Source of the DNA: an uncultured Acidobacteriota bacterium
GTDB taxonomy: Bacteria; Acidobacteriota; Vicinamibacteria; Fen-336
Assembly: GCA_963700695.1 (NCBI GenBank)
Contig: CAVOYO010000012.1
Span: 100,393-164,392 of the forward strand
DNA length: 64,000 bases
Direction of reading: 5' to 3'
Shown here: positions 1 through 64,000 of the stretch, piece after piece
How positions within the stretch are numbered: position 1 is the stretch's first letter
How the letters are laid out: each line of letters starts with the position of its first letter
Made by a program: the position numbers and the translations under genes
Notes under the pieces: model-generated
What the model saw: only the letters and a program-made list of their open reading frames with translations
What the model was told of the DNA's origin: nothing
Databases searched by the model: none

Positions 1-170
1 GTCTCGCTCCCGGCCGACCCTGCCTGGGCGGCGAGGGTCTCCCGGAGAGAGGGCGGCTGCTGCATCGCCGCCACTCTGTCGACGCGGGACAAAACGCCCC
101 CGCCCAGCAGGGCGAGACCCGAGCCCTTGAGCCAGGAGCGACGCGAGTTGCGAGTAGGAACGCGGTCCAT
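1..170 (-). CDS. Partial CDS (N-terminus only, gene continues beyond window start); exported protein with twin-arginine-like signal
   Basis: Reverse complement of 1-170 reads MDRVPTRNSRRSWLKGSGLALLGGGVLS... (S-RR-x-WLK Tat-like motif followed by hydrophobic core). GAGGAGG SD ~7 nt upstream of the ATG at 168-170. Not in ORF track because truncated by the window edge. Confidence 0.35.
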   Translation of the reverse strand, partial: MDRVPTRNSRRSWLKGSGLALLGGGVLSRVDRVAAMQQPPSLRETLAAQAGSAGSE

Positions 171-333
171 GGGAAACCTCCTCACAGGTCGGTCATCGGC
201 CGTGGGGATTCTACCGGAGAGCTCCGCGCCGACGGCGGAGACCCGCCGCGCGGCCGCGAGTCACGGTTGGCTCTACTGGGCCGCGGCCTTCAGGCTCGTC
301 GGCACCTCGAGGCGTCCTCCGGGATGTTGACAA

Positions 334-3104
334 CTAATCCGCCACCGGGTTGCCGTCGGCGTCGATGAGTCGGACCTCGCCGAGGTTCAGCTCCCGGATG
401 CCGGGCTCGATCTTGCTGCGGTCACCCACGACGACCCACACGGTGTGGTCGGGCTGGAGGGCAGCGTTGGCCTGATCCTTGATGTCGTCCAGCGTCAGCG
501 CTCGAACCTCGTCGGCGAACGTGCTCCAGTAGTCCTCGTCCAGGTCGAAGCGCACCATCTCCACGATGTCGTTCAGCACGGCCTCGTTGGTCTCCCAGCG
601 GCCGGGGAGGGTGAGCGTCCTCTGGTCCTTGACCCTGTCCAGCTCCTCCGGCGTCGGCGGTCGCTCGCCGCCCGAGCGGATGCCGGTGAGCTCCTTGTGG
701 ATTTCGGCCAGCGCCTCTTTGGTCTTGTCGGTCTGGACCGGCGCGTACACGAAGAACGGGCGTTGCGCGGCCGCGTCGGCGATGACGCTCCGGGCCCCGT
801 AGGTCCAGTGCTTGTCCTCACGCAGGTTCATGTTGATCCGGGCGCTGAAGTTGTCCCCGAAGATCCCGTTGAGCACGTCGATCGCGAGCTCGTTCGGGTT
901 GTTCCTGGGGGGCATGACGTGGCCGGCGAAGAGGATCGACTGCTCGGAGTCGGGCCGGTCCACGAGGTAGACGACCGACGCGGGGCTGGTGCTCCACCTG
1001 GGCCAGGTTCTTCTTCGGGACCTCACCCGGCTCCCAGCCGGCGAACAGGCGCTCGAGCCGCGGCGTCAGCTCGTCCGAGGGTGGTGTCGCCGACGACGAC
1101 CAGCGTGGCGTGGTCGGGCCTGAACCAGGTGGAGTGGAACTGCCTCAGGGTGTCCCGATCCAGCTTCGCGACCGACTCCTCCGTCCCCGAGCCGGTGAGC
1201 GGCTGGCCATACGCGTGGCCCTCTCCGTAGAGCAGCCGTGGGAAGACCCGCAGGGCCATCGACGTGGGCTCCACCTTCTCCCGCTGGATCCTCGCGAGCT
1301 GCTGCTTGCGCAGGCGCTCGAGCTCCTTCTCCGGGAAGGAGGGGTTGAGGACGACGTCCGCGAACAGCTCGAGTGACGGCTCGAGCTTCTCCTTCAGGGC
1401 TGACATCCGGGCGAACGAGAGGTCGAGATCCGACCCCACGTACAGGGTGGCCCCCAGACGATCGAGCTCGTCGGAGATCTCGAGCGCGTCCCGGCTCGCC
1501 GTTCCTTCGTCCAGCATGTCCAGGGCGAGGCGGGCGGTGCCCGGCAGGCCGAACTGGTCGGCGGCGTAGCCGGCATCCATCAGCAGGTCCATCTCCACGA
1601 CCGGGACCGCGTCGCGCCGGGCCAGGATCACCTTCAGCCCGTTCGAGAGCGTCGTGTGCTCACGCCTCGGAAGACGCGCGGTGGGGAAGTCGGCCACACC
1701 CGGGACGCCGGCCGCCCGATCCACGTCGCTCTCCGCCACCGAGTACTCGGCGAACGGCAGTACCTCCAGGGTGAAGACTCCGGGGGTGAGCCACCGCTGG
1801 GCCGTCTCCTGCACCTGCTCCGCGGTGGCGCCGAGGATCCGGGCCTGGGCCGCCTCGTGGCCGTCGGGGCTCCCGTAGTAGACCTGGCTCGCGGCCAGGA
1901 TGTCGGACTTGCCACCGAACCCGCCGACCCGCTCGATCCCGCGGATGAATCCGGCGTGCTGGCTGGTCTTGGACCGCTCGAGCTCCTCGGGCGTGGGGCC
2001 CTCCTCGAGCAGGCGGGCCACCTCTTCCTCCATGGCCCTCTCGACCGCGGCCAGATCGCCGCCGGGCTGGGCGGTGGCCGTGACGATGAAGAGGCCGCCG
2101 AGCTGGCGGGTGTAGTTGAAGGAGCCAACATCCGTAGCGATCTGGTCGTCGTAGACCAGCCTCTTGTGGAGCCGCGAGCTCTTGCCGCTGGTCAGGATGT
2201 CGCTCAGGATGTCCAGGTACTGCTCGTCGGGGTCCCCGAAGGCGGCGACGTTCCACACCTTGTAGATGCGGGCCTGGGGCACGCGGTCCTGGATCGTGTG
2301 CCGGCTCGGCTGGGTGCGCGGCGCGACGTTCGGGCCCGGCTTGATGAGCGGCGGCCCGGACGGGATGTCGCCGAAGTACTTCTCCACTCGGCGCTTCACA
2401 TCCTCGGGCTCCACGTCGCCGGCGACCGCGAGGACGGCGTTGGCCGCGCCGTAGTACGTCTGGAACCACTCGTGCACGTCCTCGAGCGAGGCCGCGTCCA
2501 GGTCCGCCATCGACCCGATCACCGAGTGGTCGTAGGGGTGGCCGGTGGGGTAGGTGTTCTCGAAGATGGTGAGGAAGGCCTTGCCGTAGGGCTGGTTCTC
2601 GCCCTGCCGCTTCTCGTTCTGGACGACGCCGCGCTGCTCGTCGAGCTTGTCCTGGGTGATCGCACCCAGCAGGTGTCCCATGCGGTCGGACTCCATCCAG
2701 AGCGCCATGTCGAGGGCCGTCTTCGGCACGACCTGGAAGTAGTTCGTCCGGTCGTTGTTGGTGGTTCCGTTCATCCCGGTGGCGCCCACGCGATCGAACG
2801 GCTTGAAGTAGTCGTCGTCGTAGTGCTCGCTGCCGTTGAACATCAGGTGCTCGAAGAGGTGGGCGAAGCCCGTCTTGCCGGCCTTCTCGTCGGCCGAGCC
2901 CACGTCGTACCAGACGTTGACCGCGACGACCGGGGCCTTGTGGTCCTCGTGGACGATCAGCGTCAGCCCGTTGTCGAGGACGTACTTCGTGTAGGGGATG
3001 GGGATGACGCCAGCGGGGGTCTCCTCGGCGAGGCTCGCGCCGGTAGGGCCACCCATGGTGACAAGAGCGACGCTCAGCGTCGCGAGAAGGGACGGCGTTC
3101 TCAT
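334..3104 (-). CDS. M16 family zinc peptidase (insulinase-like, two M16 N/C half-repeats), reading frame broken by two apparent +1 indels near 1000-1090
   Basis: 693-aa ORF (1023..3104) has HLFEH (HxxEH) zinc motif, signal peptide and M16 N+C+N domains. 230-aa ORF (334..1026) is the last M16_C domain. A third frame between them reads VVVGDTT-SDELTPRLERLFAGWEPGEVPKKNLAQVEHQ, the expected M16 sequence. Both shifts sit in C-runs. Confidence 0.7.
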
Positions 3105-3323
3105 GTCGGGAATCCTCGCGAGAGATCAGGGTCCAGGCCCCGCGGCGGCGGGGGCCCAACACAGGAATCTACCTCATCGGCAGCTCTCGCGTACATCCCT
3201 CGCGGCGGGCATCCACCACGCGGAAGCGTGACGACCCGCACTGGTATACTGCCCGACGCCGTGGGACATGGCGCAAGGCCCGGCGTCGTCCGTATTCAAC
3301 CAGTTGAACCAAGGGGCAACGAT

Positions 3324-4082
3324 ATGAACCACCGCACCTTGCCCGTGTCCGTCGCCGCCCTGCTCGTCCTGCTGGTTGCCCTCCCCGTCGCCGCCGAAGA
3401 CGCACGCGAGATCGTGCGGGCCGCCTGGGAGCACTGGCGCGGGACCTCCTCGCAGGGCGAGATGACCATGACCATCCACCGCCCGGGCTGGGAGCGCTCC
3501 ATGTCGATGCAGGTCTGGACGCGAGGCCAGAAGCACTCCCTCGTCCGGGTCACCGCCCCGAAGAAGGACGCCGGAAACGGCACGCTCATGGTCGACAACA
3601 GCATGTGGACCTACGCGCCCCGGGTGAACCGGGTGATGAAGGTCCCCTCGTCCATGATGGGCCAGAGCTGGATGGGCTCGGACTTCTCGAACAAGGACGT
3701 CTCCCGGGCCGACACCATCGTCGACCAGTACGACCACACCCTCCAGGGCGAGGAAGAGCACGAGGGACACGAAGTCCACGTCATCGTGTCCGTACCTCAC
3801 GAGGATGCAGCGGTCGTCTGGGGCAAGGAGGTCCTCCGGGTGAGGGACGACAACGTCCTGGTGTCCCAGGACTTCTACGATCAGGACGGCAAGCTGGTGA
3901 AATCGCTGCGCTCGCTCGAAATCGGAAGGATGGGCGGTCGGACGCTCGCCATCCGTCAGCGCATGGAGAAGATGGAGGCGGACGACGAGTGGACCGAGAT
4001 CGTCCTCGAGAAGTGGCGCTTCGACCTCGATCTCTCTGAGAGCGTCTTCACGCTGTCCAACCTCCGCAACCCTCGCGACTGA
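3324..4082 (+). CDS. LolA-like outer-membrane lipoprotein-sorting/carrier protein (secreted)
   Basis: MNHRTLPVSVAALLVLLVALPVAAEDA signal peptide; ~250 aa; LolA_like-type composition. First gene of the FtsX/ABC operon. Real start is internal to track ORF 1656..4082, whose 5' part is antisense to the M16 gene. Confidence 0.6.
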   Translation: MNHRTLPVSVAALLVLLVALPVAAEDAREIVRAAWEHWRGTSSQGEMTMTIHRPGWERSMSMQVWTRGQKHSLVRVTAPKKDAGNGTLMVDNSMWTYAPRVNRVMKVPSSMMGQSWMGSDFSNKDVSRADTIVDQYDHTLQGEEEHEGHEVHVIVSVPHEDAAVVWGKEVLRVRDDNVLVSQDFYDQDGKLVKSLRSLEIGRMGGRTLAIRQRMEKMEADDEWTEIVLEKWRFDLDLSESVFTLSNLRNPRD

Positions 4083-4085
4083 CCC

Positions 4086-5315
4086 ATGGGCCTCACTCTC
4101 AAGCTCGCCTGGCGCAACCTCTGGAGACACCCGCGCCGCACGTGGCTCACCACCGGAGCGATGGTGTTCTCCAACGTCATCCTGGTCTTCATGATCTCGA
4201 TGCAGGTCGGGATGTACCAGATGATGATCGACAACAGCCTGCGCGCCTCGACCGGACACCTCCAGATCCAGGCGCGTGGCTACAACGAGGATCAGAAGAT
4301 CCGCCAGGTGGTGCCGCAGGTGAAGCCCCTCGCGGACCGGATGGGGAGCGAGCTCGGTCTGGACACGGTGGCCCCGAGGGCGGCCGCGTTCGCGCTCGCC
4401 TCCAGCACCGATCGGAGCTACGGCATCCAGATCGTGGGCGTCGACCCGTCGGCCGAGCTTCGGGTGTCCAGCCTGCCCGGGCTGATCGTCGAGGGCCGCT
4501 TCCTCGAAGGCCCCGCCGCCGAGGAGATCGTCGTCGGCAAGGTGCTGGCCCGAAACCTGAAAGCGAAGGTGGGTGACGAGCTGACCTTCATGGGAGGCGG
4601 GCGGGACGGCTCCTTCGCCGCCGCGGTCGTGACCATCGTGGGCATCCTCGAGACCGGCAACCCGGAGATGGACCGCAGCCTGGCCCAGGTCCCGCTGGCC
4701 TTCTTCCAGGACATCTTTGCCATGGACGGGGCTGGCCACAACGTCGTGTTCCTCGCCCCCGATCTCTTCCAGGTCGCAGCGGTGAAGTCCCGTGTCGAGA
4801 CGCTGCTCCCGGCCGAGGAGAACCTGGCCGCCCTCGACTGGGACCAGCTCATGCCCGGGCTCAAGCAGGCCATCCAGGCGGACATCTCCAGCGCCATGTT
4901 CATGTACCTCGTGCTGGTCGTGCTGGTGGCCTTCAGCGTCCTCAACACCCAGCTCATGTCAGTTCTCGAGCGCACCAAGGAGTTCGGCATCGTGATGTCG
5001 CTGGGGGTGAGCCCGGGCCGTCTCGGACGTCTCGTACTTCTCGAGACGACGCTGATGGGCCTGCTGGGGCTCGTCATCGGGGTTGTTCTGGGCGGGGTTC
5101 TCGTCCTCTGGTTCAGCATCCACGGGCTCACCTTCCCGGGCCTGGACGAGATGGCGGGTCAGTTCAACCTGCCGGATCGGATCTACATGCAGGTCACTCC
5201 GATCGGCCTCCTGTTCGGACCGACCGTCGTCCTGCTCGCGAGCATGCTGGCGACCCTCTATCCCATTGCCCGGCTGCGTCGGCTGGAGCCGGTGGACGCG
5301 ATGAGGGCCGCGTGA
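4086..5315 (+). CDS. ABC transporter permease, FtsX/MacB/LolC-like
   Basis: N-term LKLAWRNLWRHPRRT typical of FtsX-family permeases. N-terminal TM, large periplasmic domain, 3 C-terminal TMs. 4-nt gap to the upstream gene. Confidence 0.85.
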   Translation: MGLTLKLAWRNLWRHPRRTWLTTGAMVFSNVILVFMISMQVGMYQMMIDNSLRASTGHLQIQARGYNEDQKIRQVVPQVKPLADRMGSELGLDTVAPRAAAFALASSTDRSYGIQIVGVDPSAELRVSSLPGLIVEGRFLEGPAAEEIVVGKVLARNLKAKVGDELTFMGGGRDGSFAAAVVTIVGILETGNPEMDRSLAQVPLAFFQDIFAMDGAGHNVVFLAPDLFQVAAVKSRVETLLPAEENLAALDWDQLMPGLKQAIQADISSAMFMYLVLVVLVAFSVLNTQLMSVLERTKEFGIVMSLGVSPGRLGRLVLLETTLMGLLGLVIGVVLGGVLVLWFSIHGLTFPGLDEMAGQFNLPDRIYMQVTPIGLLFGPTVVLLASMLATLYPIARLRRLEPVDAMRAA

Positions 5316-6541
5316 TCCAGGGAAGGGTCACCCTGCGACTCGCCTGGCGGAACCTCTGGCGGAACCACCGCCGCACGCTCATCATGCTGGCCGCCGTCGT
5401 CGTGGGCTCCTGGGCGATGATCTTCTCGACCGCGCTCATGCGCGGCATGGTCGACGACATGGTCCAGGACGGGATTCGCTCCCTTCCCGGCCACGTTCAG
5501 GTGCACCACCCGGACTTCCGCAACGATCCCAGCGTCGCGAACGCCATCGCCCCGCCCGCCGAGGCGCTGCTGCGGGTGCTGGGGCAGCCGGAGGTGGTGG
5601 CGTGGGCGGCCCGGGTCCGGGTCCCCGCGGTGGTGTCGAGCGAGCGGAACACCCGGGGCGTCGTCCTTGTCGGGATCGACCCGGAGCGCGAGCGGGAGCT
5701 CTCCTTCGTGGCCGGCGACATGGCCGACGGTCGGTTCCTCGAGTCGCCGGAGGACGAGGGGCTCGTGGTGGGTCGCAAGCTGCTCGAGCGCCTCGAGACG
5801 GACCTCGGCAAGCGCGTCGTCGTCATGAGCCAGGACGAGGACAACGAGATCGCGGACCGTGGGTTTCGGGTCGTCGGGGTCTTCGAGTCGAGCATGCAGG
5901 CCCAGGAGGACGGCTTCGTCTTCGCGGGCAAGGCCACGGTCCAGCGGCTCCTGAATATGGGCAATCGAGTGTCGGAGATCGCGGTGCTGGGCACGGACTA
6001 CCGCAACGTCGGAGGCCTCCAGAGGCGTGTCGAGGAGGCCGCGGGCCCCGGAGTCGTCGTCCAGCCCTGGGCCGAGCTGGAGCCCTACCTGGGCAGCATG
6101 CTGGGGATGATGGACGGCTTCGTCCTGGTGTGGATCGTGGTGGTCTTCCTGGCCCTGGCCTTTGGCCTGGTCAACACGCTGGTCATGGCCGTCTTCGAGC
6201 GGGTCCGCGAGATCGGGCTGATGCTCGCGCTGGGAATGACGCCGGCCTACATCCGTGCCCAGATCATCGCGGAATCGACCCTGCTGCTCGCCCTGGGGCT
6301 CCTGGTCGGTGACATCCTGGCCTGGGCCACCATCGAGCCCCTCAAGGGGGGCATCGACCTGTCGATCGTCGGGGAGGGGATGGAGTACTTCGGGGCCGCC
6401 GCCGTCCTCTATCCGGCTCTGCGCTGGGAGGACGTCGTCCTGGCCAACGTGGTCGTGATTCTGCTGGGCTTCATCGCCAGCCTCTCGCCGGCCTGGCGGG
6501 CCTCGCGCTACGAGCCCGTCGAGGCCATCACGAAGGTTTGA
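5312..6541 (+). CDS. ABC transporter permease, FtsX/MacB/LolE-like (second paralog)
   Basis: LRLAWRNLWRNHRRT N-terminus; same architecture. Overlaps previous stop by 4 nt (translational coupling). Confidence 0.85.
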   Translation: MIQGRVTLRLAWRNLWRNHRRTLIMLAAVVVGSWAMIFSTALMRGMVDDMVQDGIRSLPGHVQVHHPDFRNDPSVANAIAPPAEALLRVLGQPEVVAWAARVRVPAVVSSERNTRGVVLVGIDPERERELSFVAGDMADGRFLESPEDEGLVVGRKLLERLETDLGKRVVVMSQDEDNEIADRGFRVVGVFESSMQAQEDGFVFAGKATVQRLLNMGNRVSEIAVLGTDYRNVGGLQRRVEEAAGPGVVVQPWAELEPYLGSMLGMMDGFVLVWIVVVFLALAFGLVNTLVMAVFERVREIGLMLALGMTPAYIRAQIIAESTLLLALGLLVGDILAWATIEPLKGGIDLSIVGEGMEYFGAAAVLYPALRWEDVVLANVVVILLGFIASLSPAWRASRYEPVEAITKV

Positions 6542-7236
6542 CCATGCCTGCTGTGCGCTGTGTGGACGTGTGCAAGACCTACCGACAGGGCGAGCTCGAG
6601 GTGAAGGGCCTCGATCACGTCAGCCTCGACATCGACGAGGGCGGGTTCGTCTGTCTCTCCGCCCCGTCCGGCGGCGGCAAGACGACCCTCCTCAATGCGA
6701 TCGGCGGCCTCCATCGGATCGACAGCGGCGAGATCTGGCTGGCCGGAAAGCGCATCGACGGCCTGAGCAGGGGCGAGCTCGCGAACCTGAGGCTCCACCA
6801 GATGGGCTTCGTGTTCCAGGCCTACAACCTCATCCCGGTGTTGACCGCGCGGGAAAACGTGGAGTTCGTGATGGAGGTCCAGGGGATCTCACCCGAGCCG
6901 CGACGGGAGCGCTCGCTGGAGATCCTCGAGGAGGTGGGGCTCAAGGGGCTCGAGGACCGGCGGCCGGCCAAGATGTCGGGTGGCCAGCAGCAGCGGGTTG
7001 CGGTCGCTCGGGCCATCGCCTCGCGCCCTACTCTGGTTCTAGCCGACGAGCCCACCGCCAACCTGGACTCGCACACCGCGGAGCAGCTGATGCAGCTCTT
7101 CGTGGAGCTCAACACCCGGCACGAGACGACCTTCGTGATCGCCACCCACGACCAGCGGGTGATGAGATACGCGCGCCGCATCGTCCGCATGCTGGACGGC
7201 AAGATCGTCGAGGACACGGAGCAAGAGGCCGCGTAG
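6538..7236 (+). CDS. ABC transporter ATP-binding protein (LolD/MacB ATPase-like)
   Basis: Walker A GGGKTTLLN, signature LSGGQQQRVAVARA, Walker B LVLADEPTANLD. Start overlaps upstream stop. Confidence 0.9.
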   Translation: MTMPAVRCVDVCKTYRQGELEVKGLDHVSLDIDEGGFVCLSAPSGGGKTTLLNAIGGLHRIDSGEIWLAGKRIDGLSRGELANLRLHQMGFVFQAYNLIPVLTARENVEFVMEVQGISPEPRRERSLEILEEVGLKGLEDRRPAKMSGGQQQRVAVARAIASRPTLVLADEPTANLDSHTAEQLMQLFVELNTRHETTFVIATHDQRVMRYARRIVRMLDGKIVEDTEQEAA

Positions 7237-7237
7237 A

Positions 7238-8530
7238 TTGCTCCGCCGGCGGCCGAGAACGCGCCGTCCACGCCCGGCCGCCCTGCTCGCTTTCGCCCTC
7301 ATCGGTCTGGGTGCCGCTCCCGCCCTCGCCCAGGGGACGACCGTGGAGTTCGGCGGGCACGTCAAGTACCAGCTCCTCGTGACGACCTACCCCGAGGACA
7401 GCCTCTTCCAGGAGCTGACCGGGAGCCAGGCCCTGGATCAGAACCTGGACCTGCGCCTCAACCTGGACGTCGACCGCGGGGCCTGGAATCTCGACGTGGA
7501 CTACCAGCTCGTCGGGCTCTTCGGGGACACGATCGACTTCACCCGGGACTTTCCCCCTCTGCTCCAGCTCGTGGGCCGACTTCCGCAGGACGACACCCGG
7601 CTGTTCAACCTGACCTACGTCTTTCGGGACGAGGGCCGGGCGGCCGTTCTCCAGCGGCTGGATCGGGCGTCGATCGGGTACTCCGGGGAGAAGGCGGTGG
7701 CCCGGTTCGGTCGCCAGGCCATCAGCTGGGGCAACGGGATGGTCTACACAGCCATGGACATCTTCAACCCCTTCGACCCGGCGGCCGTCGACAAGGAGTA
7801 CAAGACCGGCGACGACCTGCTCTACGGGCAGTACCTGCGCGGAAACGGCCACGACCTTCAGGGCGTTGCCGTGTTCCGGCGGAATCTCGCGACCGGGAGG
7901 GTCGACGCCGACTGGAGCTCGCTCGCGCTGAAGTACCACGGGCTGAGCGGGGGGAGCGAGTTCGATGTCCTCGTGGCCCGGCACTTCGCCGACCCTCTGC
8001 TGGGCGGGGGCGGCAGCCAGAGCCTCGGCGGCGCGGTCTGGCGTGGCGACGTGGTGGTCACCTTCGCCGACGAGAACACCGTCCTCTCCGCGGTCACGAG
8101 CCTGAGCTACTCGTGGGTGTGGGGAGGCAAGAACCTCAGCGGGGTGCTGGAGTACTACTTCAACGGGTTCGGGCAGCCCGACGGCCAATACGACCCGGAG
8201 AGCCTGGCCGAGAACCCCGAGCTGATCCGGCGTCTTGCCCGCGGCGAGCTCTTCACCCTGGGTCGGCACTACGTCGTCGGCAGCGCCCTGGTCGAGCTCC
8301 ACCCGCTGTTCCATCTCACGCCGAGCATCTTCACGAACCTGTCCGACGGCAGCGCGCTGATCCAGCTCGCGACGAAGAACGACCTCAAGCAGGACCTGGT
8401 GCTGCTGGGCGCGCTGAACCTGCCCGTCGGTCCGAGCGGCACCGAGTTCGGGGGCATCGAGACCGACGTCCCCGGCGGGTTCCTGTCCAGGGGGCCGGGC
8501 CTCTTCCTCCAGCTCGCCTGGTACTTCTAA
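7238..8530 (+). CDS. Putative outer-membrane beta-barrel protein (signal peptide, C-terminal ...LQLAWYF)
   Basis: Arg-rich n-region + AAPALAQG signal; alternating amphipathic strands; terminal aromatic residue typical of OMPs. Starts 1 nt after ATPase stop (TTG start). Confidence 0.6.
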   Translation: MLRRRPRTRRPRPAALLAFALIGLGAAPALAQGTTVEFGGHVKYQLLVTTYPEDSLFQELTGSQALDQNLDLRLNLDVDRGAWNLDVDYQLVGLFGDTIDFTRDFPPLLQLVGRLPQDDTRLFNLTYVFRDEGRAAVLQRLDRASIGYSGEKAVARFGRQAISWGNGMVYTAMDIFNPFDPAAVDKEYKTGDDLLYGQYLRGNGHDLQGVAVFRRNLATGRVDADWSSLALKYHGLSGGSEFDVLVARHFADPLLGGGGSQSLGGAVWRGDVVVTFADENTVLSAVTSLSYSWVWGGKNLSGVLEYYFNGFGQPDGQYDPESLAENPELIRRLARGELFTLGRHYVVGSALVELHPLFHLTPSIFTNLSDGSALIQLATKNDLKQDLVLLGALNLPVGPSGTEFGGIETDVPGGFLSRGPGLFLQLAWYF

Positions 8531-8676
8531 GTCATTCCGAGTTCGGTGTGCGGACGTCGAACTCGGAATAGCGCGTTCCCTTCTCGCTCCGAGTCCGCAG
8601 AAACGGAAGCCGGACTCGGAGCTTTCTGTTCCGCTTCATCCCGAGTCCGCTGGGTCACGAGTCGGACTCGGAATAG
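8531..8676. repeat. Cluster of three REP-like palindromic elements (CATTCCGAG...CTCGGAATAG family)
   Basis: gtcattccgagttcgg...cgaactcggaatag; ctccgagtccg-loop-cggactcggag; cccgagtccg...cggactcggaatag. The same motif recurs at 20295 and 34725. The last hairpin overlaps the 3' end of the convergent methyltransferase gene. Confidence 0.7.
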
Positions 8677-9431
8677 TCCACCGGACGGAAGCAGGTCAGG
8701 TGACCATCGCCGTAGAAGACCTCGTAGCGATCCGACAGGAAGCCGCGGAGGCAGTCGGCGATGGAGAAGATGACCGGAGGGTCAGGCTCCGACTCGACCT
8801 CCCGGGCGAACCGCGTGTAGAAGTCGTGTCCGGGCCCGTCGGGGCGAACCGGCCGGTAGAGGTAGACGAAGCCGTACCCGGTGGCGGGGACGTTCCGGAC
8901 GTCGTCGACGATCCAGTCCACCCGATCCGGCGGCACTCCCAACCACTCCCGCAGCTCGTCGCCAATCTCGGCCATCCGCGCGGAGATCTCGATCTGGACG
9001 GTTCGGGTGTGGGGATACAGGACCTGAAGCAGCAGGCCCTGCAGACCGTTTCCCGCGCCGAAGTCGGCGCTCACCGTATCCCCGTCGATCCACGGGGCCG
9101 CCTTGAGGATCGGGCTCAGGCCGCCGGCGTGGTTCCAGTACCCCCCGGCCGCGTCCATCCGCCGCCGCTCGTCGGTGGTGTAGGGGGCCTCGTGCATGTG
9201 GAGGTGGGCGTAGAGCTCGAGCAGCCTCTCCTCGATGGACTCGGGGTTGTCGCGCTGAGCCGAGGCCGCGAGACGATCCTGAAGCCGGGCGAAATCCGGG
9301 AACGAGGACCTCGGAGGGGTGGGCAGGCGCAGGAGAAGCCCGGTCAGCCCCGCGAGCCGTTCCGCCTCGTCCGGCGACCAGCCGGAGGCGACAAACGCGG
9401 AGCCCAGGCCGCGGTTCCAGAGAGCGCTCAC
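8655..9431 (-). CDS. Class I SAM-dependent methyltransferase-like protein
   Basis: DFGAGNGLQGLLL glycine-rich SAM-binding motif I, followed by acidic motif; 258 aa. Confidence 0.6.
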   Translation of the reverse strand: MSALWNRGLGSAFVASGWSPDEAERLAGLTGLLLRLPTPPRSSFPDFARLQDRLAASAQRDNPESIEERLLELYAHLHMHEAPYTTDERRRMDAAGGYWNHAGGLSPILKAAPWIDGDTVSADFGAGNGLQGLLLQVLYPHTRTVQIEISARMAEIGDELREWLGVPPDRVDWIVDDVRNVPATGYGFVYLYRPVRPDGPGHDFYTRFAREVESEPDPPVIFSIADCLRGFLSDRYEVFYGDGHLTCFRPVDYSESDS

Positions 9432-9599
9432 TCGGCGTTTGTATCACGCGGGCGGAGCACCCGAGAGGGACACGCCACGAGTCTTGTCGTCTCGCGCCAG
9501 CCGGCACTCGCCCGATCGTCCGCCTTGGGCGGAGACGCCCCGATCCCCTAGAATGCGGGCCCGGGCGGAAGGATCCGCTCGGTCAGGATCGGAGGACGG

Positions 9600-10835
9600 G
9601 TGAGGAATCGCGATCGCGAGGTCGTCGTCACGGGCACGGGGGTCTGCTGCCACATGGGCGACGACTGGCCGAGCATCGAGTCGGCGCTGCGCGACGGTCG
9701 GCCCACGCCCTTCGCGACGTGGGCGCCGGCGGTGGAGCTCGAAACACAGTGCCAGGTGGTCGGGATCTACCCGAACGACCTGACGCTCGCGATCCTCGGG
9801 ATCGAGAAGCAGCAGGCGCGGTTCATGGGTCGCGCTGCCCTCCTGGCCTTGCGGGCCGCGCGACTCGCCCTCGGGCAGGCGCAGATCCCGACGCGGGACC
9901 TGGCGGTCGTCGTGGGCAGTGGCACCGGTGATGTGGCGACGCACCGCGACGTGGCTTCACGGCTGGCCCGGGACCGGGGTGCGCGCCGGATCTCGCCGAC
10001 GATCATCCCGCGCCTCATGGCGTCCACCGTCCCCGCGAACCTGGCCACGGTGCTGGGGGCGACCGGTCCGTCCTTCACCGCCACCGCCGCCTGCGCCGGA
10101 GGGGCGTACAACCTGCTGCTCGCCGCCCAGCTCATCGCCCTCGGCCACGTGGACGCGGCGATCGCCGGAGGCGTCGAGGTCGCGGACGTCCACTTCCACG
10201 TGGGCTTCGATGCGATGCGCGCGTACACGTCGAAGGACAACGACCGCCCCGATCGAGCGTCACGGCCCTACGCCGCCGACCGCGCCGGCTTCGTCTTCTC
10301 CGAGGGGGCGGGGGTCCTCGTGCTCGAGACGCGCGCCGGGGCCGACGCCCGTGGAGCAACCATCCTGGGGACACTCAAAGGCTGCGGGATGTCTTCCGAC
10401 GGCACCGGCAACATGGTGGCACCCGCGACCGAGGGAGCGGAGCTCGCGATGCGGCGCGCGCTCGAGCATGCCGGCGTGAGCCCGGGCGACATCGACTACA
10501 TCAATACCCACGGCACGTCCACCCCGCTAGGCGACGTGTCGGAGGTGCGGGCCATTCGGACCGTGTTCGAGGGCCGGCACGTTCCGTACTCCTCGACCAA
10601 GGGGTACACGGGCCACCCCGTCTCCGCCGCCGGGGCGATCGAGGCCATCTTCACGCTGGCGATGCTCCGCGGGGGCTGGATCGCCCCCTGCGTCAACGTG
10701 GAGACGCTGGACCCGGAGCTGGAGGACTACCCGCCGGTGCTGGAGCCCGAGTCGCGGGACATGTCCCTGGCCCTCTCCAACTCTTTCGGCTTCGGCGGGA
10801 CGAACGCGACCCTGGTGCTGGGGCGCCCTACGTGA
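9600..10835 (+). CDS. Beta-ketoacyl-ACP synthase (KAS I/II, FabF/FabB-like)
   Basis: VVVTGTG N-term; active-site Cys in ATAACAGG; His motifs NTHGTST and GYTGHPVSAAG; C-terminal NSFGFGGTN. Cys-His-His KAS triad. Confidence 0.85.
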   Translation: MRNRDREVVVTGTGVCCHMGDDWPSIESALRDGRPTPFATWAPAVELETQCQVVGIYPNDLTLAILGIEKQQARFMGRAALLALRAARLALGQAQIPTRDLAVVVGSGTGDVATHRDVASRLARDRGARRISPTIIPRLMASTVPANLATVLGATGPSFTATAACAGGAYNLLLAAQLIALGHVDAAIAGGVEVADVHFHVGFDAMRAYTSKDNDRPDRASRPYAADRAGFVFSEGAGVLVLETRAGADARGATILGTLKGCGMSSDGTGNMVAPATEGAELAMRRALEHAGVSPGDIDYINTHGTSTPLGDVSEVRAIRTVFEGRHVPYSSTKGYTGHPVSAAGAIEAIFTLAMLRGGWIAPCVNVETLDPELEDYPPVLEPESRDMSLALSNSFGFGGTNATLVLGRPT

Positions 10836-12294
10836 GTGCCTTCAGGAGTGCCTTGACGTGCGCGTAGAAGCGCTGCACCGACGAGATCTGCACCATCTCG
10901 TCCGGTGAATGGGCGTTGCGGATCTCCGGACCGATGGAGACGGCGTCGAGCCCCGGCAGCTTCTCGATCAGGAGCCCGCACTCCAGGCCGGCGTGGATGG
11001 CCTTGAGGGCCGGCCGCTCGCCGAAGAGCTCCTCGTACACGTCGAGGGTCTTGTTCACCAGCGCCGAGTCCGGGTTCGGCTTCCAGCCCGGATAGGCCTC
11101 GTCCTCGTCGACCTCGCCGCCGGCCAGCCGTGAGGCCGAGCGGATCTGCTCACGCACCGCGAAGAGAGCCGGCATCACCGACGACCGGTGCGACGTGGTG
11201 ATCCGGACCGCGTCCTTCTCGGTCGCGACGATGGCGACGTTGTTCGAGGTCTCCACGAGGCCCGGCACGTCCCGGGACATCGAGAGGACGCCGTGCGGCA
11301 GGGTCCGCAGCAGGTGGAGGAGCCGATCCCGGGCGTGCTGGTTGAAGACCTCCCGCATGTCTTCGCTGTCGTCCGGCTCCTCAACGACGATCTCGAGGCC
11401 GGGGTCGATGGCACCGAACTCCGCCTCGAACTCCCCCTTCATCTCCTCGATGACCGCCCGGAGGGCCTCCCGCTCGCCCTTCGGCACGCGGCACGTGGCG
11501 AAGGCCTCCCGGGGGATGGCGTTGTGCTTCGAGCCGCCGTCGAGAGAGACGAGGTCGAGCTCGATGCCCTTCTCGACGGCGGCGAGCAGGATCCGGTTCA
11601 ATACTTTCAACGCGTTGCCCCGGTTCTCGATGATGTTGAGGCCGGAGTGCCCGCCCTTGAGCCCCTTCACCGTGAGCCTGACCGGTACCGAGCCGAGCGA
11701 CCCGCGGCGCCGGGCCACCGGAAGCGTCGTGACGGCATCGGCGCCCCCCGCGCAGCCGAAGTAGACGGCCCCGTCCTCCTCGGTGTCGAGGTTCAGCATC
11801 ACGCGGCCCGAGACGATGGAGGGGTCGAGGGCCTTGGCCCCGGTGAGGCCCGTCTCCTCGTCGACGGTGCAGAGGATCTCGAGCGGGCCGTGCACCACGT
11901 CGGGATCGTCGGCCACGGCCATGGCCGTGGCCACGCCGATGCCGTTGTCGGCGCCGAGGGTGGTCCCGTTGGCCTTCACCCAGTCCCCGTCCACCCGGAC
12001 GTCGATGGGGTCCTTCATGAAGTCGAACGCCACGTCCGAGTTCTTCTCGCAGACCATGTCGAGGTGGCCCTGGAGGATGACGGTCGGGGCCTTCTCGTGG
12101 CCCGGGGTCGCCGGGACCTTCACCGCCAGGCTCCCGGTGGCGTCCTTGAGGACCTCGTAACCCTTGCCCTTCGCCCAGCCCTCCACGTGCGCCGCCACCT
12201 TCTCCTCGTGCTTGGAGGGACGGGGGATCCGGCGGATGTCGTCGAAGTGGGACCAGAGGAGCTTCGGCTCCAGATTCTCCAGGGGACTGCTCAT
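10828..12294 (-). CDS. pepD: Aminoacyl-histidine (Xaa-His) dipeptidase PepD, M20C family
   Basis: MSSPLENLEPKLLWSHFDDIRRIPRPSKHEEKV..., GHLDMV, DNGIGVA, CTVDEETG motifs. Only the C-terminal 488 codons of the 1003-aa track ORF are genuine; the rest is antisense to 12409..14058. ATG at 12294. Confidence 0.85.
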   Translation of the reverse strand: MSSPLENLEPKLLWSHFDDIRRIPRPSKHEEKVAAHVEGWAKGKGYEVLKDATGSLAVKVPATPGHEKAPTVILQGHLDMVCEKNSDVAFDFMKDPIDVRVDGDWVKANGTTLGADNGIGVATAMAVADDPDVVHGPLEILCTVDEETGLTGAKALDPSIVSGRVMLNLDTEEDGAVYFGCAGGADAVTTLPVARRRGSLGSVPVRLTVKGLKGGHSGLNIIENRGNALKVLNRILLAAVEKGIELDLVSLDGGSKHNAIPREAFATCRVPKGEREALRAVIEEMKGEFEAEFGAIDPGLEIVVEEPDDSEDMREVFNQHARDRLLHLLRTLPHGVLSMSRDVPGLVETSNNVAIVATEKDAVRITTSHRSSVMPALFAVREQIRSASRLAGGEVDEDEAYPGWKPNPDSALVNKTLDVYEELFGERPALKAIHAGLECGLLIEKLPGLDAVSIGPEIRNAHSPDEMVQISSVQRFYAHVKALLKALT

Positions 12295-12408
12295 CGTCGA
12301 CTCCTTCCTGTGCGGCGCGGCGGCCGGGGGGCGTGCGGTTCGGGCCGGTGAGATAAGCTTATGCCGCCTCGTGAGAGCCCTGCAAACCTGAACACTGGGG
12401 GTGGCCGC

Positions 12409-14058
12409 ATGAGACGAGTCGTTCTGGTCGGCGTGGCCGCGGGCCTTCTCGGTGGGACGCTCGCCGGCGCCCAGACGGACGACCCGTTCGCACGCGCTCG
12501 CGAGAACGGCGTGCGGTTCGAGGAGGCCCTCTCCCGGTGCCATCGGGTGCTGGAGGCCTGGCTCTCCCACGCCGACGAACGCACGCTGCTCCTTCCGGAC
12601 CGGCTGCCCGGGGAGCGGGGTCTGAAACCTGGGGCCACCCCCCTCTACACGCCCCACAACTCCGGGGCCGACCTCTACCCGTACCTGGTGCTCACCGCGC
12701 ACCTCACCGCTCCCGAGCTCTACCGCGGGCGCATGCTGGAGATGCTCCGGAACGAGGTCCGGTACACGACACGCGCCGACTCGATCCCCGCCAACCTGGC
12801 GCTCACGACCGGCGAGCTGGGCGAGCCCAGCCTGTTCGGGGCCGGCGAGTACGCCAAGGACGGCCTGCTGTCGATCACGGAGCTGCTGGGCCGTACGCCG
12901 TGGTTCTACCGGATGGTCGACATGACCGCGGACCTCATGCGCCACGCGCCGGTGCCGACCCGATTCGGCAACCTCCCGGCCTCCGACTCCGAGCTCAACG
13001 GCGACGTCCTGCAGGTCCTGGTGCGCCTGTGGCCGATGACCGGCGACCATCGTTTCCGCGACTGGGCCCGGCGGATCGGCGATGCCTACGTCGACGAGGT
13101 CCTGCCCGGCAACCACGGCCTGCCGAGCCGGACGTGGGATTTCGAGGCGCACTCGGGGGACGGCCGATTGCGTCTCCGTGACCACGGAAACGAGATCGTG
13201 GTTGGGCTCACGCTGCTGTACGCACTCGAGCAGGCCCGGGAGGGCGATCGTGCCCCGCGATATCGGGCCGCCGTTCAGCGGATGCTCGACCGCATCCTGG
13301 AATCGGCCAACGCCGACGGGATGCTCTACAACGAGATCGACGCGACGACCCTTGCCGCTGTCGATTCGGGGCTCTCGGACAACTGGGGCTACGTCTACGG
13401 TGCCGTGTACTCGTTCTACCAGACGACGGGAATGCCCGCGTACCGGGATGCCGTTCGCCGCGTCCTGACGAACCTGCCCCGCTACCGGGAACACGACTGG
13501 GAATCGGGGTCGTTCGACGGCTACGCGGACGCCATCGAGAGCGCTTTGTACCTCGTCAGCCGCGAGCCGGTGCCCGAGGCCCTCGAGTGGATCGAGTCCG
13601 AGATCCGCATCATGAAGGCCATGCAAAAGCCGTCCGGTCTGATCGAGCACTGGTACGGCGAGGGCAACTTCAACCGCACGCTCCTGCTCTATGCGCTCTT
13701 CAAGAGCCAGGGCTGTCGACCTGATCGCTGGACGCCGGGCGTCCGCCTCGGCGCCGTGCGCGACGGTGAGCGTTTGCGGCTGAGCCTGGTCGAACCGGAG
13801 GGCCGGAACGGCCGCGTCCACTTCGACCGGGCCCGGCACCGCCGTGTCCTTAATCTAGACCGGGACTACGTGAGGCTGAACGAGTTTCCCGAGTGGTTCG
13901 TGATCGACGAGAACACGCTTTACCGTCTCGTGCCCAAACGGGGTGACGCCCATGTGCGTCTGGGCTCGGAGCTGATCGACGGTATCGCGCTCGAGCCGGG
14001 CGAGTGGACCGTCGAGCCCCTGGGGCCGCCCCCCTACGGGCCGGACCTCGTCCCCTGA
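12409..14058 (+). CDS. Secreted hypothetical protein, possibly (alpha/alpha)-barrel glycoside-hydrolase-like
   Basis: MRRVVLVGVAAGLLGGTLAGAQT signal peptide preceded by GGGGG SD-like; coherent globular sequence (DNWGYVYGAVYSFYQTTGMPAYRDAV). Family not recognised with certainty. Confidence 0.55.
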   Translation: MRRVVLVGVAAGLLGGTLAGAQTDDPFARARENGVRFEEALSRCHRVLEAWLSHADERTLLLPDRLPGERGLKPGATPLYTPHNSGADLYPYLVLTAHLTAPELYRGRMLEMLRNEVRYTTRADSIPANLALTTGELGEPSLFGAGEYAKDGLLSITELLGRTPWFYRMVDMTADLMRHAPVPTRFGNLPASDSELNGDVLQVLVRLWPMTGDHRFRDWARRIGDAYVDEVLPGNHGLPSRTWDFEAHSGDGRLRLRDHGNEIVVGLTLLYALEQAREGDRAPRYRAAVQRMLDRILESANADGMLYNEIDATTLAAVDSGLSDNWGYVYGAVYSFYQTTGMPAYRDAVRRVLTNLPRYREHDWESGSFDGYADAIESALYLVSREPVPEALEWIESEIRIMKAMQKPSGLIEHWYGEGNFNRTLLLYALFKSQGCRPDRWTPGVRLGAVRDGERLRLSLVEPEGRNGRVHFDRARHRRVLNLDRDYVRLNEFPEWFVIDENTLYRLVPKRGDAHVRLGSELIDGIALEPGEWTVEPLGPPPYGPDLVP

Positions 14059-14063
14059 TCGCT

Positions 14064-16993
14064 CTACGAGGCCGACACCTCGAGACCGCAAGTGCTGAGC
14101 GAGAAGTCGACGAGGCGGGCGCGGGCGTTCTCGAAGCGCTGGCGCAGCAGATCGCGTAGCGCTTCCGCGTGGTGCAGATCGGGTGAGGCGAACAGAGCGT
14201 ACCCGCCCCCGCCGGCCCCGAGGAGCTTGACGCCATCGCAGTGATCACGCGTGGCGGAGAGGATCTCCTCCACCTCCGGGTTGGTCGTGCTCGGGTGCAC
14301 CCGGCAGTTGGCCTGCCAGGAGAGGGCCAGGACGTCGGCGATGGCCCGCCGATCGCGCCGCTCGATGGCGTCCTTGGCGTCCAACGCGAGCTGGGCCATG
14401 TGCTGGAGGGTGAAGAGGTACGCCTTCGATCCGCTGTTCACCTGGTCGACCACGTCGGCCAGGATGTTCTTCGCCAGGCGGGTGATGCCCGTGTAGAACA
14501 GCGTGAAGCAGCCCAGGCTGTCCCGGTCCTGAAACAGGATAGGGATCGAGCTGGTGGGTGACGGGATGCGGCCGGAAGCCGGGGCGGCTCTGGATGCACT
14601 TGATGCCCGCCGACCGCGCCCCCGATTTGATCCTGCCAGCCCCCACCCGTGGTCAGCATCTGCTCCACCTGGAGGACCTGACGGATCAGCTCGTCCATGA
14701 TGACGGGCCGACCGAAGAAGCGCGAGAACGCGGCCAGGATGACCGCCCCCAGGATCGAGGAGGTCCCGAGGCCCGAGCCCTTGGGCACCGCGCACAGCAG
14801 CGTGATCTCCAGCCCGGCGCCGAGGCGTTCGAGAAGATCCCCGAGCGTCCGGCTCTCGTCCTCCGCGACGCCAATCCCCATCAGGGAGAGCGCGGCCTTC
14901 GGCAGCGCGAAGGGTGAGGCGGGATCGTTGTGGTCCCGCAGCTGCTCGAAGCGGGTGAACGTCTCGGTGTGGCCCAGGTCGATCGAGTGGATGCGCACGT
15001 GGCGCTCCGCGGTGCGGCGGCAGAACACCTGGATGGGCGGCTGCCCGTTGAGGTCCACCGCGAGGTTCACCACCCGGCCGCCGTGGCGCAGCGTGTAGGG
15101 CGGGGTGTCGGTCCACCCGCCGGCGACGTCGAGCCGCACCGGGGCCCGCGCCCACACGATCTGGTCCTCCTTGAGGGCCAGGCGAAGCGGGAGAGCGTCC
15201 GTCGTCCGTGGCACGTACTCGATCTCAGGAAGCCGTGGCGCCGCATCCGCGCGCGGCCCGGCGATCGTGCGATAGAGACGCTCGCGGTAGGCGCGCAAGA
15301 CGGCGTCGTCGGTGCGCTCGAGCCACTCGGCGAGCGGGCGACGCCACTCCTCGCCTCCGAACGTGGATTCAAAATCCTGCGCGCTCACCCCTTGCCAGCC
15401 ATGACCGCGTTCAAAGAGGTCGCGTAGCAACTCCCGGCGCCGGGCCACCCGGCGATCCTCCCGGCGGAGAACGTCGTCACCCTCCAGGATCTCGTAGAAC
15501 GACCAGCGCCGCGCCGCGCGGAAATTGTCGGTCCAGCTCGAGTCCGGGCGGGTCAGGTAGCCGGCGAGGAGCTCGGTCGACGGATCACAACAGAACAGCC
15601 GCGCGGCGAAGAGGTCGGTCGCGTCGTCGCCCTCGAAGACGTCCGCCCGGGTGAGCCTGCGCTCGTCGAGCCACCGGTCGAGGGGCTCACCGCAGTAGAC
15701 GAGGTCAGCCGGGTCGTCGGCGACCCTGAAGCTGTCCTGGGCGGAGACGACCACGATGACCCGATCCTCGCCGAGCCAGCGCTCCTCGATCGCGATCCCC
15801 GCCGGAATCTCGAAGGGTATCTCGGCGCCGTCGAGCCCCACGAGGAGGTTGTCGCCGCCGAGAGACGGGAACGAGCAGGATGAGCAGGACTCCACGAGCA
15901 CCGGCGCGTGGGCGGGGCCTCCCGTGCTCACGGTGGCGCTGTTGTGGATGATGCCCTCCGATGTCACCAGCGGTCGGATCTCGCCCTCCTCGGGCTCGTA
16001 GAAGGGCCGTGCCTGGTGGGCGATGAGCTCGCGGCAGGCCCCGGGGAACTCGGAGAGGCTCCCGAGGTGCAGGAACGTCGTCGATCGGGTGATCGTTCCG
16101 CCGAGCCCGAACGGGTGGAACGCCTCGTAAACCACGCGCGCCAGCGCCGGGGGGAGGGTGCTCGCGTCCTTCACGCGCTCCCAGAAGGCCTCGAAGGAGA
16201 GGCCATCCAGGCACGCGGTCAGCACCTCCAGATACAGGTCGAAGCGCGCCCGTCCGGACGCCAGTCCGCCCATGAGCGAGCCGCCCTCGAAGGGCGTCTC
16301 GCCCAGGGTGAGGAAGGCCTGGAGGGCCCCCGGGTCCAGGGAGAGGAGCCCGATGTCGAGGGCGCACTCTCCGGTGCCTTCGATCAGCGCCTGCTCGGCC
16401 AGGACCCCGACCGGTGCCTTCTGGAAGTAATCGATCACCCGCTCGCGGCGCCGGTCGAAGCGGAAGACGCCGTGACGCGAGCCCTGCTCCAGGGGAGCCG
16501 GCTTGGCGAATCCGAACACGGGCCCCCGCTCCTCGGGCACGCTCGCCGCGTCGAAGTCGATGAACACGTCCGCGGTGGTGACCACGGTCTCTCCGGGTCG
16601 CCAGGGGTACTTCAAGAAGAGCCCGAGCTGGGCATCGAGCACCACCGGAGGCAGCAGCGCGCTCGACGGCAGGGGCAGAGGCGCAAAGAGCTTTCCCTCG
16701 GAGGCATAGCATGGCAGCCGGCGGCTCTCCCCGCCTGCGTGGATCAACAGGATGCGCTGGCGTCCCAGGAACTCGGCGGAGTCGTCGGGCTCTCGGCGCT
16801 CGAGGAGCTGCGCGAGCGCCCACAGCGTCCCGCCTCCGGTGCCCACGCGGCCGCCGGCGGGGTCGGCGACCACCTCGAAGGCGATCTCGCGGGGGTAGAG
16901 GCCGGCATTCTGTCGGCGGGCGATCAGGCTGCGGAAGGCCTCCGCCTGTCGCTCGGAGGCGGCGGTGATGAGGACGATGTCGAAGAGCTGCAT
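14064..16993 (-). CDS. fkp: Bifunctional L-fucokinase / L-fucose-1-phosphate guanylyltransferase (FKP/FKGP-like), frame broken twice near 14560-14595
   Basis: N-terminal fucose-1-P guanylyltransferase/'fucokinase' domain. GHMP-kinase motif PKGSGLGTSSILGAVILAAFS, then TTGGGWQDQIGGAVGG. The continuation IKCIQSRPGF and SSIPILFQDRDSLGCFTLFYTGITRLA...KLLGAGGGGYALF lie in the other two frames (track ORFs 14245..14646 and 14064..15155). Total ~975 aa, matching FKP length. Confidence 0.75.
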
Positions 16994-17130
16994 GGATCTT
17001 CCGGAGCGTCCGAGGCGCCTATCCTCTCACAGCGGGAGAACAGGGAGTGTCACCGTCGGACGCTCCACGGGGGTGTGATACCTTCCGCTTGCCGGCGTCC
17101 CGGGCGGGACAAGGAGGGTGTGAGTCGGCC

Positions 17131-18105
17131 ATGAAGAGAGCGGTGGTCTGCGGTGCGGGTGGCTTCATCGGGGGCCACCTGGTCGAGCGTCTGAAGAAGG
17201 AGGGCCTCTGGGTGCGAGGGGTCGACATCAAGCAGCACGAGTTCCGGCAGACGGCTGCCGACGAGTTCCTGCAGCTCGATCTCCGTGACCCGGAGAGCTG
17301 CGTGCGGGCGGTGCTCGTCGACGGCAAACCCGCCGACGAGGTCTATCAGCTGGCCGCCGACATGGGCGGCATGGGATTCATCCACTCCGCCGAGTGCGAG
17401 ATCATGCACAACAGCCTGCTGATCAACACGCACATGAGCCACGCGGCGGCCCAGCAGGGAGTGCCCCGCTATCTCTTCTCTTCGTCGGCGTGCGTCTATC
17501 GGGATCAGCAGCCGGACGAGCCGGACCTCACCGAGGACGACGCGTACCCGGCACAGCCCGACAACGAGTACGGCTGGGAGAAGCTCTACTCGGAGCGGGT
17601 GGCGCTGGCCTACCAGCGCAACCAGGGCATGACGGTGCGGGTGGCCCGCTTCCAGAACTGCTACGGGCCCTACGGCACCTGGAACGGCGGACGCGAGAAG
17701 GCCCCCGCCGCGATGTGCCGCAAGGTCGCGGCGGTCGAGGACGGCGGCACGATCGAGGTGTGGGGCGACGGGACGGCCATGCGCGTCTTCACCTACGTCG
17801 ACGACCTCGTCGACGGCATCCACCTGCTCATGCAGTCCGACGTCGAAGAGCCCACGAACATCGGCGCCGACGAGCGCATATCCGTCAACGGCCTCGTGGC
17901 GCTCGTGGCCGAGGTGGCCGGCAAGAAGGTGAACACCCGCCACGTCGACGGCCCCGTGGGCGTTCACGCGCGCAACCACAGCTCGGACCGGATCCGCGCG
18001 ATGGGCTGGGTCGACCGGCACAGCCTCCGTGACGGCATTGCCAGGACGTACCCCTGGGTGAAGGAGCAGACCGAGCAGGCAATGGCGCGCGGGGAGAGGG
18101 TCTAG
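17131..18105 (+). CDS. gme: GDP-mannose 3,5-epimerase (GME) homolog, SDR family
   Basis: Near-identity blocks to plant GME: GAGGFIGGHL, LAADMGGMGFI, SSSACVY, ARFQNCYGPYGTWNGGREKAPAAMCRK, WVKEQ. AAGGAGGG SD 12 nt upstream of ATG 17131. Confidence 0.85.
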   Translation: MKRAVVCGAGGFIGGHLVERLKKEGLWVRGVDIKQHEFRQTAADEFLQLDLRDPESCVRAVLVDGKPADEVYQLAADMGGMGFIHSAECEIMHNSLLINTHMSHAAAQQGVPRYLFSSSACVYRDQQPDEPDLTEDDAYPAQPDNEYGWEKLYSERVALAYQRNQGMTVRVARFQNCYGPYGTWNGGREKAPAAMCRKVAAVEDGGTIEVWGDGTAMRVFTYVDDLVDGIHLLMQSDVEEPTNIGADERISVNGLVALVAEVAGKKVNTRHVDGPVGVHARNHSSDRIRAMGWVDRHSLRDGIARTYPWVKEQTEQAMARGERV

Positions 18106-18408
18106 CCGCCGGCAAGGCTGACGTCCCGCGGCGCGCTGTCCGCCCATCGGGCGAGGGACCTGTCCACCCTGACCGTCCGAGGGAACTCTCGAAGGGTACT
18201 GGCCCCGGCTCTGCCTGCCACTTCCCGCAAGGGACATCGCGCCGGTTCTGTCCGAAAACTCGCCATTCGTGTGGCCTGTCCCGATCGCGACGGTGCACAG
18301 CCCAACTCTCTGATCCACAGCCAGTTGTGCGCCTGTGGTCGGGTTTCACCGGGATGGCACGCCCCTTGATGTCTTCGCCCGCGGCCGAGGTTGGCCGTGG
18401 AGGGCGTC

Positions 18409-18930
18409 ATGCAGAGGGCGATCAAGACGATGTCGGTGCTGGCGGCGCTGGTCATGGCCGCGGCGTGCGGCAGCGACTCCAACCCTACCGCTCCGAGCAC
18501 CCCGGTCGAGACCACGGCACCGAAGGCCGACATCACAGTGGCCGTCGGCCCGGACGCGGTCTCTGGACCGAGCCTCGATCCCGGCTACACGAGCTACGTC
18601 CGGTTCACCGCCTCGATGAGCGAGGCCGCAGGCCTCGGTGCCCACCTCAACTACGTGCGCGGGGACTTCTACCAGGATGGCGCCCTCGTGGACCGGTCCC
18701 ACTTCACCGCGGCTCAGCTCATCGAGGAGACGGGATCGAACCGGCTCGAAGCGGCCTCCGCACGGAGCTTCCCCGTGCTCCTCCGGTGGAACGCCTCCTG
18801 CGACCTGATCCGGGTGACGTTCCAGTTCACCGACGACCAGGGCCACGACCACCACCTCGTCGGGAACATCGGCCCCACCTCGACCGCTATCGCGGCCTCG
18901 ACGGACGACGACGAGGCGCCTCGCCTGTAG
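18409..18930 (+). CDS. Hypothetical lipoprotein
   Basis: MQRAIKTMSVLAALVMAAACGSD lipobox (AAC); GGAGGG SD before ATG 18409. Confidence 0.55.
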   Translation: MQRAIKTMSVLAALVMAAACGSDSNPTAPSTPVETTAPKADITVAVGPDAVSGPSLDPGYTSYVRFTASMSEAAGLGAHLNYVRGDFYQDGALVDRSHFTAAQLIEETGSNRLEAASARSFPVLLRWNASCDLIRVTFQFTDDQGHDHHLVGNIGPTSTAIAASTDDDEAPRL

Positions 18931-18957
18931 CTGGCAGTCCGAGGCCTCGCTCGGTCG

Positions 18958-20151
18958 TCACCTTCGGCTCGCGATGAAGGCGTCCCGTGCGGCCACGCCG
19001 AGACCCGGATGATCGGTGAAGAAGCCGTCGACGCCGGCCTCCAGAAAGAGGAGAGCCTCGCCCTGCATATCTCCAGTGTCGTCCGGGGCGTTGCCGTCAC
19101 GCAAGGCACGGGGCAAGTAGACATTCTCGGCCCGGAGCGTCCACACGTGGACGAGGAGGGTGGCGCGGTGGGCCCCTCTCACGAGAGGCGTCGGGGCGCT
19201 CAGATGACCCGCCCCGTCGGGGGAGAGGACGAGGCCCTTGTGGACACCGATGCCACGGGCGTAGGTGGCGATCTCCGCCAGTCCTTCCGGGGTGACGAGG
19301 TCGGCGTAGGTCCTCCGGTCGCCGGCGCGGGCGAGGTCGGGGGGCTGGCCGGTCGGGGCGATGAGCTGGACGAGGGGCAGGCGCGTCATGCGCCGGAGCT
19401 TCTTGAGGTTCGTGACCTCGAAGGACTGGATGAAGACCGGATCGTCGGCGTCGCTCCATCCATGCCGAAGCAGGGCCTCCACCAGCGGTTCCTCCAGGGG
19501 GAGGCCGATCCCAGCGAAGTGGGACGGGTGCTTCGTCTCGGGATACAAACCGACAGGACGACGCTGGCGGTCTGCCCGCTCGTTCACCTCCGCCAGAAGA
19601 TCGAGGATCTCCCGGAGCGTCGGGATCTCGAACCTCCCATCGTAATCGGTCGTCCTCAGACCAGGCAGGCGTTCCCGGGCGCGGAGGGTCTTCAGCTCGG
19701 CGAGGGTGAAGTCCTCGGTGAACCAGCCCGTGACCTCCACACCCTCGATCGACCTGGTCGTCCGGCGACCGGCGAACTCGGGGTGGTCGGCGACGTCGGT
19801 GGTCTCGGAGATCTCGTTCTCGTGGCGGGCGACCAGCAGCCCGTCGCGCGTCGCCACGAGATCGGGCTCGATGAAGTCGGCCCCCTGCTCGATCGCCAGC
19901 CGGTAGGCCTCGAGGGTGTGCTCCGGGCGATGGCCGCTCGCGCCCCGGTGAGCGATGACAATAGGGTCGTCTTCTCCCGGTGCCGCCGCCGCGGTCACTA
20001 CGGCGAGTACGGCCACACCGACCAGCCCAGTCGCCTTCAGCGCGTTCACAGCAGCCGCCGCTCGTCGAGGAATCGAATCAGCGGCCGCCCCAGAAGGTCC
20101 TCCTGCTGCTTCTCCAGGGCCCGCAGCGTCAGGGCTCGGGTTCTCGTTCAC
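18958..20151 (-). CDS. Glycerophosphodiester phosphodiesterase (GlpQ/UgpQ family), exported
   Basis: IVIAHRGASGHRPEHTLEAY...ADFIEPDL GDPD catalytic motifs; hydrophobic N-terminal segment. Exact start uncertain. Confidence 0.8.
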   Translation of the reverse strand: MNENPSPDAAGPGEAAGGPSGAAADSIPRRAAAAVNALKATGLVGVAVLAVVTAAAAPGEDDPIVIAHRGASGHRPEHTLEAYRLAIEQGADFIEPDLVATRDGLLVARHENEISETTDVADHPEFAGRRTTRSIEGVEVTGWFTEDFTLAELKTLRARERLPGLRTTDYDGRFEIPTLREILDLLAEVNERADRQRRPVGLYPETKHPSHFAGIGLPLEEPLVEALLRHGWSDADDPVFIQSFEVTNLKKLRRMTRLPLVQLIAPTGQPPDLARAGDRRTYADLVTPEGLAEIATYARGIGVHKGLVLSPDGAGHLSAPTPLVRGAHRATLLVHVWTLRAENVYLPRALRDGNAPDDTGDMQGEALLFLEAGVDGFFTDHPGLGVAARDAFIASRR

Positions 20152-20294
20152 GGTGTGCTCTCCAGAGTCCGTAGGTTAGCTGGTTTCGCCATCTCGGGGT
20201 GGGCACCGCCTGGTCGGGTGTCCCTTGATCCTCCCCCGGCTGCCCCGCGCAGATGTAATGGGCCGCGGGCCGACGGGCCGCTGGCAATGGTGGA

Positions 20295-20333
20295 TTCCTC
20301 GGGCGTCGACAACACGTCCGCCCTCGGAATGAC
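20295..20333. repeat. REP-like hairpin of the CATTCCGAGGGC family
   Basis: attcctcgggcg-tcgacaacacgtcc-gccctcggaatgac: 12-bp inverted repeat. Reverse complement matches the element at 34774..34814. Confidence 0.65.
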
Positions 20334-20428
20334 TGCGTGTGGCGGTTCTGGCACAATGAGGATCGGCTGAAGCCGATTGCGGATCGCCTTCTAGGGGGGC
20401 GAGGGCGATCGGGCGGGACGTCATACAT

Positions 20429-21553
20429 TTGATCAAGATCAACAACAACAGGCGCCACCGCCCCACGCTGCTCTGTGCCGCGCTCCTCGCGGTCGCCGGG
20501 GGCTCGTTGGTCGAGGCGGACCAGCCCGGGCTCGACGGAGCCATGGACGTCTCCCCGACCAGCGCCCTCTTCCAGACGGCTCCCGAGCCCTCGGTCCCCA
20601 CTCCCAGCCGAGAGGGGCTTCGGCTCCTCGTCCAGCTCGACCCGATGGCTCTCGGTCCGTTGTCGATCGGCTCCCCGAACGCGGGCCTGCTCTTCAATCC
20701 CCAGCCGATGCCGGAAGGGGATCTCTGGCAGATCCGCAACCCGCGCGAGACGTACGGGACGACTGAGACTCTCGGCTTCATCATCAAGACGATCGAGGCG
20801 GTCGAGAGGCAGCTCCCGGGCTCGCCCCCGCTCGTCATCGGCGACATCAGCCGTCCCGACGGCGGGCGTCTCAACTGGCATGCATCCCACCAGGTCGGAC
20901 GGGACGTCGACCTCGGCTTGTACCACCGAACGGAGGTCGAGGACTTCCTTCGCGGCCGCAAGAGCAACCTCGACGTCCCGCGGACCTGGGCGCTCGTCCG
21001 GGCGCTGGTGACGGAGACGGATCTTCACCGGATCTTCCTGGACCGTTCGATTCAACAGCACCTGTACGAGCACGCCCTGCAGATCGGCGAGAATCGACTC
21101 TGGCTGGACGTCGTGTTCGGCCGCCACACCGGGGGCAAGGACGCCCTCATCCAGCACGTCCGCCGGCACCGCGACCACATGCACGTGCGCTTCTACAACG
21201 CGCGGGCGCAGGAGTGGGGGCGGATTGCGTACCCGCTGCTCGTGAAGGCGGGCCTCGCCCCCGAGCCCACCGTGACCCACCGCGCGCGGAGCGGAGAGAC
21301 ACTCTCGCACCTGTCGCGACGCTACGGCACCAGCACCGGGGCCATCCGCCGCGCGAACGGCCTGCGCGGCTCGATGATCCGCGCCGGGCGCCGGTACGTC
21401 ATCCCCATCCGCAAGATCCCCTCCGAGGCGGAGCCGTTCGTCGTTCCCCCACGCCTGCTGCCGCCGGCGCCCCGGGCGGCCGCGGAGGCGCTCGACGGAG
21501 ACGCGTTTCCATCGCCCGCCGTCGGCGGATCCGCGGCCATCGGTCGCCCCTGA
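20429..21553 (+). CDS. Penicillin-insensitive murein endopeptidase (MepA/M74-like) with C-terminal LysM domain
   Basis: Signal peptide; LVIGDISRPDGG...HASHQVGRDVDL metal-binding motifs of MepA; C-terminal HRARSGETLSHLSRRYGTSTGAIRRANGL...YVIP = LysM. Confidence 0.7.
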   Translation: MIKINNNRRHRPTLLCAALLAVAGGSLVEADQPGLDGAMDVSPTSALFQTAPEPSVPTPSREGLRLLVQLDPMALGPLSIGSPNAGLLFNPQPMPEGDLWQIRNPRETYGTTETLGFIIKTIEAVERQLPGSPPLVIGDISRPDGGRLNWHASHQVGRDVDLGLYHRTEVEDFLRGRKSNLDVPRTWALVRALVTETDLHRIFLDRSIQQHLYEHALQIGENRLWLDVVFGRHTGGKDALIQHVRRHRDHMHVRFYNARAQEWGRIAYPLLVKAGLAPEPTVTHRARSGETLSHLSRRYGTSTGAIRRANGLRGSMIRAGRRYVIPIRKIPSEAEPFVVPPRLLPPAPRAAAEALDGDAFPSPAVGGSAAIGRP

Positions 21554-21711
21554 TTCTCGATCGTGATCTTTCGTCACGAAGAAGGTCGCGCCCGGCGCAA
21601 GTTGAGCCGGTTTCGGTTGACCGTCGCTCCCGCGGCGGGTACCTTCCTTTCAGTCGCTCCCGAGCCCCGGTCGGCGGGGCGCTCCGCGCGGTGAGCGGCG
21701 GGGGGAGGACC

Positions 21712-22221
21712 ATGGACCTCGTTGACAAGATTCAGGAAGGCCAGAACTTCCTGGAGAAGATCGCGAGCAAGATCCCGGGCTTCAAGGGGTATCGCGAGAA
21801 GGAGCGACGGCGCGAGGCGGACCGGATCAGCCGAGAGCACATGGCGGTGCGGCTCGAGGGGGCCAAGAAAGAGCTCGACACCCTCTCCGCCAACGCGAGC
21901 CGCGTGGGTGAGCTCGACGCGATCAACGACATCGAGACCGCCCGCAAGCGCCTCGACAAGGTTGCGGCCCGCGTCCGCTACGCAGACCGCGGGTACGCCG
22001 GCTTCTTCGACGCAATCAAGATCAACGACGCCATCCTCGACCGGGTCTACCGTTTCGACCTCGCTCTCCTCGCCGGCGTCGAGGAGGCGCGCGAAGCCGC
22101 CCAGGCCGCGGGCGCTGCCGCGGGGGGCGTGGGGCCAGCCCTGCAGGGCTTCATCGCCCGGCTCGACGCGCTCGACGAGGCCCTCACCGAACGCGAGCAC
22201 ATCCTCTCCGGCGTCAAGTAG
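21712..22221 (+). CDS. Hypothetical coiled-coil protein, co-transcribed with SPFH protein
   Basis: GGGGGAGGA SD before ATG 21712; charged heptad-rich sequence (EKIASKIPGFKGYREKERRREADRISREH...); 9-nt gap to the next gene. Confidence 0.5.
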   Translation: MDLVDKIQEGQNFLEKIASKIPGFKGYREKERRREADRISREHMAVRLEGAKKELDTLSANASRVGELDAINDIETARKRLDKVAARVRYADRGYAGFFDAIKINDAILDRVYRFDLALLAGVEEAREAAQAAGAAAGGVGPALQGFIARLDALDEALTEREHILSGVK

Positions 22222-22230
22222 GAGGAACCC

Positions 22231-23319
22231 ATGGCCCTGCTCGAGCTGATCCAGTACTTCGACGCCACCGGCTCGGAGATCGTCCACCGCGAGCCGCCCT
22301 CCGGTTCCGCCGACATCAGGTTCGGTGCCCAGCTCATCGTCCAGGACAATCAGTGGGCGGTCTTCTTCCGTGACGGCAAGGCGCTCGACGCGCTGACCTC
22401 CGGACGCCATACCCTCACCACGGTCAACCTGCCGCTCCTCACGAAGCTCCTGGGCCTGCCCTTCGGCGGGGAGTCGCCCTTCCAGGCGCAGGTCTACTTC
22501 GTCAGCCGGCAGACGTTCACCGAGCTGAAGTGGGGGACGAAGGAGCCCATCGTCTTCCGCGACTCCGAGCTCTCGATGGTGCGCCTGCGGTCGTTCGGCC
22601 GGTTCTCCATGCGTGTCGTCGACCCTGGCATCTTCATCCAGCAGCTCGTCGGCACACGCGGGGTCTTCACGACCGACGCCATCGAGGACTTCCTGCGCGC
22701 CATCTGCGTTGCCCGGCTGACCGATCTGCTGGGCGAGACGCTCAAGACCGTCCTCGACCTGCCGCGCTACTACGATGAGCTGTCCGGGGCCCTCAAGGGC
22801 CGCGTCGCCGACGACTTCGGGAAGTACGGGGTCGAGCTGGTGGACTTCCTCATCGGGGCCATCACGCCGCCCGAGGAAGTGCAGAAGATGATCGACGAGC
22901 GCGCGGGGATGGGCGCGGTCGGCGACATGCAGCGGTACATGGCCTACAAGACGGCCCGAGCGATCGAGGCCGCCGCCGACAACCCCGGAGAGACGGGGGG
23001 CGCGGCCGGGCTCGGTCTGGGGGCCGGCATCGGCATGATGATGCCGCAGATGATGGCGGGGGCCATCGCCAAGGCCGCGCAGGGAACGACGCCGGGGACC
23101 CCGGCAGCCCCGGGAACGCCGGCGGCTCCCGGTGCCCCCGCTGCGCCGGTGGCACCGACCGGCCGGCGCGAGATCACACCCGGGATGTCCTTCGACGAAG
23201 TGAAGGGGGTGTTCGGAGAACCCAGCGGCGAGGTGGTCTTCGGCAACAAGACCCGCTGGAGCTTCGCCGACATCACCGTCATCTTCGAGGATGGCAAGGT
23301 CACCGAGGTCAAGTTCTAG
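22231..23319 (+). CDS. SPFH/band-7 domain protein (COG4260-like) with Pro/Ala-rich linker and small C-terminal beta domain
   Basis: [22 protein letters not shown]...[19 protein letters not shown]-terminus characteristic of COG4260 SPFH proteins; [19 protein letters not shown] linker; C-terminal ...[13 protein letters not shown]. Confidence 0.7.
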
Positions 23320-23333
23320 AAGCCAGCCGCACA

Positions 23334-23364
23334 CCCGCGGGTCCCCAGGGAAGGGACACGCGGG
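23334..23364. terminator. Candidate bidirectional terminator hairpin between convergent genes
   Basis: cccgcgggtccc-cagggaa-gggacacgcggg: 12-bp stem (1 mismatch), 7-nt loop, lying between the SPFH stop (23319) and LOG stop (23402). No T-tract (common in high-GC genomes). Confidence 0.35.
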
Positions 23365-23401
23365 CGAGCCTAGGCCTGGTGACCAGCCGCGCCAGCGGGC
23401 C

Positions 23402-23983
23402 CTAGGCCTCGTCGGGCGTGATCCACTCCGGGCCCGTCCCCGGCCTGTGGGCGCGGAGCTCGCCCAGGAGCGCCGGGGGCGAGTCCGCTACCACGATGCG
23501 CCGGCGGTTCTCCTCCGACACGAAACCCTCCTTCACGGCGTGGTCCAGGAGGGCGACGAGCGGGTCGTAGTAGCCGGCCACGTTCAAGATGCCCACGGGC
23601 TTGCGGTGGATCCCGAGCTGACCCCAGGTCGCGATCTCGAGGAGCTCCTCGAAGGTGCCGAGCCCGCCGGGCAGGGCGATGAAGGCGTCGGAGAGCTCGG
23701 CCATGAGGGCCTTGCGGGCGTGCATGCTCGAGACGATGCGCATGTCGGGCACCGCCCGGTGGGCCAGCTCACGGGCGGCGAGGGCGTGGGGAATGACGCC
23801 GACCACCTCGCCCCCCGCCGCCAGGGTCGCGTCGGCCAGGATGCCCATGAGCCCGACCGAGCCGCCCCCGAAGACGACGCCGACCCCCTCGGAGGCGAGC
23901 CGACGCCCCAGATCGGCGGCGGCGTGACGGTAGCGCGGATCGGAGCCCGTGCTCGAGCCGCAGAAGACGCAGATGCGCCGCAC
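23402..23983 (-). CDS. LOG family cytokinin riboside 5'-monophosphate phosphoribohydrolase (TIGR00730)
   Basis: RRICVFCGSS, GGGSVGLMG, ALPGGLGTFEEL (PGGxGTxxE) motifs; GTG start at 23983 chosen because the upstream small ORF ends at 23995. Confidence 0.8.
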   Translation of the reverse strand: MRRICVFCGSSTGSDPRYRHAAADLGRRLASEGVGVVFGGGSVGLMGILADATLAAGGEVVGVIPHALAARELAHRAVPDMRIVSSMHARKALMAELSDAFIALPGGLGTFEELLEIATWGQLGIHRKPVGILNVAGYYDPLVALLDHAVKEGFVSEENRRRIVVADSPPALLGELRAHRPGTGPEWITPDEA

Positions 23984-23994
23984 GCGCGCGGCCG

Positions 23995-24216
23995 TCAGCG
24001 TCCCTTTGGGAAGATCGCCATGAGAAGGCCGATGCCCGCGACGCCGGCACAAGCGTACCGCGCCAGGTCCCACCGGCCGGCCTCCCGCTCGAGTCCTTCG
24101 CTGATGCTCACGCCCGCGGGCACCGGCTCGTGCTTCTCGAGCTGCTGAGAGGCGTACATGAAGCCCAGGATGCCCAGGAGCAGCATGATCCCGCCGAAGT
24201 TCCGCATGGGGCTCAT
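23995..24216 (-). CDS. Small hydrophobic membrane protein (2 TM), upstream of LOG
   Basis: MSPMRNFGGIMLLLGILGFMYASQQ...YACAGVAGIGLLMAIFPKGR; 11-nt gap to LOG start. Confidence 0.45.
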   Translation of the reverse strand: MSPMRNFGGIMLLLGILGFMYASQQLEKHEPVPAGVSISEGLEREAGRWDLARYACAGVAGIGLLMAIFPKGR

Positions 24217-24232
24217 GGTACACCGGAGCCTC

Positions 24233-24238
24233 TATAAT
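24233..24238 (+). promoter_or_regulatory. Perfect -10 hexamer TATAAT 6 nt upstream of the Grx-like ATG (leaderless transcript likely)
   Basis: tctTATAATggggccATG; no SD between box and start. Confidence 0.3.
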
Positions 24239-24244
24239 GGGGCC

Positions 24245-24466
24245 ATGTCAGAGGTGCGCAGCGTCCTCATCTTCGGCAAGGACACGTGACCCCACACCAC
24301 CGAGGCCCGGGAGGCCTACGCGGGGAAGGGCTACACGGTCGACTATCGCGACGTGACGGCGTCGCCCACGGCCCTTGACGAAATGCTCGAGCACTCGGGT
24401 GGCCGACGCAGCGTGCCGGTCATCGTCGACGAGGGCCGCGTCGAGATCGGGTACGGAGGCACCTGA
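24245..24466 (+). CDS. Glutaredoxin/NrdH-like thioredoxin-fold protein with in-frame TGA at the active-site Cys position (candidate selenoprotein, UPHT motif)
   Basis: Translation MSEVRSVLIFGKDT-[TGA 24287-24289]-PHTTEAREAYAGKGYTVDYRDV...RRSVPVIVDEGRVEIGYGGT. Full Grx topology with TGA exactly where CPYC Cys1 sits; GC-rich hairpin aggcc-cggga-ggcct starts 13 nt after TGA. Not in ORF track because of the TGA. Confidence 0.5.
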
Positions 24467-24524
24467 GGGGTGTAGGTTCCGGGGCCGGTCCGGCCCCGAC
24501 GCCACTCGACCTCAGAGCCGAAGC

Positions 24525-25577
24525 GTGAGCCCCGCCTCCTTTCCCACGTCCGGTCATGCCCGCTGGCGCCGGGGGGTCCTCGTGCCCGGCGTGGCCGCCC
24601 TGCTCATCCTCGGCTCCTTCTGGGCCCATCCCCGTGAGGACGGTCTCGCCCTGGACGTGCAGCCCCTGCCCCTCAACCCCTCGGAGCCCGAGCAGACGGT
24701 GGTGGGTCCCCTTCGCTTCCGCGGTGGCCTCTGGCTCCGCTCGGCCGACCCCCGATTCGGGGGGCTCTCGGACGTGCGGGTGGCTCCGGACGGGTCGCAG
24801 CTGCTCGCCGTGTCGGACTGCGGGCGCGGCTTCGTGGCGATGCTCGTCCACGACTCGAGCGGGGACCTGGCCGACCTGCGATCCCCCCGGCTGGTCGATC
24901 TCGTCGGGCCGGACGGGGGCCCCTTGATGAGCCGGGCCGAGCGGGATGCCGAGAGCCTTGCGTTCGAGGGCGACGACGGCCTCCTGATCGGCTTCGAGGG
25001 TCGGCCGCGGATCTGGCGGTACGCGCGGTCGCCACCGTTCGCCGGGCCTGCCGAGCCCCGGCCCGGGCCTCCCATCGACGGGGCGTGCCGCGGGAACCGG
25101 AGCCTCGAGACGCTCGTGGATCTCGAGGGCGGGCAGCTCTTCGTGGCGTGTGAGGCCGCCACCGGCAGCCAGGGCCCGGTGCCGGCCTGGGTGGGGTCGG
25201 GGGAGAGCTGGACCGCTCGCTCCTATCCGTTGGGAGGCGAAGGGCTGGGGGGCTTCTTCACCCCGACCGCCGCCGCCCGTCTCCCGGGAGGCGACGTCGT
25301 GGTGCTCGAGCGGCGTTTCCCGCCGCTCGAGGTGCGGCTGATGAGGCTCACGAAGGCCGACCTGGAGGGCACCGGCCCCCTCGCCCCGTACGAGGTCGCC
25401 CGTCTCTCCCCGCCGCTGTCGGTCGACAACTTCGAGGGCATCGACGTCCGTACGGACCCCTCGGGCGTGACGTTGCTCTACCTGCTCTCCGACGACAACG
25501 GCTGCTCGAAGCGGGCGGGCGTCGTCCCCCCCCGCTTCCAGCGCACGCTTCTGCTGCTCTTCGAGCTGACCGGCTGA
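24525..25577 (+). CDS. Secreted esterase-like-activity-of-phytase family (beta-propeller phytase-like) protein
   Basis: Signal-like N-term (ARWRRGVLVPGVAALLILGSFWA); body matches phytase-like esterase family composition (GLSDVRVAPDGSQLLAVSD...). GTG start at 24525 inferred; start uncertain. Confidence 0.5.
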   Translation: MSPASFPTSGHARWRRGVLVPGVAALLILGSFWAHPREDGLALDVQPLPLNPSEPEQTVVGPLRFRGGLWLRSADPRFGGLSDVRVAPDGSQLLAVSDCGRGFVAMLVHDSSGDLADLRSPRLVDLVGPDGGPLMSRAERDAESLAFEGDDGLLIGFEGRPRIWRYARSPPFAGPAEPRPGPPIDGACRGNRSLETLVDLEGGQLFVACEAATGSQGPVPAWVGSGESWTARSYPLGGEGLGGFFTPTAAARLPGGDVVVLERRFPPLEVRLMRLTKADLEGTGPLAPYEVARLSPPLSVDNFEGIDVRTDPSGVTLLYLLSDDNGCSKRAGVVPPRFQRTLLLLFELTG

Positions 25578-25683
25578 CTCGGGGCGGCCGGGCGGTCGCC
25601 TCTCGTGCCGGCCCCGGCCCGACCGCCTCTGGGCGGTGCGGGCTTGCAGCTTCAGTCGGATCGGGGCTAGGCTCTGCGGCGTG

Positions 25684-26280
25684 ATGACGCTTCTGCTCGT
25701 GCTGCTCCTGGCCCAGCCTCTGGGCCGGCCCCTCTTCTACTGGGGTGCGCGTCCCGCCACCATCGTCACCGGGGTGTCCCCCGGAGACGGGCTTGCGGCT
25801 CAGGTCACCGAGGTCCACGGCGTCGTCGACGACGGCGAGCTCGTCCTGCGGGTGAGCTTCGATCGCCCGGTGAGCGACGCCGTGTATCTCCCCTCGGGGG
25901 CCCCGGTCTCCGGTCGCCTTCGGGCGGCCGTCTACGTGGACGGGGACGCGGACCGCTACACCGGCTGGTCGGCCTCGCCGGGCGACCCCCGCGCGGGAGC
26001 CGACTACCGGATCGATCTCGGAGTGCTCGCCCTCGGCGCCGATCCCGGGGAGGGGATCCCGGCCCAGGCGCTCGTGACCGTGTCCGCGTTTGCCCTGACG
26101 GCGCAAGGGCGCCAGCGGAGCCTCTGGCGGACCGACCATTCCGTGAGTCCGGACCAGGTCTCGATCCGCGGTGACGCGATCGAGATGCGCGTGCCCGCCG
26201 GCTCGGTGTCGGTCACGCCGACGGCACGACTCGGCCTGGTGGTGGGCGATCAGGGATTCGAAGGCGCTCTGAGACCCTGA
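25684..26280 (+). CDS. Hypothetical secreted protein
   Basis: MTLLLVLLLAQPLG signal peptide; no family recognised. Confidence 0.45.
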   Translation: MTLLLVLLLAQPLGRPLFYWGARPATIVTGVSPGDGLAAQVTEVHGVVDDGELVLRVSFDRPVSDAVYLPSGAPVSGRLRAAVYVDGDADRYTGWSASPGDPRAGADYRIDLGVLALGADPGEGIPAQALVTVSAFALTAQGRQRSLWRTDHSVSPDQVSIRGDAIEMRVPAGSVSVTPTARLGLVVGDQGFEGALRP

Positions 26281-26315
26281 ATCCTGCTCGTCGTGTCGGA
26301 AGATCGGGTGAGGGC

Positions 26316-26537
26316 CTAGGCGACGAGAACGGGCACCTGGTCCTGAGCGCCGCGCTGCAGCAGGCCCAGCCGCTTCATCTTCTCGTGCAGCGTGGTGGGG
26401 AGCACCCCCAGGGCCTGGGCCGCCCGCCGTTGGTTGCCCCTCGTCCTGTGCAGCGCCTCTTCGATGATCCGCCGCTCGTATGCGTCCAGCATCGTCTTGA
26501 GGGTCGGGCGTGACCCGCTCGCGTAAAGCTGCTCCAT
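26316..26537 (-). CDS. Fis-family HTH DNA-binding protein
   Basis: YERRIIEEALHRTRGNQRRAAQALGVLPTTLHEKMKRLGL = HTH_8/Fis-type helix-turn-helix; start at MEQLYAS. Confidence 0.65.
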   Translation of the reverse strand: MEQLYASGSRPTLKTMLDAYERRIIEEALHRTRGNQRRAAQALGVLPTTLHEKMKRLGLLQRGAQDQVPVLVA

Positions 26538-26661
26538 TCGGCAATCCTCCGAAGCTGCGCCCGCGTGACGGACGAGGTTCTGACCTTCATAGTCCAGGAC
26601 GTTCAAGGCCGTGAAAAGGTTTCATGAAAAGCTGCCGAAGGCCGGGGTAGCATAGGCGACC

Positions 26662-27760
26662 ATGACGACCGCGAAGCGCGTTCACAATTTCGGGGCGGGC
26701 CCGGCGGCGCTTCCGCTGCCGGTGCTGGAGCAGGTGCAGGCGGAGCTTCTCGACCACGGCGGCACGGGCATGTCCGTGATGGAGCTGAGCCACCGCTCGG
26801 CCGCGTTCGGAGAGGTGATCGAGCAGGCCGAGGCCGACCTGCGGGTCCTTCTCGGCCTGTCCTCGGACTACGCCGTCCTCTTTCTACAAGGGGGCGCCTC
26901 GCTGCAGTTCGCGATGGTGCCGGCGAATCTGCGGCCGGCCGGGGCCTCCGCCGACTACGTGCTGACCGGGAACTGGTCGAGGGCGGCCATCAAGGAGGCG
27001 GCCAAGGGAGGCAGAGTCCGCACGGTCGGCTCGACCGAGCCCTCCGGCTTCGACCGCATCCCCGCCCAGGGGGAGCTCGACTTCGACCCGCAGGCCGCCT
27101 ACGCCCACTTCACGTCCAACAACACGATATACGGGACCCAGTGGCCGACCGAGCCGGAGGCCCCGTCCGGGCGTGCCGCTCGTGTGCGACGCCTCTTCCG
27201 ACGCGCTGAGCCGACCCATCGACATCCGCCGCTACGGCGTGCTCTACGCCGGGGCCCAGAAGAACCTCGGACCCGCCGGGATCGCGGTGGTCGTGGTGCG
27301 CCAGGAGCTCCTGGAGCGGACACCGGGAGGGCTGCCCGCGCTCATGGACTACCGGCTCATGGCCGAGAAGCGCTCCCTCTACAACACCCCGCCCACCTTC
27401 ACCGTGTACGTTGTGGGCCGCGTGTTGAGGTGGCTCAGGGAGCTGGGGGGACTGGCCGAGATCGCAAAGCGAAACGAGGCGAAAGCGGCGCTTCTCTATG
27501 ACGCGATCGACGCGAGCGGCGGCTTCTACCGCGGTCACGCGCGGAAGGAGAGCCGCTCCCGGATGAACGTCACATTCCGCCTCCCAACCGAGGACCTCGA
27601 GGAGCATTTTCTGAAGGAGGCGGGGCCCGCCGACCTCGCCGGCCTCAAGGGCCACCGCTCCGTGGGGGGGCTGCGGGCCTCGATCTACAACGCCTGTCCG
27701 ATCGAATCGGTGCGAGCGCTCGTGGACTTCATGGCGGACTTCAAGAAGCGCCGCGGCTGA
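26662..27760 (+). CDS. serC: Phosphoserine aminotransferase SerC, frame broken once near 27165 (extra G in GGG run)
   Basis: NFGAGPAALPLPVLEQ...MELSHRS N-term in frame 1. PLVCDASSDALSRPID...GAQKNLGPAG and the C-terminus are in frame 2 (ORF 27173..27760). Removing one g from ccgtccgggcgtgccg restores EPEAPSGVPLVCD. Confidence 0.8.
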
Positions 27761-27764
27761 CCGC

Positions 27765-28841
27765 GTGGGAGAGCAGGCCCTCGAGGAACTGGGCTGGTCG
27801 CCCTTCTTCGCCGAGGCCTGGGCGGACCTGGCCTCTTCGGAAGAGCGGGTGCCCGCGCGGGTCGTCGTCGCCCACGCGCGCGTCCTCAGGGTGCGGGGAG
27901 CCCAGGGTGAGCAGCTCGCCGAGGCGTCGGGCGGCCTGAGGCGCGCGGCGCGGGCCTCCCAGGACCGTCCCGCGGTCGGCGACTGGGTGGCGCTGCGCCT
28001 TCGGCCCCGCGCCGGGCGGGTCGTCGTCGACGCGGTGCTGCCTCGGCGCACCGCGTTCGTGCGCCGGGCCGCCGGGGACCTCGCCGTCCAGCAGGTCCTT
28101 GCCGCGAACGTGGACACGGTGTTCCTGGTGATGGGCCTCGACCGGGACTACAACCCCAGACGCATCGAGCGGGCACTGGTCCTGGCCTGGGAGAGCGGGG
28201 CCGAGCCGGTGGTCCTGTTGAACAAGGCCGACTTGTGCGAAGACGTTGCCGCCCGCCGGACCGAGATCGAAGCGGTGGCTCCCGGGGTGCCGGTGCGCGT
28301 GATCGCGGCAAAGGAGGGGGAGGGCCTAGAGGCGCTTTCCCCCTGGCTCGAGCGGGGTCGGACCGTGGCGCTCCTGGGCTCGTCGGGGGTCGGCAAGTCC
28401 ACCATCGTCAACCGTCTCCTGGGGGAGGAGCGGCAGCGGACGCGTGAGGTGCGGGAGAGTGACCAGCGGGGCCGCCACACCACGACGCATCGCGAGCTCG
28501 TGACCCTTCCGACCGGCGGGCTGCTCCTCGACACCCCGGGGCTGCGCGAGCTCCAGCTCTGGGCCACGGAGGAGGGGCTCGCCACCGCCTTCGAGGACGT
28601 GGAGGCGATGGCCCCGGGGTGTCGCTTCCGGGATTGCGCGCATCAGTCGGAGCCGGGCTGTGCCGTCCGGGCCGCGGTGGAGGCAGGGACGCTGGCGGAG
28701 GCGCGCCTCGCCAGCTACCACAAGCTCCGAGCCGAGCTCCGATCCCTCGAGGTCCGCGAGGACCCCCTGCTCCAGCGGGAGGAGAGGGCCCGCTGGCGCA
28801 GCATCCTCAAGTCGGTCAAGACCCACCGTCCCCGCGAGTAG
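27765..28841 (+). CDS. rsgA: Ribosome small-subunit-dependent GTPase A (RsgA/YjeQ)
   Basis: GSSGVGKST G1 motif; Zn-finger CRFRDCAHQSEPGCAV; circularly permuted GTPase layout; GTG start. Confidence 0.85.
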   Translation: MGEQALEELGWSPFFAEAWADLASSEERVPARVVVAHARVLRVRGAQGEQLAEASGGLRRAARASQDRPAVGDWVALRLRPRAGRVVVDAVLPRRTAFVRRAAGDLAVQQVLAANVDTVFLVMGLDRDYNPRRIERALVLAWESGAEPVVLLNKADLCEDVAARRTEIEAVAPGVPVRVIAAKEGEGLEALSPWLERGRTVALLGSSGVGKSTIVNRLLGEERQRTREVRESDQRGRHTTTHRELVTLPTGGLLLDTPGLRELQLWATEEGLATAFEDVEAMAPGCRFRDCAHQSEPGCAVRAAVEAGTLAEARLASYHKLRAELRSLEVREDPLLQREERARWRSILKSVKTHRPRE

Positions 28842-28893
28842 TCGCGGCGTTCGGCCGCACCGCCGCCGGCGACGCTGGATGTAGGATGGATCC

Positions 28894-29925
28894 ATGGGGC
28901 CGGGCTACGACGCGCTTCTTCTGCTGTCCTTCGGCGGTCCGGAGGGACCGGAGGACGTGATGCCGTTCCTCCTCAACGTGCTGCGCGGTCGAAGCATCCC
29001 CCCGGATCGCCTCCGCGAGGTGGCGTCGCACTACGAACACTTCGGCGGGGTGAGCCCGATCAACGGGCAGTGCCGCGCCCTGATCGCCGCGCTGCGCGAG
29101 GAGCTGGAGCGCAACGGCCCGCGGATTCCGGTGTACTGGGGCAACCGCAACTGGCACCCGATGCTCGCCGATACCCTGCGGGAGATGGCGGGGGACGGCG
29201 TTCGTCGCGCCCTCGCGTTCGTCACCTCGGCCTTCAGCTCGTACTCTGGCTGTCGCCAGTACCTCGAAGACATCACGCGAGCCCGGAAGGAGGCTGGGGA
29301 CAGGGCCCCCGTGGTCGCCAAGCTGAGAGGTTTCTACAACCATCCGGGCTTCGTGGAGCCGATGATCGAGCGGGTTGCGGTGGCCCTTGACCTCATTCCC
29401 GAGCCCCGTCGCGCCGAGGCCCGGCTCGTCTACACCGCGCACAGCCTTCCCCGTGCCCTGGCGGCCACCAGCGACTACGAGGCCCAGCTCAAGGAAGCGG
29501 CGGGGCTCGTGACGAGGGGCCTCGGCCGAAACGGCTGGAGCCTCGTGTACCAGAGCCGCAGTGGCCCCCCCGGCCAGCCCTGGCTCGAGCCCGACATCGT
29601 GGACCACCTGAGGGCGCTGGCCGTCGAGGGCGTGCAGGATGTGGTGGTGGCCCCGCTCGGCTTCGTCTCGGATCACATGGAGGTCGTGTACGACCTCGAC
29701 CTCGAGGCGAAGAGCCGGGCGCTGGAGCTGGGCCTGAACATGGTCCGCGCCGGAACCGTGGGCAGCCACCCCCGCTTCGTGCGCATGATCCGGGAGCTCG
29801 TTCTCGAGCGCTTCACGGAGAACCCGGTGCGGCGGCACCTCGGCACCCGCGGGCCCGCCCCGGACCAGTGCCCGGCGGACTGCTGCCCGCCCCCGGCCCG
29901 CCCACCGTCGGACCGCTCCGATTGA
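28894..29925 (+). CDS. hemH: Ferrochelatase
   Basis: LLLSFGGPEGPEDVMPFL N-terminal signature; NRNWHP; SAHSLP motifs. Confidence 0.85.
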   Translation: MGPGYDALLLLSFGGPEGPEDVMPFLLNVLRGRSIPPDRLREVASHYEHFGGVSPINGQCRALIAALREELERNGPRIPVYWGNRNWHPMLADTLREMAGDGVRRALAFVTSAFSSYSGCRQYLEDITRARKEAGDRAPVVAKLRGFYNHPGFVEPMIERVAVALDLIPEPRRAEARLVYTAHSLPRALAATSDYEAQLKEAAGLVTRGLGRNGWSLVYQSRSGPPGQPWLEPDIVDHLRALAVEGVQDVVVAPLGFVSDHMEVVYDLDLEAKSRALELGLNMVRAGTVGSHPRFVRMIRELVLERFTENPVRRHLGTRGPAPDQCPADCCPPPARPPSDRSD

Positions 29926-29933
29926 GGACGAAG

Positions 29934-31082
29934 ATGGCGACGGGACGAAGAAGAGGCAAACCCATGACGAAAGACAGCTCCCCCGGAGAGGGCGAGGGTT
30001 CGCGCTCCGTGCTCTTCACTGGCTTCCCCGGTTTCATCGGAGCGCGTCTCCTCCCCCGGGTTCTCGAGCTCAAGGCCAACACGCGCGCCGTCTGCCTCGT
30101 TCAGGAGAAGTTCATGGACGCCGCCCGCGACGCCGTGGAGGCGGTCGGATCCTCCCACCCCCACACGCGCGGCCGGATCGATCTGGTCACCGGCGACATC
30201 ACCGTTCAGGGGCTCGGGATCCCGGCGAAGGCGGCCCGCGACCTTCGCCGCTCCCTCGCCGAGGCGTATCACCTCGCCGCGGTCTACGACCTGGCGGTCA
30301 AGCGCGACGTCGGCCGACGCATCAACGTCGAGGGGACGAAGAACGTCCTCGAGTTCCTCGACGAGGGTCCGCGCTTCGATCGACTGCACTACGTCTCCAC
30401 CGCCTACGTCTCGGGCACCGCGCGCGGTACCTTCCGCGAGACGGACCTGGACGTGGGCCAGGGCTTCAAGAACCACTACGAGGAGACGAAGTTCCAGGCC
30501 GAGGTCGAGGTCGCCCGCTCGCGCGTCCCCTGCACCATCTACCGACCGGGGATCGTGGTGGGAGACTCGAAGACCGGCGAGACCGTCAAGTTCGACGGCC
30601 CCTACTTCGTGATGCGGGTGATGGAGAAGCTCCCGTCTCCGGGCGTCTTCCTCCGCATCGGCCTCGGTTTCGGCACCGTCAACATCGTGCCGGTCGACTT
30701 CGTGGTCGAGGCCCTCGCGTCCCTCTCCGCGAATCCGATCAGCGCGGGCAAGACCTATCACCTCTGTGATCCCCAGCCGCACGCCCCGGGAGAGCTGGCC
30801 GAGATGTTCGCGGCGGCCATCGGGAAGAAGTTCGTCCAGGTTCCTGTGCCCCTGAAGGTGGCCCGTGCCTTCTTCTCACCGAAGCCGGTACAGCGGTTCT
30901 TCGGCATGCCGGGCGAGGCGCTCGACTACTTCGACGACCCCGTGCGGCACGACACCTCGCTGGCGAGCCAGGACCTGGGGGAGCTCGGGATCGAGTGCCC
31001 GCGCCTCGCCGACTACCTCCCGCGTCTCGTGAAGTTCTACCAGGCCCACCGGGAGAAGATCCGCCGGGAAGCGATGATCTGA
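29934..31082 (+). CDS. SDR-family NAD(P)-dependent epimerase/thioester-reductase-like protein
   Basis: VLFTGFPGFIGARLL Rossmann motif; YxxxK-type core; ~380 aa architecture like male-sterility/thioester reductase domain proteins. Confidence 0.65.
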   Translation: MATGRRRGKPMTKDSSPGEGEGSRSVLFTGFPGFIGARLLPRVLELKANTRAVCLVQEKFMDAARDAVEAVGSSHPHTRGRIDLVTGDITVQGLGIPAKAARDLRRSLAEAYHLAAVYDLAVKRDVGRRINVEGTKNVLEFLDEGPRFDRLHYVSTAYVSGTARGTFRETDLDVGQGFKNHYEETKFQAEVEVARSRVPCTIYRPGIVVGDSKTGETVKFDGPYFVMRVMEKLPSPGVFLRIGLGFGTVNIVPVDFVVEALASLSANPISAGKTYHLCDPQPHAPGELAEMFAAAIGKKFVQVPVPLKVARAFFSPKPVQRFFGMPGEALDYFDDPVRHDTSLASQDLGELGIECPRLADYLPRLVKFYQAHREKIRREAMI

Positions 31083-32105
31083 CTACTGCCGAAGCAGACG
31101 GTCCGGGGCCTGTCGGTCGATGAACTGGAGGTGCAGGCGCTCGGTCGTGGGTTGGGCGCGCGTGATGGCGCGCACCTCGGCCCGCGTGGCGAAGCCGCCC
31201 CCTGCCTCCTGGAGCAGGATCACGTCGTTCACCTGGAATGTCAGCGTCGTCATCACGCGCGCGCCCCCGCGGCTGACGTTGTCGGCCACGGTGAGCTCCT
31301 CCTGAAGCACCTGCCCAAACTCGTCCACCTGCTCGATGGTGAAGTTGACCCACATCTGCACCCGCGCAGATCCCCGACGGTCCTGCGGGACCTCCCGGGA
31401 GGGATGGAACTCGATGGCCGGTGCCGTGGGCGCCGGCGCCGGAGGCACGCCGGGGCGAGGCTCGGGCGTGGGGTCCGAGCCCCAGAACACCATCGGTGGA
31501 GGCTCGGCGGGAGGGGGCGGAGGCGGAGGGGTCTCCGGGGCCACGTCCACGTCCGGTCCCGGCTCGAGAGGATCCGGTGGCTCGAACGGGGGGGGTGGCT
31601 CGGAGGCGGCGGTCGAGGCGGCCTCCGGAGACGGTGCCGGCTCCGGAGGGCTCGACACCGGCGTCTGGCTCGGGGTCTCGCGCGGCGGCCCGGCAGCGGT
31701 CTCTCGAGGGGTCTCGGACCCGTCGGGGCTGGCCTCCGGCGAGTCCGACGGGAGCAGGTAGCGGGCCCCCGGGCGGTCGTGGAACCCGCGCGGGGGGTAT
31801 TTGCCGAAGTACATCACCCCGACGCGATGCTGGTCGGGTCGGCGGCGCACGCTGCGCACCAGCGTGTAGACGCGATAGCTGGCGTCGTGCAGGTCATACT
31901 GCCGCAGGCGCTTGGGGAGGGCCAGGGTGATGAAGAGGATCTGGCCGAGCTCCACGTCGTGGGCGAGCGGGAAGCACGACCCTCCCAGCGACACGTCGTC
32001 GGTGGTCACGAACTCCTCCCAGGTGGACCCCTCACCGGTGTAGCCCTGCACCCGGGCCGGGATGGCCAGGCCGAGCCGCGCGTTCTTCCGACGCTCCCCG
32101 CTCAC
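31083..32105 (-). CDS. Tandem PilZ-domain protein with Pro-rich linker (putative c-di-GMP receptor)
   Basis: Two PilZ-like halves (ERRKNARLGL... and ...RRGSARVQMWVNF...) separated by PPEPAPSPEAAS...PPPPPPPAEPPP. Upstream part of the track ORF is antisense to mlaE; GTG start 32105 inferred. Confidence 0.5.
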   Translation of the reverse strand: MSGERRKNARLGLAIPARVQGYTGEGSTWEEFVTTDDVSLGGSCFPLAHDVELGQILFITLALPKRLRQYDLHDASYRVYTLVRSVRRRPDQHRVGVMYFGKYPPRGFHDRPGARYLLPSDSPEASPDGSETPRETAAGPPRETPSQTPVSSPPEPAPSPEAASTAASEPPPPFEPPDPLEPGPDVDVAPETPPPPPPPAEPPPMVFWGSDPTPEPRPGVPPAPAPTAPAIEFHPSREVPQDRRGSARVQMWVNFTIEQVDEFGQVLQEELTVADNVSRGGARVMTTLTFQVNDVILLQEAGGGFATRAEVRAITRAQPTTERLHLQFIDRQAPDRLLRQ

Positions 32106-32186
32106 GACGAGCGATTCTACCGCACCGCACCGCCTGGCGTAGAATGAAGCGTTTGTGCCGCGGGCCCCATGCCTGCCGGTGGATCC

Positions 32187-32984
32187 ATGAACAAACTCAT
32201 CCGTCGGGGCATTCTGAGACCCCTCGCACGCACCGGCGGCACCGCGGAGGCCGTGGCCCTTCACGCGGGACAGCTGGCCACTCTCACCTGGGGCGTGGCC
32301 GTCGCCACGCTTCGGGGCCGCGTAGCCCTGCGCGACATCATCGATCAGTTCTGGGCGATGGGGGTGCAGAGCCTCCCCCTCGTGCTGGTCACCGCCGTCA
32401 TCTCCGGGGTCGTGACCACGCAGCAGGGCGGCTACCAGCTCACCTCCACGATCCCCCTCTACGTCCTGGGCAGCGTGGTCGCCTCGAGCGTCGTCCTGGA
32501 GCTCGGCCCGGTTATGACCTCCTTCGTTCTGATCGGCCGCGTGGGCGCGCGGATCACCGCCGAGATCGGCACCATGCAGGTCTCCGAGCAGATCGACGCC
32601 TTGCACTCACTGGGCCGTGACCCGGTGGCCGTCCTGGCCGCACCCCGGATCATCGCCGGCACGATCACCACTCCGCTTCTCGTGTCGATCGCCAACGTCG
32701 TGGGCATCTTCTCGGGCATGTTCGCGGCCCGACTGTTCCTCGGTTTGGGCTACCAGTCGTTTCTCTACGGCGCCCGCATGTACTGGCACAGCTGGGACCT
32801 GCTCTACTCGATCAACAAGGGCATCGTCTTCGGCTTCATCATCCCTCTGATCTCGGTGCACATGGGCTTACGCACGCGCGGGGGCGCCGAAGGAGTCGGG
32901 CGATCGACCACCGCCGCGGTCGTCTTCATGATCATCTCGCTCCTCGTTCTCGACGCCACCTTCCCATCGCTCTTCCTGAACTAG
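32187..32984 (+). CDS. mlaE: MlaE-type ABC transporter permease
   Basis: MNKLIRRGILRP...; 5 TM; conserved MlaE core (QVSEQIDAL, PRIIAGTITTPLL). Confidence 0.85.
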   Translation: MNKLIRRGILRPLARTGGTAEAVALHAGQLATLTWGVAVATLRGRVALRDIIDQFWAMGVQSLPLVLVTAVISGVVTTQQGGYQLTSTIPLYVLGSVVASSVVLELGPVMTSFVLIGRVGARITAEIGTMQVSEQIDALHSLGRDPVAVLAAPRIIAGTITTPLLVSIANVVGIFSGMFAARLFLGLGYQSFLYGARMYWHSWDLLYSINKGIVFGFIIPLISVHMGLRTRGGAEGVGRSTTAAVVFMIISLLVLDATFPSLFLN

Positions 32985-32992
32985 CCGGTCTC

Positions 32993-33793
32993 ATGATCGA
33001 GTACATCGACATCCACAAGGCCTTCGACGTCCCGGTCCTCACCGGGGTGAACCTCACCGTGCAGACCGGCGAGACCCTGTCGATCGTCGGCCCGTCCGGA
33101 ACCGGGAAGAGCGTGCTGCTGAAGACCACGAACGGCCTCCTGGTGCCCGACCAGGGCGACGTGCGGGTGGACGGAGAGTCGGCCTACTTCGACGGCGACG
33201 AGACGCTTCGGCGCATCCGTGGCAAGGTGGGGTACGTCTTCCAGTACGCGGCGCTGTTCGACTCGATGACCGTGTGCGAGAACATCTGCACCGGCCTGCC
33301 CCAGGGCGTGGACATCCGAGCGGGCTGGGTCCTCGAGAAGGTGGCCGAGGCCCTCGAGGACGTGAATCTCGACCCCGAGCAGGTCATGAACAAGCTGCCG
33401 GCGGAGCTCAGCGGTGGGATGCGCAAGCGGGTCGGCCTGGCCCGCTCGATCGTGGGCCGTCCCGAGATCCTTCTCTACGACGAGCCGGTGACCGGGCTCG
33501 ACCCCGTGAACACCGCGGCGGTGTCACGCCTCATCCGCGACATCCGCGACAAGACCCGGGTCACCTCGATCATCGTGACCCACGACATCGAGCAGGCCCT
33601 CGAGATCTCGGACCGGGTCGCGCTCCTCGAGCACGGGGTCCTGCGGTTCATCGGAACGCCCCCGGAGTTCCAGGCGAGCACGGACCCGGTCGTGCGCGCC
33701 TTCGCCGACCGCCGCATGGCCGCCGAGGCCGCCGTCCGCATCATGGAAGCAGATGCGGAGGACCTGAAGAAGGACATGGAGGAAGCGCCGTGA
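32993..33793 (+). CDS. mlaF: MlaF-type ABC transporter ATP-binding protein
   Basis: GPSGTGKSVLLK Walker A; LSGGMRKRVGLARS signature; LLYDEPVTGLDP Walker B. Confidence 0.9.
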   Translation: MIEYIDIHKAFDVPVLTGVNLTVQTGETLSIVGPSGTGKSVLLKTTNGLLVPDQGDVRVDGESAYFDGDETLRRIRGKVGYVFQYAALFDSMTVCENICTGLPQGVDIRAGWVLEKVAEALEDVNLDPEQVMNKLPAELSGGMRKRVGLARSIVGRPEILLYDEPVTGLDPVNTAAVSRLIRDIRDKTRVTSIIVTHDIEQALEISDRVALLEHGVLRFIGTPPEFQASTDPVVRAFADRRMAAEAAVRIMEADAEDLKKDMEEAP

Positions 33794-34725
33794 GCACCGA
33801 CAAGCCTCTGCCCATCCCGCCGCAGCTGCGCCGCCGTCGCCGCGAGATCTGGGTTGGCCTCTTCGTGGTGGCGGGTCTGGCCGGGATCCTGATCGTTCTC
33901 TCGACCATGACCGACGCCGCCCTCTTCCGGGGCCGCTATATCGTGAGCACGATCGTTCCCGACGCGGCGGGGATTCGAAACGGGGACCCGGTGCAGATGC
34001 GGGGGGTCAACATCGGCCGCGTCATGGGGTTCAGGATCAGCACCGATGAGGTCGAGGTCCGTCTCGAGATCGAAGGCGAGTACCCGGTCCCGAACGACTC
34101 GGTGGTGGAGCTCAAGGCGAGCGGTCTTCTCGGGGGTCTGGTGGCGGACGTGATCCCCGGCTCCTCCTCGGAGATGGCGAAGTGGGGCGACGTCCTGGAG
34201 GGGCGAAGCGGCGTGGGCCTCTTCGACAAGATGGACTCTCTGGCCGGGGAGGCGGACGACGTGGCCGCGCGCCTGAAGGAGTTGCTCTCCGACGAGATGG
34301 TCGGCAACCTTCACGGAACGGCGGGCGAGGCCCGCCAGCTACTCGAGCAGCTCTCGGGTACGGTGGCCGAGCAGCGGGGCGAGCTCAAGGCGCTCACGAA
34401 GAGCCTGCGGCGTTCGGCGGAGGGTCTCGAGAAGGTCACGACCGGCCCCGAGCTCGAGAACACGGTCAAGCGCGTGGAGGAGGTCGCCTCCCGGATGGAC
34501 GAGGTGCTCTCCGGACTCGACCGCTCGTCGCAGTCGCTCGAGTCCATCCTCGGCCGCGTCGACCGCGGTGAGGGGACCCTCGGGAAGCTGACCACCGACG
34601 ACGCCCTCTACGACAACGTGTCCAGCGCCGCCGCCAACCTCGACAAGGCCGCGGTCGAGATCCGCGCGCTTCTCGAGGACGTCCGGACGAAGCCAAAGAA
34701 GTACATCAAGCTGAGCCTCTTCTGA
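33790..34725 (+). CDS. mlaD: MlaD-type MCE-domain protein
   Basis: GTG start overlapping mlaF stop; N-terminal TM (IWVGLFVVAGLAGILIVL); MCE domain; C-terminal coiled coil. Confidence 0.8.
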   Translation: MSTDKPLPIPPQLRRRRREIWVGLFVVAGLAGILIVLSTMTDAALFRGRYIVSTIVPDAAGIRNGDPVQMRGVNIGRVMGFRISTDEVEVRLEIEGEYPVPNDSVVELKASGLLGGLVADVIPGSSSEMAKWGDVLEGRSGVGLFDKMDSLAGEADDVAARLKELLSDEMVGNLHGTAGEARQLLEQLSGTVAEQRGELKALTKSLRRSAEGLEKVTTGPELENTVKRVEEVASRMDEVLSGLDRSSQSLESILGRVDRGEGTLGKLTTDDALYDNVSSAAANLDKAAVEIRALLEDVRTKPKKYIKLSLF

Positions 34726-34814
34726 TTCCGAGTTCGCCAAGTTGGTCGTCGGACTCGGAATAGTCCGTTCCTGTCATTCCGAGGGCCTCGACTTGAACCG
34801 TGGCCCGAGGAATC
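34725..34814. repeat. Two adjacent REP-like hairpins (CATTCCGAG...CTCGGAAT family)
   Basis: gattccgagttcgcc...gtcggactcggaatag and tcattccgagggcctcgacttgaaccgtggcccgaggaatc. Immediately after the mlaD stop. Confidence 0.7.
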
Positions 34815-34982
34815 TCGCCGCCATGAGATCCTCGCGCGCTGGCCCGCGATGCGAGCTCAGGATGACGGACCGCAGGCCAGGCGGCGGTCCGTCAGATCCT
34901 TCGTCGCATGCCCACGCCGGGCTAAGGACCACGACCCGGCCTGGAGGCTTGGGGTGCTGCGGTCGCCCGCTCGCGGGGACGC

Positions 34983-37692
34983 TCACTCCGAGGCGTCGGG
35001 CAAGCTCAGCAGCCAGATGTTGGCCTCGAGGGATTCGGCCTGGACGAGCACGGAGCGGCCGTTGCGGGACACCCCCAGCTGCTCCTTGTCGACCGAGCCG
35101 CTGCTCTCGAGGGGGCCAACGTCGCGGGCGGCGCCTGTCGTGTGGTCGACCAGCGTCAGGCGCCCTCCGTCGCCGAGCACGACGAGATTGCGCGAATCGG
35201 GCAGCCAGCGTGCCACGAACCCGGGCCGCTCGAGCGGCCGGTACTCCTCGGCTTCGAAGGACCATAGCAGGAGGTCCGGGCGGACGGCGCCCGCGCGCAA
35301 AGACGCGTTCCCGATCAGCCAGCGGCCGTCGTGCGACCAGTCGCGCACCTCGTACCAGTGGTCCGCCGACAGGTCGGGCAGGCATTCCGTCGCTGACACC
35401 GGCGTGTCTGCCACGGTGATGATGCAGGTGCCCCTCCCGGTGGGAAAGGCGATTCGCGTCCCATCCGGCGACCAGTAGGGGAACCACGCCCCGTCGGCGA
35501 CATCCGTGCGCTGTCGGAGGCCGCTGCCGTCCGGCCGGATGCTCCACACCTGATACGTCCCCGAGCGGTTGGAGTAGAAGGCGATCTCGGAGCCGTCCGG
35601 CGACCACTGCGGGCCGCGATCCCGGAAGGGATCGTCGGTGAGCTGCCGGAGCTCGCCCCCTCCGCTCTGCAGGACGTAAAGGTCCTCGCGGCTTCCCGCG
35701 GTCGTCAGCGCGATCGAGTCTCCGTCGGGCGAAGGTTGGGTGTAGCCGATCGGCAGAGCCCCGGCGAGGATCGTCCTCGCGTCGCCGGCCGGCCGGAGCC
35801 GCTCCGGGTCGAGCGGCAGCGAGTGGAGGTAGTGGAGGGTCGAGCGGGAGACATACCCCAGGCTCCCGCCCTCTCTCGCCACGGCGAGCCAGGCCACCTG
35901 CTCCGCCGGCGTCCCCACGAGCACGGGCTCTCCGTCGGCCGCGCCGGTCGCCGGGTCGATCGCCACACGCCACACGTTCATGGTGCCGGCCCGGTCGCTC
36001 ACGAAGTAGAGTTGGCGTCCGTCGGGCGACCAGACCGGGTTCCAGTCGACAGGGACGTCTGTCGTGACGGCCACCGGTTCACCCTGGCCCTCCGCGTCGA
36101 TCGTGGCGAGGTCGCGCTGGCCCGAGTTGCCGTTCACCCTCCAGAAGGCGATCCGGCGACCGTCGGGTGACCACGCGGGCTGGACGGCGTCGCCCGAGTA
36201 GATGCGGCGGGTCTCCCCGGAGACCACGGCGATCGTCCACAGCTCGGCGGCCGCGGCCTGGCGACTCAGGGGATCGTTGATGCCCTCGGTCGAGACCACC
36301 ACGCGGCTGCCGTCCGGGGACCAGCTGGGGTTGTGGCCCAGGTCGCCGAGGCGCCGCACCGATTCCCCGGTTGCCCCCATCAGGAAGATGCCACCCCCGC
36401 CCCTCTCCGAGCGGAACACGATCTGCCTTCCATCCGGCGAGAAAGCAGGCTCGGTGTCCGCGGCCGGGGAGTCCTCCGTCAGGTTGATGGCGTTGCGGCC
36501 GTCGACGCGCTGGAGGTAGATGTCGGCGTTGCCGGAGGCCTCGCTCATGTAGACGACCTGACGGCCGTCCGGCGAGAGCGCGGGGTGGTTCTCGACGCCC
36601 TTGTGGAAGGTCAGCTGCTGCGCGCTCCAGCCCACACCACCCGTCGTCTCCGCGCTGCCGCTCCCCCAGGAAGCGCCCGAGGACGGCGCCGGCGACCGCG
36701 GCCACCCCGACCGCGAGTGCCAGCGCCACCCTGCTCCTCCCCGACCGGCGCCGCGCGTCCGCGGTCTCCGCAGACGACGCCGGGCCGCCTGCATGCTGGA
36801 TCCAGGTCAGCTCCTCCGCGACGTCGTGCGCCGACTGCCAGCGTTCCTCCCGGTCCTTCTCCAGGCACCGGGCGATCACGTGCTCGAGCGAGGGCGGGGT
36901 GAGGGGCTGCCGCTCCCCGACCGGGGCCGGCACGTCCCTCATGATGCTGCTGATCAGGCTGGCCTGGCTCTTCCCCGCAAACGGAGGCCGCCCCGTGGCC
37001 ATCTCGTAGAGCAGGCAGCCGAGGGCCCAGATGTCGGCTCGTGCGTCCGCCTCTTCCCCCTCGAGCTGCTCGGGGGCCATGTATTGGAAGGTGCCGAGCA
37101 CGGCTCCCGCCTCGGTGAGCGGTGGCTTGGCCTCGGTCGGGGCGCTCGAGTCCTGGGGGGGCGCCCCCGGAGCGAGCCCGGTCGGCGCGTTCGACTCCGT
37201 CCGCTCCTGCTCCGCCAGGCCGCTCTTGGCGAGGCCGAAGTCCAGCAGCTTGGCCCCGGACTTGGTGAGCATGACATTGCCCGGCTTCAGATCGCGATGA
37301 GCGATGCCAGCGCGATGAGCCCGGTCGAGGGCACCCGCCACCTGGGCCCCGATCTTCAGGAGCTGATCGAGAGGCAGCGCCCCCTTGGCCAGCCGCTCGG
37401 CGAGGCTCTCGCCCTCGAGGTGCTCCATGACCAGGAAGCGGACGCCGTCCTCCTCGCCCACGTCGAAGAGCGTACAGATGTGGGGGTGGCTGAGAGCCGC
37501 GACCGCCTTGGCCTCGCGCTCGAAGCGCTCAAGGCGCTGCGGGTGCTCGGCCAGGTGGCCGGGGAGCACCTTGATCGCGACCGAACGGTCGAGCCGCGTG
37601 TCCTGGGCGCGGTACACCTCGCCCATCCCCCCCGCGCCGAGCGGAGATTCGATCTCGTAGGGCCCGAGGCGCTGACCGGACTTCAGGCTCAT
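34983..37692 (-). CDS. Ser/Thr protein kinase fused via TM segment to TolB-like WD40-like beta-propeller repeats; frame broken once near 36660 (G-run)
   Basis: Kinase: GPYEIESPLGAGGMGEVYRAQD, HRDLKPGNVML, DFGLAK, GTFQYMAPE. TM segment VALALAVGVAAVAGAVLG. The other frame (34983..36794) continues with repeated SPDGRxIAF / WSPDG propeller blades. The junction ctgggggagcgg has a 5-G run. Confidence 0.75.
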
Positions 37693-37889
37693 CGTCGCCC
37701 CTCCCCGGTCCCCGCAGGCGAGGCGGTCGCCCTGGTCCACGGGGCCGTCACACATCTTTCTTGGAACGATCCCGCAGCATACACCAGGTGAGCCCCTCTG
37801 GTCGTCGGCTTGCCGGGAATGACGGGTGGCCACCCGGCGTTGCATCATGGTAGGGGGCCGTGCGGATCCGCTCCGCCCCGGGGGAACCC

Positions 37890-38474
37890 ATGAGAAAGAG
37901 CCTGATCTATGCCGCTGCTGCCGCGATCACCACCCTGGCGTGGCTCGTCGCGTTTCGTCCGGGTCCGGGAGATGCCGAGCGACGCCTGTCCGCGGGGGTA
38001 GCCGAGGCCGCGGAAGGGGACGAAGGCAAAGGGACCGTTCGCTTGTTCTCGGTCGCGGAGGGAGGTTTCGTCGTGTCCGACAAGGTGGTCAAGAGCGAGG
38101 AGGAGTGGAAGAAGGACCTGTCGCCCATGCAGTACAAGGTGCTGCGGGAGAAGGGGACGGAGAGGGCCTTCACCGGGGCCCTCCTGAAGAACCACGAGAA
38201 GGGCGTCTACAAGTGCGCCGCGTGCGGCGCCGACCTCTTCGCCTCGGACACGAAGTTCGAGTCCGGCTCCGGCTGGCCCAGCTTCTACGCCCCCGTCGCC
38301 GAGGAGAACGTGGCCGAGGAGGCCGACGATACGCTCGGCATGCGTCGGATCGAGGTTCTCTGCCGACGCTGCGGCGGGCATCTCGGACACGTCTTCGACG
38401 ACGGGCCGAAGCCGACCGGCCTGCGCTACTGCGTCAACTCCGCGAGCCTCGAGTTCGAGAAGAAGGACGAGTAA
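37890..38474 (+). CDS. msrB: Peptide-methionine (R)-S-oxide reductase MsrB, exported
   Basis: Signal peptide; [11 protein letters not shown]...GSGWPSF...[21 protein letters not shown] (two CxxC + catalytic Cys). Confidence 0.85.
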
Positions 38475-38747
38475 CGGGGACTGGCCACCAGGCCGGGGCT
38501 CGTCCGCGTGTCCTCTCCCTGGGGACACGCCGGCGTACGGGTCTCTCTCAAGGCGTTCCCAGCCTGTCGGAGGCGACGCTCACGCGTCGCGGCGTACACT
38601 CGGGGTCGACGCTCGTCTCGCAAGCTCGACTTCGCGTCCCCCGAGCCCCTACGTGGGGAGGGATAGGGTGGGGGGTCGATGAACGATTTGGGGGAGCGCG
38701 CGTTGAGCGTGCCCTGAATGAACTCCATCCGCCATTCAGGGCACTAT

Positions 38748-39569
38748 CTATCCGAGCGCGGTGTCGAGGACCATCATCAGGGCGAAGCCAAGGAGCGCGC
38801 CGATCGTCGGGGCGTCCGTGTCTCCGGCGCGCTGGGCCTCCGGGATGAGCTCCTCCACGACCACGAAGATCATGGCCCCCGCGGCGAAGGCGAGGGCGTA
38901 GGGCAGGATCCCGCGGATCTGAAGGACGACCACTGCCCCGAGGACTGCGGCGATCGGCTCGACGATCCCCGACAGCTGGCCGTACCAGAAGCTCCGGAAG
39001 GGCGAGACCCCCTCCCGCCGGAGAGGAAACGACACCGCCGTTCCCTCCGGGACGTTCTGAAGCCCCATGCCGAGGGCGAGGGCGACGGCCCCTCCGATCG
39101 TCGCTTCGGGAAAGCCGCTGGCTGCGGCCCCGAAGGCGACCCCGACCGCCAGCCCTTCGGGGATGTTGTGAAGCGTGATGGCGAGCACGAGCAGGGTCTG
39201 GCGCCGCCACGTCGTGTGGATGCCCTCCGCCTGCTCGGTCGCCAGCCGGGGGTGAACGTGCGGCAGGATCTTGTCCACGGCGAAGAGGCCCAGCCCGCCG
39301 ACGAGGAAGCCGATGGACACCGGGACCCAGACCGGCAGCGGTCCCTCTTCCGCCAGCTCCAGCGCGGGGGCGAGGAGCGACCAGAAGCTTGCCGCGATCA
39401 TGACCCCGGCCGCGGCGCCGAGCGCGGTGTCGAGGGCGCGGCGGCTCGGCTCGCGTTTGACGAAGACGGCGGCGGCCCCGAATGCGGTCATGCCCCACGT
39501 GAAGCAGCCGGCGAGCAGCGCCTGCTGCGCCGGGGGCAAGGTCTCCAGTGTGGCGATGATGTCAGGCAT
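38748..39569 (-). CDS. ZIP-family metal (zinc) transporter, ZupT-like
   Basis: 8 TM; HNIPEGLAVG and GxxxxHxxPEG-type motifs. Confidence 0.8.
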   Translation of the reverse strand: MPDIIATLETLPPAQQALLAGCFTWGMTAFGAAAVFVKREPSRRALDTALGAAAGVMIAASFWSLLAPALELAEEGPLPVWVPVSIGFLVGGLGLFAVDKILPHVHPRLATEQAEGIHTTWRRQTLLVLAITLHNIPEGLAVGVAFGAAASGFPEATIGGAVALALGMGLQNVPEGTAVSFPLRREGVSPFRSFWYGQLSGIVEPIAAVLGAVVVLQIRGILPYALAFAAGAMIFVVVEELIPEAQRAGDTDAPTIGALLGFALMMVLDTALG

Positions 39570-39663
39570 CTCTCACTCCCGCCTCGCCGCTTCCGCTCCC
39601 GGGCGAGGCTCGAGGCGCGGAAGCGCGCGTTTCCGCCGCCGAGTGGTGCGATCATAGCCGACG

Positions 39664-40635
39664 GTGACCTTCGTGAGAGGACCCGTGGGGAGAAGACGAC
39701 CGAGACGCGGGCGGTCATGGAGCGAGGGGGGTGTCGCCGGCGGCCTGGCTATGCTGCTCCTGGTGGCGTGCCATGGCCCCACCTCCGGGGCTCCGGGCGC
39801 TCGGGGTCAGGGCACTCCGGGCAGCGCCCTCGTGTACGGAGGGGGGCCGGAGGATGCCCGGGACCTCTACATCGTGCCGGTCGAGGGGGGGCCGCCGAGG
39901 CAGCTGACGAGCCATGCCGCCAGCGACGGACTGCCGCGGTGGACCCGAGACGGCCGGGGGGTCCTCTTCACCTCGAAGCGCTCGGGGAACTGGCAGATCT
40001 GGAAGATCCCGGTGGACGGAGGCGAGCCCGAGCGTGTGCTCGTCAACGAGCATCGCGAGTGGCAGATCGACGAGTCCCCGGACGGCCGCTTCCTCGCCTT
40101 CCTCTCGAATCGGGAGGGCCCCGAGTTCCTCTGGATCCTGAACCAGGAGACGGGCGACCTGCGGCCCCTCGTGCGCCACGGCCAGCGCACGGTCATGGGC
40201 AATCCGCACTGGAGTCCCGACGGGACGCGCATCGTCTTCTCCTCCAACTGGGAGAGCGGGCACCAGATCTACGTCGTGGAGGTGGCCTCCGGCGAGGCCC
40301 GCCGGATCTCGCCGGTGGGCGGCTGCGAGCCGCGGTTCAACCCGAGGGGCACGAGAGTCGTCTACGTCCACCGCCGTCCCCGCGATGACAAGGACGTGAG
40401 CGCAATCGTCGAGCACGATCTCGCCACCGGAGAGGAGACGGTTCTCGTCGACTGGCCGGCCCTCAACTACGATCCGGTCTACTCGCCCGACGGCTCGGAG
40501 ATCGCCTTCGCCTCCACCATGACCGGCCGCTGGGAGATCTACCGGCACCGCCTGGCCGACGGCGAGTCCCGTCAGGTGACCTTCGCGAAAGCCGACGCCC
40601 GGTATCCCGACTACCGTCCCGCCTCTCGGCCGTGA
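39664..40635 (+). CDS. TolB-like beta-propeller lipoprotein
   Basis: LLLVACHG lipobox; repeated HWSPDGTRIVF / YSPDGSEIAF blades; GTG start, exact start uncertain. Confidence 0.7.
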   Translation: MTFVRGPVGRRRPRRGRSWSEGGVAGGLAMLLLVACHGPTSGAPGARGQGTPGSALVYGGGPEDARDLYIVPVEGGPPRQLTSHAASDGLPRWTRDGRGVLFTSKRSGNWQIWKIPVDGGEPERVLVNEHREWQIDESPDGRFLAFLSNREGPEFLWILNQETGDLRPLVRHGQRTVMGNPHWSPDGTRIVFSSNWESGHQIYVVEVASGEARRISPVGGCEPRFNPRGTRVVYVHRRPRDDKDVSAIVEHDLATGEETVLVDWPALNYDPVYSPDGSEIAFASTMTGRWEIYRHRLADGESRQVTFAKADARYPDYRPASRP

Positions 40636-40879
40636 TTCCGGCCTGGCCCGGCCGAGGACAGGGTCGTTCCGAGTCGCGAACCGGCGGTGGCCGGTTGCTG
40701 GAGGCAAGGACAGGGTGTCACTCTGAGTTCTGAACCAGCGCCTCGCCGGCTGCCGGAAGCAAGAACAGTCATTGAAGGCTCCCTTCTGTGGCCGGAGCCT
40801 GAAGAATCTCTCCGACAGGCCAACGGAGAGATCCTTCGTCGCACGTCCGCGACTGGCTCCTGCCCGAAACCCCGGATCG
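40636..40879. repeat. Composite intergenic repeat cluster (three imperfect ~52-nt tandem units + conserved 3' module), family shared with 57309..57701
   Basis: Tandem units gacagggtcgttccgagtcgc|gaaccggcggtggccggttgctggaggcaag, gacagggtgtcactctgagttct|gaaccagcgcctcgccggctgccggaagcaag, aacagtcattgaaggctcc.... The module ccaacggagagatccttcgtcgc is >85% identical to segments at 57578-57625 and 57659-57690. Confidence 0.65.
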
Positions 40880-41716
40880 TCAGAACGGATTGTCGGCCAT
40901 CCTCTTTCGCAGGAACTTGATGGTCCGCGGCCAGGCCTTCTCCGAGGCCTTCTTGTTGGCGCCGTCGCGTCCGCTCTGGTTTCTCAAGAAGCCGTGCCCG
41001 GCGCCCTCGTAGATCTCCCGCTCGTAGGTCCTCTTGCGGGACTTCATCTTCTTCGCCGCCGGCGGGATGGTGGCGTTGACCCGGGCGTCGTCGCCGCCGT
41101 ACAGGCCGAGCACCGGCGCCTCGATGAGGCCCAGGGCGTCCTCGTCGGGTGAGCTGCCGTAGTACACGACCGCCGCATCGAGCGCGGGCCGGGCCGCAGC
41201 GTAGCCGAAGCTGCGCGATCCGCCCCAGCAGAATCCCATCGTGGCGACCCCCCCGTTGGCGGCCGGGATCTGGAGGGCGAAGCTGCGGACCGCGTCGAGC
41301 CGTCGGTTCGCCTCGTCGGGGGTCAGCCCACGGATGAGCTTGACCACGTCGTCGCGGCTGCCCGCGGAGTCGGTCCCTCCGCCCCCGGGCCCCAGGCCCG
41401 AGATCAGGTCGGGCACCACCGCGATGAAGCCTTCTGCCGCCAGCTGGTCTCCGACCGCCCGGATCCAGTCGGTGAGGCCGTAGATCTCGTGGATCACGAT
41501 CACGACTGGGCCCTTCTCGGCGCGCTCCGGGTAGACGACGAAGGTGCGGATCTTCGTGTCCGGGGTGTAGGAGATGTCCACCCACTCGCCGTGGCGGGGC
41601 GAGGACTCGAGGGCCGCCGCGGCGCCCTCAGCGTCGGGAGGCAATCCCTGGGCGGACGCGGCCGGCACCGCTCCGGCGAGGGCGAGACCGAGGACGATCG
41701 TCAATGCTCGCGACAT
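40880..41716 (-). CDS. Dienelactone hydrolase family protein, exported
   Basis: MSRALTIVLGLALAGAVPAASAQG signal; VVIVIHEIYGL...GFCWGG (nucleophile elbow)...GAGHGF; GAGGAGG SD before ATG 41716. Confidence 0.75.
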   Translation of the reverse strand: MSRALTIVLGLALAGAVPAASAQGLPPDAEGAAAALESSPRHGEWVDISYTPDTKIRTFVVYPERAEKGPVVIVIHEIYGLTDWIRAVGDQLAAEGFIAVVPDLISGLGPGGGGTDSAGSRDDVVKLIRGLTPDEANRRLDAVRSFALQIPAANGGVATMGFCWGGSRSFGYAAARPALDAAVVYYGSSPDEDALGLIEAPVLGLYGGDDARVNATIPPAAKKMKSRKRTYEREIYEGAGHGFLRNQSGRDGANKKASEKAWPRTIKFLRKRMADNPF

Positions 41717-41870
41717 GCGTGCCTCCTCTCGGCGGGCGTTCCCCGTGAGAGCCGGGCGATCGCGGGGACAGCAGGGTCTTTCGTTGCGAAGACCTAGTAT
41801 TGCTCTGCGCGGGACGTGCGTCGAGCCCCCGTCATGCCACGGCCCTGCGCCGTTGTGGCAGGATGGAAGG

Positions 41871-43157
41871 ATGCGTCCCTCCGCCGCTCTCGGCGTATCG
41901 GTCGCCTTCGTCCTGCTGCTGTCCGGCTGCCGCGAGGCGGCACAGGGGCTCGGGGCGGGCCCCGCGGGGCCGGCGGCGGCCGACGACCTCGTCGTCGCCA
42001 TCGCCACCCGTTTCGGCCCGATCGAGCGCGGCGCCCGGTTCGACGCCGCCCGGCCCAAGCTGGCCCGGTCCGCGCTGGTGCCCTCGCGCGTCTTCGATGA
42101 GCCGGGTGTCTGGACGGCGCGGGAGGGGGACTGGCGTCAGATGGACTTCTTCGGGCACCGGGACGGCGAGGCGTACCGGCTCGACGTGCGAGAGTCCGCT
42201 CCGCCCCCGACGGAGCCGGGCGACTACCGGGGTCGCCTGCGCCTGCACCGCATCGAGGATGGCCGGTATGAGTGGAGGATGCGTCAGGAGCTGGCAGTGG
42301 GTCGCCTGCGCGTCGGCGACGTTGCGGAGGCCGCCACCGCGCTGCTCCGCAGCGCCGAAGGTGTCTCCTCGGAGGAGGCCCGAAGCCGTGCCGCGCGGAG
42401 CTTTCCCCGGGCCACCGCGGCCTTCTCCCGTCTCTTCGACCTGGAGACCCTCGAGCTCAAGCCGGAGGGCGGGGGCGCGACGGCGGTCGACCTCGGGATC
42501 CGCCTGACGCCGGAGCGGATCCGGACAGCCATGCCCCGCTACGCCGCCTTCCTGGAGAAGCACGCGGCCCCGATGCGGTGGAACGCGACGCTGACCGACG
42601 CCTCCGGCGCCGCCTGGTGGACGGTGGAGTTCGAGGAGCTTCGGTGGAGGATCCGGTTCCGGGTGCGCGACGGGAGCCTCGTGCCCCTCGAGGGTCCCGC
42701 CGACCGGAGGATACCCTCGCGGCTGCGCGTGGCCTTCGACTACTCGACGAAGGCCGGCCTCTTCACCTTCGGGGTTCGGGGGCTGGTCGCCGACGTCACC
42801 CTCACGCGCCTTCCGGGGGAGAAAGGATACGCGGCGAGCTTCCGCCAGGAGCCCGAGTGGCGACTGCCCTTCCTCGTCAAACCGCTTCTCCGCAGCTCGC
42901 TGCGCTACGCCTTCGAAGGGACGGGCTCGTCGTCGGCGTTCGCCCTGCGGGAGCAGACGGATGGACCCACCGAGCTCGTCCGGGAGTTCGACACCCGGGT
43001 GCGCGAGAGCTGGATCGTCAAGTGGATCGGTGGCGTGGGCGACGCTGCGATGAGCGACTTCCGCAAGGGCGCGGAGTCGGAGTCCGACCGCTACAGCCAA
43101 GAATGCCTGTACGCGCTGCGCGACGACGTCGTGACGCTCCTCAGCGGAGCCAGCTGA
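41871..43157 (+). CDS. Hypothetical lipoprotein
   Basis: MRPSAALGVSVAFVLLLSGC lipobox; coherent non-repetitive 428-aa sequence; family unknown. Upstream part of the track ORF is antisense to the hydrolase gene. Confidence 0.5.
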   Translation: MRPSAALGVSVAFVLLLSGCREAAQGLGAGPAGPAAADDLVVAIATRFGPIERGARFDAARPKLARSALVPSRVFDEPGVWTAREGDWRQMDFFGHRDGEAYRLDVRESAPPPTEPGDYRGRLRLHRIEDGRYEWRMRQELAVGRLRVGDVAEAATALLRSAEGVSSEEARSRAARSFPRATAAFSRLFDLETLELKPEGGGATAVDLGIRLTPERIRTAMPRYAAFLEKHAAPMRWNATLTDASGAAWWTVEFEELRWRIRFRVRDGSLVPLEGPADRRIPSRLRVAFDYSTKAGLFTFGVRGLVADVTLTRLPGEKGYAASFRQEPEWRLPFLVKPLLRSSLRYAFEGTGSSSAFALREQTDGPTELVREFDTRVRESWIVKWIGGVGDAAMSDFRKGAESESDRYSQECLYALRDDVVTLLSGAS

Positions 43158-43249
43158 ACCTTGCGGTTGGTGGGGGTCGCCGTGGGCTGCCCTGGGGCGC
43201 CAGGCGGTCATGTGGGCCATGCGCCGGGGCTGACCCGAAGCTGCTCGGC

Positions 43250-44419
43250 TCAGCCTCCGGCAGGGAAGAGCGACGAGCTCTGCAGATCGGCGAGGAGAGA
43301 CTGCACGGGCAGGATGTCGATGCCGTCCGCGGTTCTCTGTCGACGGCTGCCGCGACAGACAACGATGCGCCGCTTCAGCCCGGGTAGGTTCCCGATGGCC
43401 CGAAGGCCCCGCAGGTCAGCCTCGAAGACCCTCTGGCCGGCCCGCACCTCGAGGGCCACGAGCTCGTCGCCCCGGCGCAGCACGAAGTCCACCTCGAGGC
43501 TCGACCCCTTGCCGGGGGCCCAGTACCCCCAGTCCTCGAAGAGACCGCGGTAGTCCCGATAGGCGCGAAGCACACAGGCCACCCACCCCTCGAAGAGATG
43601 CCCTCGTTCCTCCGCACCGGGTGGTCCGATCTGTCGCTTCATTGCCCGCGGGAGACCTGGATCCGCCCAGTACAGCTTCGGATGGCGGCGCTCACGGACC
43701 CGGAGCCTGGCCTCGAAGGCCGGCAGCCGAAACGCCAGGAGGGTGTCCTCGAGGATCTCGAGGTAGGCCGACACCGTGGAGCGGGCCGCCCCTGCGTCAC
43801 GGGCGATGCCGGAGACGTTCATCACCTCGCCGTGGAAGACGGCCGCCACCGGGAGAAAGCGGGCGAACCCCGGCAGGTTCCGCACCAACGCCTCGGCCTG
43901 CACCTCCTCCTTGAGATAGAGCTGCGCATAGGCGGTGAGTGCCTCACCCCGATCGGGAGCGGTCCAGACGACGGGAAGGGTGCCGTACCGAAGCGCCTCG
44001 TCGAGATCGAAGTCCTGGCCGAGCTCTTCCGGCAGGAAGGGGTGGAGGTGCCGACGCACGGCCCGCCCGGCCAGCAGGTTGGTCCCCGCGGTCTTGAGCT
44101 TGCGCGCGCTCGACCCACACAGGACGAAGCGCAGCCCGCGATCCTCGATGTGGCGATGGACCTCGTTCAGCAAAGCCGGGAGGCGCTGAACCTCGTCGAC
44201 GATGACGAGGGAGTCGGGAGGCAGGGTGCGGAGCTCTCCCGCGAAGGCCCCGGCATCGGCGAGATAGGATTGGTAGAGTGCCTCGTCCAGCAGGTCAACC
44301 CGGTGCCCCTCCGGGAAGACGGCGCGGAGCCAGGTGCTCTTACCGGCGCCCCTTGGCCCGAAGAGGAAGAACGAGCCCCTGGGTGGGGCCAGCATGCGGG
44401 AGTAGATCCGTTTGCTCAT
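43250..44419 (-). CDS. AAA-family ATPase (DUF4143-type)
   Basis: FLFGPRGAGKST Walker A; LVIVDEVQRLP Walker B; C-terminal DUF4143-like region (EVDFV...). Common solitary ATPase family. Confidence 0.7.
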   Translation of the reverse strand: MSKRIYSRMLAPPRGSFFLFGPRGAGKSTWLRAVFPEGHRVDLLDEALYQSYLADAGAFAGELRTLPPDSLVIVDEVQRLPALLNEVHRHIEDRGLRFVLCGSSARKLKTAGTNLLAGRAVRRHLHPFLPEELGQDFDLDEALRYGTLPVVWTAPDRGEALTAYAQLYLKEEVQAEALVRNLPGFARFLPVAAVFHGEVMNVSGIARDAGAARSTVSAYLEILEDTLLAFRLPAFEARLRVRERRHPKLYWADPGLPRAMKRQIGPPGAEERGHLFEGWVACVLRAYRDYRGLFEDWGYWAPGKGSSLEVDFVLRRGDELVALEVRAGQRVFEADLRGLRAIGNLPGLKRRIVVCRGSRRQRTADGIDILPVQSLLADLQSSSLFPAGG

Positions 44420-44671
44420 TATGCCGTCATTTTGTCCCGAAAAATGACGGCATGCAAGGCTGCCAGGGCCCCGACCAGGCGACGGTGGAGGCGTTCTACC
44501 GCCTCCGGCTCACCCCCAACGTGCGCCTCTGTGGCCGCAGCCCGGACCAGGGCGTTTGGCTGCGGGCCGTCGGGATCCTGGACGCGCGGCGCCTCCGCTA
44601 AGGCGGAGGCGCGCCGGGTTCTCAAGGCAGAGAGCCCGGCCAATCCCGCCCCTGGCCCGACAGGGTCTGAC

Positions 44672-46621
44672 TCAGGAGCAGCCGCAGCCGCTCCCGCAGC
44701 CTCCCTGGTGGGCCTGCGGGCCCGCCCGCTGGGTCGCCTTCTCGGTCGCCGCGCCCTGGCCGTTGCCGTTGGCCGGGGCAGCGTGCTGGTGGCCGTCTCC
44801 GTTCCCGTTGCCGCTCTCCACGGACACCACCGGCAGCTTGCGCTTGAGGGCGTTCGGAAGCTCGACGGGGCGGTTCCCGGCGTAGATCTGGTGGCGTCCC
44901 TTCTCTGCGAACCAGTCCTTGGTCGTGGCCACCTGGCGCATCTCCTCGATGATGTTCCGCCAGCCCACCCCGGTGTTGTAGGCGCAGAAGGAGATCTCGC
45001 CCTCCTGGGTCCCGTAGGGGATGACGCACATCTCGGTCCGGCGGAAGTCGTAGTTCCACAGGTCCTGGAACCACATGCTCAGGATCGAGGTCATGCGCCA
45101 GTCACTCTTCTTTCCGGAGTCCTCGCCCTTGACCGTGCCCCCCATCTTCCCGTTGAAGAGCCGCAGCATCTCCATGGGGGTCATCCCCTTAGGTGCCTTC
45201 TCCTTGTCGAAGTTCCGGAGGAACGAGAGGCCGACCTGAGTGAGCGTGAGCGTCCTCCCCCGGGCGGAGTCGACGATCACGTCGAGGTCGCGGAAGAACT
45301 GGTCGAGGTTGAAGAACGACATGAGCGTGGCCCACTCGCCGGTCTTGTGGTTGGCCACCATCATCGTGGCCGCCCCGCAGTTGGGGTGGCAGCCGCAGTT
45401 GAGCTGACCGAAGTCGGACTCGGGCCCCTTCATGTGGTCGGCGAGGGCGGCGAAGGCGGTCGAGGCCCCCAGCGGATACCAGTCGCGGTAGGGGTCGATC
45501 TTGCCACCGTAGTGCTTCGCCAGGTCGTGGGCCAGGTGCGAGGTCGTGTAGCGCTGCTTCAGCCGGTCCTCGTCGCTGATCTCCTCGTCCCGGCCGGTGA
45601 ACGACACCGGCTGGAAGGCCGGGCCGCCCATCTTGTCGTGGTTCTTCAGGCAGAAGTCGAAGATCGGCCCCACCATGTGGTTGTTGACGCCGTTGACGAC
45701 CGTCACTACTGGGGTGATACGAATCCCGGCAGCGGCGATGTTGTCGATGGCGATCTTCCGGACGTCGAACAGGTTCGTGATGTGGCGGTGCGAGTTGGCC
45801 TCGTTGGTGGTCCCGTCGAACTGCAGGTACACCATGTCGAGCCCCGCCTCCTTCGCCTGGACGGCGAACTCGGGCTCGAGGGCGAAGCGGATCCCGTTCG
45901 TCGCGGCCTGGATGAGCTTGTAGCCCACCTTCTTCGCGTAGGCGCAGGCCTCGAGGAAGTGGGGCGACATCGTGGGCTCGCCCCCGGAGTACTGCACCAC
46001 CATCTGCCGCCGGGGCTTGAAGGAGATCGAGTCGTCCAGGATCTTCTTGATCTCGTCGAGCGTCAGCTCGTGCACGTACCCCACCTGGTTGGCGTCCATG
46101 AAGCAGGGGTTGCACATCATGTTGCATCGATTCGTGAGGTCGACGGTCAGGACGGCCCCGCGACCGTAGCGGACGTTCGAGGTGCCGTGGCGGTGCACGA
46201 GCTTGTCGCCGAACGTGCGGAAGTCACGGCCCGGGTAGCGGCTCTCGATGACCTTGTCGAACTCGACGTCGATGGAGCGGATGTCGTCAAACGTGCCGTG
46301 CTGGGGGCAGGTCTTGGAGACCCACAGCTCCTTGCCCTTCTCGTAGAACGTGGCCTTGATCTCGCCGATGTTGCCGTCGACGAGGTCCTTGAGGTCGCGC
46401 TCCCCGTTCAGGATCTGCCTCCGGGTCTCGATGACGCACTGGGGACAGAGCGAGTCGGTCTCTCGGGGGTAGCCGAGGGGAGGCCGCGTCCGCTCGTGCG
46501 ATTTCGGTATCGGCCCCGGCGCCCAGTCCGGCTCGACCGAGCGCCCCTCGGGGACACGGGCGTTGACCGACTGAAAGGCCCGCCAGGCGAGATCGCCGAT
46601 CTGCTGCAGCGTCGTCTCCAT
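44672..46621 (-). CDS. Large radical SAM protein with N-terminal rubredoxin/zinc-ribbon-like CxxC...CxxH motif and Gly/Cys-rich C-terminal tail
   Basis: VDLTNRCNMMCNPCF = CxxxCxxC radical-SAM cluster motif; N-term CPQC...(26)...CPQHG; internal NCGCHPNCG; C-term GGCGSGCGCS; 649 aa. Confidence 0.8.
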   Translation of the reverse strand: METTLQQIGDLAWRAFQSVNARVPEGRSVEPDWAPGPIPKSHERTRPPLGYPRETDSLCPQCVIETRRQILNGERDLKDLVDGNIGEIKATFYEKGKELWVSKTCPQHGTFDDIRSIDVEFDKVIESRYPGRDFRTFGDKLVHRHGTSNVRYGRGAVLTVDLTNRCNMMCNPCFMDANQVGYVHELTLDEIKKILDDSISFKPRRQMVVQYSGGEPTMSPHFLEACAYAKKVGYKLIQAATNGIRFALEPEFAVQAKEAGLDMVYLQFDGTTNEANSHRHITNLFDVRKIAIDNIAAAGIRITPVVTVVNGVNNHMVGPIFDFCLKNHDKMGGPAFQPVSFTGRDEEISDEDRLKQRYTTSHLAHDLAKHYGGKIDPYRDWYPLGASTAFAALADHMKGPESDFGQLNCGCHPNCGAATMMVANHKTGEWATLMSFFNLDQFFRDLDVIVDSARGRTLTLTQVGLSFLRNFDKEKAPKGMTPMEMLRLFNGKMGGTVKGEDSGKKSDWRMTSILSMWFQDLWNYDFRRTEMCVIPYGTQEGEISFCAYNTGVGWRNIIEEMRQVATTKDWFAEKGRHQIYAGNRPVELPNALKRKLPVVSVESGNGNGDGHQHAAPANGNGQGAATEKATQRAGPQAHQGGCGSGCGCS

Positions 46622-46673
46622 CGTCCTCTGCCTCCTCCCGCCCGCCGGCGCGCGTGGGCGCCCGCGGGACCGA

Positions 46674-47783
46674 TCAATGCACGGTGTCCGTCTTGTGGCT
46701 GGACCCGGCTGCCCCCGTGTCCGTCACGTGGTGCGTCACTCCCGCGGCGTCGAGGGCCCGCGCCGTCTCGGCGCCGACCCGCGACGTGGTCTCGACCCAG
46801 CGAACCCGTCCGCCGAGGCGCTCGAGGAGCCGACGGCGAGCCCAGGGCCGATCGAGACCCCCCGGCCACCGCGGCCCGAGACCGCGACACGAGGCCTCGA
46901 GCCACCCGCCCGACAGGACCATCTTGTGGGGCCGAAGCTCGGCGACGTCCTTGTCCGTACGTGCCTCCTGGCCCAGGGCGGTCGTCGTGAGGCCGTCGCC
47001 GACGAAGCCCGCGAGGGCGAGGCGCGTCCCCAGGTCCACCCGGGGGCCTTCGAGGTAGGCCACGTCGCCCTCGGCTGCCGGGTGGGCCCGCAGCCACGGC
47101 TCGAGCCGCGCCATCGCACCGCCGTGGGTCAGGCGGGCGAGCCCTTCCGGGGCTGCGTGCCAGTACGCCTCGCTCCCGGGGTCGATCTGCCGCGACACGG
47201 CGCGGAAGGACTGCGCCCGCTCCGCAGTGTCGAGGATCGAGCCCAGCTCCAGAAAGCGCTCCAGGGGCAGCAGGCCCTCCTCCTCGGGCAGGCCCTCCGC
47301 CACGACCGTGGCGCTGCCGAGTCGGCCCTCCCGACGCAGGCGCTCCGCGCGCTCGACGCTCTCGGGATCCGTGGCGAAAACCGCCCGGACCCCGGCCTGG
47401 CGCAAGATGTCGACGAGGACGGCGTCGGCGAGGTCGTGCTCGAGGCCGACCGACGCCGACCCGAAGCCCATGGCCGCGAAGTCCACGACCGGCCAGAGCC
47501 AGCTGAGCCGGCCGAAGACCGCCACCCGGTCCCCCGGCTCCACCCCCAGCCTCTCCCGGCCGAAGAGGGCGGTGCGGATCGCCAGGCGGTCCAGCTTCCA
47601 GTCGGGCACGAACTCGAATCCACCGTCCGACGGCCAGGCCATGACCGCCGGTCGGACGTGGTGCCGCAGGCCGAGGTCGTAGAGACCGGCCACCGTCTCC
47701 GGGATGCGGTGCAGAGGCCGCGGGCCCTGGCGTCTGGGGGCGTCGTCCCCAAAGACGTCTTCCGCGGTGATGTAGAGCAGCAT
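46674..47783 (-). CDS. AMP-binding (adenylate-forming) N-domain-like protein with degenerate P-loop, truncated (369 aa)
   Basis: Classic ANL N-terminal block GVEPGDRVAVFGRLSWLWPVVDFAAMGFGSASVGLE, but SGTTGxPKG is replaced by AAPEGLARLTHGG; no C-terminal subdomain. 52-nt gap to the radical SAM start. Confidence 0.55.
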   Translation of the reverse strand: MLLYITAEDVFGDDAPRRQGPRPLHRIPETVAGLYDLGLRHHVRPAVMAWPSDGGFEFVPDWKLDRLAIRTALFGRERLGVEPGDRVAVFGRLSWLWPVVDFAAMGFGSASVGLEHDLADAVLVDILRQAGVRAVFATDPESVERAERLRREGRLGSATVVAEGLPEEEGLLPLERFLELGSILDTAERAQSFRAVSRQIDPGSEAYWHAAPEGLARLTHGGAMARLEPWLRAHPAAEGDVAYLEGPRVDLGTRLALAGFVGDGLTTTALGQEARTDKDVAELRPHKMVLSGGWLEASCRGLGPRWPGGLDRPWARRRLLERLGGRVRWVETTSRVGAETARALDAAGVTHHVTDTGAAGSSHKTDTVH

Positions 47784-47787
47784 GGTG

Positions 47788-48315
47788 TCAGCCTCGCAAA
47801 CGTTCCCAGAGTGTGTCGACCAGAGGGTCCCTTATCCCGTGCAGCTCCATCGCGTGCACCAGCGTTCTCACATACTCGGCGCCCGTACCCACGGCCCCGT
47901 GCGCCGCCCTCAGGCGGGCCTCCACCGCCTCCAGGCTCGAGCTGGACGTGGGGGAGCCGTTGCCGTTGGCGTTTCGCGAGACCCAGACCACCGCGTCGAC
48001 GGGCCCGTCCGGGGTCTCCACCGCGCGGGTCTCCCGCCGGCGCTCACGCGTGCCCTCTCGCTTCTCCAGCACCCGCATGACGCGGGCCCGGTCGACGCCG
48101 GGCACGTCGAAGACCAGGCCCCAGCACTCGCCCCCGGGCGAGAGCCCGAGGATGGGGCATGGCGAGTCGGGGCGGCCCCAGCGCTGGTGGGACTCGTGGA
48201 GGAACGCCCGATGGAACCCGGCCAGCCGGCCCGGCCGCGTGCCGTACCGGGCCAGCACCGCGTCCCCCATGAGACTCCCGTAAGCGAACACCTGGGGCAA
48301 CAACTCTCTCCCCAA
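47788..48315 (-). CDS. Gamma-glutamyl cyclotransferase-like (AIG2/GGCT fold) protein
   Basis: VFAYGSLM N-terminal GGCT signature; 175 aa; 4-nt gap to the AMP-binding-like gene. Confidence 0.6.
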   Translation of the reverse strand: MGRELLPQVFAYGSLMGDAVLARYGTRPGRLAGFHRAFLHESHQRWGRPDSPCPILGLSPGGECWGLVFDVPGVDRARVMRVLEKREGTRERRRETRAVETPDGPVDAVVWVSRNANGNGSPTSSSSLEAVEARLRAAHGAVGTGAEYVRTLVHAMELHGIRDPLVDTLWERLRG

Positions 48316-48652
48316 CCGCTGAAAGCGAGCGGCTTGCCAGTACTAGCCAGTTGAGTGCGACTGGGACGATCCGCTGAGTTTAGACGAGACCGGGGGCACG
48401 GGGCAAGGACTTGCTGGGCCACCAGTTTGGGGGCCCTCGGAACCCACTGGACTGGCCGGCAGGCCCCGCGCGCCGGCCTCTCGACGCGGCCTGCCCCCCG
48501 GCCGACGGCGCGCGGGCCCGGTCCTCACGACGGTTGCCTCTTCTGGGGCCCACGGGGGGGCCGCTCCAGGACAACCGCGACCGGGATGTTCCTCTCGATC
48601 CTGCCCATCGAGCGGGAGCTCTGAGCGCATCGGTCGTCAGGTGACGGCCGGG

Positions 48653-49261
48653 TCAGAAGATCGCGGGCCGACAGACTCCGCGATACGAGCTGGGGGCCCG
48701 CCGCATGTGCTCGCTGGCCAGGATGATGTCGTACTGCTCGGAGAAGTCGTTCGAGGACTTGATGCCCAGCTCTTCGCGGACCCCATCGGTGCAGAGGCCC
48801 TGGCGGTTCAGCTGCCTGATCACCTCGTCGACGTACCGGAGCGGATCTTTGACGAGGTAGCAGTTCTCGCACTTCGTGTCATTGAAGTCGAAGAGCTCGG
48901 GGAAGCGCCCGGCGACCGCATCGAGAGCGGCCTCGACCTCTCCCTGGAGGTTGGGGCTCGCGTCGGAGCAGGTCGGGTTGGTCGGGTTGGATGGGGACAG
49001 TCTGCACGAGCCAGGCGGTGGCGGCGGATCATCGGGAGGGGGCCCGGGAGCCTCTGAATCCGGCGATGGTGTGGGCGATGGTGTGGGCGATGGAGCGTCC
49101 GGGACACTTCCCAGCACCGCACTGGAGTCTCCGGTCGGGTTCGACACCCCGCTCGGACCCGTGGGGTCCGGTGCCTCAACCTCCTTGAGCTTCTGGCATC
49201 CGACGAGCAACACAACCGTCACCGCCGCCATCCCCAGCCAGACTCCCGCACGACGCATCAC
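48653..49261 (-). CDS. Hypothetical lipoprotein with Pro/Ser/Thr-rich linker and Cys-containing C-terminal domain
   Basis: LLVGCQK lipobox; PSPTPSPTPSPDSEAPGPPPDDPPPPPGS encoded by tandem 12-nt DNA repeat (49063..49093); C-terminal domain with 6 Cys. Confidence 0.6.
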   Translation of the reverse strand: MMRRAGVWLGMAAVTVVLLVGCQKLKEVEAPDPTGPSGVSNPTGDSSAVLGSVPDAPSPTPSPTPSPDSEAPGPPPDDPPPPPGSCRLSPSNPTNPTCSDASPNLQGEVEAALDAVAGRFPELFDFNDTKCENCYLVKDPLRYVDEVIRQLNRQGLCTDGVREELGIKSSNDFSEQYDIILASEHMRRAPSSYRGVCRPAIF

Positions 49262-49415
49262 CGCCTCCCGGGCGTTGAATCAACTTGAGCAATATGGACT
49301 CAACTGGCCTTGATTGCAAGCTTTCCTGGAGTCTACCCGGGGAGGACGTGGCGAAGCGTCAAGTGCCCGAGCAGAGATCCAGGCTCTGCCCTGCACACGG
49401 CACTCCTTGGAGCTC

Positions 49416-49910
49416 TCAGCCCCTCGAGCATTTCACGTATTTGCAGCGCACGGCGAGTGCTTCCTGTCCATCCGGGGTGATGTTGTACGCCTCCAGCTGA
49501 AAGGTGTTTGGGTCGACCAGCGTGATTTCCGTTCGCCAGCCCCACTCGGGCTGGCCGGCGCCCGCCGAGTAGTGACTCATGAAGATCAACCGGCGACCGT
49601 CCTTCGAGAGCTTGCCCTCGCCCTGCATTGGTGAGGAGCCCGAATGAAAACTGTCGGTCCAGCTGGAATCCCCGTGGGCTATCGAACCCGTGAAGTGAAA
49701 CTCGCCTTGATGCTTCTGTGCCCCTTTGGCCCATTGATAGCTCATGATCCAGGAGCGCTTTCCGGGGTCCTCAGCGACGTGCGCCGACGAATCCGAGCTT
49801 TCCACGGGCGCAGCGGGGTCAGGCCAAAGGTGGTATCGCCCCTGCCACTCCCCCTGTGAGGCGGCGTAGAAGGCCTGGACGTCGCTGGTCTTCTCGGAAG
49901 TGTTGTTCAT
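49416..49910 (-). CDS. Hypothetical protein (DUF1579-like)
   Basis: Start taken at MNNTSEKT; coherent small globular sequence. Confidence 0.4.
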   Translation of the reverse strand: MNNTSEKTSDVQAFYAASQGEWQGRYHLWPDPAAPVESSDSSAHVAEDPGKRSWIMSYQWAKGAQKHQGEFHFTGSIAHGDSSWTDSFHSGSSPMQGEGKLSKDGRRLIFMSHYSAGAGQPEWGWRTEITLVDPNTFQLEAYNITPDGQEALAVRCKYVKCSRG

Positions 49911-49991
49911 GGGTTTGGTGCTCGCGGGGGCGGCGCTGGCGTCGGACGTGCCCAACGCAGGCTCGGTCGTGTTCTGCGGGATCTGGTGGGG

Positions 49992-50402
49992 TCAGGTGAG
50001 TCCCGGACGGATCGCCGCCACGAACGCCAGAAGGTCGTCGAGGTGGTTGCAGAGAACATCTTCGATGACGCCCAGATCCACGTCTTGATAGCCGTGCACG
50101 AGGACATTCCGAAGGCCCGCCATCGCCCGGAGGGTCTCACCCAGCTCCACTGGCACACGGCCGTCCTGCACGAGCAGATCGAACAACTCCCGGTTCGTCT
50201 CGGGTTCTCCCAGCCGGTCGTCGGACACAATATGCGAAGCAACGTCGAGTGCCGCCTGAAGGCCGATCTGGAGCGTGTGTTCGACGAATCGCTGCTCGCG
50301 GATGTCGCTGCGCAAGGCCTCCGGCCGGGCCAGGGAGCGAAGCTGCCCCACGCAGGTTTCGATGACGGCGAGCTTCTTGGCGATGAGGTCTGGATCGGTC
50401 AA
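49992..50402 (-). CDS. hepT: HepT-family (DUF86) RNase toxin of type VII toxin-antitoxin system
   Basis: R-x4-H-x-Y motif in LRNVLVHGY; 136 aa; overlaps mntA by 4 nt. Confidence 0.75.
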   Translation of the reverse strand: MTDPDLIAKKLAVIETCVGQLRSLARPEALRSDIREQRFVEHTLQIGLQAALDVASHIVSDDRLGEPETNRELFDLLVQDGRVPVELGETLRAMAGLRNVLVHGYQDVDLGVIEDVLCNHLDDLLAFVAAIRPGLT

Positions 50403-50797
50403 GCCGGTACCCGACGGTACAGGCGCCGAATGGGCGCGAGATCGAAGTACTCGTTTCGTGACTGGACCTCGAAACGGATGCGGGCAGCCCGATCCCTGTC
50501 CAGGAGCAGGATTCCATCTCGCAGGACGCGGTGGACGAGATCCGCGGGGGCCGTGTTGAGGACGACGACCTGGGCCGCGTGACGAAACGTTCGCTCGACG
50601 GCGTCCTCGAGGTCTCGGGCCACGCTCTTCAGCCTCGCCTCTGGCCTCCGCGCCAGCAACAGCCCGAGATCGATATCGCTCGCAGGCGAGGCGTCTCCAC
50701 GAGCCTGACTACCGTACAGGTAGACCGCGACCGCGTCGGGAGGCACTGAGGACGTCACGACCTCGCGAAGCCGCTCGCGGCTGCTCGGTTCACCCAT
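50399..50797 (-). CDS. mntA: MntA-family nucleotidyltransferase antitoxin
   Basis: LYGSQARGDASPASDIDLGLL = GSx9-13DxD minimal nucleotidyltransferase motif; start at MGEPSSRERL. Confidence 0.75.
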   Translation of the reverse strand: MGEPSSRERLREVVTSSVPPDAVAVYLYGSQARGDASPASDIDLGLLLARRPEARLKSVARDLEDAVERTFRHAAQVVVLNTAPADLVHRVLRDGILLLDRDRAARIRFEVQSRNEYFDLAPIRRLYRRVPA

Positions 50798-50867
50798 GGA
50801 GTCATTATACGAAGGCCTCGTCGGCCAGCGCACCTGTCCAAGCCTGATCTGCGGGACTCTCGAGGAC

Positions 50868-51595
50868 CTACGGGATCCCAGCCAGGCCAGGCTGGGAGGG
50901 GTCCTTTCCGGAACGGCCACCGGCCTCGGTCTCCGGGTCGGAGGCGCGGGGTCGGCGAAGGTCGAGCTTGCGCATGCGGTGGCGCAGCGTGTTCGGGTGA
51001 ATCCCGAGCCGCTCGGCGCCGCCCCCGTCGCCCTCGATGCGCCAGGAGCACCCCTCGAGGACCCGCTCGATGTAGTCCCTCTCGACCTCCTGAAGAGTGC
51101 CCCGGTACCCGCTCGGGCCGTCCCGCGACGGCACGGCCTTGCTGGGGAGCCGGGCGCCCAGCCGCGAGGGCAGTCGGAGCACCCCCTCCGCGGATGTGAT
51201 GACGGCCTGCTCGAGGAGGTTGGACAGCTCCCGAACGTACCCCGGCCACTCGTGGGAGAGGAGCTCGTCCATCAAGGGCTGGGGGATGCTCGCGATCGTC
51301 TTGCCCTGCGCCGCGGCGAATCGGCGGACCGACGTCTCGACCAGCAGGGGGATGTCGTCGCGACGCTGCCGGAGGGGCGGCACCGCGATCGGGAAGACGT
51401 TGAGGCGGTAGAAGAGGCGCCATCACCGGTCGGTCGGCCCGCGAACGCCTCGACGTATCCTTCCCGCACGTCCGACGGGCTGACCTCCTCGATGCTCCGG
51501 CCCAGGAGCTCTTCCGGTGCGAAGCCGGTCAGCTGCGCGACGTACGGATTGACGTAGTTGATGCGACGCTCCCGGTCGAGGGCCAGCGTGCCCAT
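50868..51595 (-). pseudogene. Remnant of a sigma-54-dependent enhancer-binding protein: PAS fragment fused (with frame change) to the last ~50 aa of the AAA+ domain plus Fis-type HTH; Walker A/B and GAFTGA region absent
   Basis: MGTLALDRERRINYVNPYVAQLTGFAPEELLGRSIEEV (PAS), then in another frame RLFYRLNVFPIAVPPLRQRRDDIPLL...HEWPGYVREL...LGIHPNTLRHRMRKLDL. Confidence 0.65.
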
Positions 51596-51699
51596 TCTAG
51601 TTCCCCACGAGAAACGACCGGGGCGCAGCTTTCGACGACTCGCCCCGGCACGACGCATCCGTTCCGGGAAGGTCGGCTCGTGGGACGTTCCCTGAACGA

Positions 51700-52719
51700 T
51701 CAGTCTCCGTCGATCATGTTGCCCAGGCCACCGACCACGTCGAGGATCGACCCTTCTCCCTTGCGGCTGCCTCCGGTCTGGGGCGCGGCCTTGTAGATCC
51801 GGTCGGCCATGCGGCTGAGGGGCAGGGATTGCAGCCACACGCGCCCGGGCCCGGTGAGGGTGGCGAAGAAGAGCCCCTCCCCGCCGAAGAAGGCGGTCTT
51901 GATGCCTCCCACGAACTGGACGTCGTAGCTGACGCTGGGCTGCAGGGCGACGAGGCATCCGGTGTCGACCCGCAAGGTCTCGCCCGCCCCGAGGTGCATC
52001 TCCGTGAGCATGCCTCCGGCGTGGACGAAGCAGAGCCCGTCGCCCTGGAGGCGCTGCATGATGAAGCCCTCCCCCCCGAAGAGCCCCACGCCGATCTTCT
52101 TCTGGAAGGCGATGCTGATGGCCACGCCCTTGGCGGCGCAGAGGAAGGAGTCCTTCTGGCAGATGAGCTCGCCGCCCAGCTCGGGAAGCTCCATGGCGAG
52201 GATCCGACCCGGGTACGGTGCGGCGAAGGCCACCCTCTCCTTCGCCTGGCCGTGCGAGGAGAAGACGGTCATGAAGAGGCTCTCTCCGGTCAGCACGCGC
52301 TTGCCCGCGCCGAGCAGCGCTCCCATGATGCCGGGCTTCTGCTGGCCGCTCGCGTCGCCGAAGATCGTGTCCATCTGGATGCCGGCGGTCATGTACATCA
52401 TGGCCCCGGCCTCCGCGACGCACGCCTCGCCGGGGTCGAGCTCCACCTCGACGAACTGCACGTCCTCGCCCTGGATCTTGTAGTCGATGATGTCCGAGCG
52501 CCGCACCGATGCAGGCATCGGCGGGGGGGCGATCGGCCCGAGGAGCGACGCGAACTTGGGCACGCCCTTGAGCGGCGTCCACGTCTCCATGCCCGCGATG
52601 AAGACCAGGGTCTGGGCGTCGACGCTGCCGTTCTTGATGTTGTTGGCGATGTCCTCCTCGGACACGGGTCCAACCTGCTGGCCGCCCACGGCCATGTACC
52701 ACTGCGGCGTCGAGGACAT
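51700..52719 (-). CDS. AIM24-family (TIGR00266) protein with N-terminal GYF-like DUF4339 domain
   Basis: [26 protein letters not shown]-domain; AIM24 core with [24 protein letters not shown]. Confidence 0.7.
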
Positions 52720-52751
52720 GCTTCCTCCTTCTCCTCGGGTCCTTCTTCAGA

Positions 52752-53441
52752 TCACGAGTCGGCGTCCGGCGCCGCCGCCTCGGCGTCGATGCGGGATGCG
52801 GCCTCGGACTCGAGGCGCGTCACCGCGGCGGGCTCGAGCCCCAGCTGATGCGCCAGCTGGGCCAGGTAGATGCGCTCGCCCCCGCTCACAGTCTCGTCGG
52901 CGCGGACGATGCCGAAAGCAAGCGTGTACAGATCCGCCTTGAGCTTCGGATCGTCGAGGCCGGCGACGATCTCGGCCAGGGGGCGGGGAGACTCCAGCTC
53001 CCGCGCGACCGCGTCCTCCGCCCCGACAGTACGTGCCTCGGCCAGGATGGCGTCGCGCTCCCTCGGCCCCAGGTGTCCGTCGGCCCCGGCGGCGGAGATC
53101 ATGAGGCGGACCACCCGCAGCGCAGGCTCGGGGAGGGCAGGCGGGGGCGGTGCGGCCCCGGTCGTGGGCAGGGGCGGGGGACCGCTGGCGGCCGGCGTGG
53201 TGCCGGGTCGCGGGGGAGGCATCGCGCCGGACCCGGGCGCGGGCCGAGCCGGAACCGTGCGGGACTGCTGCCCTTGCCAGGTCTCGTAGACACCCCAGGC
53301 CACCCCGGCCGCGGCCAGGAGCGTCGTCGCGTTGATCAGCGACCCGCGGCGCCCGAGCGCGCGCCGTGCGCCCCGCGACCTCTTGCCGCGTCCCCCCAGC
53401 GCGCCTCTCAGCAAGCCGTTGACGATGCTCTCCGCGTCCAC
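52752..53441 (-). CDS. DUF533/TerB-like protein
   Basis: GTG start at 53441 preceded by GGGGGAAGAG; N-term VDAESIVNGLLRGALGG, central Pro-rich spacer, C-terminal TerB-like helical domain (ERDAILAEAR...LAFGIVRADETVSGGERIYLAQLAHQLGL). Confidence 0.6.
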   Translation of the reverse strand: MDAESIVNGLLRGALGGRGKRSRGARRALGRRGSLINATTLLAAAGVAWGVYETWQGQQSRTVPARPAPGSGAMPPPRPGTTPAASGPPPLPTTGAAPPPPALPEPALRVVRLMISAAGADGHLGPRERDAILAEARTVGAEDAVARELESPRPLAEIVAGLDDPKLKADLYTLAFGIVRADETVSGGERIYLAQLAHQLGLEPAAVTRLESEAASRIDAEAAAPDADS

Positions 53442-53542
53442 TCTTCCCCCGTTCCGTGATTCGCGGGTTTCCCCGGACCGCCCCGGGGCCGCCGTGTGAC
53501 GTGAACCGTAGCACAGCCACCCCTCCCTCTCGGGCGGGGAGG

Positions 53543-54022
53543 CTACTCGCCCGGAGCCCCCGACGCGTCCTCCCCGCAACGGCAGGGGGGGCAGCCGATA
53601 TCGAGAACGACCCGCCACTGACCGTCCCCCTCGAAGCGCCAGGTGGAGTTGAAGGTGCCCACCCGCTGGCCGTCGGGCCCACGCACGGGCCCGGTGCTGA
53701 TGGCCAGCGTCCCCGAGTCGATCACCTCCACCCGCTCCGGCTCCCACGAGAAGGGTGCCCCGGGGCCTTCGAAGAAGGGCTTCCAGCCTTCGGCGACTGC
53801 CGCGCGGCCGCGAAGCACGGTCGGGCCGAGGAAGAGTGCCTCCTCCGCCACGAAGGCCGCGAAGGCGGCGTGGTCACGGTCGGCCATGGTCTGTGCGAAG
53901 GCGATCTCACGCGCCCGCACCTGCTCGGCAAGCTTCGCGGGTGTCTCGGCATCGTCGCTAGCGGTGCCGAGGCTCGCCAACAGAAGCGCCCCAAGGCTCA
54001 ACCCCCTCATGCGTCCACTCAT
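53543..54022 (-). CDS. Exported SnoaL/NTF2-like (DUF4440-like) protein
   Basis: MSGRMRGLSLGALLLASLGTASD signal; ~140-aa NTF2-like fold sequence; GGAGGA SD before ATG 54022. Confidence 0.55.
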   Translation of the reverse strand: MSGRMRGLSLGALLLASLGTASDDAETPAKLAEQVRAREIAFAQTMADRDHAAFAAFVAEEALFLGPTVLRGRAAVAEGWKPFFEGPGAPFSWEPERVEVIDSGTLAISTGPVRGPDGQRVGTFNSTWRFEGDGQWRVVLDIGCPPCRCGEDASGAPGE

Positions 54023-54332
54023 TCGTTCTCTCCTCCCTCTCGGGATCCTCCGCCGCCCGCGTAGACGTTCCCTACGTCGTCGAGCCGTCCGAGGTCGCCA
54101 CCGGGGGCGGCGTGTCCGGGGCCGACGCTTGGGCGACCCACGGAGCCACGAAGGCCAGGGAGCACCGGGAGACCGGCGAGGCCCACCCTGCGCGTCATGG
54201 GAACCCATTCTAACGGTGGCTCCGCGGATCGGCGCCCCTGCTCCGCGCCTCTGCCGTGATCATATGGCCTCCCGAGGAAGTGCCCTCCGTCACTTTGGTG
54301 AGTCGCATCAGACGGCTACCCTGAGGGTTCTC

Positions 54333-55424
54333 ATGCGGATCCTGCACCTGGCCGACCGGCTGACGGACCGCGGCGGGGCCTACACCTGGATGCTCGGCGT
54401 CGTCGCGGGCCTCGTCGAGGCCGGACACGACGTCCGGCTCGCCGTCGGTGCCGTCGACGGCAGCGTCCCGGTCCCGTGCCCGGTCGAGGTGCAGCCCGGC
54501 CTCGAGGCGCGGGCCGGGGCGTCGGTCGAGCTGGGTCCGTTCGTCCGCTCCGTCGGCCCCGACGTCATCCACGTGCACAACGTCGTCAACCCGACCGTGC
54601 TCGAGTGGGCGGCGGGACGCCCAAACGCGCTCTTCACGATGCAGGACCACCGGTTCTTCTGCCCGACCCGCGGGAAGTGGACCCTCGCGGGCGACGAGTG
54701 CCGGCAGGCGATGGGGCGCGAGACCTGTGCCCCCTGCTTCGAGGACGAGTCCTACTTCCACGAGGTCTTCGCCCTCACCGAGCGACGCCTGACGGCGGTG
54801 CGCGCGATGGAGGCGGTCACCGTCCTCTCGCGATACATGCGCGAGGAGCTCGTGAAGACGGGCGTGCCCTCGACCCGCCTGCGGGTGATCCCACCGTTCG
54901 TCCACGATCTCGACCACGCCGCGGCGCCGGACGGACCCCCGTGCGTGCTGTTCGTGGGGCGTTTCGTGGCCACCAAGGGGGTGGAGGAGGCGGTGGAGGC
55001 CTGGCGCCGCTCCGGCGTGGATCTTCCTCTGGTGCTGGCGGGCACGGGACCGCTCCGAGAGGAGCTGGTGGCCCGATTCCGTGAGACCGAAGGCCCCCCG
55101 ATCGAGGTGCCGGGCTGGGTGGACCGCGAGAGCCTGTCGTCGCTCTACCGTCGCGCCCGCGCCCTGGTTCTCCCCTCCCGTTGGCAGGAGCCCTTCGGCA
55201 TCGCCGGCATAGAGGCGCTCAGCTTCGGCGTTCCCGTCGCGGCCTGGGAGTCCGGCGGTGTCGGTGAGTGGCACCCCGGCCCCGGGCTCGTGAGATGGGG
55301 CGACCTCGACGCGCTCGCCCGCGCCCTCGCCGATGCCGTCACCCGCCGGATCACGGAGCCGCCGATCTACCCCCGTGACGAGACGATCGGTCGCCTCCTC
55401 GCCCTCTACGGCCAGCTGACCTAG
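54333..55424 (+). CDS. Glycosyltransferase family 1 (GT4-type)
   Basis: MRILHLADRLTDRGG N-term; C-terminal EPFGIAGIEALSFGVPV (E-x7-E GT1 motif region). Confidence 0.8.
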   Translation: MRILHLADRLTDRGGAYTWMLGVVAGLVEAGHDVRLAVGAVDGSVPVPCPVEVQPGLEARAGASVELGPFVRSVGPDVIHVHNVVNPTVLEWAAGRPNALFTMQDHRFFCPTRGKWTLAGDECRQAMGRETCAPCFEDESYFHEVFALTERRLTAVRAMEAVTVLSRYMREELVKTGVPSTRLRVIPPFVHDLDHAAAPDGPPCVLFVGRFVATKGVEEAVEAWRRSGVDLPLVLAGTGPLREELVARFRETEGPPIEVPGWVDRESLSSLYRRARALVLPSRWQEPFGIAGIEALSFGVPVAAWESGGVGEWHPGPGLVRWGDLDALARALADAVTRRITEPPIYPRDETIGRLLALYGQLT

Positions 55425-55753
55425 CTGGTCTCCTCCTCCATCTTGGTGGGGGCAATCCAGGTCTTGCCGTCCTTCTCCTCGACCGTGCCGGTCACGACGG
55501 CGGCCTTCTCGCTCTGGCAGACGTGGCCGAACGCCTCGGAGGCCTCGGTCTTGGCGATGTAGTAGTGGGTGACCGTCCCGTCTTCGGCCTTCGTGACGAG
55601 GACGTCCTGGCACTTCGTGGCGTCGGCCTTCTTCAGCGCGCACTTGGCGCACATGACCGTGCCGGTCACGGTCACCTCGTCCCCGGCGGGCAGGCTGGCG
55701 GCGAGCCCCAGAACGAGCGCGACGGCCAGGCCAACCTTGGCGATGGTCTTCAT
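55421..55753 (-). CDS. Small secreted Cys-containing protein
   Basis: MKTIAKVGLAVALVLGLAASLPAG signal; GAGGAGG SD; mature part has MCAKCALKK...KCQD...HVCQ (5 Cys). Confidence 0.6.
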   Translation of the reverse strand: MKTIAKVGLAVALVLGLAASLPAGDEVTVTGTVMCAKCALKKADATKCQDVLVTKAEDGTVTHYYIAKTEASEAFGHVCQSEKAAVVTGTVEEKDGKTWIAPTKMEEETS

Positions 55754-55877
55754 CGTTTCCTCCTCAGATTGCGGCGCCGGCAATGAGCCTGTCGCCCTGC
55801 GGGCCGACGCGACGATACGAGCGTTCCCTCTTGTTGGGTGAACTGAAGATCAGTATTCAGGAACCGGAAGCCCGGCG

Positions 55878-57308
55878 TCAACCCTGGGTAGGGGGCGTGT
55901 CGGCAGGGTTGGGCGTGGCGGGCAAGGCCTCGTCCTCGCGCACGTGGAGGACGCCCGGGCCGGTCAGCAGCGCCTTCGTCTCCTCGGCGGAGGCGTCGTC
56001 GCGCACCACCAGCGTGAAGGGCTCCCCGAAGAACATGCTCGAGTTGACCGCGTCCACGATCGCGTTCGCCCGCACGTAGGTCCGGGCCCGGGCCCGGTCG
56101 GCCAGCACCGTGAGGCGCATGTCGTCCAGAGCGACCAGGCGGATCTCCTCCATCTTGCTCATCTTCTTGGTCACCCGGCGGGCCAGCCGAAGGCGCCGGT
56201 TGCGGAAGCGGCGCCACACGAAGAGCCCGATGATGGCGAAGAGGATCAGGGTGCCCGGGATCCCATCGGCCTGTGAGCCGAAGAGCATGCCGAGCACCAC
56301 CGCGAGAACGACGACGCCCACGACCCCGGGCAGAAGCCACTCACCCAGGGTGCGGTGTCGGAGCGAGGCCCAGTGCTCCTGCAGCCTCGTCCCCAGGGGC
56401 ACCTTGCTCGAGACGCCGCTCTCCACCTCACGCTGCACCGTCTTCAGGTCGGTGATCAGCTCACGGGCGTCGGGGTAGCGGTCGGCCGCCCGCTTGCGGA
56501 GGCACCGCGTGACCACGCGCTGGAGGGACGCGGGGATGTTCGGGCGCAGGGCCGTGACCGGGCGCGTCTCCTCGTAGGCGATGGCGTGCAGCGTGTCGAG
56601 AGGGGTCGAGCCCGAGAAGGGCAGCTGGCCCGTCACCATCTCGTAGAGCACGACCCCGAGGGAGAAGATGTCGCTCCGGTGGTCGATGGTCTGGCCCCGA
56701 GCCTGCTCCGGGCTCATGTAGCGGAGCGTGCCCAGGACGAAGCCGGCCTGCGTCTTGGCCAGCGTCTCCATGTGGGAGATCTCGTCGGCGGAGCGGGCGG
56801 TCCCGGGCTCGAGGAGCTTGGCGAGGCCGAAGTCGAGGATCTTCGCGTGGCCGTCGGGGGTGACGACGACGTTCTCGGGCTTGATGTCCCGGTGAACGAT
56901 GCCCGCCTCGTGAGCCTTCTGGAGTCCCCCCGCCACCTGCGTCGCCACCTCGAGACCCCCGAGGAGGTCCAGCTCTCGGGCCTGGATGAGGGCCTTGACG
57001 GTGCGGCCCTCGACCAGCTCCATGGCGATGAAGAGACCTTCCGGGCCCTCGCCCACCTCGTAGATCGGGGCAATGGCCGGGTGGTTGACCGCGCTCGCGG
57101 CCCGGGCCTCCTGGAGGAAACGTTTCTTGCGCTCCTCGTCCCGGGAGAACTCCGGGGCCAGGACCTTGAGGGCGACCGGGCGGCCGAGCTGGGTGTCGCG
57201 GGCCCGGTAGACGACGCCCATGCCGCCCTTGCCCAGCTCCGCCTCGACCTCGTAGTGCTTGAGGGTTTGCCCGATCATCGCGTCGGATGGTAACACTGCC
57301 GTCGCCAT
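55878..57308 (-). CDS. Ser/Thr protein kinase with TM segment and C-terminal domain of unknown function
   Basis: LGKGGMGVVYRARD, HRDIKPENVVV, DFGLAK, GTLRYMSPEQ; TM LLPGVVGVVVLAVVLGML. Confidence 0.85.
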   Translation of the reverse strand: MATAVLPSDAMIGQTLKHYEVEAELGKGGMGVVYRARDTQLGRPVALKVLAPEFSRDEERKKRFLQEARAASAVNHPAIAPIYEVGEGPEGLFIAMELVEGRTVKALIQARELDLLGGLEVATQVAGGLQKAHEAGIVHRDIKPENVVVTPDGHAKILDFGLAKLLEPGTARSADEISHMETLAKTQAGFVLGTLRYMSPEQARGQTIDHRSDIFSLGVVLYEMVTGQLPFSGSTPLDTLHAIAYEETRPVTALRPNIPASLQRVVTRCLRKRAADRYPDARELITDLKTVQREVESGVSSKVPLGTRLQEHWASLRHRTLGEWLLPGVVGVVVLAVVLGMLFGSQADGIPGTLILFAIIGLFVWRRFRNRRLRLARRVTKKMSKMEEIRLVALDDMRLTVLADRARARTYVRANAIVDAVNSSMFFGEPFTLVVRDDASAEETKALLTGPGVLHVREDEALPATPNPADTPPTQG

Positions 57309-57701
57309 GGCCGTTCTTGCGCTCTGAGGGAAGAACGGGCGCGGCGATCCGACGGTTCCGGGGATTGCTCTGAACAGAAACCCAGGAGAGCAGTGTCATC
57401 GCGGTCCAAGGGCGCGCAGGGGGCCCGCGCAGCGGGGCGTGGAGCCCCCCTCCTTCAACAGAATGTCGTTGTCGCGTGGGGGACGATTCGAGCGAGGGAG
57501 GGCGCTCCTTCCTCTCTCTAGAGAGCAACGCCCGAGCGAGCGGGCGGCCAGCGTGTCATTCAGAGCAGAGAACCGGCCCGTGCCGGTTGCCGGAGCAAAG
57601 GACACGTGTCACTCTGAGTGCGGCTGCGCGGGTCGTCGCACGAAGAGTCTCTTCGTCAGCCCAACGGAGAGATCCTTCGTCGCCCGTCCTTGCAGAGCTC
57701 C
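57309..57701. repeat. Intergenic repeat/palindrome cluster, same family as 40636..40879
   Basis: cgttcttgcgctctgagggaagaacg hairpin; ctctctagagag perfect palindrome; gtgtcattcagagcagag-aaccggcccgtgccggttgccggagcaaaggacacgtgtcactctgagt; cgaagagtctcttcg palindrome; cccaacggagagatccttcgtcgcc. Confidence 0.65.
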
Positions 57702-59354
57702 TCAGGATGACTCGAGGTCGGCGGTGAGGAGGAACTGCGGCGGCCGTCGGTGTCGCGTCGCCTGCTCGAAGGCGTACGTGAGGCCAATGAGCCGGGCCTC
57801 GGTCCAGGCCAGACCCATGAACGACAGCCCGACGGGCAGCCCGAAGACGAAGCCCATGGGAACGGTGATGTTCGGATAGCCGGACACCGCGGCCGGTGTC
57901 GAGCTGCCCCCCACGAAGTGGTCACCATTGACGAGGTCGGTCGTCCAGGCCGGTGCCCCCGTCGGTGCGATGAGAGCGTCGAGACGGTGTGTCCCGAAGA
58001 CGGCGTCGAGCCCGTCCGTTCGCGTCCGCCGACGGCAGGTCTCGAGGGCCTCCCGATACTCGGGCATGGTGAGCGGGCCCTTCTCCTGGGCCTTGAGGAA
58101 GATGTCCTGACCGAAGTAGGGCATCTCGCGGTCCCGGTGGGTCTCGTTGAAGGCGATGAGCTCGTCCAGCGTCTTCACCGGCGCCTGCGGTCCGAGGGAT
58201 GCGAGGTAGACGTTGAGGTCGGCCTTGAACTCGTAGAGCAGCACCTCGTAGCTCGGCAGCTCGTCGAGCTCGGGCAGGTCGGCCGGATCCACGATCTCGG
58301 CGCCCTGCCGCCCCAGCTCGGCGATGGCGTCCTCGAAGAGGGCGTCGACCGACGGGAGGAATCCGGCCATCTTGCGGGCCACGCCGATTCGGGCTCCCCT
58401 GAGTGCGCCGGGGTCGAGAGCGCTCGTGTAGTCCGAGGTGTGCCCCTTGGCGGCGGCGGTGGCTTCATCACGCGGGTCGAACCCGGCGAGCCCGCTGAGC
58501 AGGGCGGCCGCGTCGGCGACGGTTCGGGTCATCGGGCCGGCCGTGTCCTGGGAGTGGGAGATGGGGATGATGCCGGCGCGGCTCACCAGCCCGACGGTGG
58601 GCTTGATTCCGACGATGCCGTTCGCGGTGGAGGGACACACGATGGACCCGTTCGTCTCGGTGCCGATGGCGAGCGCGGTCAGGTTGCCGCTGACCGCGAC
58701 ACCGGAACCGGAGCTCGAGCCGCAGGGGTTGCGGTCGAGGGCGTAGGGGTTGCGACACCCGCCGCCCCGACCGCTCCAGCCCGAGGTCGAGTGCTCCGAG
58801 CGGAAGTTCGCCCACTCGGAGAGGTTGGCCTTGCCGAGGATCACCGCCCCCGCCGCGCGGAGCTGCCGGGCAACGCCCGAGTCCTGCTTCGGGATGGAGC
58901 CCTCGAGGGCGAGCGACCCCGCCGTCGTCGTCAGCCGGTCGGCGGTGTCGATGTTGTCCTTCAAGAGGACGGGGATCCCGTGGAGCGGTCCGCGGGCGCC
59001 CTTCGCCTTCCGCTCCCCGTCCAGCGCCTCGGCGATCGCCAGGGCCTCCGGGTTCGTCTCGATGACGCTTCGGAGCATCGGACCCTTCCGGTCGAGGGCG
59101 TCGATGCGGCCGAAATACGCCTCGGTCAGCCGTCGGGAGGTGAGCTCGCCGGCGGCCATCTTCTCCTGAAGCTCGACTACGGTTGCTTCATCGAGCTCGA
59201 ACGCGGGGACCTTGAAGCCCTTCTCCGAGCCGCTCGAGGCTCGAGGTTCGCGGTCGGGGCGGCAGGCTCCGGTGACCGCGGCGGTCCCGGTCAGCGCCCC
59301 GAGACCGAGGAAACCCCGACGACCGATGCCGTGACCCTTTGAACGATCTTTCAC
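57702..59354 (-). CDS. Amidase-signature family amidase with Tat signal
   Basis: RRGFLGLGALTG Tat motif; GGSSSGSGVAV Ser-cisSer-Lys amidase signature. Confidence 0.85.
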   Translation of the reverse strand: MKDRSKGHGIGRRGFLGLGALTGTAAVTGACRPDREPRASSGSEKGFKVPAFELDEATVVELQEKMAAGELTSRRLTEAYFGRIDALDRKGPMLRSVIETNPEALAIAEALDGERKAKGARGPLHGIPVLLKDNIDTADRLTTTAGSLALEGSIPKQDSGVARQLRAAGAVILGKANLSEWANFRSEHSTSGWSGRGGGCRNPYALDRNPCGSSSGSGVAVSGNLTALAIGTETNGSIVCPSTANGIVGIKPTVGLVSRAGIIPISHSQDTAGPMTRTVADAAALLSGLAGFDPRDEATAAAKGHTSDYTSALDPGALRGARIGVARKMAGFLPSVDALFEDAIAELGRQGAEIVDPADLPELDELPSYEVLLYEFKADLNVYLASLGPQAPVKTLDELIAFNETHRDREMPYFGQDIFLKAQEKGPLTMPEYREALETCRRRTRTDGLDAVFGTHRLDALIAPTGAPAWTTDLVNGDHFVGGSSTPAAVSGYPNITVPMGFVFGLPVGLSFMGLAWTEARLIGLTYAFEQATRHRRPPQFLLTADLESS

Positions 59355-59373
59355 GTCCCCCTCCGCTCTCCCG

Positions 59374-59970
59374 CTACGCCGACGACCCCTCTATCACCGC
59401 GTCCTCTTCGTCCCGGGGCGTGCCTTCGCCCTCCCGCCGCGAGAGGAGTCGCCGGGAGTCCCAGTCGACGACCAGGAGCGTCCCCGTCGGCACGAACCGA
59501 TCCTCGCCCAGCTCTCGTGCGAGGAGTCGCACGACACCACCGTGGGTGAAGAGCGCGTGCCGTCCCGGGGGGAGACCGTCGACGAACGACATCACCCGGG
59601 CGTGCAGCGCGCCGAAGCTCTCACCACCGGGTGCGACGAAGCCCTCGAACCGCGTCAAGTCTTCCTGCACCCGTGGGTCCATCGTCATGTAATCCGCGCC
59701 CTCGAGCTCGCCGAAGTCCAGCTCGCGCAAACGCCGGTCCTGGCTCGGCTCGCCCCAGGCCAGCCGGGCGGTGGTCACAGCGCGGACGAGATCGGACGAC
59801 CAGACTCCGTCGAACGCCTCGCCGGTGAAGACGGGTCGCAGTGCGGCGGCCTGGGCCTCGCCACGCTCGGTGAGCGGGACGTCGGTCCAGCCAGCGAGGG
59901 TGCGCCCCCGGCTGGCGGGGGTTTCGCCGTGGCGGACGAGCCACAGCTCGCGATGGTGGTTCGCGGGCAT
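59374..59970 (-). CDS. Histidine phosphatase family protein (phosphoglycerate-mutase-like)
   Basis: LWLVRHGET catalytic RHG motif; 198 aa. Confidence 0.75.
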   Translation of the reverse strand: MPANHHRELWLVRHGETPASRGRTLAGWTDVPLTERGEAQAAALRPVFTGEAFDGVWSSDLVRAVTTARLAWGEPSQDRRLRELDFGELEGADYMTMDPRVQEDLTRFEGFVAPGGESFGALHARVMSFVDGLPPGRHALFTHGGVVRLLARELGEDRFVPTGTLLVVDWDSRRLLSRREGEGTPRDEEDAVIEGSSA

Positions 59971-60018
59971 GTGACCATTCCGGGGCGCCGTCCGACCGGC
60001 GCCCCCGGAACGAGAGGC

Positions 60019-60612
60019 CTACCGCTTTCCGCCGAAGAGGCTTCCGGCGATGCTGGCGATGTCGTCGATCGCGGAACCGTCTCCGTCGGTGTCGAGCATG
60101 CGGCCCAGCGACGACATCAGATCGGGAGCCTGCTGATCCATCTGGCGCGTGGCCCCGCCGAGAATGTCGGCTAGGCCGCCGCCGGCCGGCCCCTGGCGCT
60201 TGGCACGCCCGAGGGCCCCCATGACGAGCGGAGCGAGCATGGTCAGGAGCTGCAGGACCTGGCCGGCGTCGAGGCCGGTGGACTTGCCGAGCGAGGCCGC
60301 CACGTTGGTCTGCCGGCCGCCGAGCACGTGGCCCAGGATGCCGGCCCCGGCGGCTGCCGAGCCACCGCCACCCAGGAAACCACCGATGTCGTCCAGGACG
60401 CTCCCATCGTGGTCCCGGTCGAGGGCCCCCGCGAGAGAGTCGAGGCCGGCGGGGCTGGAGGCCTCACGCTGCAGCGCCCCGACCAGAAGCGGCACCGCGG
60501 CCTTGATCGCGGTGCCGGCCTCGGCCTCGCCGATGCCGAGCTGGCGCGAGACCTGCTGGACGTTGTTGCCCTCGAGGAGGGGTAGGAGGGCGTCAATCAC
60601 AGAAGCGGACAT
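60019..60612 (-). CDS. DUF937-family protein
   Basis: Repeated GGxGxILGxxLGG-type glycine motifs; ~200 aa. Confidence 0.5.
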   Translation of the reverse strand: MSASVIDALLPLLEGNNVQQVSRQLGIGEAEAGTAIKAAVPLLVGALQREASSPAGLDSLAGALDRDHDGSVLDDIGGFLGGGGSAAAGAGILGHVLGGRQTNVAASLGKSTGLDAGQVLQLLTMLAPLVMGALGRAKRQGPAGGGLADILGGATRQMDQQAPDLMSSLGRMLDTDGDGSAIDDIASIAGSLFGGKR

Positions 60613-60616
60613 GTCT

Positions 60617-60997
60617 TCAGCCCTTGTTCGGCAGCTTCAGCCGCTGGCCGGGGTGGATGAGGTCGGGGTTCTTCAGGATGTCCTTGTTCGCCTCGAAGAT
60701 CCTCATGTAGTCGCCCGCGTTGTCGTAGGCGCTCTTGGCGATCTTCGAGAGGCTGTCTCCGGGCTTGACGACGTGATAGCCGTACGGGTCGGTCTTGTCG
60801 ACCTTGATGTCGGCGACCAGGTCGCTGTCCCAGCCCGAGTAGCTCTTGATCTTGTCCCAGAGCAGGTCCTTCTCGTACTGGTACTCGGCCGTGCCCTTGA
60901 CGATCAGCTTGCCGTCCTTCTCGTAAACGTCGCCGTCCTTGACCTTCAGCTCCTCACCGAGCTTCAGCAGGTCGGCGTACTTGTCCTTCAGGCTCAT
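60617..60997 (-). CDS. LysM-domain protein
   Basis: AAGGAG SD; C-terminal HVVKPGDSLSKIAKSAY...IHPGQRLKLP = LysM. Confidence 0.65.
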   Translation of the reverse strand: MSLKDKYADLLKLGEELKVKDGDVYEKDGKLIVKGTAEYQYEKDLLWDKIKSYSGWDSDLVADIKVDKTDPYGYHVVKPGDSLSKIAKSAYDNAGDYMRIFEANKDILKNPDLIHPGQRLKLPNKG

Positions 60998-61238
60998 TCG
61001 GCGCTCCTTTCCTGGCGGATGTTGGGGTCCCTCTCCATCAGGGGGGGCGATCATGACCTCTCACCGCCAGCGAGTCAAGGATTCGGCGCCGCCCGGGTCG
61101 AGGCTCGATGCGCCCGCGCCCCTGAAGTCGAGGCCATCCAACGTGTTGAACTCCAACTTTGGAGAACCCGGCCTCCCCTTCGTGCGTAAGAGGGTGTGAG
61201 GAGGCCGGGCACCCGCCGGGCCACACGGAGGAAGAGCC

Positions 61239-61796
61239 ATGAAGAGGAGCTTTCTAGCCGGCGTCGGCCTGGTGGCACTGCTCGTCGTCCCCGCCGCCGC
61301 CCACGCCGAGACCGATGCCCCTTGGATCCACGTTCGGGTCGAGGAGCCGGAGAAGCAGACCAAGGTCGCGGTCAACCTGCCGCTGAGCGTCGTCGAGGTG
61401 GCCCTCGAGGCCGCGCCCGAGATGATCGAGTCCCACGGCAAGGTCAGGTTCGGCGAGAAGCACGGGATGAAGCTCGAGGACGTACGCAAGATCTGGGCCG
61501 AGCTGGCCGCCGTCGGCGACGCCGAGTTGGTGAGCGTCGAGGAGAAGGACCAGACGGTCAAGGTGTGGCGCAAGGCCGACCAGGTCCACGTGCGCGTCGA
61601 GAAGAAGGGCAAGGAGGAGGTGCGGGTCGAGGTGCCGGTGAGCCTCGTGGACGCGCTGCTCTCCGGCGAGGGCGACACCGTCAACATCAAGGCAGCGGTG
61701 GCCGAGCTGCAGAAGAAGCGCGGCGACATCGTGACCGTGAGCGAGCCCGACACCACCGTCCGCGTCTGGATCGACCAGCAGAACGCTCAGGAGTAG
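61239..61796 (+). CDS. Secreted hypothetical protein (paralog A)
   Basis: Signal peptide LVALLVVPAAAHA; repeated VRVEEPEKQ.KV / VRVEKKGKEEVRVEVP segments. Confidence 0.55.
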   Translation: MKRSFLAGVGLVALLVVPAAAHAETDAPWIHVRVEEPEKQTKVAVNLPLSVVEVALEAAPEMIESHGKVRFGEKHGMKLEDVRKIWAELAAVGDAELVSVEEKDQTVKVWRKADQVHVRVEKKGKEEVRVEVPVSLVDALLSGEGDTVNIKAAVAELQKKRGDIVTVSEPDTTVRVWIDQQNAQE

Positions 61797-61805
61797 GAGG
61801 ACGTC

Positions 61806-62327
61806 ATGGTCAAGCTGGCGGCGATCCTCGCCGTACCCTTTGCCCTCCTGGCCACCGTGGCCAGCCTCGGGGTGGTGGTCGTGGACGTGCAGGAAGGCGG
61901 GCCCGGCGGGCATCGGATCATGATCCCGGTCCCGCTGGTGTTCGCCCAGGCCGCCCTGGCCGCCGCCCCCGTCGTGGCCGAGGAGGAGCTTCGGATTCCC
62001 GACGAGGCGCTCGAGCACATCGGGATCGCACGCGAGATCCTCAAGGCCCTCGCCGCCGCTCCGGACGGCGTGCTGGTCCGCGTCGAGGAACCCGACGAGC
62101 AGGTGATCATCCGCAAGGAGGGCGACAACCTCGTCATCCGGGTGCACGGGAAGAACGGCGAGGAGGTGTCGGTCAACGCGCCCCTGCACCTCGCCCTGAG
62201 CGCGCTCCCGGACTCCGACGGGCGGATCTCCACCCTTGCCATGGCCGGCTCGCTCGGTGGCGTGCGCTTCACCGACCTCGTCGAGGTCCACGACGGGAAG
62301 GACCACGTGCGGATCTGGGTCTGGTAG
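61806..62327 (+). CDS. Secreted/membrane hypothetical protein (paralog B of 61239..61796)
   Basis: N-terminal hydrophobic segment; same module pattern (VRVEEPDEQVIIRKEGDNLVIRVHGKNGEEVSVNAPL). Confidence 0.55.
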   Translation: MVKLAAILAVPFALLATVASLGVVVVDVQEGGPGGHRIMIPVPLVFAQAALAAAPVVAEEELRIPDEALEHIGIAREILKALAAAPDGVLVRVEEPDEQVIIRKEGDNLVIRVHGKNGEEVSVNAPLHLALSALPDSDGRISTLAMAGSLGGVRFTDLVEVHDGKDHVRIWVW

Positions 62328-62349
62328 GACGGACCCGCCCGCGCTCTCT

Positions 62350-63549
62350 TCAGTCGTTCGGGGGGCGGCCGGCGGCTTCAGTGAAGTCGCGCCAGGCCGC
62401 CCCCGTTTCGTTGGCCAGCCGCTGTATGACCCCCCGGATGCGCCCCTGGTACCTCTCCACCGCCTTCAGCGTCGTCTTCTGCCGTGCCTTGTCGGGGCCG
62501 CCGTCGGGCCGCTTCGGGTGGGCGCGACCCAGCTGCACCCCGGCGTCGTAGGCGATCTCCTTCAGGTCCTTCTTCGAGCGAACCACGGTCGCAATCGAGG
62601 TCTCCTGGTAGTCGTCCGTCCAGTCGTGGACCCAGAGGTACTTGTCGCCGCGGGGGACGACGGCGCTGAAGCGGAAGGGCTCGTAGGCGATGAGCCGCTG
62701 CCCGTCGAGGACCCGTGACGCGCTCACGTCCGTCCGCAGGCACGGGTTGCCAGAGAGGTCGCGGATCTGCTTCGCCTCGACGATGAGGTCGTCGTCGTCG
62801 GCCTCGGTCCACCCCTCGAGGATGACGAGGTACTTCTCGTCGAGGGCGCTGCCCACGCCCATCGAGAGCGCGCCCACCCTCTTCACCCGGAAGAAGTGCG
62901 GGGGCAGGTCGTTGCGGCCGAAGCGGATGATCCCTGCAAACTGCCCGGCCGTCTCCGCGAAGCTCTCGGGAGGCAGGGGAGCGGCGTCGATGAAGGCGTG
63001 GGCCTGTTCGAGCGCGAGGGCGTGGTTCCGACTGAACCCGGCCCGGATCTCGGCGGCCAGCCCCGGCATCGGGCGGATCCGGTTCGGCTTCTTGAGGGCG
63101 TCGCGATAGCCGCGGAAGAAATCCTTCAACAACTGGCCTTCCTCATCGCTCCAGCCGCGCTCGCGGGCGGCGAGTATGAGCGAGGCCCCGAAGCGAACGA
63201 CGTCGATGATCGGCTTGCCCTGAGTGCAATCGTCGAAGTCGGTGAGGCCGTGGCCGAGGCTCGTCACCGCGTACTGCTCGAAATGGGCGTCGCCGTGCAG
63301 GTTCACGTCCGGGAACTCATCGACGACGTCGGCGAACGCGGCACAGGCCTCGGCCGCGAAGCCGGTGTTGACGAACCGGAAGTACCCGTGGGCGCTGCCC
63401 TGCAGCTTGGCCATGAGATCGGGGCGTCCGGCGAAGCGTGGATCGGCCGGGTCGACGGAGAGCCGGGAGGCGCCGCTCGCGGGAGCTCCCGCCAGGAGAA
63501 CGGCCATAACCGCTCCCGTCAATGACAGCGCTCGCCACATCCGGAGCAT
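62350..63549 (-). CDS. Exported hypothetical protein (possibly DUF2252-like)
   Basis: Signal peptide ALSLTGAVMAVLLAGAPASGA; 399 aa coherent sequence. Confidence 0.5.
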   Translation of the reverse strand: MLRMWRALSLTGAVMAVLLAGAPASGASRLSVDPADPRFAGRPDLMAKLQGSAHGYFRFVNTGFAAEACAAFADVVDEFPDVNLHGDAHFEQYAVTSLGHGLTDFDDCTQGKPIIDVVRFGASLILAARERGWSDEEGQLLKDFFRGYRDALKKPNRIRPMPGLAAEIRAGFSRNHALALEQAHAFIDAAPLPPESFAETAGQFAGIIRFGRNDLPPHFFRVKRVGALSMGVGSALDEKYLVILEGWTEADDDDLIVEAKQIRDLSGNPCLRTDVSASRVLDGQRLIAYEPFRFSAVVPRGDKYLWVHDWTDDYQETSIATVVRSKKDLKEIAYDAGVQLGRAHPKRPDGGPDKARQKTTLKAVERYQGRIRGVIQRLANETGAAWRDFTEAAGRPPND

Positions 63550-63635
63550 GGACTGGCGATGTTAGCAGCCTCCGGCCCGCTCCGCCGCCGGGCGGACCTG
63601 CTGCGGCGCACCCCCGCGATAGACTCCCGCCATTC

Positions 63636-64000
63636 ATGCGGAGAAAGGCCCCCCGGATCCGGCTCGACCCCTGGGCGGCGGAGTACGAAGGGGCAATCCA
63701 GATCGGCGACGAGGGGCAGGAGCCGGCCCGGGTCGACATCCGGGTCGAGGCGTCGGTCTGGGCGGCGGTGCGGCCGAGCGTCTCCCCGGCCCCCCCGGCC
63801 ATCGCCTTCGTGGACGGGGTCCGGCGCATCGAGCACCGTCTCCTCGTCGAGGACGGTCCCGGGACGGTCTTCGGCCTGCTCGGATCCTACGGGGTGGGCG
63901 CGACGGTGATCGAAGAGGCGGCCCGCGTGGCCCACGAGACGATCGGGCGGGTCGCGGTCACCGGTGCCGGGCTCCGTCTCGCCCCCTTCGAGGCCCCGAT
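63636..64000 (+). CDS. Hypothetical protein, 3'-partial (continues beyond window)
   Basis: ATG 63636 divergent from the previous gene; MRRKAPRIRLDPWAAEYEGAIQIGDEGQEPARVDIRVE... Antisense ORF 63519..63935 judged spurious. Confidence 0.35.
   Translation, partial: MRRKAPRIRLDPWAAEYEGAIQIGDEGQEPARVDIRVEASVWAAVRPSVSPAPPAIAFVDGVRRIEHRLLVEDGPGTVFGLLGSYGVGATVIEEAARVAHETIGRVAVTGAGLRLAPFEAP

Follow-up and report, generated by a model that had tools for sequence, protein, structure and literature searches.

A divergent gene pair encoding a GDP-mannose 3,5-epimerase-type SDR and a fucokinase/GDP-fucose pyrophosphorylase in a Vicinamibacteria-type acidobacterium

Organisation of the locus

Two genes lie back to back within the 64,000-nucleotide stretch of DNA analysed (the window). 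[quoted passage not shown] The coordinates and sizes of this divergent pair and of its 137-bp spacer were re-derived and agreed with the original prediction. Two single extra bases, at 14605 and 14538, divide the FKP gene among three frames. The features are as follows.

14064..16993, minus strand: FKP-like gene, from ATG 16993 to TAG 14064, 975 codons over three frames
14606..16993, minus strand: FKP part 1, codons 1-796; GDP-fucose pyrophosphorylase domain, linker and N-terminal portion of the GHMP fucokinase domain (PF07959, E 3e-33; GHMP_kinases_N, E 1e-10)
14605, minus strand: frameshift 1, a single extra G/C base in GGCGGGC (run 14605-14608)
14539..14604, minus strand: FKP part 2, codons 797-818, IKCIQSRPGFRPHPVTHQLDPY, in the second frame of the three-frame translation
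14538, minus strand: frameshift 2, a single extra C in TAT-C-CTG (CC, 14537-14538)
14064..14537, minus strand: FKP part 3, codons 819-975 and stop, in the third frame; C-terminal portion of the GHMP kinase domain (GHMP_kinases_C, E 5e-7)
16994..17130, no strand: divergent spacer between FKP and GME, exactly 137 bp
17018-17032, read on the minus strand: conserved block CTGTGAGAGGATAGG (six-locus alignment)
17074-17085, read on the minus strand: conserved block GAAGGTATCACA (six-locus alignment)
17131..18105, plus strand: GME-like ORF, from ATG 17131 to TAG 18105, 324 aa, extended SDR

Among the six aligned loci (FKP identity 78-89%), both spacer blocks are invariant or nearly so and the sequence flanking them is variable, suggesting a regulatory role for the blocks. 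A scan of 13900-18500 found no sigma-70 consensus promoter, and the window as a whole had no tRNA or Rfam match. The convergent ORF at 12433-14058 had no PDB or NCBIfam match and only a sub-threshold match to GH88; it was rejected as a member of the module, being absent from the closest relative (L003).

Family assignment of the epimerase

In phmmer searches against the PDB, the SDR matched Arabidopsis GME (AtGME, 2c59) at 280 bits (E 2e-82). The same score was obtained against four AtGME entries, and another solved GME gave 276 bits, compared with 100 bits for GDP-L-fucose synthase and no more than 90 bits for the remaining families. Residues 6-322 align end to end with AtGME 34-350 (PDB 2C59/2C54/2C5A/2C5E), which has the same extended SDR fold, and identity is 44% across 310 aligned residues. 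The motifs quoted in the original prediction (LAADMGGMGFI, SSSACVY and RFQNCYGPYGTWNGGREKAPAAMCRK) are all present and align to Arabidopsis GME as claimed. The "near-identical blocks" shared with plant GME are thus real, but they are local, given the overall identity.

The NAD-binding motif GxxGxx(G/A) is present as GAGGFIG at residues 8-14, in the form GxxGxxG as opposed to GxxGxxA in plant GME. The Ser-Tyr-Lys triad (AtGME S143, Y174 and K178) is kept, with SSSAC and YGWEK of the SDR aligning column for column with SSAC and YGLEK. In addition, the Cys of SSSACVY, the Lys of GGREKAPAA and the Arg of VHARN align with AtGME C145, K217 and R306, so that NAD motif, triad, Cys145, Lys217 and Arg306 are common to both proteins. 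Cys145 and Lys217 form the acid-base pair for epimerisation at C5 and C3 in GME, and a role for Arg306 has also been described (PMC6678494, PMC8787198). The plant enzymes carry N- and C-terminal extensions of about 30 residues, which the SDR lacks; its 324 aa are similar in size to bacterial GME homologues, and both length and start codon agree with homologues that are 98-85% identical.

By pairwise and profile scores, the SDR is therefore GME-type, closer to characterised GME than to other NDP-sugar SDRs, and its identification as GME rather than GDP-fucose synthase, as first proposed, was borne out by the PDB scores. It is very unlikely to be another nucleotide-sugar epimerase or reductase, such as GDP-fucose synthase or a 4-epimerase. 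Such an assignment might be read from the domain databases, where Pfam resolves only the generic Epimerase family (PF01370, residues 5-245, E 5e-45) and the best NCBIfam match is the Fcl model; NCBIfam, though, is without a GME model, and the Fcl score of 122 bits is far under the cut-off of 500, a model on which Fcl-like neighbours of other FKPs reach 444-473 bits. The SDR also has Arg306 and the Cys/Lys pair specific to GME, and members of its cluster are named GDP-D-mannose 3',5'-epimerase by JGI.

The earlier statement that GME is rare in bacteria proved wrong. Bacterial metagenomes contain homologues in abundance: all of the 8000 GME candidates that were scored reached E<=1e-20, many of them from Anaerolineae, Kiritimatiellae, Lentisphaerae and Vicinamibacteria and many labelled GDP-D-mannose 3',5'-epimerase by JGI, and the homologues form 781 clusters (50% identity, E<=1e-30). 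Moreover, characterisation of a bacterial GME dates from 2019, and that study already noted homologues in Acidobacteria (PMC6678494). Compared by description, MfGM35E of Methylacidiphilum fumariolicum has glycosyltransferase and methyltransferase neighbours (PMC6678494), whereas the neighbour of the SDR here is FKP.

The fucokinase/pyrophosphorylase and its two frameshifts

With the two extra bases dropped, the FKP gene encodes 975 aa with no internal stop and no other damage, colinear with intact homologues of 971-975 aa at 89%, 84% and 79% identity. The closest relative among the GTDB species representatives returned is L003 (89%). Pfam finds PF07959 over residues 75-469, together with both GHMP_N and GHMP_C, and the protein is colinear with PRK13412 (part 1, positions 51-796, 384 bits; part 3, positions 818-973, 122 bits), in keeping with the original reading as a bifunctional FKP. 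On the equivalog NF009948, a model centred on Bacteroidota-type sequences, the pieces sum to about 506 bits (384 + 122) against a cut-off of 721.

Part 1 matches the FKP of Bacteroides fragilis (BfFKP, 5yys) at 280 bits. The domain order is the same, with 949 aa in BfFKP and 975 aa here, and all the listed catalytic, nucleotide-contact and fucose-contact residues of BfFKP, whose roles have been described (PMC11982464), are conserved. In the pyrophosphorylase these are D31, H73, G75, G76, S78, R79, R80, K89 and D136, with VADP, HAGGESRRLP...EGK and TADV aligning with GTP-binding and catalytic residues; S39 is replaced by Thr. In the kinase and fucose-binding region they are R592, W599, D601, T602, E751, G759, Q761 and D762. 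PVRLDVAGGWTDTPPY and VEQMLTTGGGWQDQ align with BfFKP kinase motifs and are invariant columns in the alignment of FKP relatives. The sequence evidence for both family assignments, GME and FKP, is decisive, and the corresponding enzyme activities are predicted from it.

FKP had been described as known mainly from Bacteroides and plants, which is too narrow. Relatives were found in 392 stretches of species-representative genomes, in Acidobacteriota, Spirochaetota, Fibrobacterota, Chitinivibrionales, Verrucomicrobiota and others, and three FKP clades have been described (PMC12732313). Overall identity to Bacteroides FKPs is 31-32%; the FKP here lies on a different branch, with Spirochaetota, Fibrobacterota and Chitinivibrionales sequences at 43-58% identity.

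Unlike Bacteroides FKP, the gene in this assembly carries two +1 insertions. A tblastn search with the FKPs of three relatives gave three HSPs, in frames -1, -2 and -3, with breaks exactly at both junctions: the frame -1 HSP extends to 14606, codons 797-818 are covered by the frame -2 HSP, and part 3 (frame -3) is 84-91% identical to the relatives. Removal of one base at 14605 restores ...GGAVGG-IKCIQ..., identical to relatives, and removal of one at 14538 restores DPYLFQDRDS, as in relative P0001. The two indels of the original prediction are therefore present in the sequence, but their biological origin is doubtful, and they resemble +1 insertions in housekeeping genes of the window. Five frameshifts were verified in the window (two in FKP, two in an M16 peptidase at 975-1082 and one in a class-V aminotransferase at 27163-27181), and all five are +1 G/C insertions beside the same base. 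The paired shifts are 65-95 nt apart in both FKP and M16.

As given, two non-compensating +1 shifts leave an annotated product that is a truncated protein of 851 aa (P0003), and it is possible, if rather doubtful, that FKP has recently been inactivated in this strain and is a true pseudogene, with L-fucose salvage lost and only the de novo GME route to GDP-L-galactose working. Salvage enzymes are easily lost (PMC12732313), and gene decay may occur in this genome: a PAS/sigma-54 activator at 50868-51658 is without the whole AAA+ core, a loss that simple base-calling error does not explain, so that some true pseudogenes or misassemblies may be present in the genome. Set against this are the same type of insertion in the M16 peptidase and the aminotransferase, the 22 codons between the shifts, which hardly differ from those of P0001 and P0002, and the 20 or more full-length relatives, all of which are intact. 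There is no sign of relaxed selection beyond the shifts: dN/dS is 0.11-0.16 downstream of them and 0.19-0.25 upstream. Bacterial indel spectra are commonly reported to favour deletions, and a set of verified shifts made up entirely of insertions is unexpected from natural spectra.

Read-through of both shifts by programmed ribosomal frameshifting or transcriptional slippage was rejected as wholly improbable. Both sites do lie in short G/C runs, but the runs are of 2-3 bases and without a slippery heptamer, the shift is absent from all intact relatives, identical events occur in unrelated genes of the window, and two consecutive +1 events would be required. A search of JGI metagenome contigs with a 34/35-nt pattern over frameshift 1, in versions that include or omit the extra base, gave no match and thus yielded no independent sequence from the same strain. 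Given the same +1 G/C type in at least two housekeeping genes and the unrelaxed selection downstream, the FKP frameshifts are probably single-base insertion errors of assembly, and FKP is then probably intact in the organism. The assembly should be flagged as indel-prone, and its "split genes" call for a check of the reads before they are taken as biological.

Linkage of the two genes and the proposed sugar supply

GME adjoins FKP in 14 Vicinamibacteria/Acidobacteriota-type loci, in three arrangements.

Divergent GME and FKP: eight loci (L001-L004, L010, L083, L085, L110)
GME then FKP: three loci (L006, L007, L092)
FKP then GME: three loci (L099, L123, L124)

This adjacency supports a functional link between the two genes and a shared supply module for GDP-L-fucose/GDP-L-galactose. 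A further 12 or so Acidobacteriota-type FKP loci have no GME within the flank examined, so linkage is frequent, not universal. In about 15 Spirochaetota and other loci, the SDR adjacent to FKP is Fcl-like and not GME. Six neighbours were scored on NF047922, four giving 444-473 bits, L019 giving 289 bits and the GME-type control L006 giving 117 bits; the other Fcl-like neighbours were assigned by 52-71% identity to the Fcl-like SDR of L040. Vicinamibacteria neighbours lie at 117-122 bits, as against 444-473 bits for the scored Fcl-like examples. Bacteroidota FKP loci have neither GME nor Fcl in the flank. The loci with Fcl/GMER and FKP follow the same gene-order logic as the pair here, with an SDR making a GDP-L-hexose from a GDP-mannose-derived precursor beside FKP. 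Fcl/GMER is nevertheless of another SDR family, with Cys/His chemistry, a 4-keto-6-deoxy substrate and GDP-L-fucose as product, where the product of GME is GDP-L-galactose. With GME or Fcl-like partners alike, FKP tends to adjoin a de novo enzyme for a GDP-L-sugar.

The locus is best read, with a probability of roughly 60%, as a two-gene module, conserved in Vicinamibacteria-type Acidobacteriota, for the supply of GDP-activated L-hexoses, the FKP frameshifts being assembly errors. The two genes would be transcribed divergently from the 137-bp spacer with its two conserved blocks. [quoted passage not shown] The GHMP-kinase domain of FKP would phosphorylate free L-fucose at C1, and its N-terminal pyrophosphorylase domain would combine the sugar-1-phosphate with GTP to yield GDP-beta-L-fucose. 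FKP probably takes L-galactose too, less efficiently, as for the B. fragilis enzyme, which makes GDP-L-Gal from L-Gal with a Km of 3345 uM, against 34 uM for L-Fuc (PMC11982464).

That L-galactose activity, together with the exchange of the FKP partner by lineage (GME in Vicinamibacteria, an Fcl-like SDR elsewhere), raises the speculation that FKP of this clade is an L-galactokinase/GDP-L-galactose pyrophosphorylase. De novo synthesis by GME and salvage by FKP would then form one GDP-L-galactose pathway, mirroring the pairing of Fcl and FKP for GDP-L-fucose in Spirochaetota. PMC8787198 cites mur1 as an example of glycans in which L-Gal stands in for L-Fuc. This change of substrate is unlikely, since the described sugar-contact residues are all unchanged, including Trp599, which stacks on C4-C5-C6. 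A comparison of specificity-determining positions gave no support for altered sugar specificity: only three columns distinguish FKPs linked to GME from those linked to Fcl and those of Bacteroides, none of the three is at a sugar contact, and all are common to Acidobacteria FKPs without a nearby GME, so that they reflect phylogeny. Similarly improbable, on present evidence, is a GDP-L-galactose economy in Vicinamibacteria in which GME acts de novo, FKP recycles free L-galactose (and L-fucose) into one pool, and L-galactose replaces L-fucose in surface glycans; if it held, the swap of FKP partner from Fcl to GME would be the genomic signature of a switch to L-galactose.

Under the preferred reading, as a supply module for GDP-L-hexoses, the products would feed fucosyl- or L-galactosyl-transferases encoded elsewhere in the genome. 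The pair points to an undescribed glycan containing L-fucose and/or L-galactose, as originally suggested. The supply side of that suggestion is backed by the linkage, but the surroundings of the pair contain no glycosyltransferase, gmd/fcl or manC, leaving the target glycan purely inferred; the sole glycosyltransferase in the window is a GT4 at 54333-55424. The contrast between Fcl-FKP loci in Spirochaetota and GME-FKP loci provides a testable hypothesis on the GDP-L-hexose used by each lineage, and the pair offers new GME and FKP sequences for enzymatic production of GDP-L-sugars.

Structure and family assignment of the gene pair

The window has a G+C content of about 69%, and its nearest protein relatives are Vicinamibacteria and "Acidobacteria bacterium" sequences. 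[quoted passage not shown]

17131-18105 (+): predicted GME-type extended SDR, 324 aa, ATG to TAG
14064-16993 (-): FKP gene, ATG at 16993 and TAG at 14064, in three reading frames
14606-16993 (-): FKP codons 1-796, first frame
14605 (-): frameshift 1, one extra base inside GGCGGGC
14539-14604 (-): 22 FKP codons, second frame
14538 (-): frameshift 2, one extra C (TAT-C-CTG)
14064-14537 (-): 157 FKP codons and stop, third frame

Once the two extra bases are dropped, the FKP gene encodes 975 aa with no internal stops, a product that can be aligned end to end with the intact 971-975-aa proteins of relatives (89, 84 and 79% identity). In tblastn with the FKPs of three related loci (L003, L004 and L010), three HSPs were obtained, one in each of the frames -1, -2 and -3, which join at both shift points. 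Since the corrected product and the HSPs match the relatives, the divergent layout and the two indels described in the original prediction are confirmed as written. Within the spacer, the blocks GAAGGTATCACA and CTGTGAGAGGATAGG are nearly invariant in an alignment of six divergent loci and are candidate promoter or operator elements; a promoter scan of 13900-18500 found no sigma-70 consensus.

In Pfam searches the N-terminal piece of FKP matched PF07959 and GHMP_kinases_N, and the C-terminal piece GHMP_kinases_C. On the FKP equivalog PRK13412, which has 974 positions, the pieces span 51-796 and 818-973, and the gap between them corresponds to the 22 middle-frame codons. The top PDB matches are structures of the Bacteroides fragilis enzyme, BfFKP (5YYS and 9IIT, 280 bits). 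In BfFKP numbering, the kinase residues R592, W599, D601, T602, E751, G759, Q761 and D762 are kept, as are the pyrophosphorylase residues D31, H73, G75, G76, S78, R79, R80, K89 and D136, with roles as described in PMC11982464; a Thr stands in place of S39. The protein shares only 31-32% identity with Bacteroidota FKPs, and its two pieces together score about 506 bits on the equivalog, under the 721-bit cut-off. Judged by sequence, the large gene is clearly a member of the FKP family, on a branch without a characterised representative.

The SDR matches only the generic Epimerase family in Pfam. In NCBIfam, which holds no GME model, it comes closest to the GDP-fucose synthase model, with 122 bits where the cut-off is 500. 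Against all PDB sequences, four Arabidopsis GME (AtGME) entries scored 277-280 bits (E ~1e-82) and another solved GME 276 bits, whereas the next family, GDP-L-fucose synthase (Fcl), reached 100 bits; by score the SDR does not group with Fcl. With AtGME, the SDR shares 44% of 310 aligned residues. The PDB-search alignment shows that GxxGxxG and the equivalents of AtGME S143, C145, Y174, K178, K217 and R306 are all kept; by the roles given in PMC6678494 and PMC8787198, they supply the SDR triad, a Cys/Lys pair acting as acid and base in the epimerisation of C5 and C3, and an arginine that aids the thiolate. By these sequence criteria, the SDR is GME-type. Elsewhere, GME-like domains lie at the N- or C-terminal end of 645-845-aa protein representatives (P0261, P0263, P0270, P0289, P0291 and P0337), which suggests fusions with another partner domain.

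The original prediction was sound in its observation and is partly supported in its interpretation, being right about the GME type and wrong in holding that GME is rare in bacteria, because a bacterial enzyme is already characterised and homologues are plentiful. The Methylacidiphilum fumariolicum enzyme, MfGM35E, was described in 2019, in a study that named Acidobacteria among the UniProt homologues (PMC6678494), and 781 clusters of GME-like proteins (50% identity, E<=1e-30) were found in bacterial metagenomes. FKPs fall into three clades, with many bacteria among their members (PMC12732313), and a scan of species-representative genomes gave 392 FKP-relative coding stretches. Each of the two genes is an ordinary representative of a known family.

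Linkage of FKP with GME across lineages

Linkage was compared among FKP loci (L-handles) of species-representative genomes and JGI metagenomes. GME directly adjoins FKP in 14 Acidobacteriota-type loci, in three arrangements.

Divergent, as in the window: L001-L004, L010, L083, L085, L110
GME then FKP: L006, L007, L092
FKP then GME: L099, L123, L124

In about a dozen more Acidobacteriota-type FKP loci, GME was not found within the flanking DNA examined. In Spirochaetota and other lineages, some 15 loci have an Fcl-like SDR beside FKP, and GME is never beside those; neither adjoins FKP in the Bacteroidota loci. When scored on the Fcl model NF047922, the SDRs of L032, L035, L040 and L049 reached 444-473 bits, against 117-122 bits for the Vicinamibacteria neighbours, and the other Fcl-like neighbours were assigned because they share 52-71% identity with the SDR of L040. 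The Fcl-like gene is directly beside FKP, often 3-20 bp away, in L026, L028, L032, L034, L035, L036, L040, L049, L076, L093, L103 and others.

Survival of the adjacency through rearrangement argues for functional coupling of FKP and GME, and the alternation of Fcl and GME suggests that FKP tends to have as its neighbour the enzyme that makes a GDP-L-hexose de novo. FKP is predicted to convert free L-fucose via Fuc-1-P to GDP-L-fucose. Plausibly, both enzymes would feed one GDP-beta-L-hexose pool, to be used for a fucose- or L-galactose-containing glycan made by enzymes encoded elsewhere. BfFKP also takes L-galactose, yielding GDP-L-galactose, with a Km about 100-fold weaker (PMC11982464), and GDP-L-galactose can be used by fucosyltransferases (PMC8787198). 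Specialisation of the clade's FKP for L-galactose, a stronger version of the shared-pool proposal, is unlikely: a comparison for group-specific residues gave only three alignment columns, all of them away from the sugar contacts and in line with phylogeny.

Searches of open-access literature text yielded no account of a conserved pairing of FKP with GME. What is new is confined to this linkage and to how it differs from the Fcl-FKP pairing; the conserved pair offers a modest lead, open to testing, on the L-sugar glycobiology of Vicinamibacteria. Beside the co-directional pairs lie carbohydrate-processing genes, at 1962-3944 and 8936-10327 in L006 and at 3797-4924 and 8941-10152 in L007; they encode a heparinase II/III-like/DUF4962 protein, GFO/IDH/MocA oxidoreductases, of which one bears a TAT signal, and a GH130 mannoside phosphorylase.

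Origin of the frameshifts

A codon-usage frame plot and profile searches turned up further broken genes in the 64-kb window.

334-3125 (-): M16-family peptidase in three frames; intact (922 aa) in the relative L001
26722-27760 (+): class-V aminotransferase in two ORFs, one extra G/C at 27163-27181
34983-37740 (-): Ser/Thr kinase with transmembrane segment, then PD40 beta-propeller; +1 frame switch at about 36646
50868-51658 (-): remnant of a PAS/sigma-54 activator

In the peptidase a G is inserted at about 1075 (CTC-G-GAC, junction about 1067-1082) and a C at about 982 (CAGCCC-C-GCG, junction 975-991); the two insertions lie about 95 nt apart and flank 32 codons, a pattern as in FKP. The aminotransferase pieces match Pfam profile positions 16-158 and 173-371. 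Coding potential changes frame at about 36646 in the kinase region, with the propeller in another frame and no gap between; the two probably form a single gene that carries another +1 shift. Leaving this case aside, all five verified frameshifts are single-base (+1) insertions, each a G or C beside an identical base, and in two genes the insertions are paired within 65-95 nt.

Very recent, true inactivation of FKP fits less well than an artefact, since dN/dS past the shifts is not raised (0.11-0.16, against 0.19-0.25 upstream), the 22 middle codons are near-completely identical to those of relatives, and the same +1 G/C pattern breaks other genes in the window. The FKP frameshifts are most likely technical, with a probability of roughly 0.7 that they are consensus errors of an indel-prone assembly. 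A caveat is the sigma-54 activator, in which the PAS domain is cut after about 60 residues and is followed, in another frame, by the last AAA+ motif, lid and HTH_8, the whole AAA+ core with its Walker/GAFTGA part (about 200 aa) being absent. This loss is not a base-calling error; the segment was either truly deleted or dropped by misassembly. Another ORF (46674-47783, minus strand) may also be interrupted, because its match to the AMP-binding profile, 384 positions long, covers 40-134 only.

Neighbourhood of the pair

The genes around the pair are of housekeeping type; among them are an M74 peptidase and an SPFH protein, in addition to the following.

9600-10835: ketoacyl synthase
10828-12294: M20 dipeptidase
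18958-20049: glycerophosphodiester phosphodiesterase

Profile searches of the window found no gmd, fcl, manC or glycosyltransferase gene near the pair; the sole glycosyltransferase in the window is a GT4 at 54333-55424. Convergent to FKP, at 12433-14058 (+), is an ORF of 541 aa with good coding statistics; it found no counterpart in PDB or NCBIfam, and its only hit, to GH88, fell below threshold. Its gene slot is variable, since in the closest relative, L003, the ORF is missing and the M20 dipeptidase directly follows FKP, and L001 and L002 carry DUF2938 and PEMT genes in its place.

Follow-up and report, generated by a model that had tools for sequence, protein, structure and literature searches.

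A member of UXX-star selenoprotein family 1 with two very probable selenocysteine codons in an acidobacterial-type genome

In the 64-kb stretch of DNA analysed here in full (the window), a short glutaredoxin-like reading frame carries a TGA codon where glutaredoxins encode the first cysteine of the CxxC site, which raises the question of whether this codon is decoded as selenocysteine (Sec) and, if it is, where the gene ends. An earlier reading of the letters alone (the sequence-only reading) had proposed a candidate selenoprotein running from ATG 24245 through TGA 24287-24289 to a terminal TGA at 24464 (73 codons). The frame through the first TGA was present in the sequence as claimed. The proposed end was not upheld: the TGA at 24464-24466 was assigned as a second Sec codon, directly followed by GGG GTG TAG (24467-24475). 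The locus at 24245-24475 very probably encodes a 76-residue glutaredoxin-fold selenoprotein of UXX-star selenoprotein family 1 with two selenocysteines, an assessment that includes the account of its decoding given below.

Reading frame and family assignment

The coordinates of the gene and of its presumed signals are collected in Table 1. The two TGA codons are separated by 58 codons. In the mechanical list of open reading frames, the gene was represented only by a fragment of 43 aa (24158-24289) that stops at the first TGA; the full frame was absent from it, as had been pointed out. No other credible candidate for TGA readthrough was found in the 64-kb window.

Table 1. Features of the selenoprotein gene, in positions of the window
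Feature	Position	Strand	Remarks
TATAAT -10-like box	24233..24238	+	6 nt upstream of ATG 24245; candidate promoter of a leaderless mRNA
Complete CDS	24245..24475	+	76 codons, two UGA read as Sec, then TAG; predicted product MSEVRSVLIFGKDT-U-PHTTEAREAYAGKGYTVDYRDVTASPTALDEMLEHSGGRRSVPVIVDEGRVEIGYGGT-U-GV
Sec codon 1 (UGA)	24287..24289	+	Motif U-P-H-T (codons 15-18); position of the first Cys of glutaredoxin CxxC
SECIS element 1	24301..24320	+	Within the coding region; fold, bSECIS criteria and comparison of Sec-type with Cys-type loci
Sec codon 2 (UGA)	24464..24466	+	Three codons from the end: T-U-G-V-stop
True stop TAG	24473..24475	+	Read from the sequence
SECIS element 2	24480..24498	+	3' UTR; 8-bp stem CGGGGCCG/CGGCCCCG with loop GUC, or 7 bp with loop GGUCC

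Profile searches were performed with the product translated so that Cys replaced both internal stops. The NCBIfam model NF041114 ('UXX-star selenoprotein family 1') was matched with 114.4 bits against a curated equivalog cutoff of 72, over profile positions 1-70 of 70 and residues 7-76, whereas a product ending at TGA 24464 gave 105.2 bits over profile positions 1-67 of 70. Because the model is matched end to end only with readthrough to TAG 24473-24475, the gene was taken to be 24245-24475, with 76 codons and two Sec. The Uxx-star subfamily model NF041212 was also passed (84.6 bits, cutoff 66), as was the Glutaredoxin domain model PF00462 (39.3 bits, cutoff 22.9), in keeping with the glutaredoxin alignment suggested earlier. 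Solved glutaredoxins were matched by sequence with E values of 1e-4 to 1e-3, covering only residues 4-69. Scores fell below the cutoffs of NF041211 (family 2; 41 vs 100), NF047338 (family 3; 54 vs 97), NF045501 (HUGP/GUXX-star fusion; 43 vs 325) and Grx3 (TIGR02181; 36.4 bits vs 90), and the cutoffs of the YruB and mycoredoxin models were also missed. The label NrdH-like, which the sequence-only reading had added, had to be dropped (TIGR02194, 15.8 bits vs a cutoff of 85.75). The profile score, the UxxT site, the two Sec positions, the C-terminal U-x-x-stop and a glutaredoxin-type fold recognised by sequence all place the product in UXX-star family 1.

The UXX-star families are reportedly described in a 2025 paper by Haft and Tolstoy. 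The text of the GOS paper does not describe UXX-star family 1 by name. In a 2026 review (PMC13188914), the family is listed as 'Distant Grx-like protein 1', with UxxT and 2 Sec and with reference to Zhang & Gladyshev 2008, and a sister family 2 is listed with a single Sec (GxGU). The gene is thus a real member of a curated, published family whose definition already includes the second Sec; it is not new, and as a known family it is unlikely to surprise a selenoprotein specialist.

Public entries of the family are mostly truncated at the C-terminal TGA, reduced to 42-56-aa fragments that start past the first TGA, or mistranslated with W or G where Sec is encoded. Among the best 150 representatives, 95 end at the truncation point, 7 end in W-x-x and 6 in Cys-x-x. 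Misannotated entries include P0001, P0012, P0030, P0035, P0043, P0045, P0057, P0077, P0079, P0125 and P0158, two of which (P0057 and P0077) extend beyond the true stop. The expectation that ordinary gene callers miss or truncate such a gene was borne out by the 95 relatives that stop at TGA. Since the family is mostly truncated or mistranslated in public collections, a scan that flags such genes is useful even for a known family, and the correct product for annotation is one with two Sec rather than one.

Conservation of the two TGA codons

Related loci were fetched from three metagenome-assembled genomes (MAGs; two labelled Acidobacteria/Vicinamibacteria and one labelled Hyphomicrobium) and from metagenomes (80 loci), and tallies were made over 72 unique loci. 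Four orthologs (L001-L004) share the architecture of the window gene. Both TGA codons, the G-V-TAG tail and both hairpins are retained in the Acidobacteria/Vicinamibacteria MAGs, and one MAG locus (L001) shares gene order with the window, the nucleotide identity being about 85 %.

At the first site, the codon is TGA in 32, TGC in 24 and TGT in 14 of 70 unique relatives, all of which encode the motif [U/C]-P-[Y/H/F]-T. The proposal that orthologs be compared for Cys or TGA at the codon at 24287 was thereby answered with both states (TGC or TGT in 38 relatives, TGA in 32), and downstream coding was conserved in the 32 TGA loci rather than lost behind an ordinary stop. The form U-P-H-T, with His instead of Tyr, is a minority (6 of 32 Sec-type loci), and the window gene lies in the double-Sec clade. 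The distribution of Sec follows clades, and at least two changes of state are needed on a neighbour-joining tree.

At the second site, all 72 unique loci have TGA, then exactly two sense codons, then a stop (TGA in 36, TAG in 25, TAA in 11). In 66 of these tails the two codons specify Gly-Val; they do so by 10 synonymous pairs, which differ at third positions only, a signature of translated sequence.

An exhaustive profile search of 1.8 billion representatives yielded 130 relatives at E <= 1e-10. It included an all-Cys protein (P0027) with C-G-Y-T at the active site and T-C-G-V at the end, which scores 108 bits in NF041114, and a further Cys form (P0099) scoring 75 bits; P0027, P0099, P0111 and P0116 end in C-x-x, and the tails of Cys homologs read TCGV, YCGI, YCAV and SCSF. 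With Cys relatives at site 1 (the 38 TGC/TGT loci) and at site 2 (C-x-x-end), Cys/Sec pairs are available for each position, and C/C, C/U and U/U members (site 1/site 2) are all represented. The proposition that the C-terminal Sec is never replaced by Cys had fitted the 72 loci and was rejected when the Cys-x-x-end forms were recovered by the exhaustive search.

SECIS hairpins and decoding

The hairpin aggcc-cggga-ggcct, described earlier at 24303-24317 and 13 nt past the first UGA, was present as claimed. Its core stem pairs 24303-24307 with 24313-24317 around the loop CGGGA (24308-24312), and two further pairs are formed with a bulged A. The 5 (+2) bp stem, the G within the first two loop positions and the 18 nt from UGA to loop lie within the published bSECIS model (PMC13188914), which specifies an apical loop of 3-9 nt, an upper stem of 4-16 bp, G in the first two loop positions and a UGA-loop distance of 16-37 nt. 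Core pairs number 4.46 of 5 in Sec-type loci vs 1.69 of 5 in Cys-type loci (p = 1.4e-10), and the codons beneath the hairpin read E-A-R-E-A in the former and A-A-R-D-H in the latter. Compensatory variants (ACGCC/GGCGT and AGCT/AGCT) occur in relatives. Covariation is weak (0.134 vs 0.091 in shuffles, reached by 1/500) because the hairpin sits in conserved coding sequence. The SECIS-like reading of this hairpin thus holds, both by the bSECIS model and by its restriction to Sec-type loci. Together with family membership and the interchange of TGA, TGC and TGT among relatives, this restriction bears out the placement of Sec at the first Cys of CxxC in U-P-H-T.

The second hairpin was found downstream of the second TGA. 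The arms CGGGGCCG and CGGCCCCG begin 13 nt past UGA 24464-24466, the same spacing as that of the first hairpin, and the stem of 7-8 bp, the loop of 3-5 nt with G in its first two positions and the UGA-to-loop distance of 20-21 nt also lie within the bSECIS model. A stem of at least 6 bp follows site 2 in 67 of 68 unique loci, starting 9-14 nt past the UGA in 59. These stems comprise 49 distinct 5' arms with a G-first apical loop, and a U-run occurs in only 6 of the 68 loci. In a 20-row seed alignment of one geometry, 91.3 % of cells were paired vs 75.1 % in shuffles, with a covariation score of 0.505 vs 0.184 (0/500). In 42 loci aligned with a covariance model, at a stricter E-value that excluded minus-strand matches of the palindromic hairpin, 91.6 % of cells were paired vs 68.8 %, double-sided changes numbered 66 vs 19.4, and the covariation score was 0.588 vs 0.159 (0/500), with slid controls reaching at most 0.142. 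MAFFT with RNAalifold gave no consensus structure for the 68 sequences downstream of the second UGA, in which the stems fall out of register through differences in spacer and loop length. Rfam returned no family, only meaningless miRNA and IRES matches, when the gathering threshold was applied to the whole window and a limit of E <= 10 to 24200-24560. Single-sequence folding energies did not differ significantly from those of shuffles for either hairpin (z = -0.9 for SECIS element 1 and -1.8 for SECIS element 2). As the DNA is 69 % GC, the comparison of loci was relied on and folding energy was not used as evidence.

These data also bear on a reading with Sec at the first UGA only, in which translation ends at TGA 24464 and the hairpin at 24480-24498 serves as a terminator or other 3' element. 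TGA is the commonest stop in the window, and a GC-rich hairpin right after a stop codon does resemble a terminator. Against this, the two sense codons and stop persist past the TGA in every locus with third-position variation only, the NF041114 model itself extends over the tail residues, and relatives with Cys at site 2 keep an identical x-x-end. As for the hairpin, 62 of 68 loci show no U-run, its distance from the UGA is fixed and its apical loop starts with G; a scan for terminators found nothing. A single-Sec product is therefore considered highly improbable, and the two-Sec product is retained.

The alternatives named by the sequence-only reading, a Cys-to-stop pseudogene or a sequencing or assembly error at 24287-24289, gain some colour from the nearby serC gene, whose split between two frames at about 27170-27500 suggests that the sequence may hold errors or decayed genes. 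They are refuted by the occurrence of TGA in 32 independent unique loci from different samples with conserved downstream coding, by the presence of the first hairpin in TGA loci and its absence from Cys-type loci, and by a GC3 of about 0.9 on both sides of the TGA, so that they are left with a negligible probability. The serC gene (phosphoserine transaminase, 26662-27760, + strand) itself is split over two overlapping frames, 26662-27501 encoding the N-terminal part and 27173-27760 matching SerC profile positions 166-357 with 283 bits; the split is a frameshift, either real or an assembly error. Reassignment of TGA to Trp or Gly in this organism, which would account for the W (P0001, P0012, P0045 and others) or G (P0125) that database relatives carry at TGA positions, has scarcely any probability. 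TGA terminates 32 of the 55 genes predicted in the window and, 6 nt after the internal TGA, 36 of 72 family genes; relatives encode Cys at each of the two positions, neither Trp nor Gly; and the entries with W or G are artefacts of gene calling. As the commonest ordinary stop in the window, TGA indicates a code that is not reassigned.

The Sec machinery was also searched for. No tRNA-Sec, and no tRNA at all, was found in the 64-kb window, and neither selA, selB nor selD was found among 30 ORFs scanned, including every predicted window gene of SelA, SelB or SelD size; this absence is uninformative either way because 64 kb is a small part of a genome.

In the decoding proposed for the two-Sec gene, the mRNA would probably start at or beside ATG 24245 as a leaderless transcript driven by the TATAAT. 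The first UGA would be recoded as Sec through the hairpin in the E-A-R-E-A codons, and the second through the hairpin in the 3' UTR, after which Gly-Val would be added and translation would terminate at TAG 24473.

Half of the family (36 of 72 loci) has the arrangement UGA-NNN-NNN-UGA, a Sec-UGA followed by a stop-UGA, ahead of a single hairpin (e.g., L008 1711-1722 and L009 1723-1734), and the window gene uses TAG rather than TGA as its stop after the second Sec codon. With a Sec-UGA and a stop-UGA 9 nt apart and one hairpin, decoding must tell identical codons apart, and the discrimination is presumably set by the distance to the SECIS. The 3'-UTR SECIS combined with UGA-N6-UGA is a compact setting in which to ask how the spacing of SelB selects the UGA to be recoded.

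Gene start, neighbourhood and proposed redox chemistry

The TATAAT reported 6 nt before the ATG was found at that position. Of 64 unique loci, 18 have a perfect TATAAT 5-7 nt before the start and no Shine-Dalgarno sequence; most of them belong to the double-Sec clade, and the box persists although the flanks have diverged. Elsewhere, several loci have TAnnnT and other lineages have GGAGG. The conserved TATAAT supports a putative leaderless transcript of the selenoprotein gene. The earlier suggestion of a leaderless mRNA is thus strengthened by the recurrence of TATAAT without a Shine-Dalgarno sequence. A consensus promoter scan at the locus found no -35/-10 pair, so the promoter function of TATAAT is treated as putative.

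A divergent ORF at 23995-24220 (- strand) encodes a small two-TM protein upstream of the LOG/TIGR00730 gene; it is 73 aa long or, more likely, 70 aa from a second ATG at 24207. Ahead of ATG 24207, at a distance of 7 nt, there is a conserved ATGGTA (24220-24215; TACCAT on the minus strand). The two-TM gene, which may be leaderless as well, stands back to back with the selenoprotein TATAAT, about 12 nt away.

The neighbours of the selenoprotein gene in the window are LOG, the small TM protein and a phytase-like esterase; in other lineages they are ThyX-like, 4HBT thioesterase, LolA-like or amidohydrolase genes. No neighbourhood is conserved across the family, and no functional clue was obtained from it. 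Relatives with Cys at site 1 and a Sec tail usually adjoin a Thy1/ThyX-like gene of about 540 aa, often with a 4HBT thioesterase (19 metagenome loci, e.g., L057 and L033; L084 6001-7907). This neighbour is absent from the double-Sec clade and from the window, where no ThyX-like gene was found, and it may be a functional link for the Cys-site-1 clade only. The phytase-like esterase gene (PF13449, 24525-25577, + strand), directly downstream of the selenoprotein gene in the window, is absent from the syntenic MAG locus L001, in which only its last 36 nt or so remain (3262-3297, 94 % identity), pointing to a recent deletion or insertion of about 1.1 kb.

At some distance in the window, a radical SAM protein of 649 aa (44672-46621, - strand) had tetraether lipid synthase Tes (NF045702) as its best match, although the 294 bits fall short of the cutoff of 450; it also matched the radical SAM (seleno)protein TrsS with 199 bits. 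Its product may be a homolog of a membrane-spanning-lipid synthase in an acidobacterial-type genome.

The second Cys of CxxC is always Thr in the family, and the protein ends with G-G-T-U-G-V, 4 residues past Gly-Gly. Alignments with PDB glutaredoxins stop at residues 61-69, and those chains run on past GG into the last helix. With Thr always in place of the resolving Cys and the end only 4 residues past GG, the C-terminal Sec becomes a good candidate partner of the active-site Sec. We propose tentatively, from these sequence features, that the two could form a redox pair, which would cycle between a diselenide and two selenols; Cys-site-1 relatives would form a selenenylsulfide and all-Cys relatives a disulfide. 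The fuller proposal, in which an intramolecular U15-U74 diselenide would be the working redox centre of a natural clade of bacterial diselenide oxidoreductases, translated from a leaderless mRNA that carries two SECIS elements, the second wholly in the 3' UTR, is put forward as a somewhat more doubtful possibility. With its C/C, C/U and U/U versions, the family lends itself to a comparison of disulfide, selenenylsulfide and diselenide chemistry in a naturally occurring series.

The main competitor accepts the same decoding and has the two Sec bind a metal or metalloid (e.g., Hg, As or Cu) or act on another substrate, so that they form no intramolecular redox pair. Metal binding is suggested in the review (PMC13188914), in whose table sister families are tied to metal or metalloid genes. 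However, neither the window nor the related loci examined have metal-resistance genes next to this one, and both the fold and the site [U/C]-P-Y/H-T belong to thiol-disulfide oxidoreductases. On this evidence the metal or other-substrate role is considered unlikely.

Mammalian thioredoxin reductase ends in G-C-U-G, with a redox-active Sec on a C-terminal tail, and SelL has a UxxU diselenide. SelL appears as ref. 40 in PMC2398784. The likeness of the window protein to these two is a works-like analogy only, consisting of a flexible tail that carries Sec two or three residues before the C-terminus, and of a possible Se-Se or Se-S bond as redox centre; their folds are unrelated and their SECIS elements eukaryotic, no homology is claimed, and a diselenide in the window protein is one that we infer. 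NrdH redoxin (TIGR02194) shares small size and a glutaredoxin-like fold with the window protein, which differs from it in lacking a CVQC-type dithiol site and in having no ribonucleotide reductase genes nearby. The classical glutaredoxins (Grx3, TIGR02181; 3GRX/1FOV, 2KLX and 2KHP) and the Clostridium selenoprotein glutaredoxin (UxxC) share with it the fold, the nucleophile at the N-terminus of helix 1, the cis-Pro 'VP' and the GG; unlike the classical glutaredoxins, the window protein has Thr for the second Cys of CxxC, no C-terminal helix, a Sec tail and a second Sec. The proteins of NF041212, NF041211, NF047338 and NF045501 have in common with it a short glutaredoxin-like fold ending in G-U-x-x-stop, and from UXX-star family 1 itself (NF041114) the window gene differs in nothing that defines the family.

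Follow-up and report, generated by a model that had tools for sequence, protein, structure and literature searches.

What do three closely packed genes make together when the last of them encodes a large radical SAM enzyme whose N-terminus resembles rubredoxin? Within the window (the whole stretch of 64,000 nt that was analyzed), the list of open reading frames (ORFs) contained three co-directional minus-strand ORFs at 47788-48315 (175 aa), 46674-47783 (369 aa) and 44672-46621 (649 aa), separated by gaps of 4 nt and 52 nt, which agreed with the preliminary description of this DNA. The GC3 of all three ORFs was 0.90-0.95 in a window of roughly 70% GC, and the ORFs are thus typical of real genes. 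The motifs quoted in that description, namely VFAYGSLM, AAPEGLARLTHGG, CNMMCNPC, CPQC...CPQHG, NCGCHPNCG and GGCGSGCGCS, were all found in the translations. Transmembrane segments were absent from all three proteins, which fits a soluble or peripheral location like that of GDGT-MAS.

By sequence comparison, the third protein (44672..46621, minus strand) is, over almost its full length, a homologue of the tetraether synthase GDGT-MAS/Tes, by which archaea join two lipid tails to form a lipid that spans the membrane. It matched Pfam Radical_SAM and the HMPTM zinc ribbon, its best NCBIfam match was Tes NF045702 (E 1.8e-87) with 294 bits, which is below the NCBI equivalog cut-off of 450 bits, and it aligned with GDGT-MAS (PDB 7TOL) with an E value of 2.8e-52 (residues 87-560 versus 35-502). 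Using the metal-ligand identities given for GDGT-MAS in PMC9433317, a rubredoxin-type site (C59, C62, C105, H108), the radical-SAM cluster (C166, C170, C173) and a C-terminal auxiliary cluster (C415, C532, C546 and M516) were located. The corresponding patterns, CX2C...CX2H, CX3CX2C and the ligands of the C-terminal cluster, among them the equivalent of Met439 (M516), were present in 80/80 bacterial homologues, and the ligands of the N-terminal auxiliary [4Fe-4S] cluster were absent from the window protein and from all 80. The assignment to the Tes/GDGT-MAS type proposed in the preliminary description was therefore borne out by the family model, the structure match and the ligands, and no unrelated radical SAM family emerged as the best match.

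The second gene (46674..47783, minus strand) encodes an ANL N-terminal-domain protein. Pfam AMP-binding matched residues 78-168 only (E 1e-11) and a deep family profile matched 169 ANL chains in the PDB over residues ~58-174 only; the A1-A2 region is recognizable in the sequence. The fold is shared more widely, as a Foldseek search with the AlphaFold2 model (pLDDT 92.9) retrieved 608 ANL N-domains of the PDB at E<=1e-3, with TM scores of 0.6-0.69 over ~340-400 columns; the ANL superfamily includes acyl-CoA synthetases such as FadD5/FadD13, CAR A-domains and luciferases. What sets the family apart from the ANL superfamily is that a P-loop was found in 0/56 members, all of 321-398 aa, and that the C-terminal domain, hence the catalytic Lys, is missing. 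At E<=1e-30 the family comprises 98 representatives, at E<=1e-10 about 200, and all 150 among the matches listed were of 463 aa or less. It has invariant motifs of its own (PDW..DR..IR.AL and LDTxERAxxxR) and is under strong purifying selection although the catalytic motifs are missing. The 369-aa protein is thus predicted to be catalytically dead and unable to adenylate, and the reading of this gene as an ANL N-domain that has lost its P-loop and C-terminal domain held in the profile, the structural model and the 56-member comparison.

The first gene (47788..48315, minus strand) encodes a ChaC-family gamma-glutamylcyclotransferase, in agreement with the fold assigned to it earlier. The protein matched Pfam ChaC PF04752 (E 7e-18, 65.7 bits versus a cut-off of 21) over profile positions 3-168 of 176 and showed weak similarity to the human ChaC2 structures 6K95, 6KY0 and 6KY1. 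Both the YGSL motif and the catalytic residues R86-E87, which align with the YGSL motif and Arg-Glu pair of human ChaC2, were invariant in eight orthologues, and the enzyme appears catalytically competent. The ORF exists at its full extent of 175 aa, but the true start is most likely TTG 48300, as suggested by the stored protein-collection form P0392 (170 aa) and by the N-termini of orthologues. In size (~165-175 aa) this type is similar to the glutathione-specific ChaC/ChaC2 enzymes; it differs in belonging to a narrow subfamily of 292 clusters in which all members examined are the first gene of the triad.

Gene order across relatives indicated that the triad is a real unit. A ChaC-like gene lay upstream in 47/47 metagenome loci with room for one, a Tes-like gene lay downstream in 27/28, and the complete triad was present on six long contigs with unrelated flanking genes that were different at every locus; the three-gene neighbourhood is thus strongly conserved. 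Throughout these six contigs, where genes had been called, the gap between the ChaC-like and ANL-like genes was 4-8 nt. The ANL-like protein adjoined a Tes homologue, and only such homologues, wherever the contig reached far enough for judgement, and members with only 23-33% identity to that of the window were still directly upstream of a Tes-like gene. In a neighbour-joining tree, the Tes-like proteins with an ANL-like partner formed one clade. Additionally, one metagenome-assembled genome (locus L013) carried a single 933-aa ORF joining the ANL-like and Tes-like parts, although this single case could be an assembly artefact.

Putative boundaries of this unit could also be outlined. In a MAFFT alignment of the regions upstream of 16 triad loci, the sole block kept in 16/16 was CTTGC-N17/18-TA[AG]ACT. 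In the window, this block corresponds to a putative promoter on the minus strand (48377..48406), with a -35 element TTGCCC (48406-48401), an 18-nt spacer and a -10 element TAAACT (48382-48377), ~60-70 nt 5' of the first start codon; a consensus promoter scan passed over it, as only 8/12 positions match. Given this position (48406-48377), the 5' UTR would be only ~60-70 nt. The preliminary description had spoken of a 337-bp leader: 337 nt of intergenic DNA (48316-48652) do lie 5' of the ChaC-family gene, but apart from the conserved block they are unconserved spacer in the 16 aligned loci. About 200 nt past the radical SAM stop codon, a weak terminator-like hairpin with a T-run (44448..44465, minus strand; 5-bp stem with 3 G-C pairs) possibly marks the end of the operon, in a consensus scan whose three terminator-like sites, versus 1.4 expected by chance, are weak evidence. 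Altogether, the triad is a self-contained operon of closely spaced genes with its own conserved, putative promoter.

The best explanation of these observations, in which we place moderate confidence, is that the operon encodes a Tes-like coupling enzyme making a membrane-spanning lipid together with two partner proteins. The radical SAM protein would act as Tes does, in that a saturated, methyl-branched lipid tail, for example iso-C15, would lose a hydrogen from its terminal methyl to 5'-deoxyadenosyl radicals. The resulting radical on the substrate would be kept on a sulfide belonging to the C-terminal [4Fe-4S] cluster until a second tail radical closes the tail-to-tail C-C bond, and the product would be a membrane-spanning lipid of the iso-diabolic-acid or branched-GDGT type. 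For the ANL-like protein, the most probable role is that of a non-catalytic subunit or partner, which plausibly holds or presents a lipid tail for the synthase, or docks the complex at the membrane. The ChaC-type enzyme would be co-transcribed, with glutathione or another gamma-glutamyl compound as candidate substrates.

It is possible, but in our estimate unlikely, that the triad makes or modifies a product other than a membrane-spanning lipid, with Tes-like radical C-C or C-S chemistry acting on a different metabolite that is hydrophobic or gamma-glutamylated. A gamma-glutamyl group could then be stripped off by the ChaC-type enzyme, much like the step that BtrG carries out on the way to butirosin. 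Strict co-inheritance of an apparently active gamma-glutamylcyclotransferase, which lipid coupling leaves unexplained, points in this direction, and no lipid chemistry is known to require such an enzyme. A radical SAM score under the Tes threshold, an altered cluster complement (N-terminal cluster gone, C409/C411 and Cys tail extra), and a PaaK-like ligase and a PhzF-like gene adjoining some relatives' loci are also consistent with it. Against this stand the full-length GDGT-MAS homology, with the catalytic cluster at the C-terminus retained together with its Met ligand, and the flanks that differ per locus, as neither a ligase nor a carrier-protein or precursor gene is conserved in the triad. 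The neighbours that recur in relatives are of lipid-modifying types, with an HpnR-like B12-rSAM (lipid C-methylase class) directly downstream at L003 and L005 and an OlsC/LpxO-like acyl hydroxylase upstream at L006. A point against the lipid reading is that, within the window, genes for ether lipids or otherwise dedicated to lipids were not found beside the operon.

That the Tes-like enzyme acts alone, with the ANL-like and ChaC-like proteins merely co-regulated (e.g., for thiol/redox housekeeping under synthase-inducing conditions), seems to us improbable. The partners are not universal, as neither was found at about 70/80 genome loci of bacterial Tes homologues or beside a Tes-like gene as much as 69% identical (L138), and archaeal Tes is active in heterologous hosts without any partner (PMC8941075). 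Mere co-regulation fits poorly with the persistence of the ANL-like gene beside the Tes-like gene even at 23-33% identity, with purifying selection on a protein lacking catalytic motifs, with the fusion at L013 and with the close ChaC-ANL spacing.

The reading as a SPASM/twitch-type RiPP maturase, with a small leader-encoded precursor as its substrate, is effectively refuted. NCBIfam matches to PqqE, the mycofactocin maturase and PapB were weak and confined to the radical-SAM core (30-55 bits versus 294 bits for Tes), and the short 5' UTR and the gaps of 4 and 52 nt, in an otherwise unconserved intergenic region, leave no room for a precursor ORF. As the triad locus matched no Rfam element either and the ANL-like protein is predicted not to adenylate, the earlier suggestion of peptide or amino-acid-derived chemistry as an equal alternative was not supported. 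Methanopterin synthesis is not known from bacteria of these phyla. The legacy MJ0619 annotation as 7,8-dihydro-6-hydroxymethylpterin dimethyltransferase (HMPTM), which survives in the Pfam name Zn_ribbon_HMPTM and in JGI annotations of a few homologues, is hardly credible here, having been superseded by structural and biochemical work on MJ0619 that could not corroborate the activity and found a lipid-binding active site (PMC9433317).

Full-text literature searches found no description of the triad or of the partner genes, in line with the view that it is not a described system. What is new is the partner genes only; earlier publications had put forward bacterial Tes homologues as candidate brGDGT synthases (PMC8941075, PMC10087280) and for iso-diabolic-acid synthesis, and according to papers of 2025-2026 none has been experimentally validated. 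The triad thus offers a concrete candidate gene set, in a soil-type bacterium, for the bacterial branched tetraether lipids that serve as palaeoclimate proxies.

Compared with archaeal Tes/GDGT-MAS (MJ0619; 7TOL/7TOM; NF045702), the window protein shares homology over ~470 residues and three metal sites (rubredoxin-type, radical-SAM, and catalytic C-terminal cluster with its Met). It differs in the deletion of the N-terminal [4Fe-4S] ligands (CX3CX2C), an N-terminal extension of ~50 aa, a longer rubredoxin insert (42 versus 20 residues), the added invariant C409 and C411 and the Cys-rich C-terminal tail GGCGSGCGCS, and its score under the equivalog cut-off. Its gene is accompanied by two partners missing from archaeal Tes, in a bacterium with ester/iso-branched lipids; GDGT-MAS itself binds bacterial ester-linked phospholipids (PMC9433317). 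The bacterial homologues of Ca. Solibacter usitatus, Ca. Koribacter and Edaphobacter (Zeng 2022, Halamka 2022) belong to the same family with an equally hypothetical function, and those of Bryobacterales/Solibacteraceae show 50-57% identity to the window gene and an identical metal-ligand pattern. The window gene falls in a clade of its own (Vicinamibacteria-like Acidobacteriota, Gemmatimonadota, some Myxococcota), which acquired the ANL-like and usually the ChaC-like partner, whereas the Bryobacterales/Solibacter-like loci, from the lineage of known brGDGT producers, have neither. Mss of Thermotoga and Clostridia (Sahonero-Canavesi 2022) is also a radical SAM enzyme forming a tail-to-tail C-C bond between two acyl chains, as proposed for the window enzyme, but its discoverers call it only remotely related to Tes, and it is found in anaerobes and missing from Acidobacteria (PMC13159169). 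In favour of the proposed lipid role, acidobacterial subdivision 6 makes iso-diabolic acid, yet without mss; against it, Tes homologues were found in only 3/14 iso-diabolic-acid-producing Acidobacteria (PMC13159169).

Three closely packed minus-strand genes make up the operon in the ORF table: a ChaC-like gene (47788-48315, 175 aa), an ANL-like gene (46674-47783, 369 aa) and a radical SAM gene resembling Tes, the archaeal tetraether synthase MJ0619 or GDGT-MAS (44672-46621, 649 aa). These ORFs, the gaps of 4 and 52 nt between them and the 337-nt upstream spacer matched the preliminary description exactly, and all of the motifs quoted there were found in the three proteins. Third-position GC was 0.90-0.95 in all three genes, like other real genes of the ~70% GC window, and transmembrane helices were predicted in none of the three proteins. 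The start of the ChaC-like gene was indicated to be the TTG codon at 48300 by its orthologues and by the stored 170-aa form of the protein (P0392). A consensus scan placed a weak terminator-like hairpin downstream of the Tes-like gene.

The 337-nt intergenic spacer extends from the ChaC-like gene to the stop codon of an upstream lipoprotein-like gene (48653-49261). Alignment of the upstream regions of triad loci revealed CTTGC-N17/18-TA[AG]ACT as the sole block common to 16/16 of them, which in the window corresponds to a minus-strand promoter-like element with a -35 box TTGCCC (48406-48401) and a -10 box TAAACT (48382-48377); the remainder of the spacer was unconserved. A consensus promoter scan detected no promoter, and the element was seen solely through the comparative alignment. 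The spacer had been proposed as a leader to be searched for a conserved RNA structure or a precursor ORF, and neither was found: an Rfam scan of 43000-50000 (E≤1) returned a chance miRNA match alone, with no riboswitch or leader RNA, and the ORF table and the 16-locus alignment showed no space in the leader or gaps for a conserved small or precursor ORF. With gaps this narrow and only a short UTR between the conserved promoter and the first gene, the idea of a precursor peptide was rejected.

The radical SAM protein was compared with Tes at the level of profiles, structure and metal ligands. A phmmer search of the PDB aligned residues 87-560 with residues 35-502 of the GDGT-MAS chain (7tol_A, E 2.8e-52), with homology running across the rubredoxin, radical-SAM and C-terminal cluster domains, and the Pfam zinc ribbon covered residues 52-114. 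The best-scoring NCBIfam model was that of Tes (NF045702; 294 bits, E 1.8e-87), at a score below the 450-bit equivalog cut-off. The second-best match was to TrsS, for which a literature search provided no usable account of function. Metal sites, as defined in the GDGT-MAS structure paper (PMC9433317), were checked in an alignment of this enzyme with 80 bacterial homologues. The rubredoxin-type CX2C...CX2H iron site (C59, C62, C105, H108), the radical-SAM CX3CX2C cluster (C166, C170, C173) and the C-terminal auxiliary [4Fe-4S] cluster (C415, C532, C546), along with M516, were each kept in 80/80 homologues. M516 is the equivalent of the labile ligand Met439 of GDGT-MAS, the site of the catalytic C-S intermediate, and it is at the C-terminal cluster that this intermediate forms (PMC9433317). 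At the level of aligned residues, the Tes elements implicated in catalysis were shown to be kept in full by the core enzyme: both the SAM cluster and the C-terminal cluster are present. The resemblance to Tes/GDGT-MAS suggested earlier from size and the rubredoxin-like N-terminus was thus strengthened by the NCBIfam ranking, the 7TOL alignment and the retained rubredoxin-type site.

The bacterial proteins also differ from GDGT-MAS. The archaeal enzyme has an N-terminal [4Fe-4S] cluster (C73, C77, C80 and a His), whereas the segment CPYDCGLC is deleted in the window protein, and the ligands of this cluster are absent from it and from 80/80 bacterial homologues, with only the His (H145) aligning. 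Conversely, the extra cysteines C409 and C411 are invariant in the bacterial proteins only; they belong to a CxCHPNCG motif present in 80/80 bacterial homologues, of which GDGT-MAS keeps just the last Cys. A Cys-rich tail, CGxGCGC[HS], was observed in the clade of Tes-like proteins partnered by an ANL-like protein and in a few other bacterial homologues. The CxCHPNCG motif and the tail may form another kind of auxiliary metal site, one that makes up for the absence of the N-terminal cluster. Given that homology and three of the four metal sites are retained, and that the equivalog score falls short and the N-terminal cluster is missing, the protein should, on this comparison, be called Tes-like rather than Tes.

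For the ANL-like protein, a single-sequence Pfam search gave an AMP-binding match at residues 78-168 only. A shallow family profile produced marginal ANL matches in the PDB and a deeper one was needed; the profile of 56 diverse members matched 169 ANL chains (best E 5e-12), covering only residues ~58-174. A first AlphaFold run on 21 sequences at least 61% identical was discarded at a pLDDT of 55, and the second used an alignment of 56 sequences drawn from 50%-cluster representatives. The resulting AlphaFold2 model (pLDDT 92.9, pTM 0.89) matched 608 PDB ANL chains in Foldseek (E≤1e-3, TM 0.6-0.69, 11-19% identity), and as a whole it superposed on the N-terminal domains of CAR A-domains, FadD5, acetyl-CoA synthetase and luciferases, in agreement with the ANL N-domain fold assigned from the sequence alone. 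The P-loop (A3, [ST][ST]G[ST][ST]GxPK) was found in 0/56 members by either the canonical or a relaxed pattern, the segment being a variable loop in this family. The C-terminal domain with the catalytic Lys (A10) is likewise absent, the structural matches being to ANL N-terminal domains; the 56 members (321-398 aa) are too short to include it, and all 150 listed representative matches are at most 463 aa. The degenerate P-loop and missing C-terminal subdomain noted in the preliminary description are therefore traits of the family. Conservation within the family is nonetheless strong: its own signatures are PDW..DR..IR.AL and LDTxERAxxxR, with R66, T186 and G264 invariant. Judged from these alignments and the predicted structure, the protein is a non-adenylating ANL-derived domain under purifying selection and not a decaying gene.

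The ChaC-like protein matched Pfam ChaC (PF04752) over nearly the whole profile (E 7e-18, 65.7 bits, cut-off 21) and, more weakly, GGACT, and a sequence search of the PDB gave no relatives other than human ChaC2 structures. Three motifs proved invariant when eight orthologues were aligned with a sequence taken as human ChaC2: YGSL, the pair R86-E87 that contains the catalytic Glu, and G..EY. The PDB ChaC2 chains were aligned independently. The profile score and the aligned YGSL and R86-E87 residues uphold the proposed gamma-glutamyl-cyclotransferase fold, and since all three motifs are invariant, the protein appears to be an active gamma-glutamylcyclotransferase. At 292 clusters, the ChaC-like subfamily is similar in size to the ANL-like family, which has 243 clusters at 90% identity and 98 representatives at E≤1e-30; the Tes-like family is far larger, with >8000 matches.

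Conservation of the triad was evaluated in two scans. Species-representative genomes searched with the radical SAM alignment yielded 80 loci. In L001-L006, L010 and L013 the Tes-like gene is immediately preceded by an ANL-like gene, and in L001-L003 the ANL-like gene is in turn preceded by a ChaC-like gene. Metagenomes searched with the ANL-like alignment yielded 49 loci. The ChaC-like gene was present in 47/47 of those with at least 250 nt of upstream sequence and the Tes-like gene in 27/28 of those with at least 250 nt downstream, the exception being a 34-residue partial match. All six long contigs with called genes (L081-L084, L134, L135) carried ChaC, AMP-binding and Zn_ribbon_HMPTM/Radical_SAM genes in this order, with ChaC-ANL gaps of 4-8 nt and wholly different flanking genes in each. 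Two distant ANL-like representatives detected by tblastn (33% and 27% identity to the window protein) both adjoin Tes-like genes, and one also adjoins a ChaC-like gene. The three-gene neighbourhood thus recurs in genomes, metagenomes and long contigs.

In a neighbour-joining tree, the ANL-partnered Tes-like proteins formed one clade with members in Acidobacteriota, Gemmatimonadota and a Myxococcales MAG, and its sister was a partner-less Latescibacterota clade. The nearest named relatives of the window proteins are from Vicinamibacteria, which correspond to acidobacterial subdivision 6. In an uncultured Acidobacteriota MAG (L013, CAVROO010000036.1, 6993-9794), a shortened ANL-like domain and the Tes-like protein form one 933-aa ORF with no stop codon between the two parts. 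This ORF reflects a natural fusion of the two genes or else an artefact of assembly and, as a single MAG-derived case, is supportive rather than decisive. Conversely, a Tes-like gene need not have these partners: one that is 69% identical, on a contig of 6.5 Mb (L138), has neither. Clustering of all ORFs in the 80 loci found no universal partner of bacterial Tes homologues; apart from the Pyrinomonadaceae loci described below, some Tes-like genes adjoin an FAD oxidase or threonine synthase gene. A PhzF-family isomerase-like gene lies beside the Tes-like gene both in L004 (3771-4733), where the ANL-like partner is present, and in L138 (7923-8723), where it is absent. In ~10-23 Pyrinomonadaceae/Blastocatellia loci (L014-L036), the Tes-like gene adjoins lpxD-like, lpxB-like and lptD-like genes on its upstream side. 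The genes lpxD, lpxB and lptD serve lipid A synthesis and transport, and this arrangement is a different, lineage-specific envelope-lipid context.

The flanks of the operon in the window are unrelated to lipid-tail chemistry and include genes for a DUF1579 protein, peptidases, a dienelactone hydrolase, a ZIP transporter and MsrB. An AAA_14/DUF4143 ATPase gene (43250-44419, minus) lies immediately downstream; a 41%-identical copy occurs near a Tes-like gene in a Bryobacterales locus (L072), and it is otherwise not conserved with the operon. About 1.7 kb upstream, a HepT-like ribonuclease gene (49992-50402, minus; Pfam HepT-like, E 1e-27) overlaps by 4 nt an MntA-type nucleotidyltransferase gene (50399-50920, minus; Polbeta/NTP_transf_2), and the two look like a HepT/MntA toxin-antitoxin pair (49992-50920). 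Abutting this pair is an apparent sigma-54-dependent activator remnant (50868-52700, minus), in which the AAA+ lid and Fis-type HTH alone are in frame (50868-51383), a PAS-like fragment lies further upstream in another frame and the ATPase core seems absent. A stand-alone 404-aa NAD_binding_4 ("male sterility") thioester/fatty-acyl reductase-type protein is encoded ~13.6 kb from the operon (29868-31082, plus). The models nearest to it are those of the PRK07201 SDR and of thioester reductases. Its enzyme type produces fatty aldehydes or alcohols for ether lipids, and we draw no link from it to the operon. The same applies to an MlaE permease and MlaF-like ABC ATPase (32169-33793, plus), components of a phospholipid-trafficking transporter, and to a ketoacyl synthase further off in the window.

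Lipid-modifying neighbours were identified in three loci of the ANL-partnered clade (L003, L005 and L006). In L003 (10055-11539) and L005 (9912-11429), both from Gemmatimonadota relatives, the gene directly downstream of the Tes-like gene encodes a B12-binding radical SAM protein. Its closest match is the hopanoid C-3 methylase HpnR, with scores of ~340-350 bits that fall short of the 650-bit cut-off. Enzymes of this class would be expected to C-methylate lipid chains, as in the branched tetraether lipids (brGDGTs). In L006, an OlsC/LpxO-like acyl hydroxylase gene lies upstream. According to published work, ester-linked phospholipids of E. coli are bound by GDGT-MAS (PMC9433317), an isopropyl terminus is common to iso-C15 tails and phytanyl chains (PMC8941075), and acidobacterial subdivisions 1, 3, 4 and 6 make iso-diabolic acid and lack mss, the gene for the bacterial membrane-spanning lipid synthase (PMC13159169).

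Altogether, we favour, with modest confidence, a picture in which the Tes-like enzyme couples two methyl-branched lipid tails tail-to-tail into a membrane-spanning lipid, with the ANL-like protein as a non-catalytic partner. A non-catalytic partnership is proposed because the ANL-like protein is always adjacent to the Tes-like gene where this could be assessed, is fused to it once and is conserved without catalytic motifs; it could plausibly bind a lipid tail or dock the complex on the membrane. Membrane docking is a property of acyl-CoA synthetase N-domains such as that of FadD13. The ChaC-type enzyme may serve glutathione or thiol turnover tied to Fe-S chemistry or, alternatively, may strip a gamma-glutamyl group from a substrate or head group. 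More tentatively, and less likely than not, the dead ANL N-domain could be an obligate lipid-presenting or membrane-docking subunit of a bacterial tail-to-tail lipid synthase with the ChaC-type enzyme as a required helper, perhaps in thiol/Fe-S cluster turnover or gamma-glutamyl removal. If so, the triad, and not the Tes homologue alone, would be the functional unit with which Vicinamibacteria and Gemmatimonadota of aerobic soils make iso-diabolic-acid or branched-tetraether lipids. This could explain why no bacterial Tes homologue has been validated so far, and would provide the first genetic marker set for one producer group of the brGDGT palaeothermometer lipids.

The main alternative, which we regard as improbable, is that the enzyme acts on a non-lipid or otherwise different substrate. 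Such a substrate would account for the ChaC gene and the altered cluster complement, but the full-length Tes homology and the lack of a conserved ligase, carrier or precursor gene disfavour it. Still less probable is that the three genes are merely co-regulated with no functional link, as the ANL-like family is tied exclusively to Tes-like genes wherever this could be assessed. Two further readings are in effect ruled out: a pterin methyltransferase, and a peptide (RiPP) maturase of the SPASM/twitch type, for which NCBIfam matches covered the radical-SAM core only, at ~55 bits or less, and there was no space for a precursor ORF.

Branched GDGTs are amongst the most widely used continental palaeotemperature and pH proxies, and it is still uncertain which organisms and which biosynthetic enzymes produce them. 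Within a single clade that spans several phyla, the Tes homologue is co-inherited with two specific partner proteins, one of them from a pseudo-enzyme family that seems to exist only for this association. In place of a vague candidate gene, the triad provides a defined experiment with three genes on an open biogeochemical question. It also serves as a sharper genomic marker for some of the potential producers and presents a clean case of an adenylate-forming enzyme domain reused as the non-catalytic partner of a radical SAM enzyme. The operon overturns nothing; what it documents is a family of pseudo-enzymes devoted to a radical SAM partner.

With regard to known systems, the Mss of Thermotoga and Thermoanaerobacter is described in the literature as only remotely related to Tes and absent from Acidobacteria (PMC13159169). 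Reports of bacterial Tes homologues, with the proposal that they are brGDGT synthases, date from 2022 (PMC8941075, PMC10087280), and as of papers and preprints of 2025-2026 these homologues were experimentally unconfirmed. The searchable literature, including that on Tes neighbourhoods and operons, contained no mention of a ChaC/dead-ANL/Tes-like operon, in line with the earlier statement that the combination is not a described system. Bacterial Tes homologues as brGDGT candidates are thus already known, and what is new is the triad with ChaC and a dead ANL domain.
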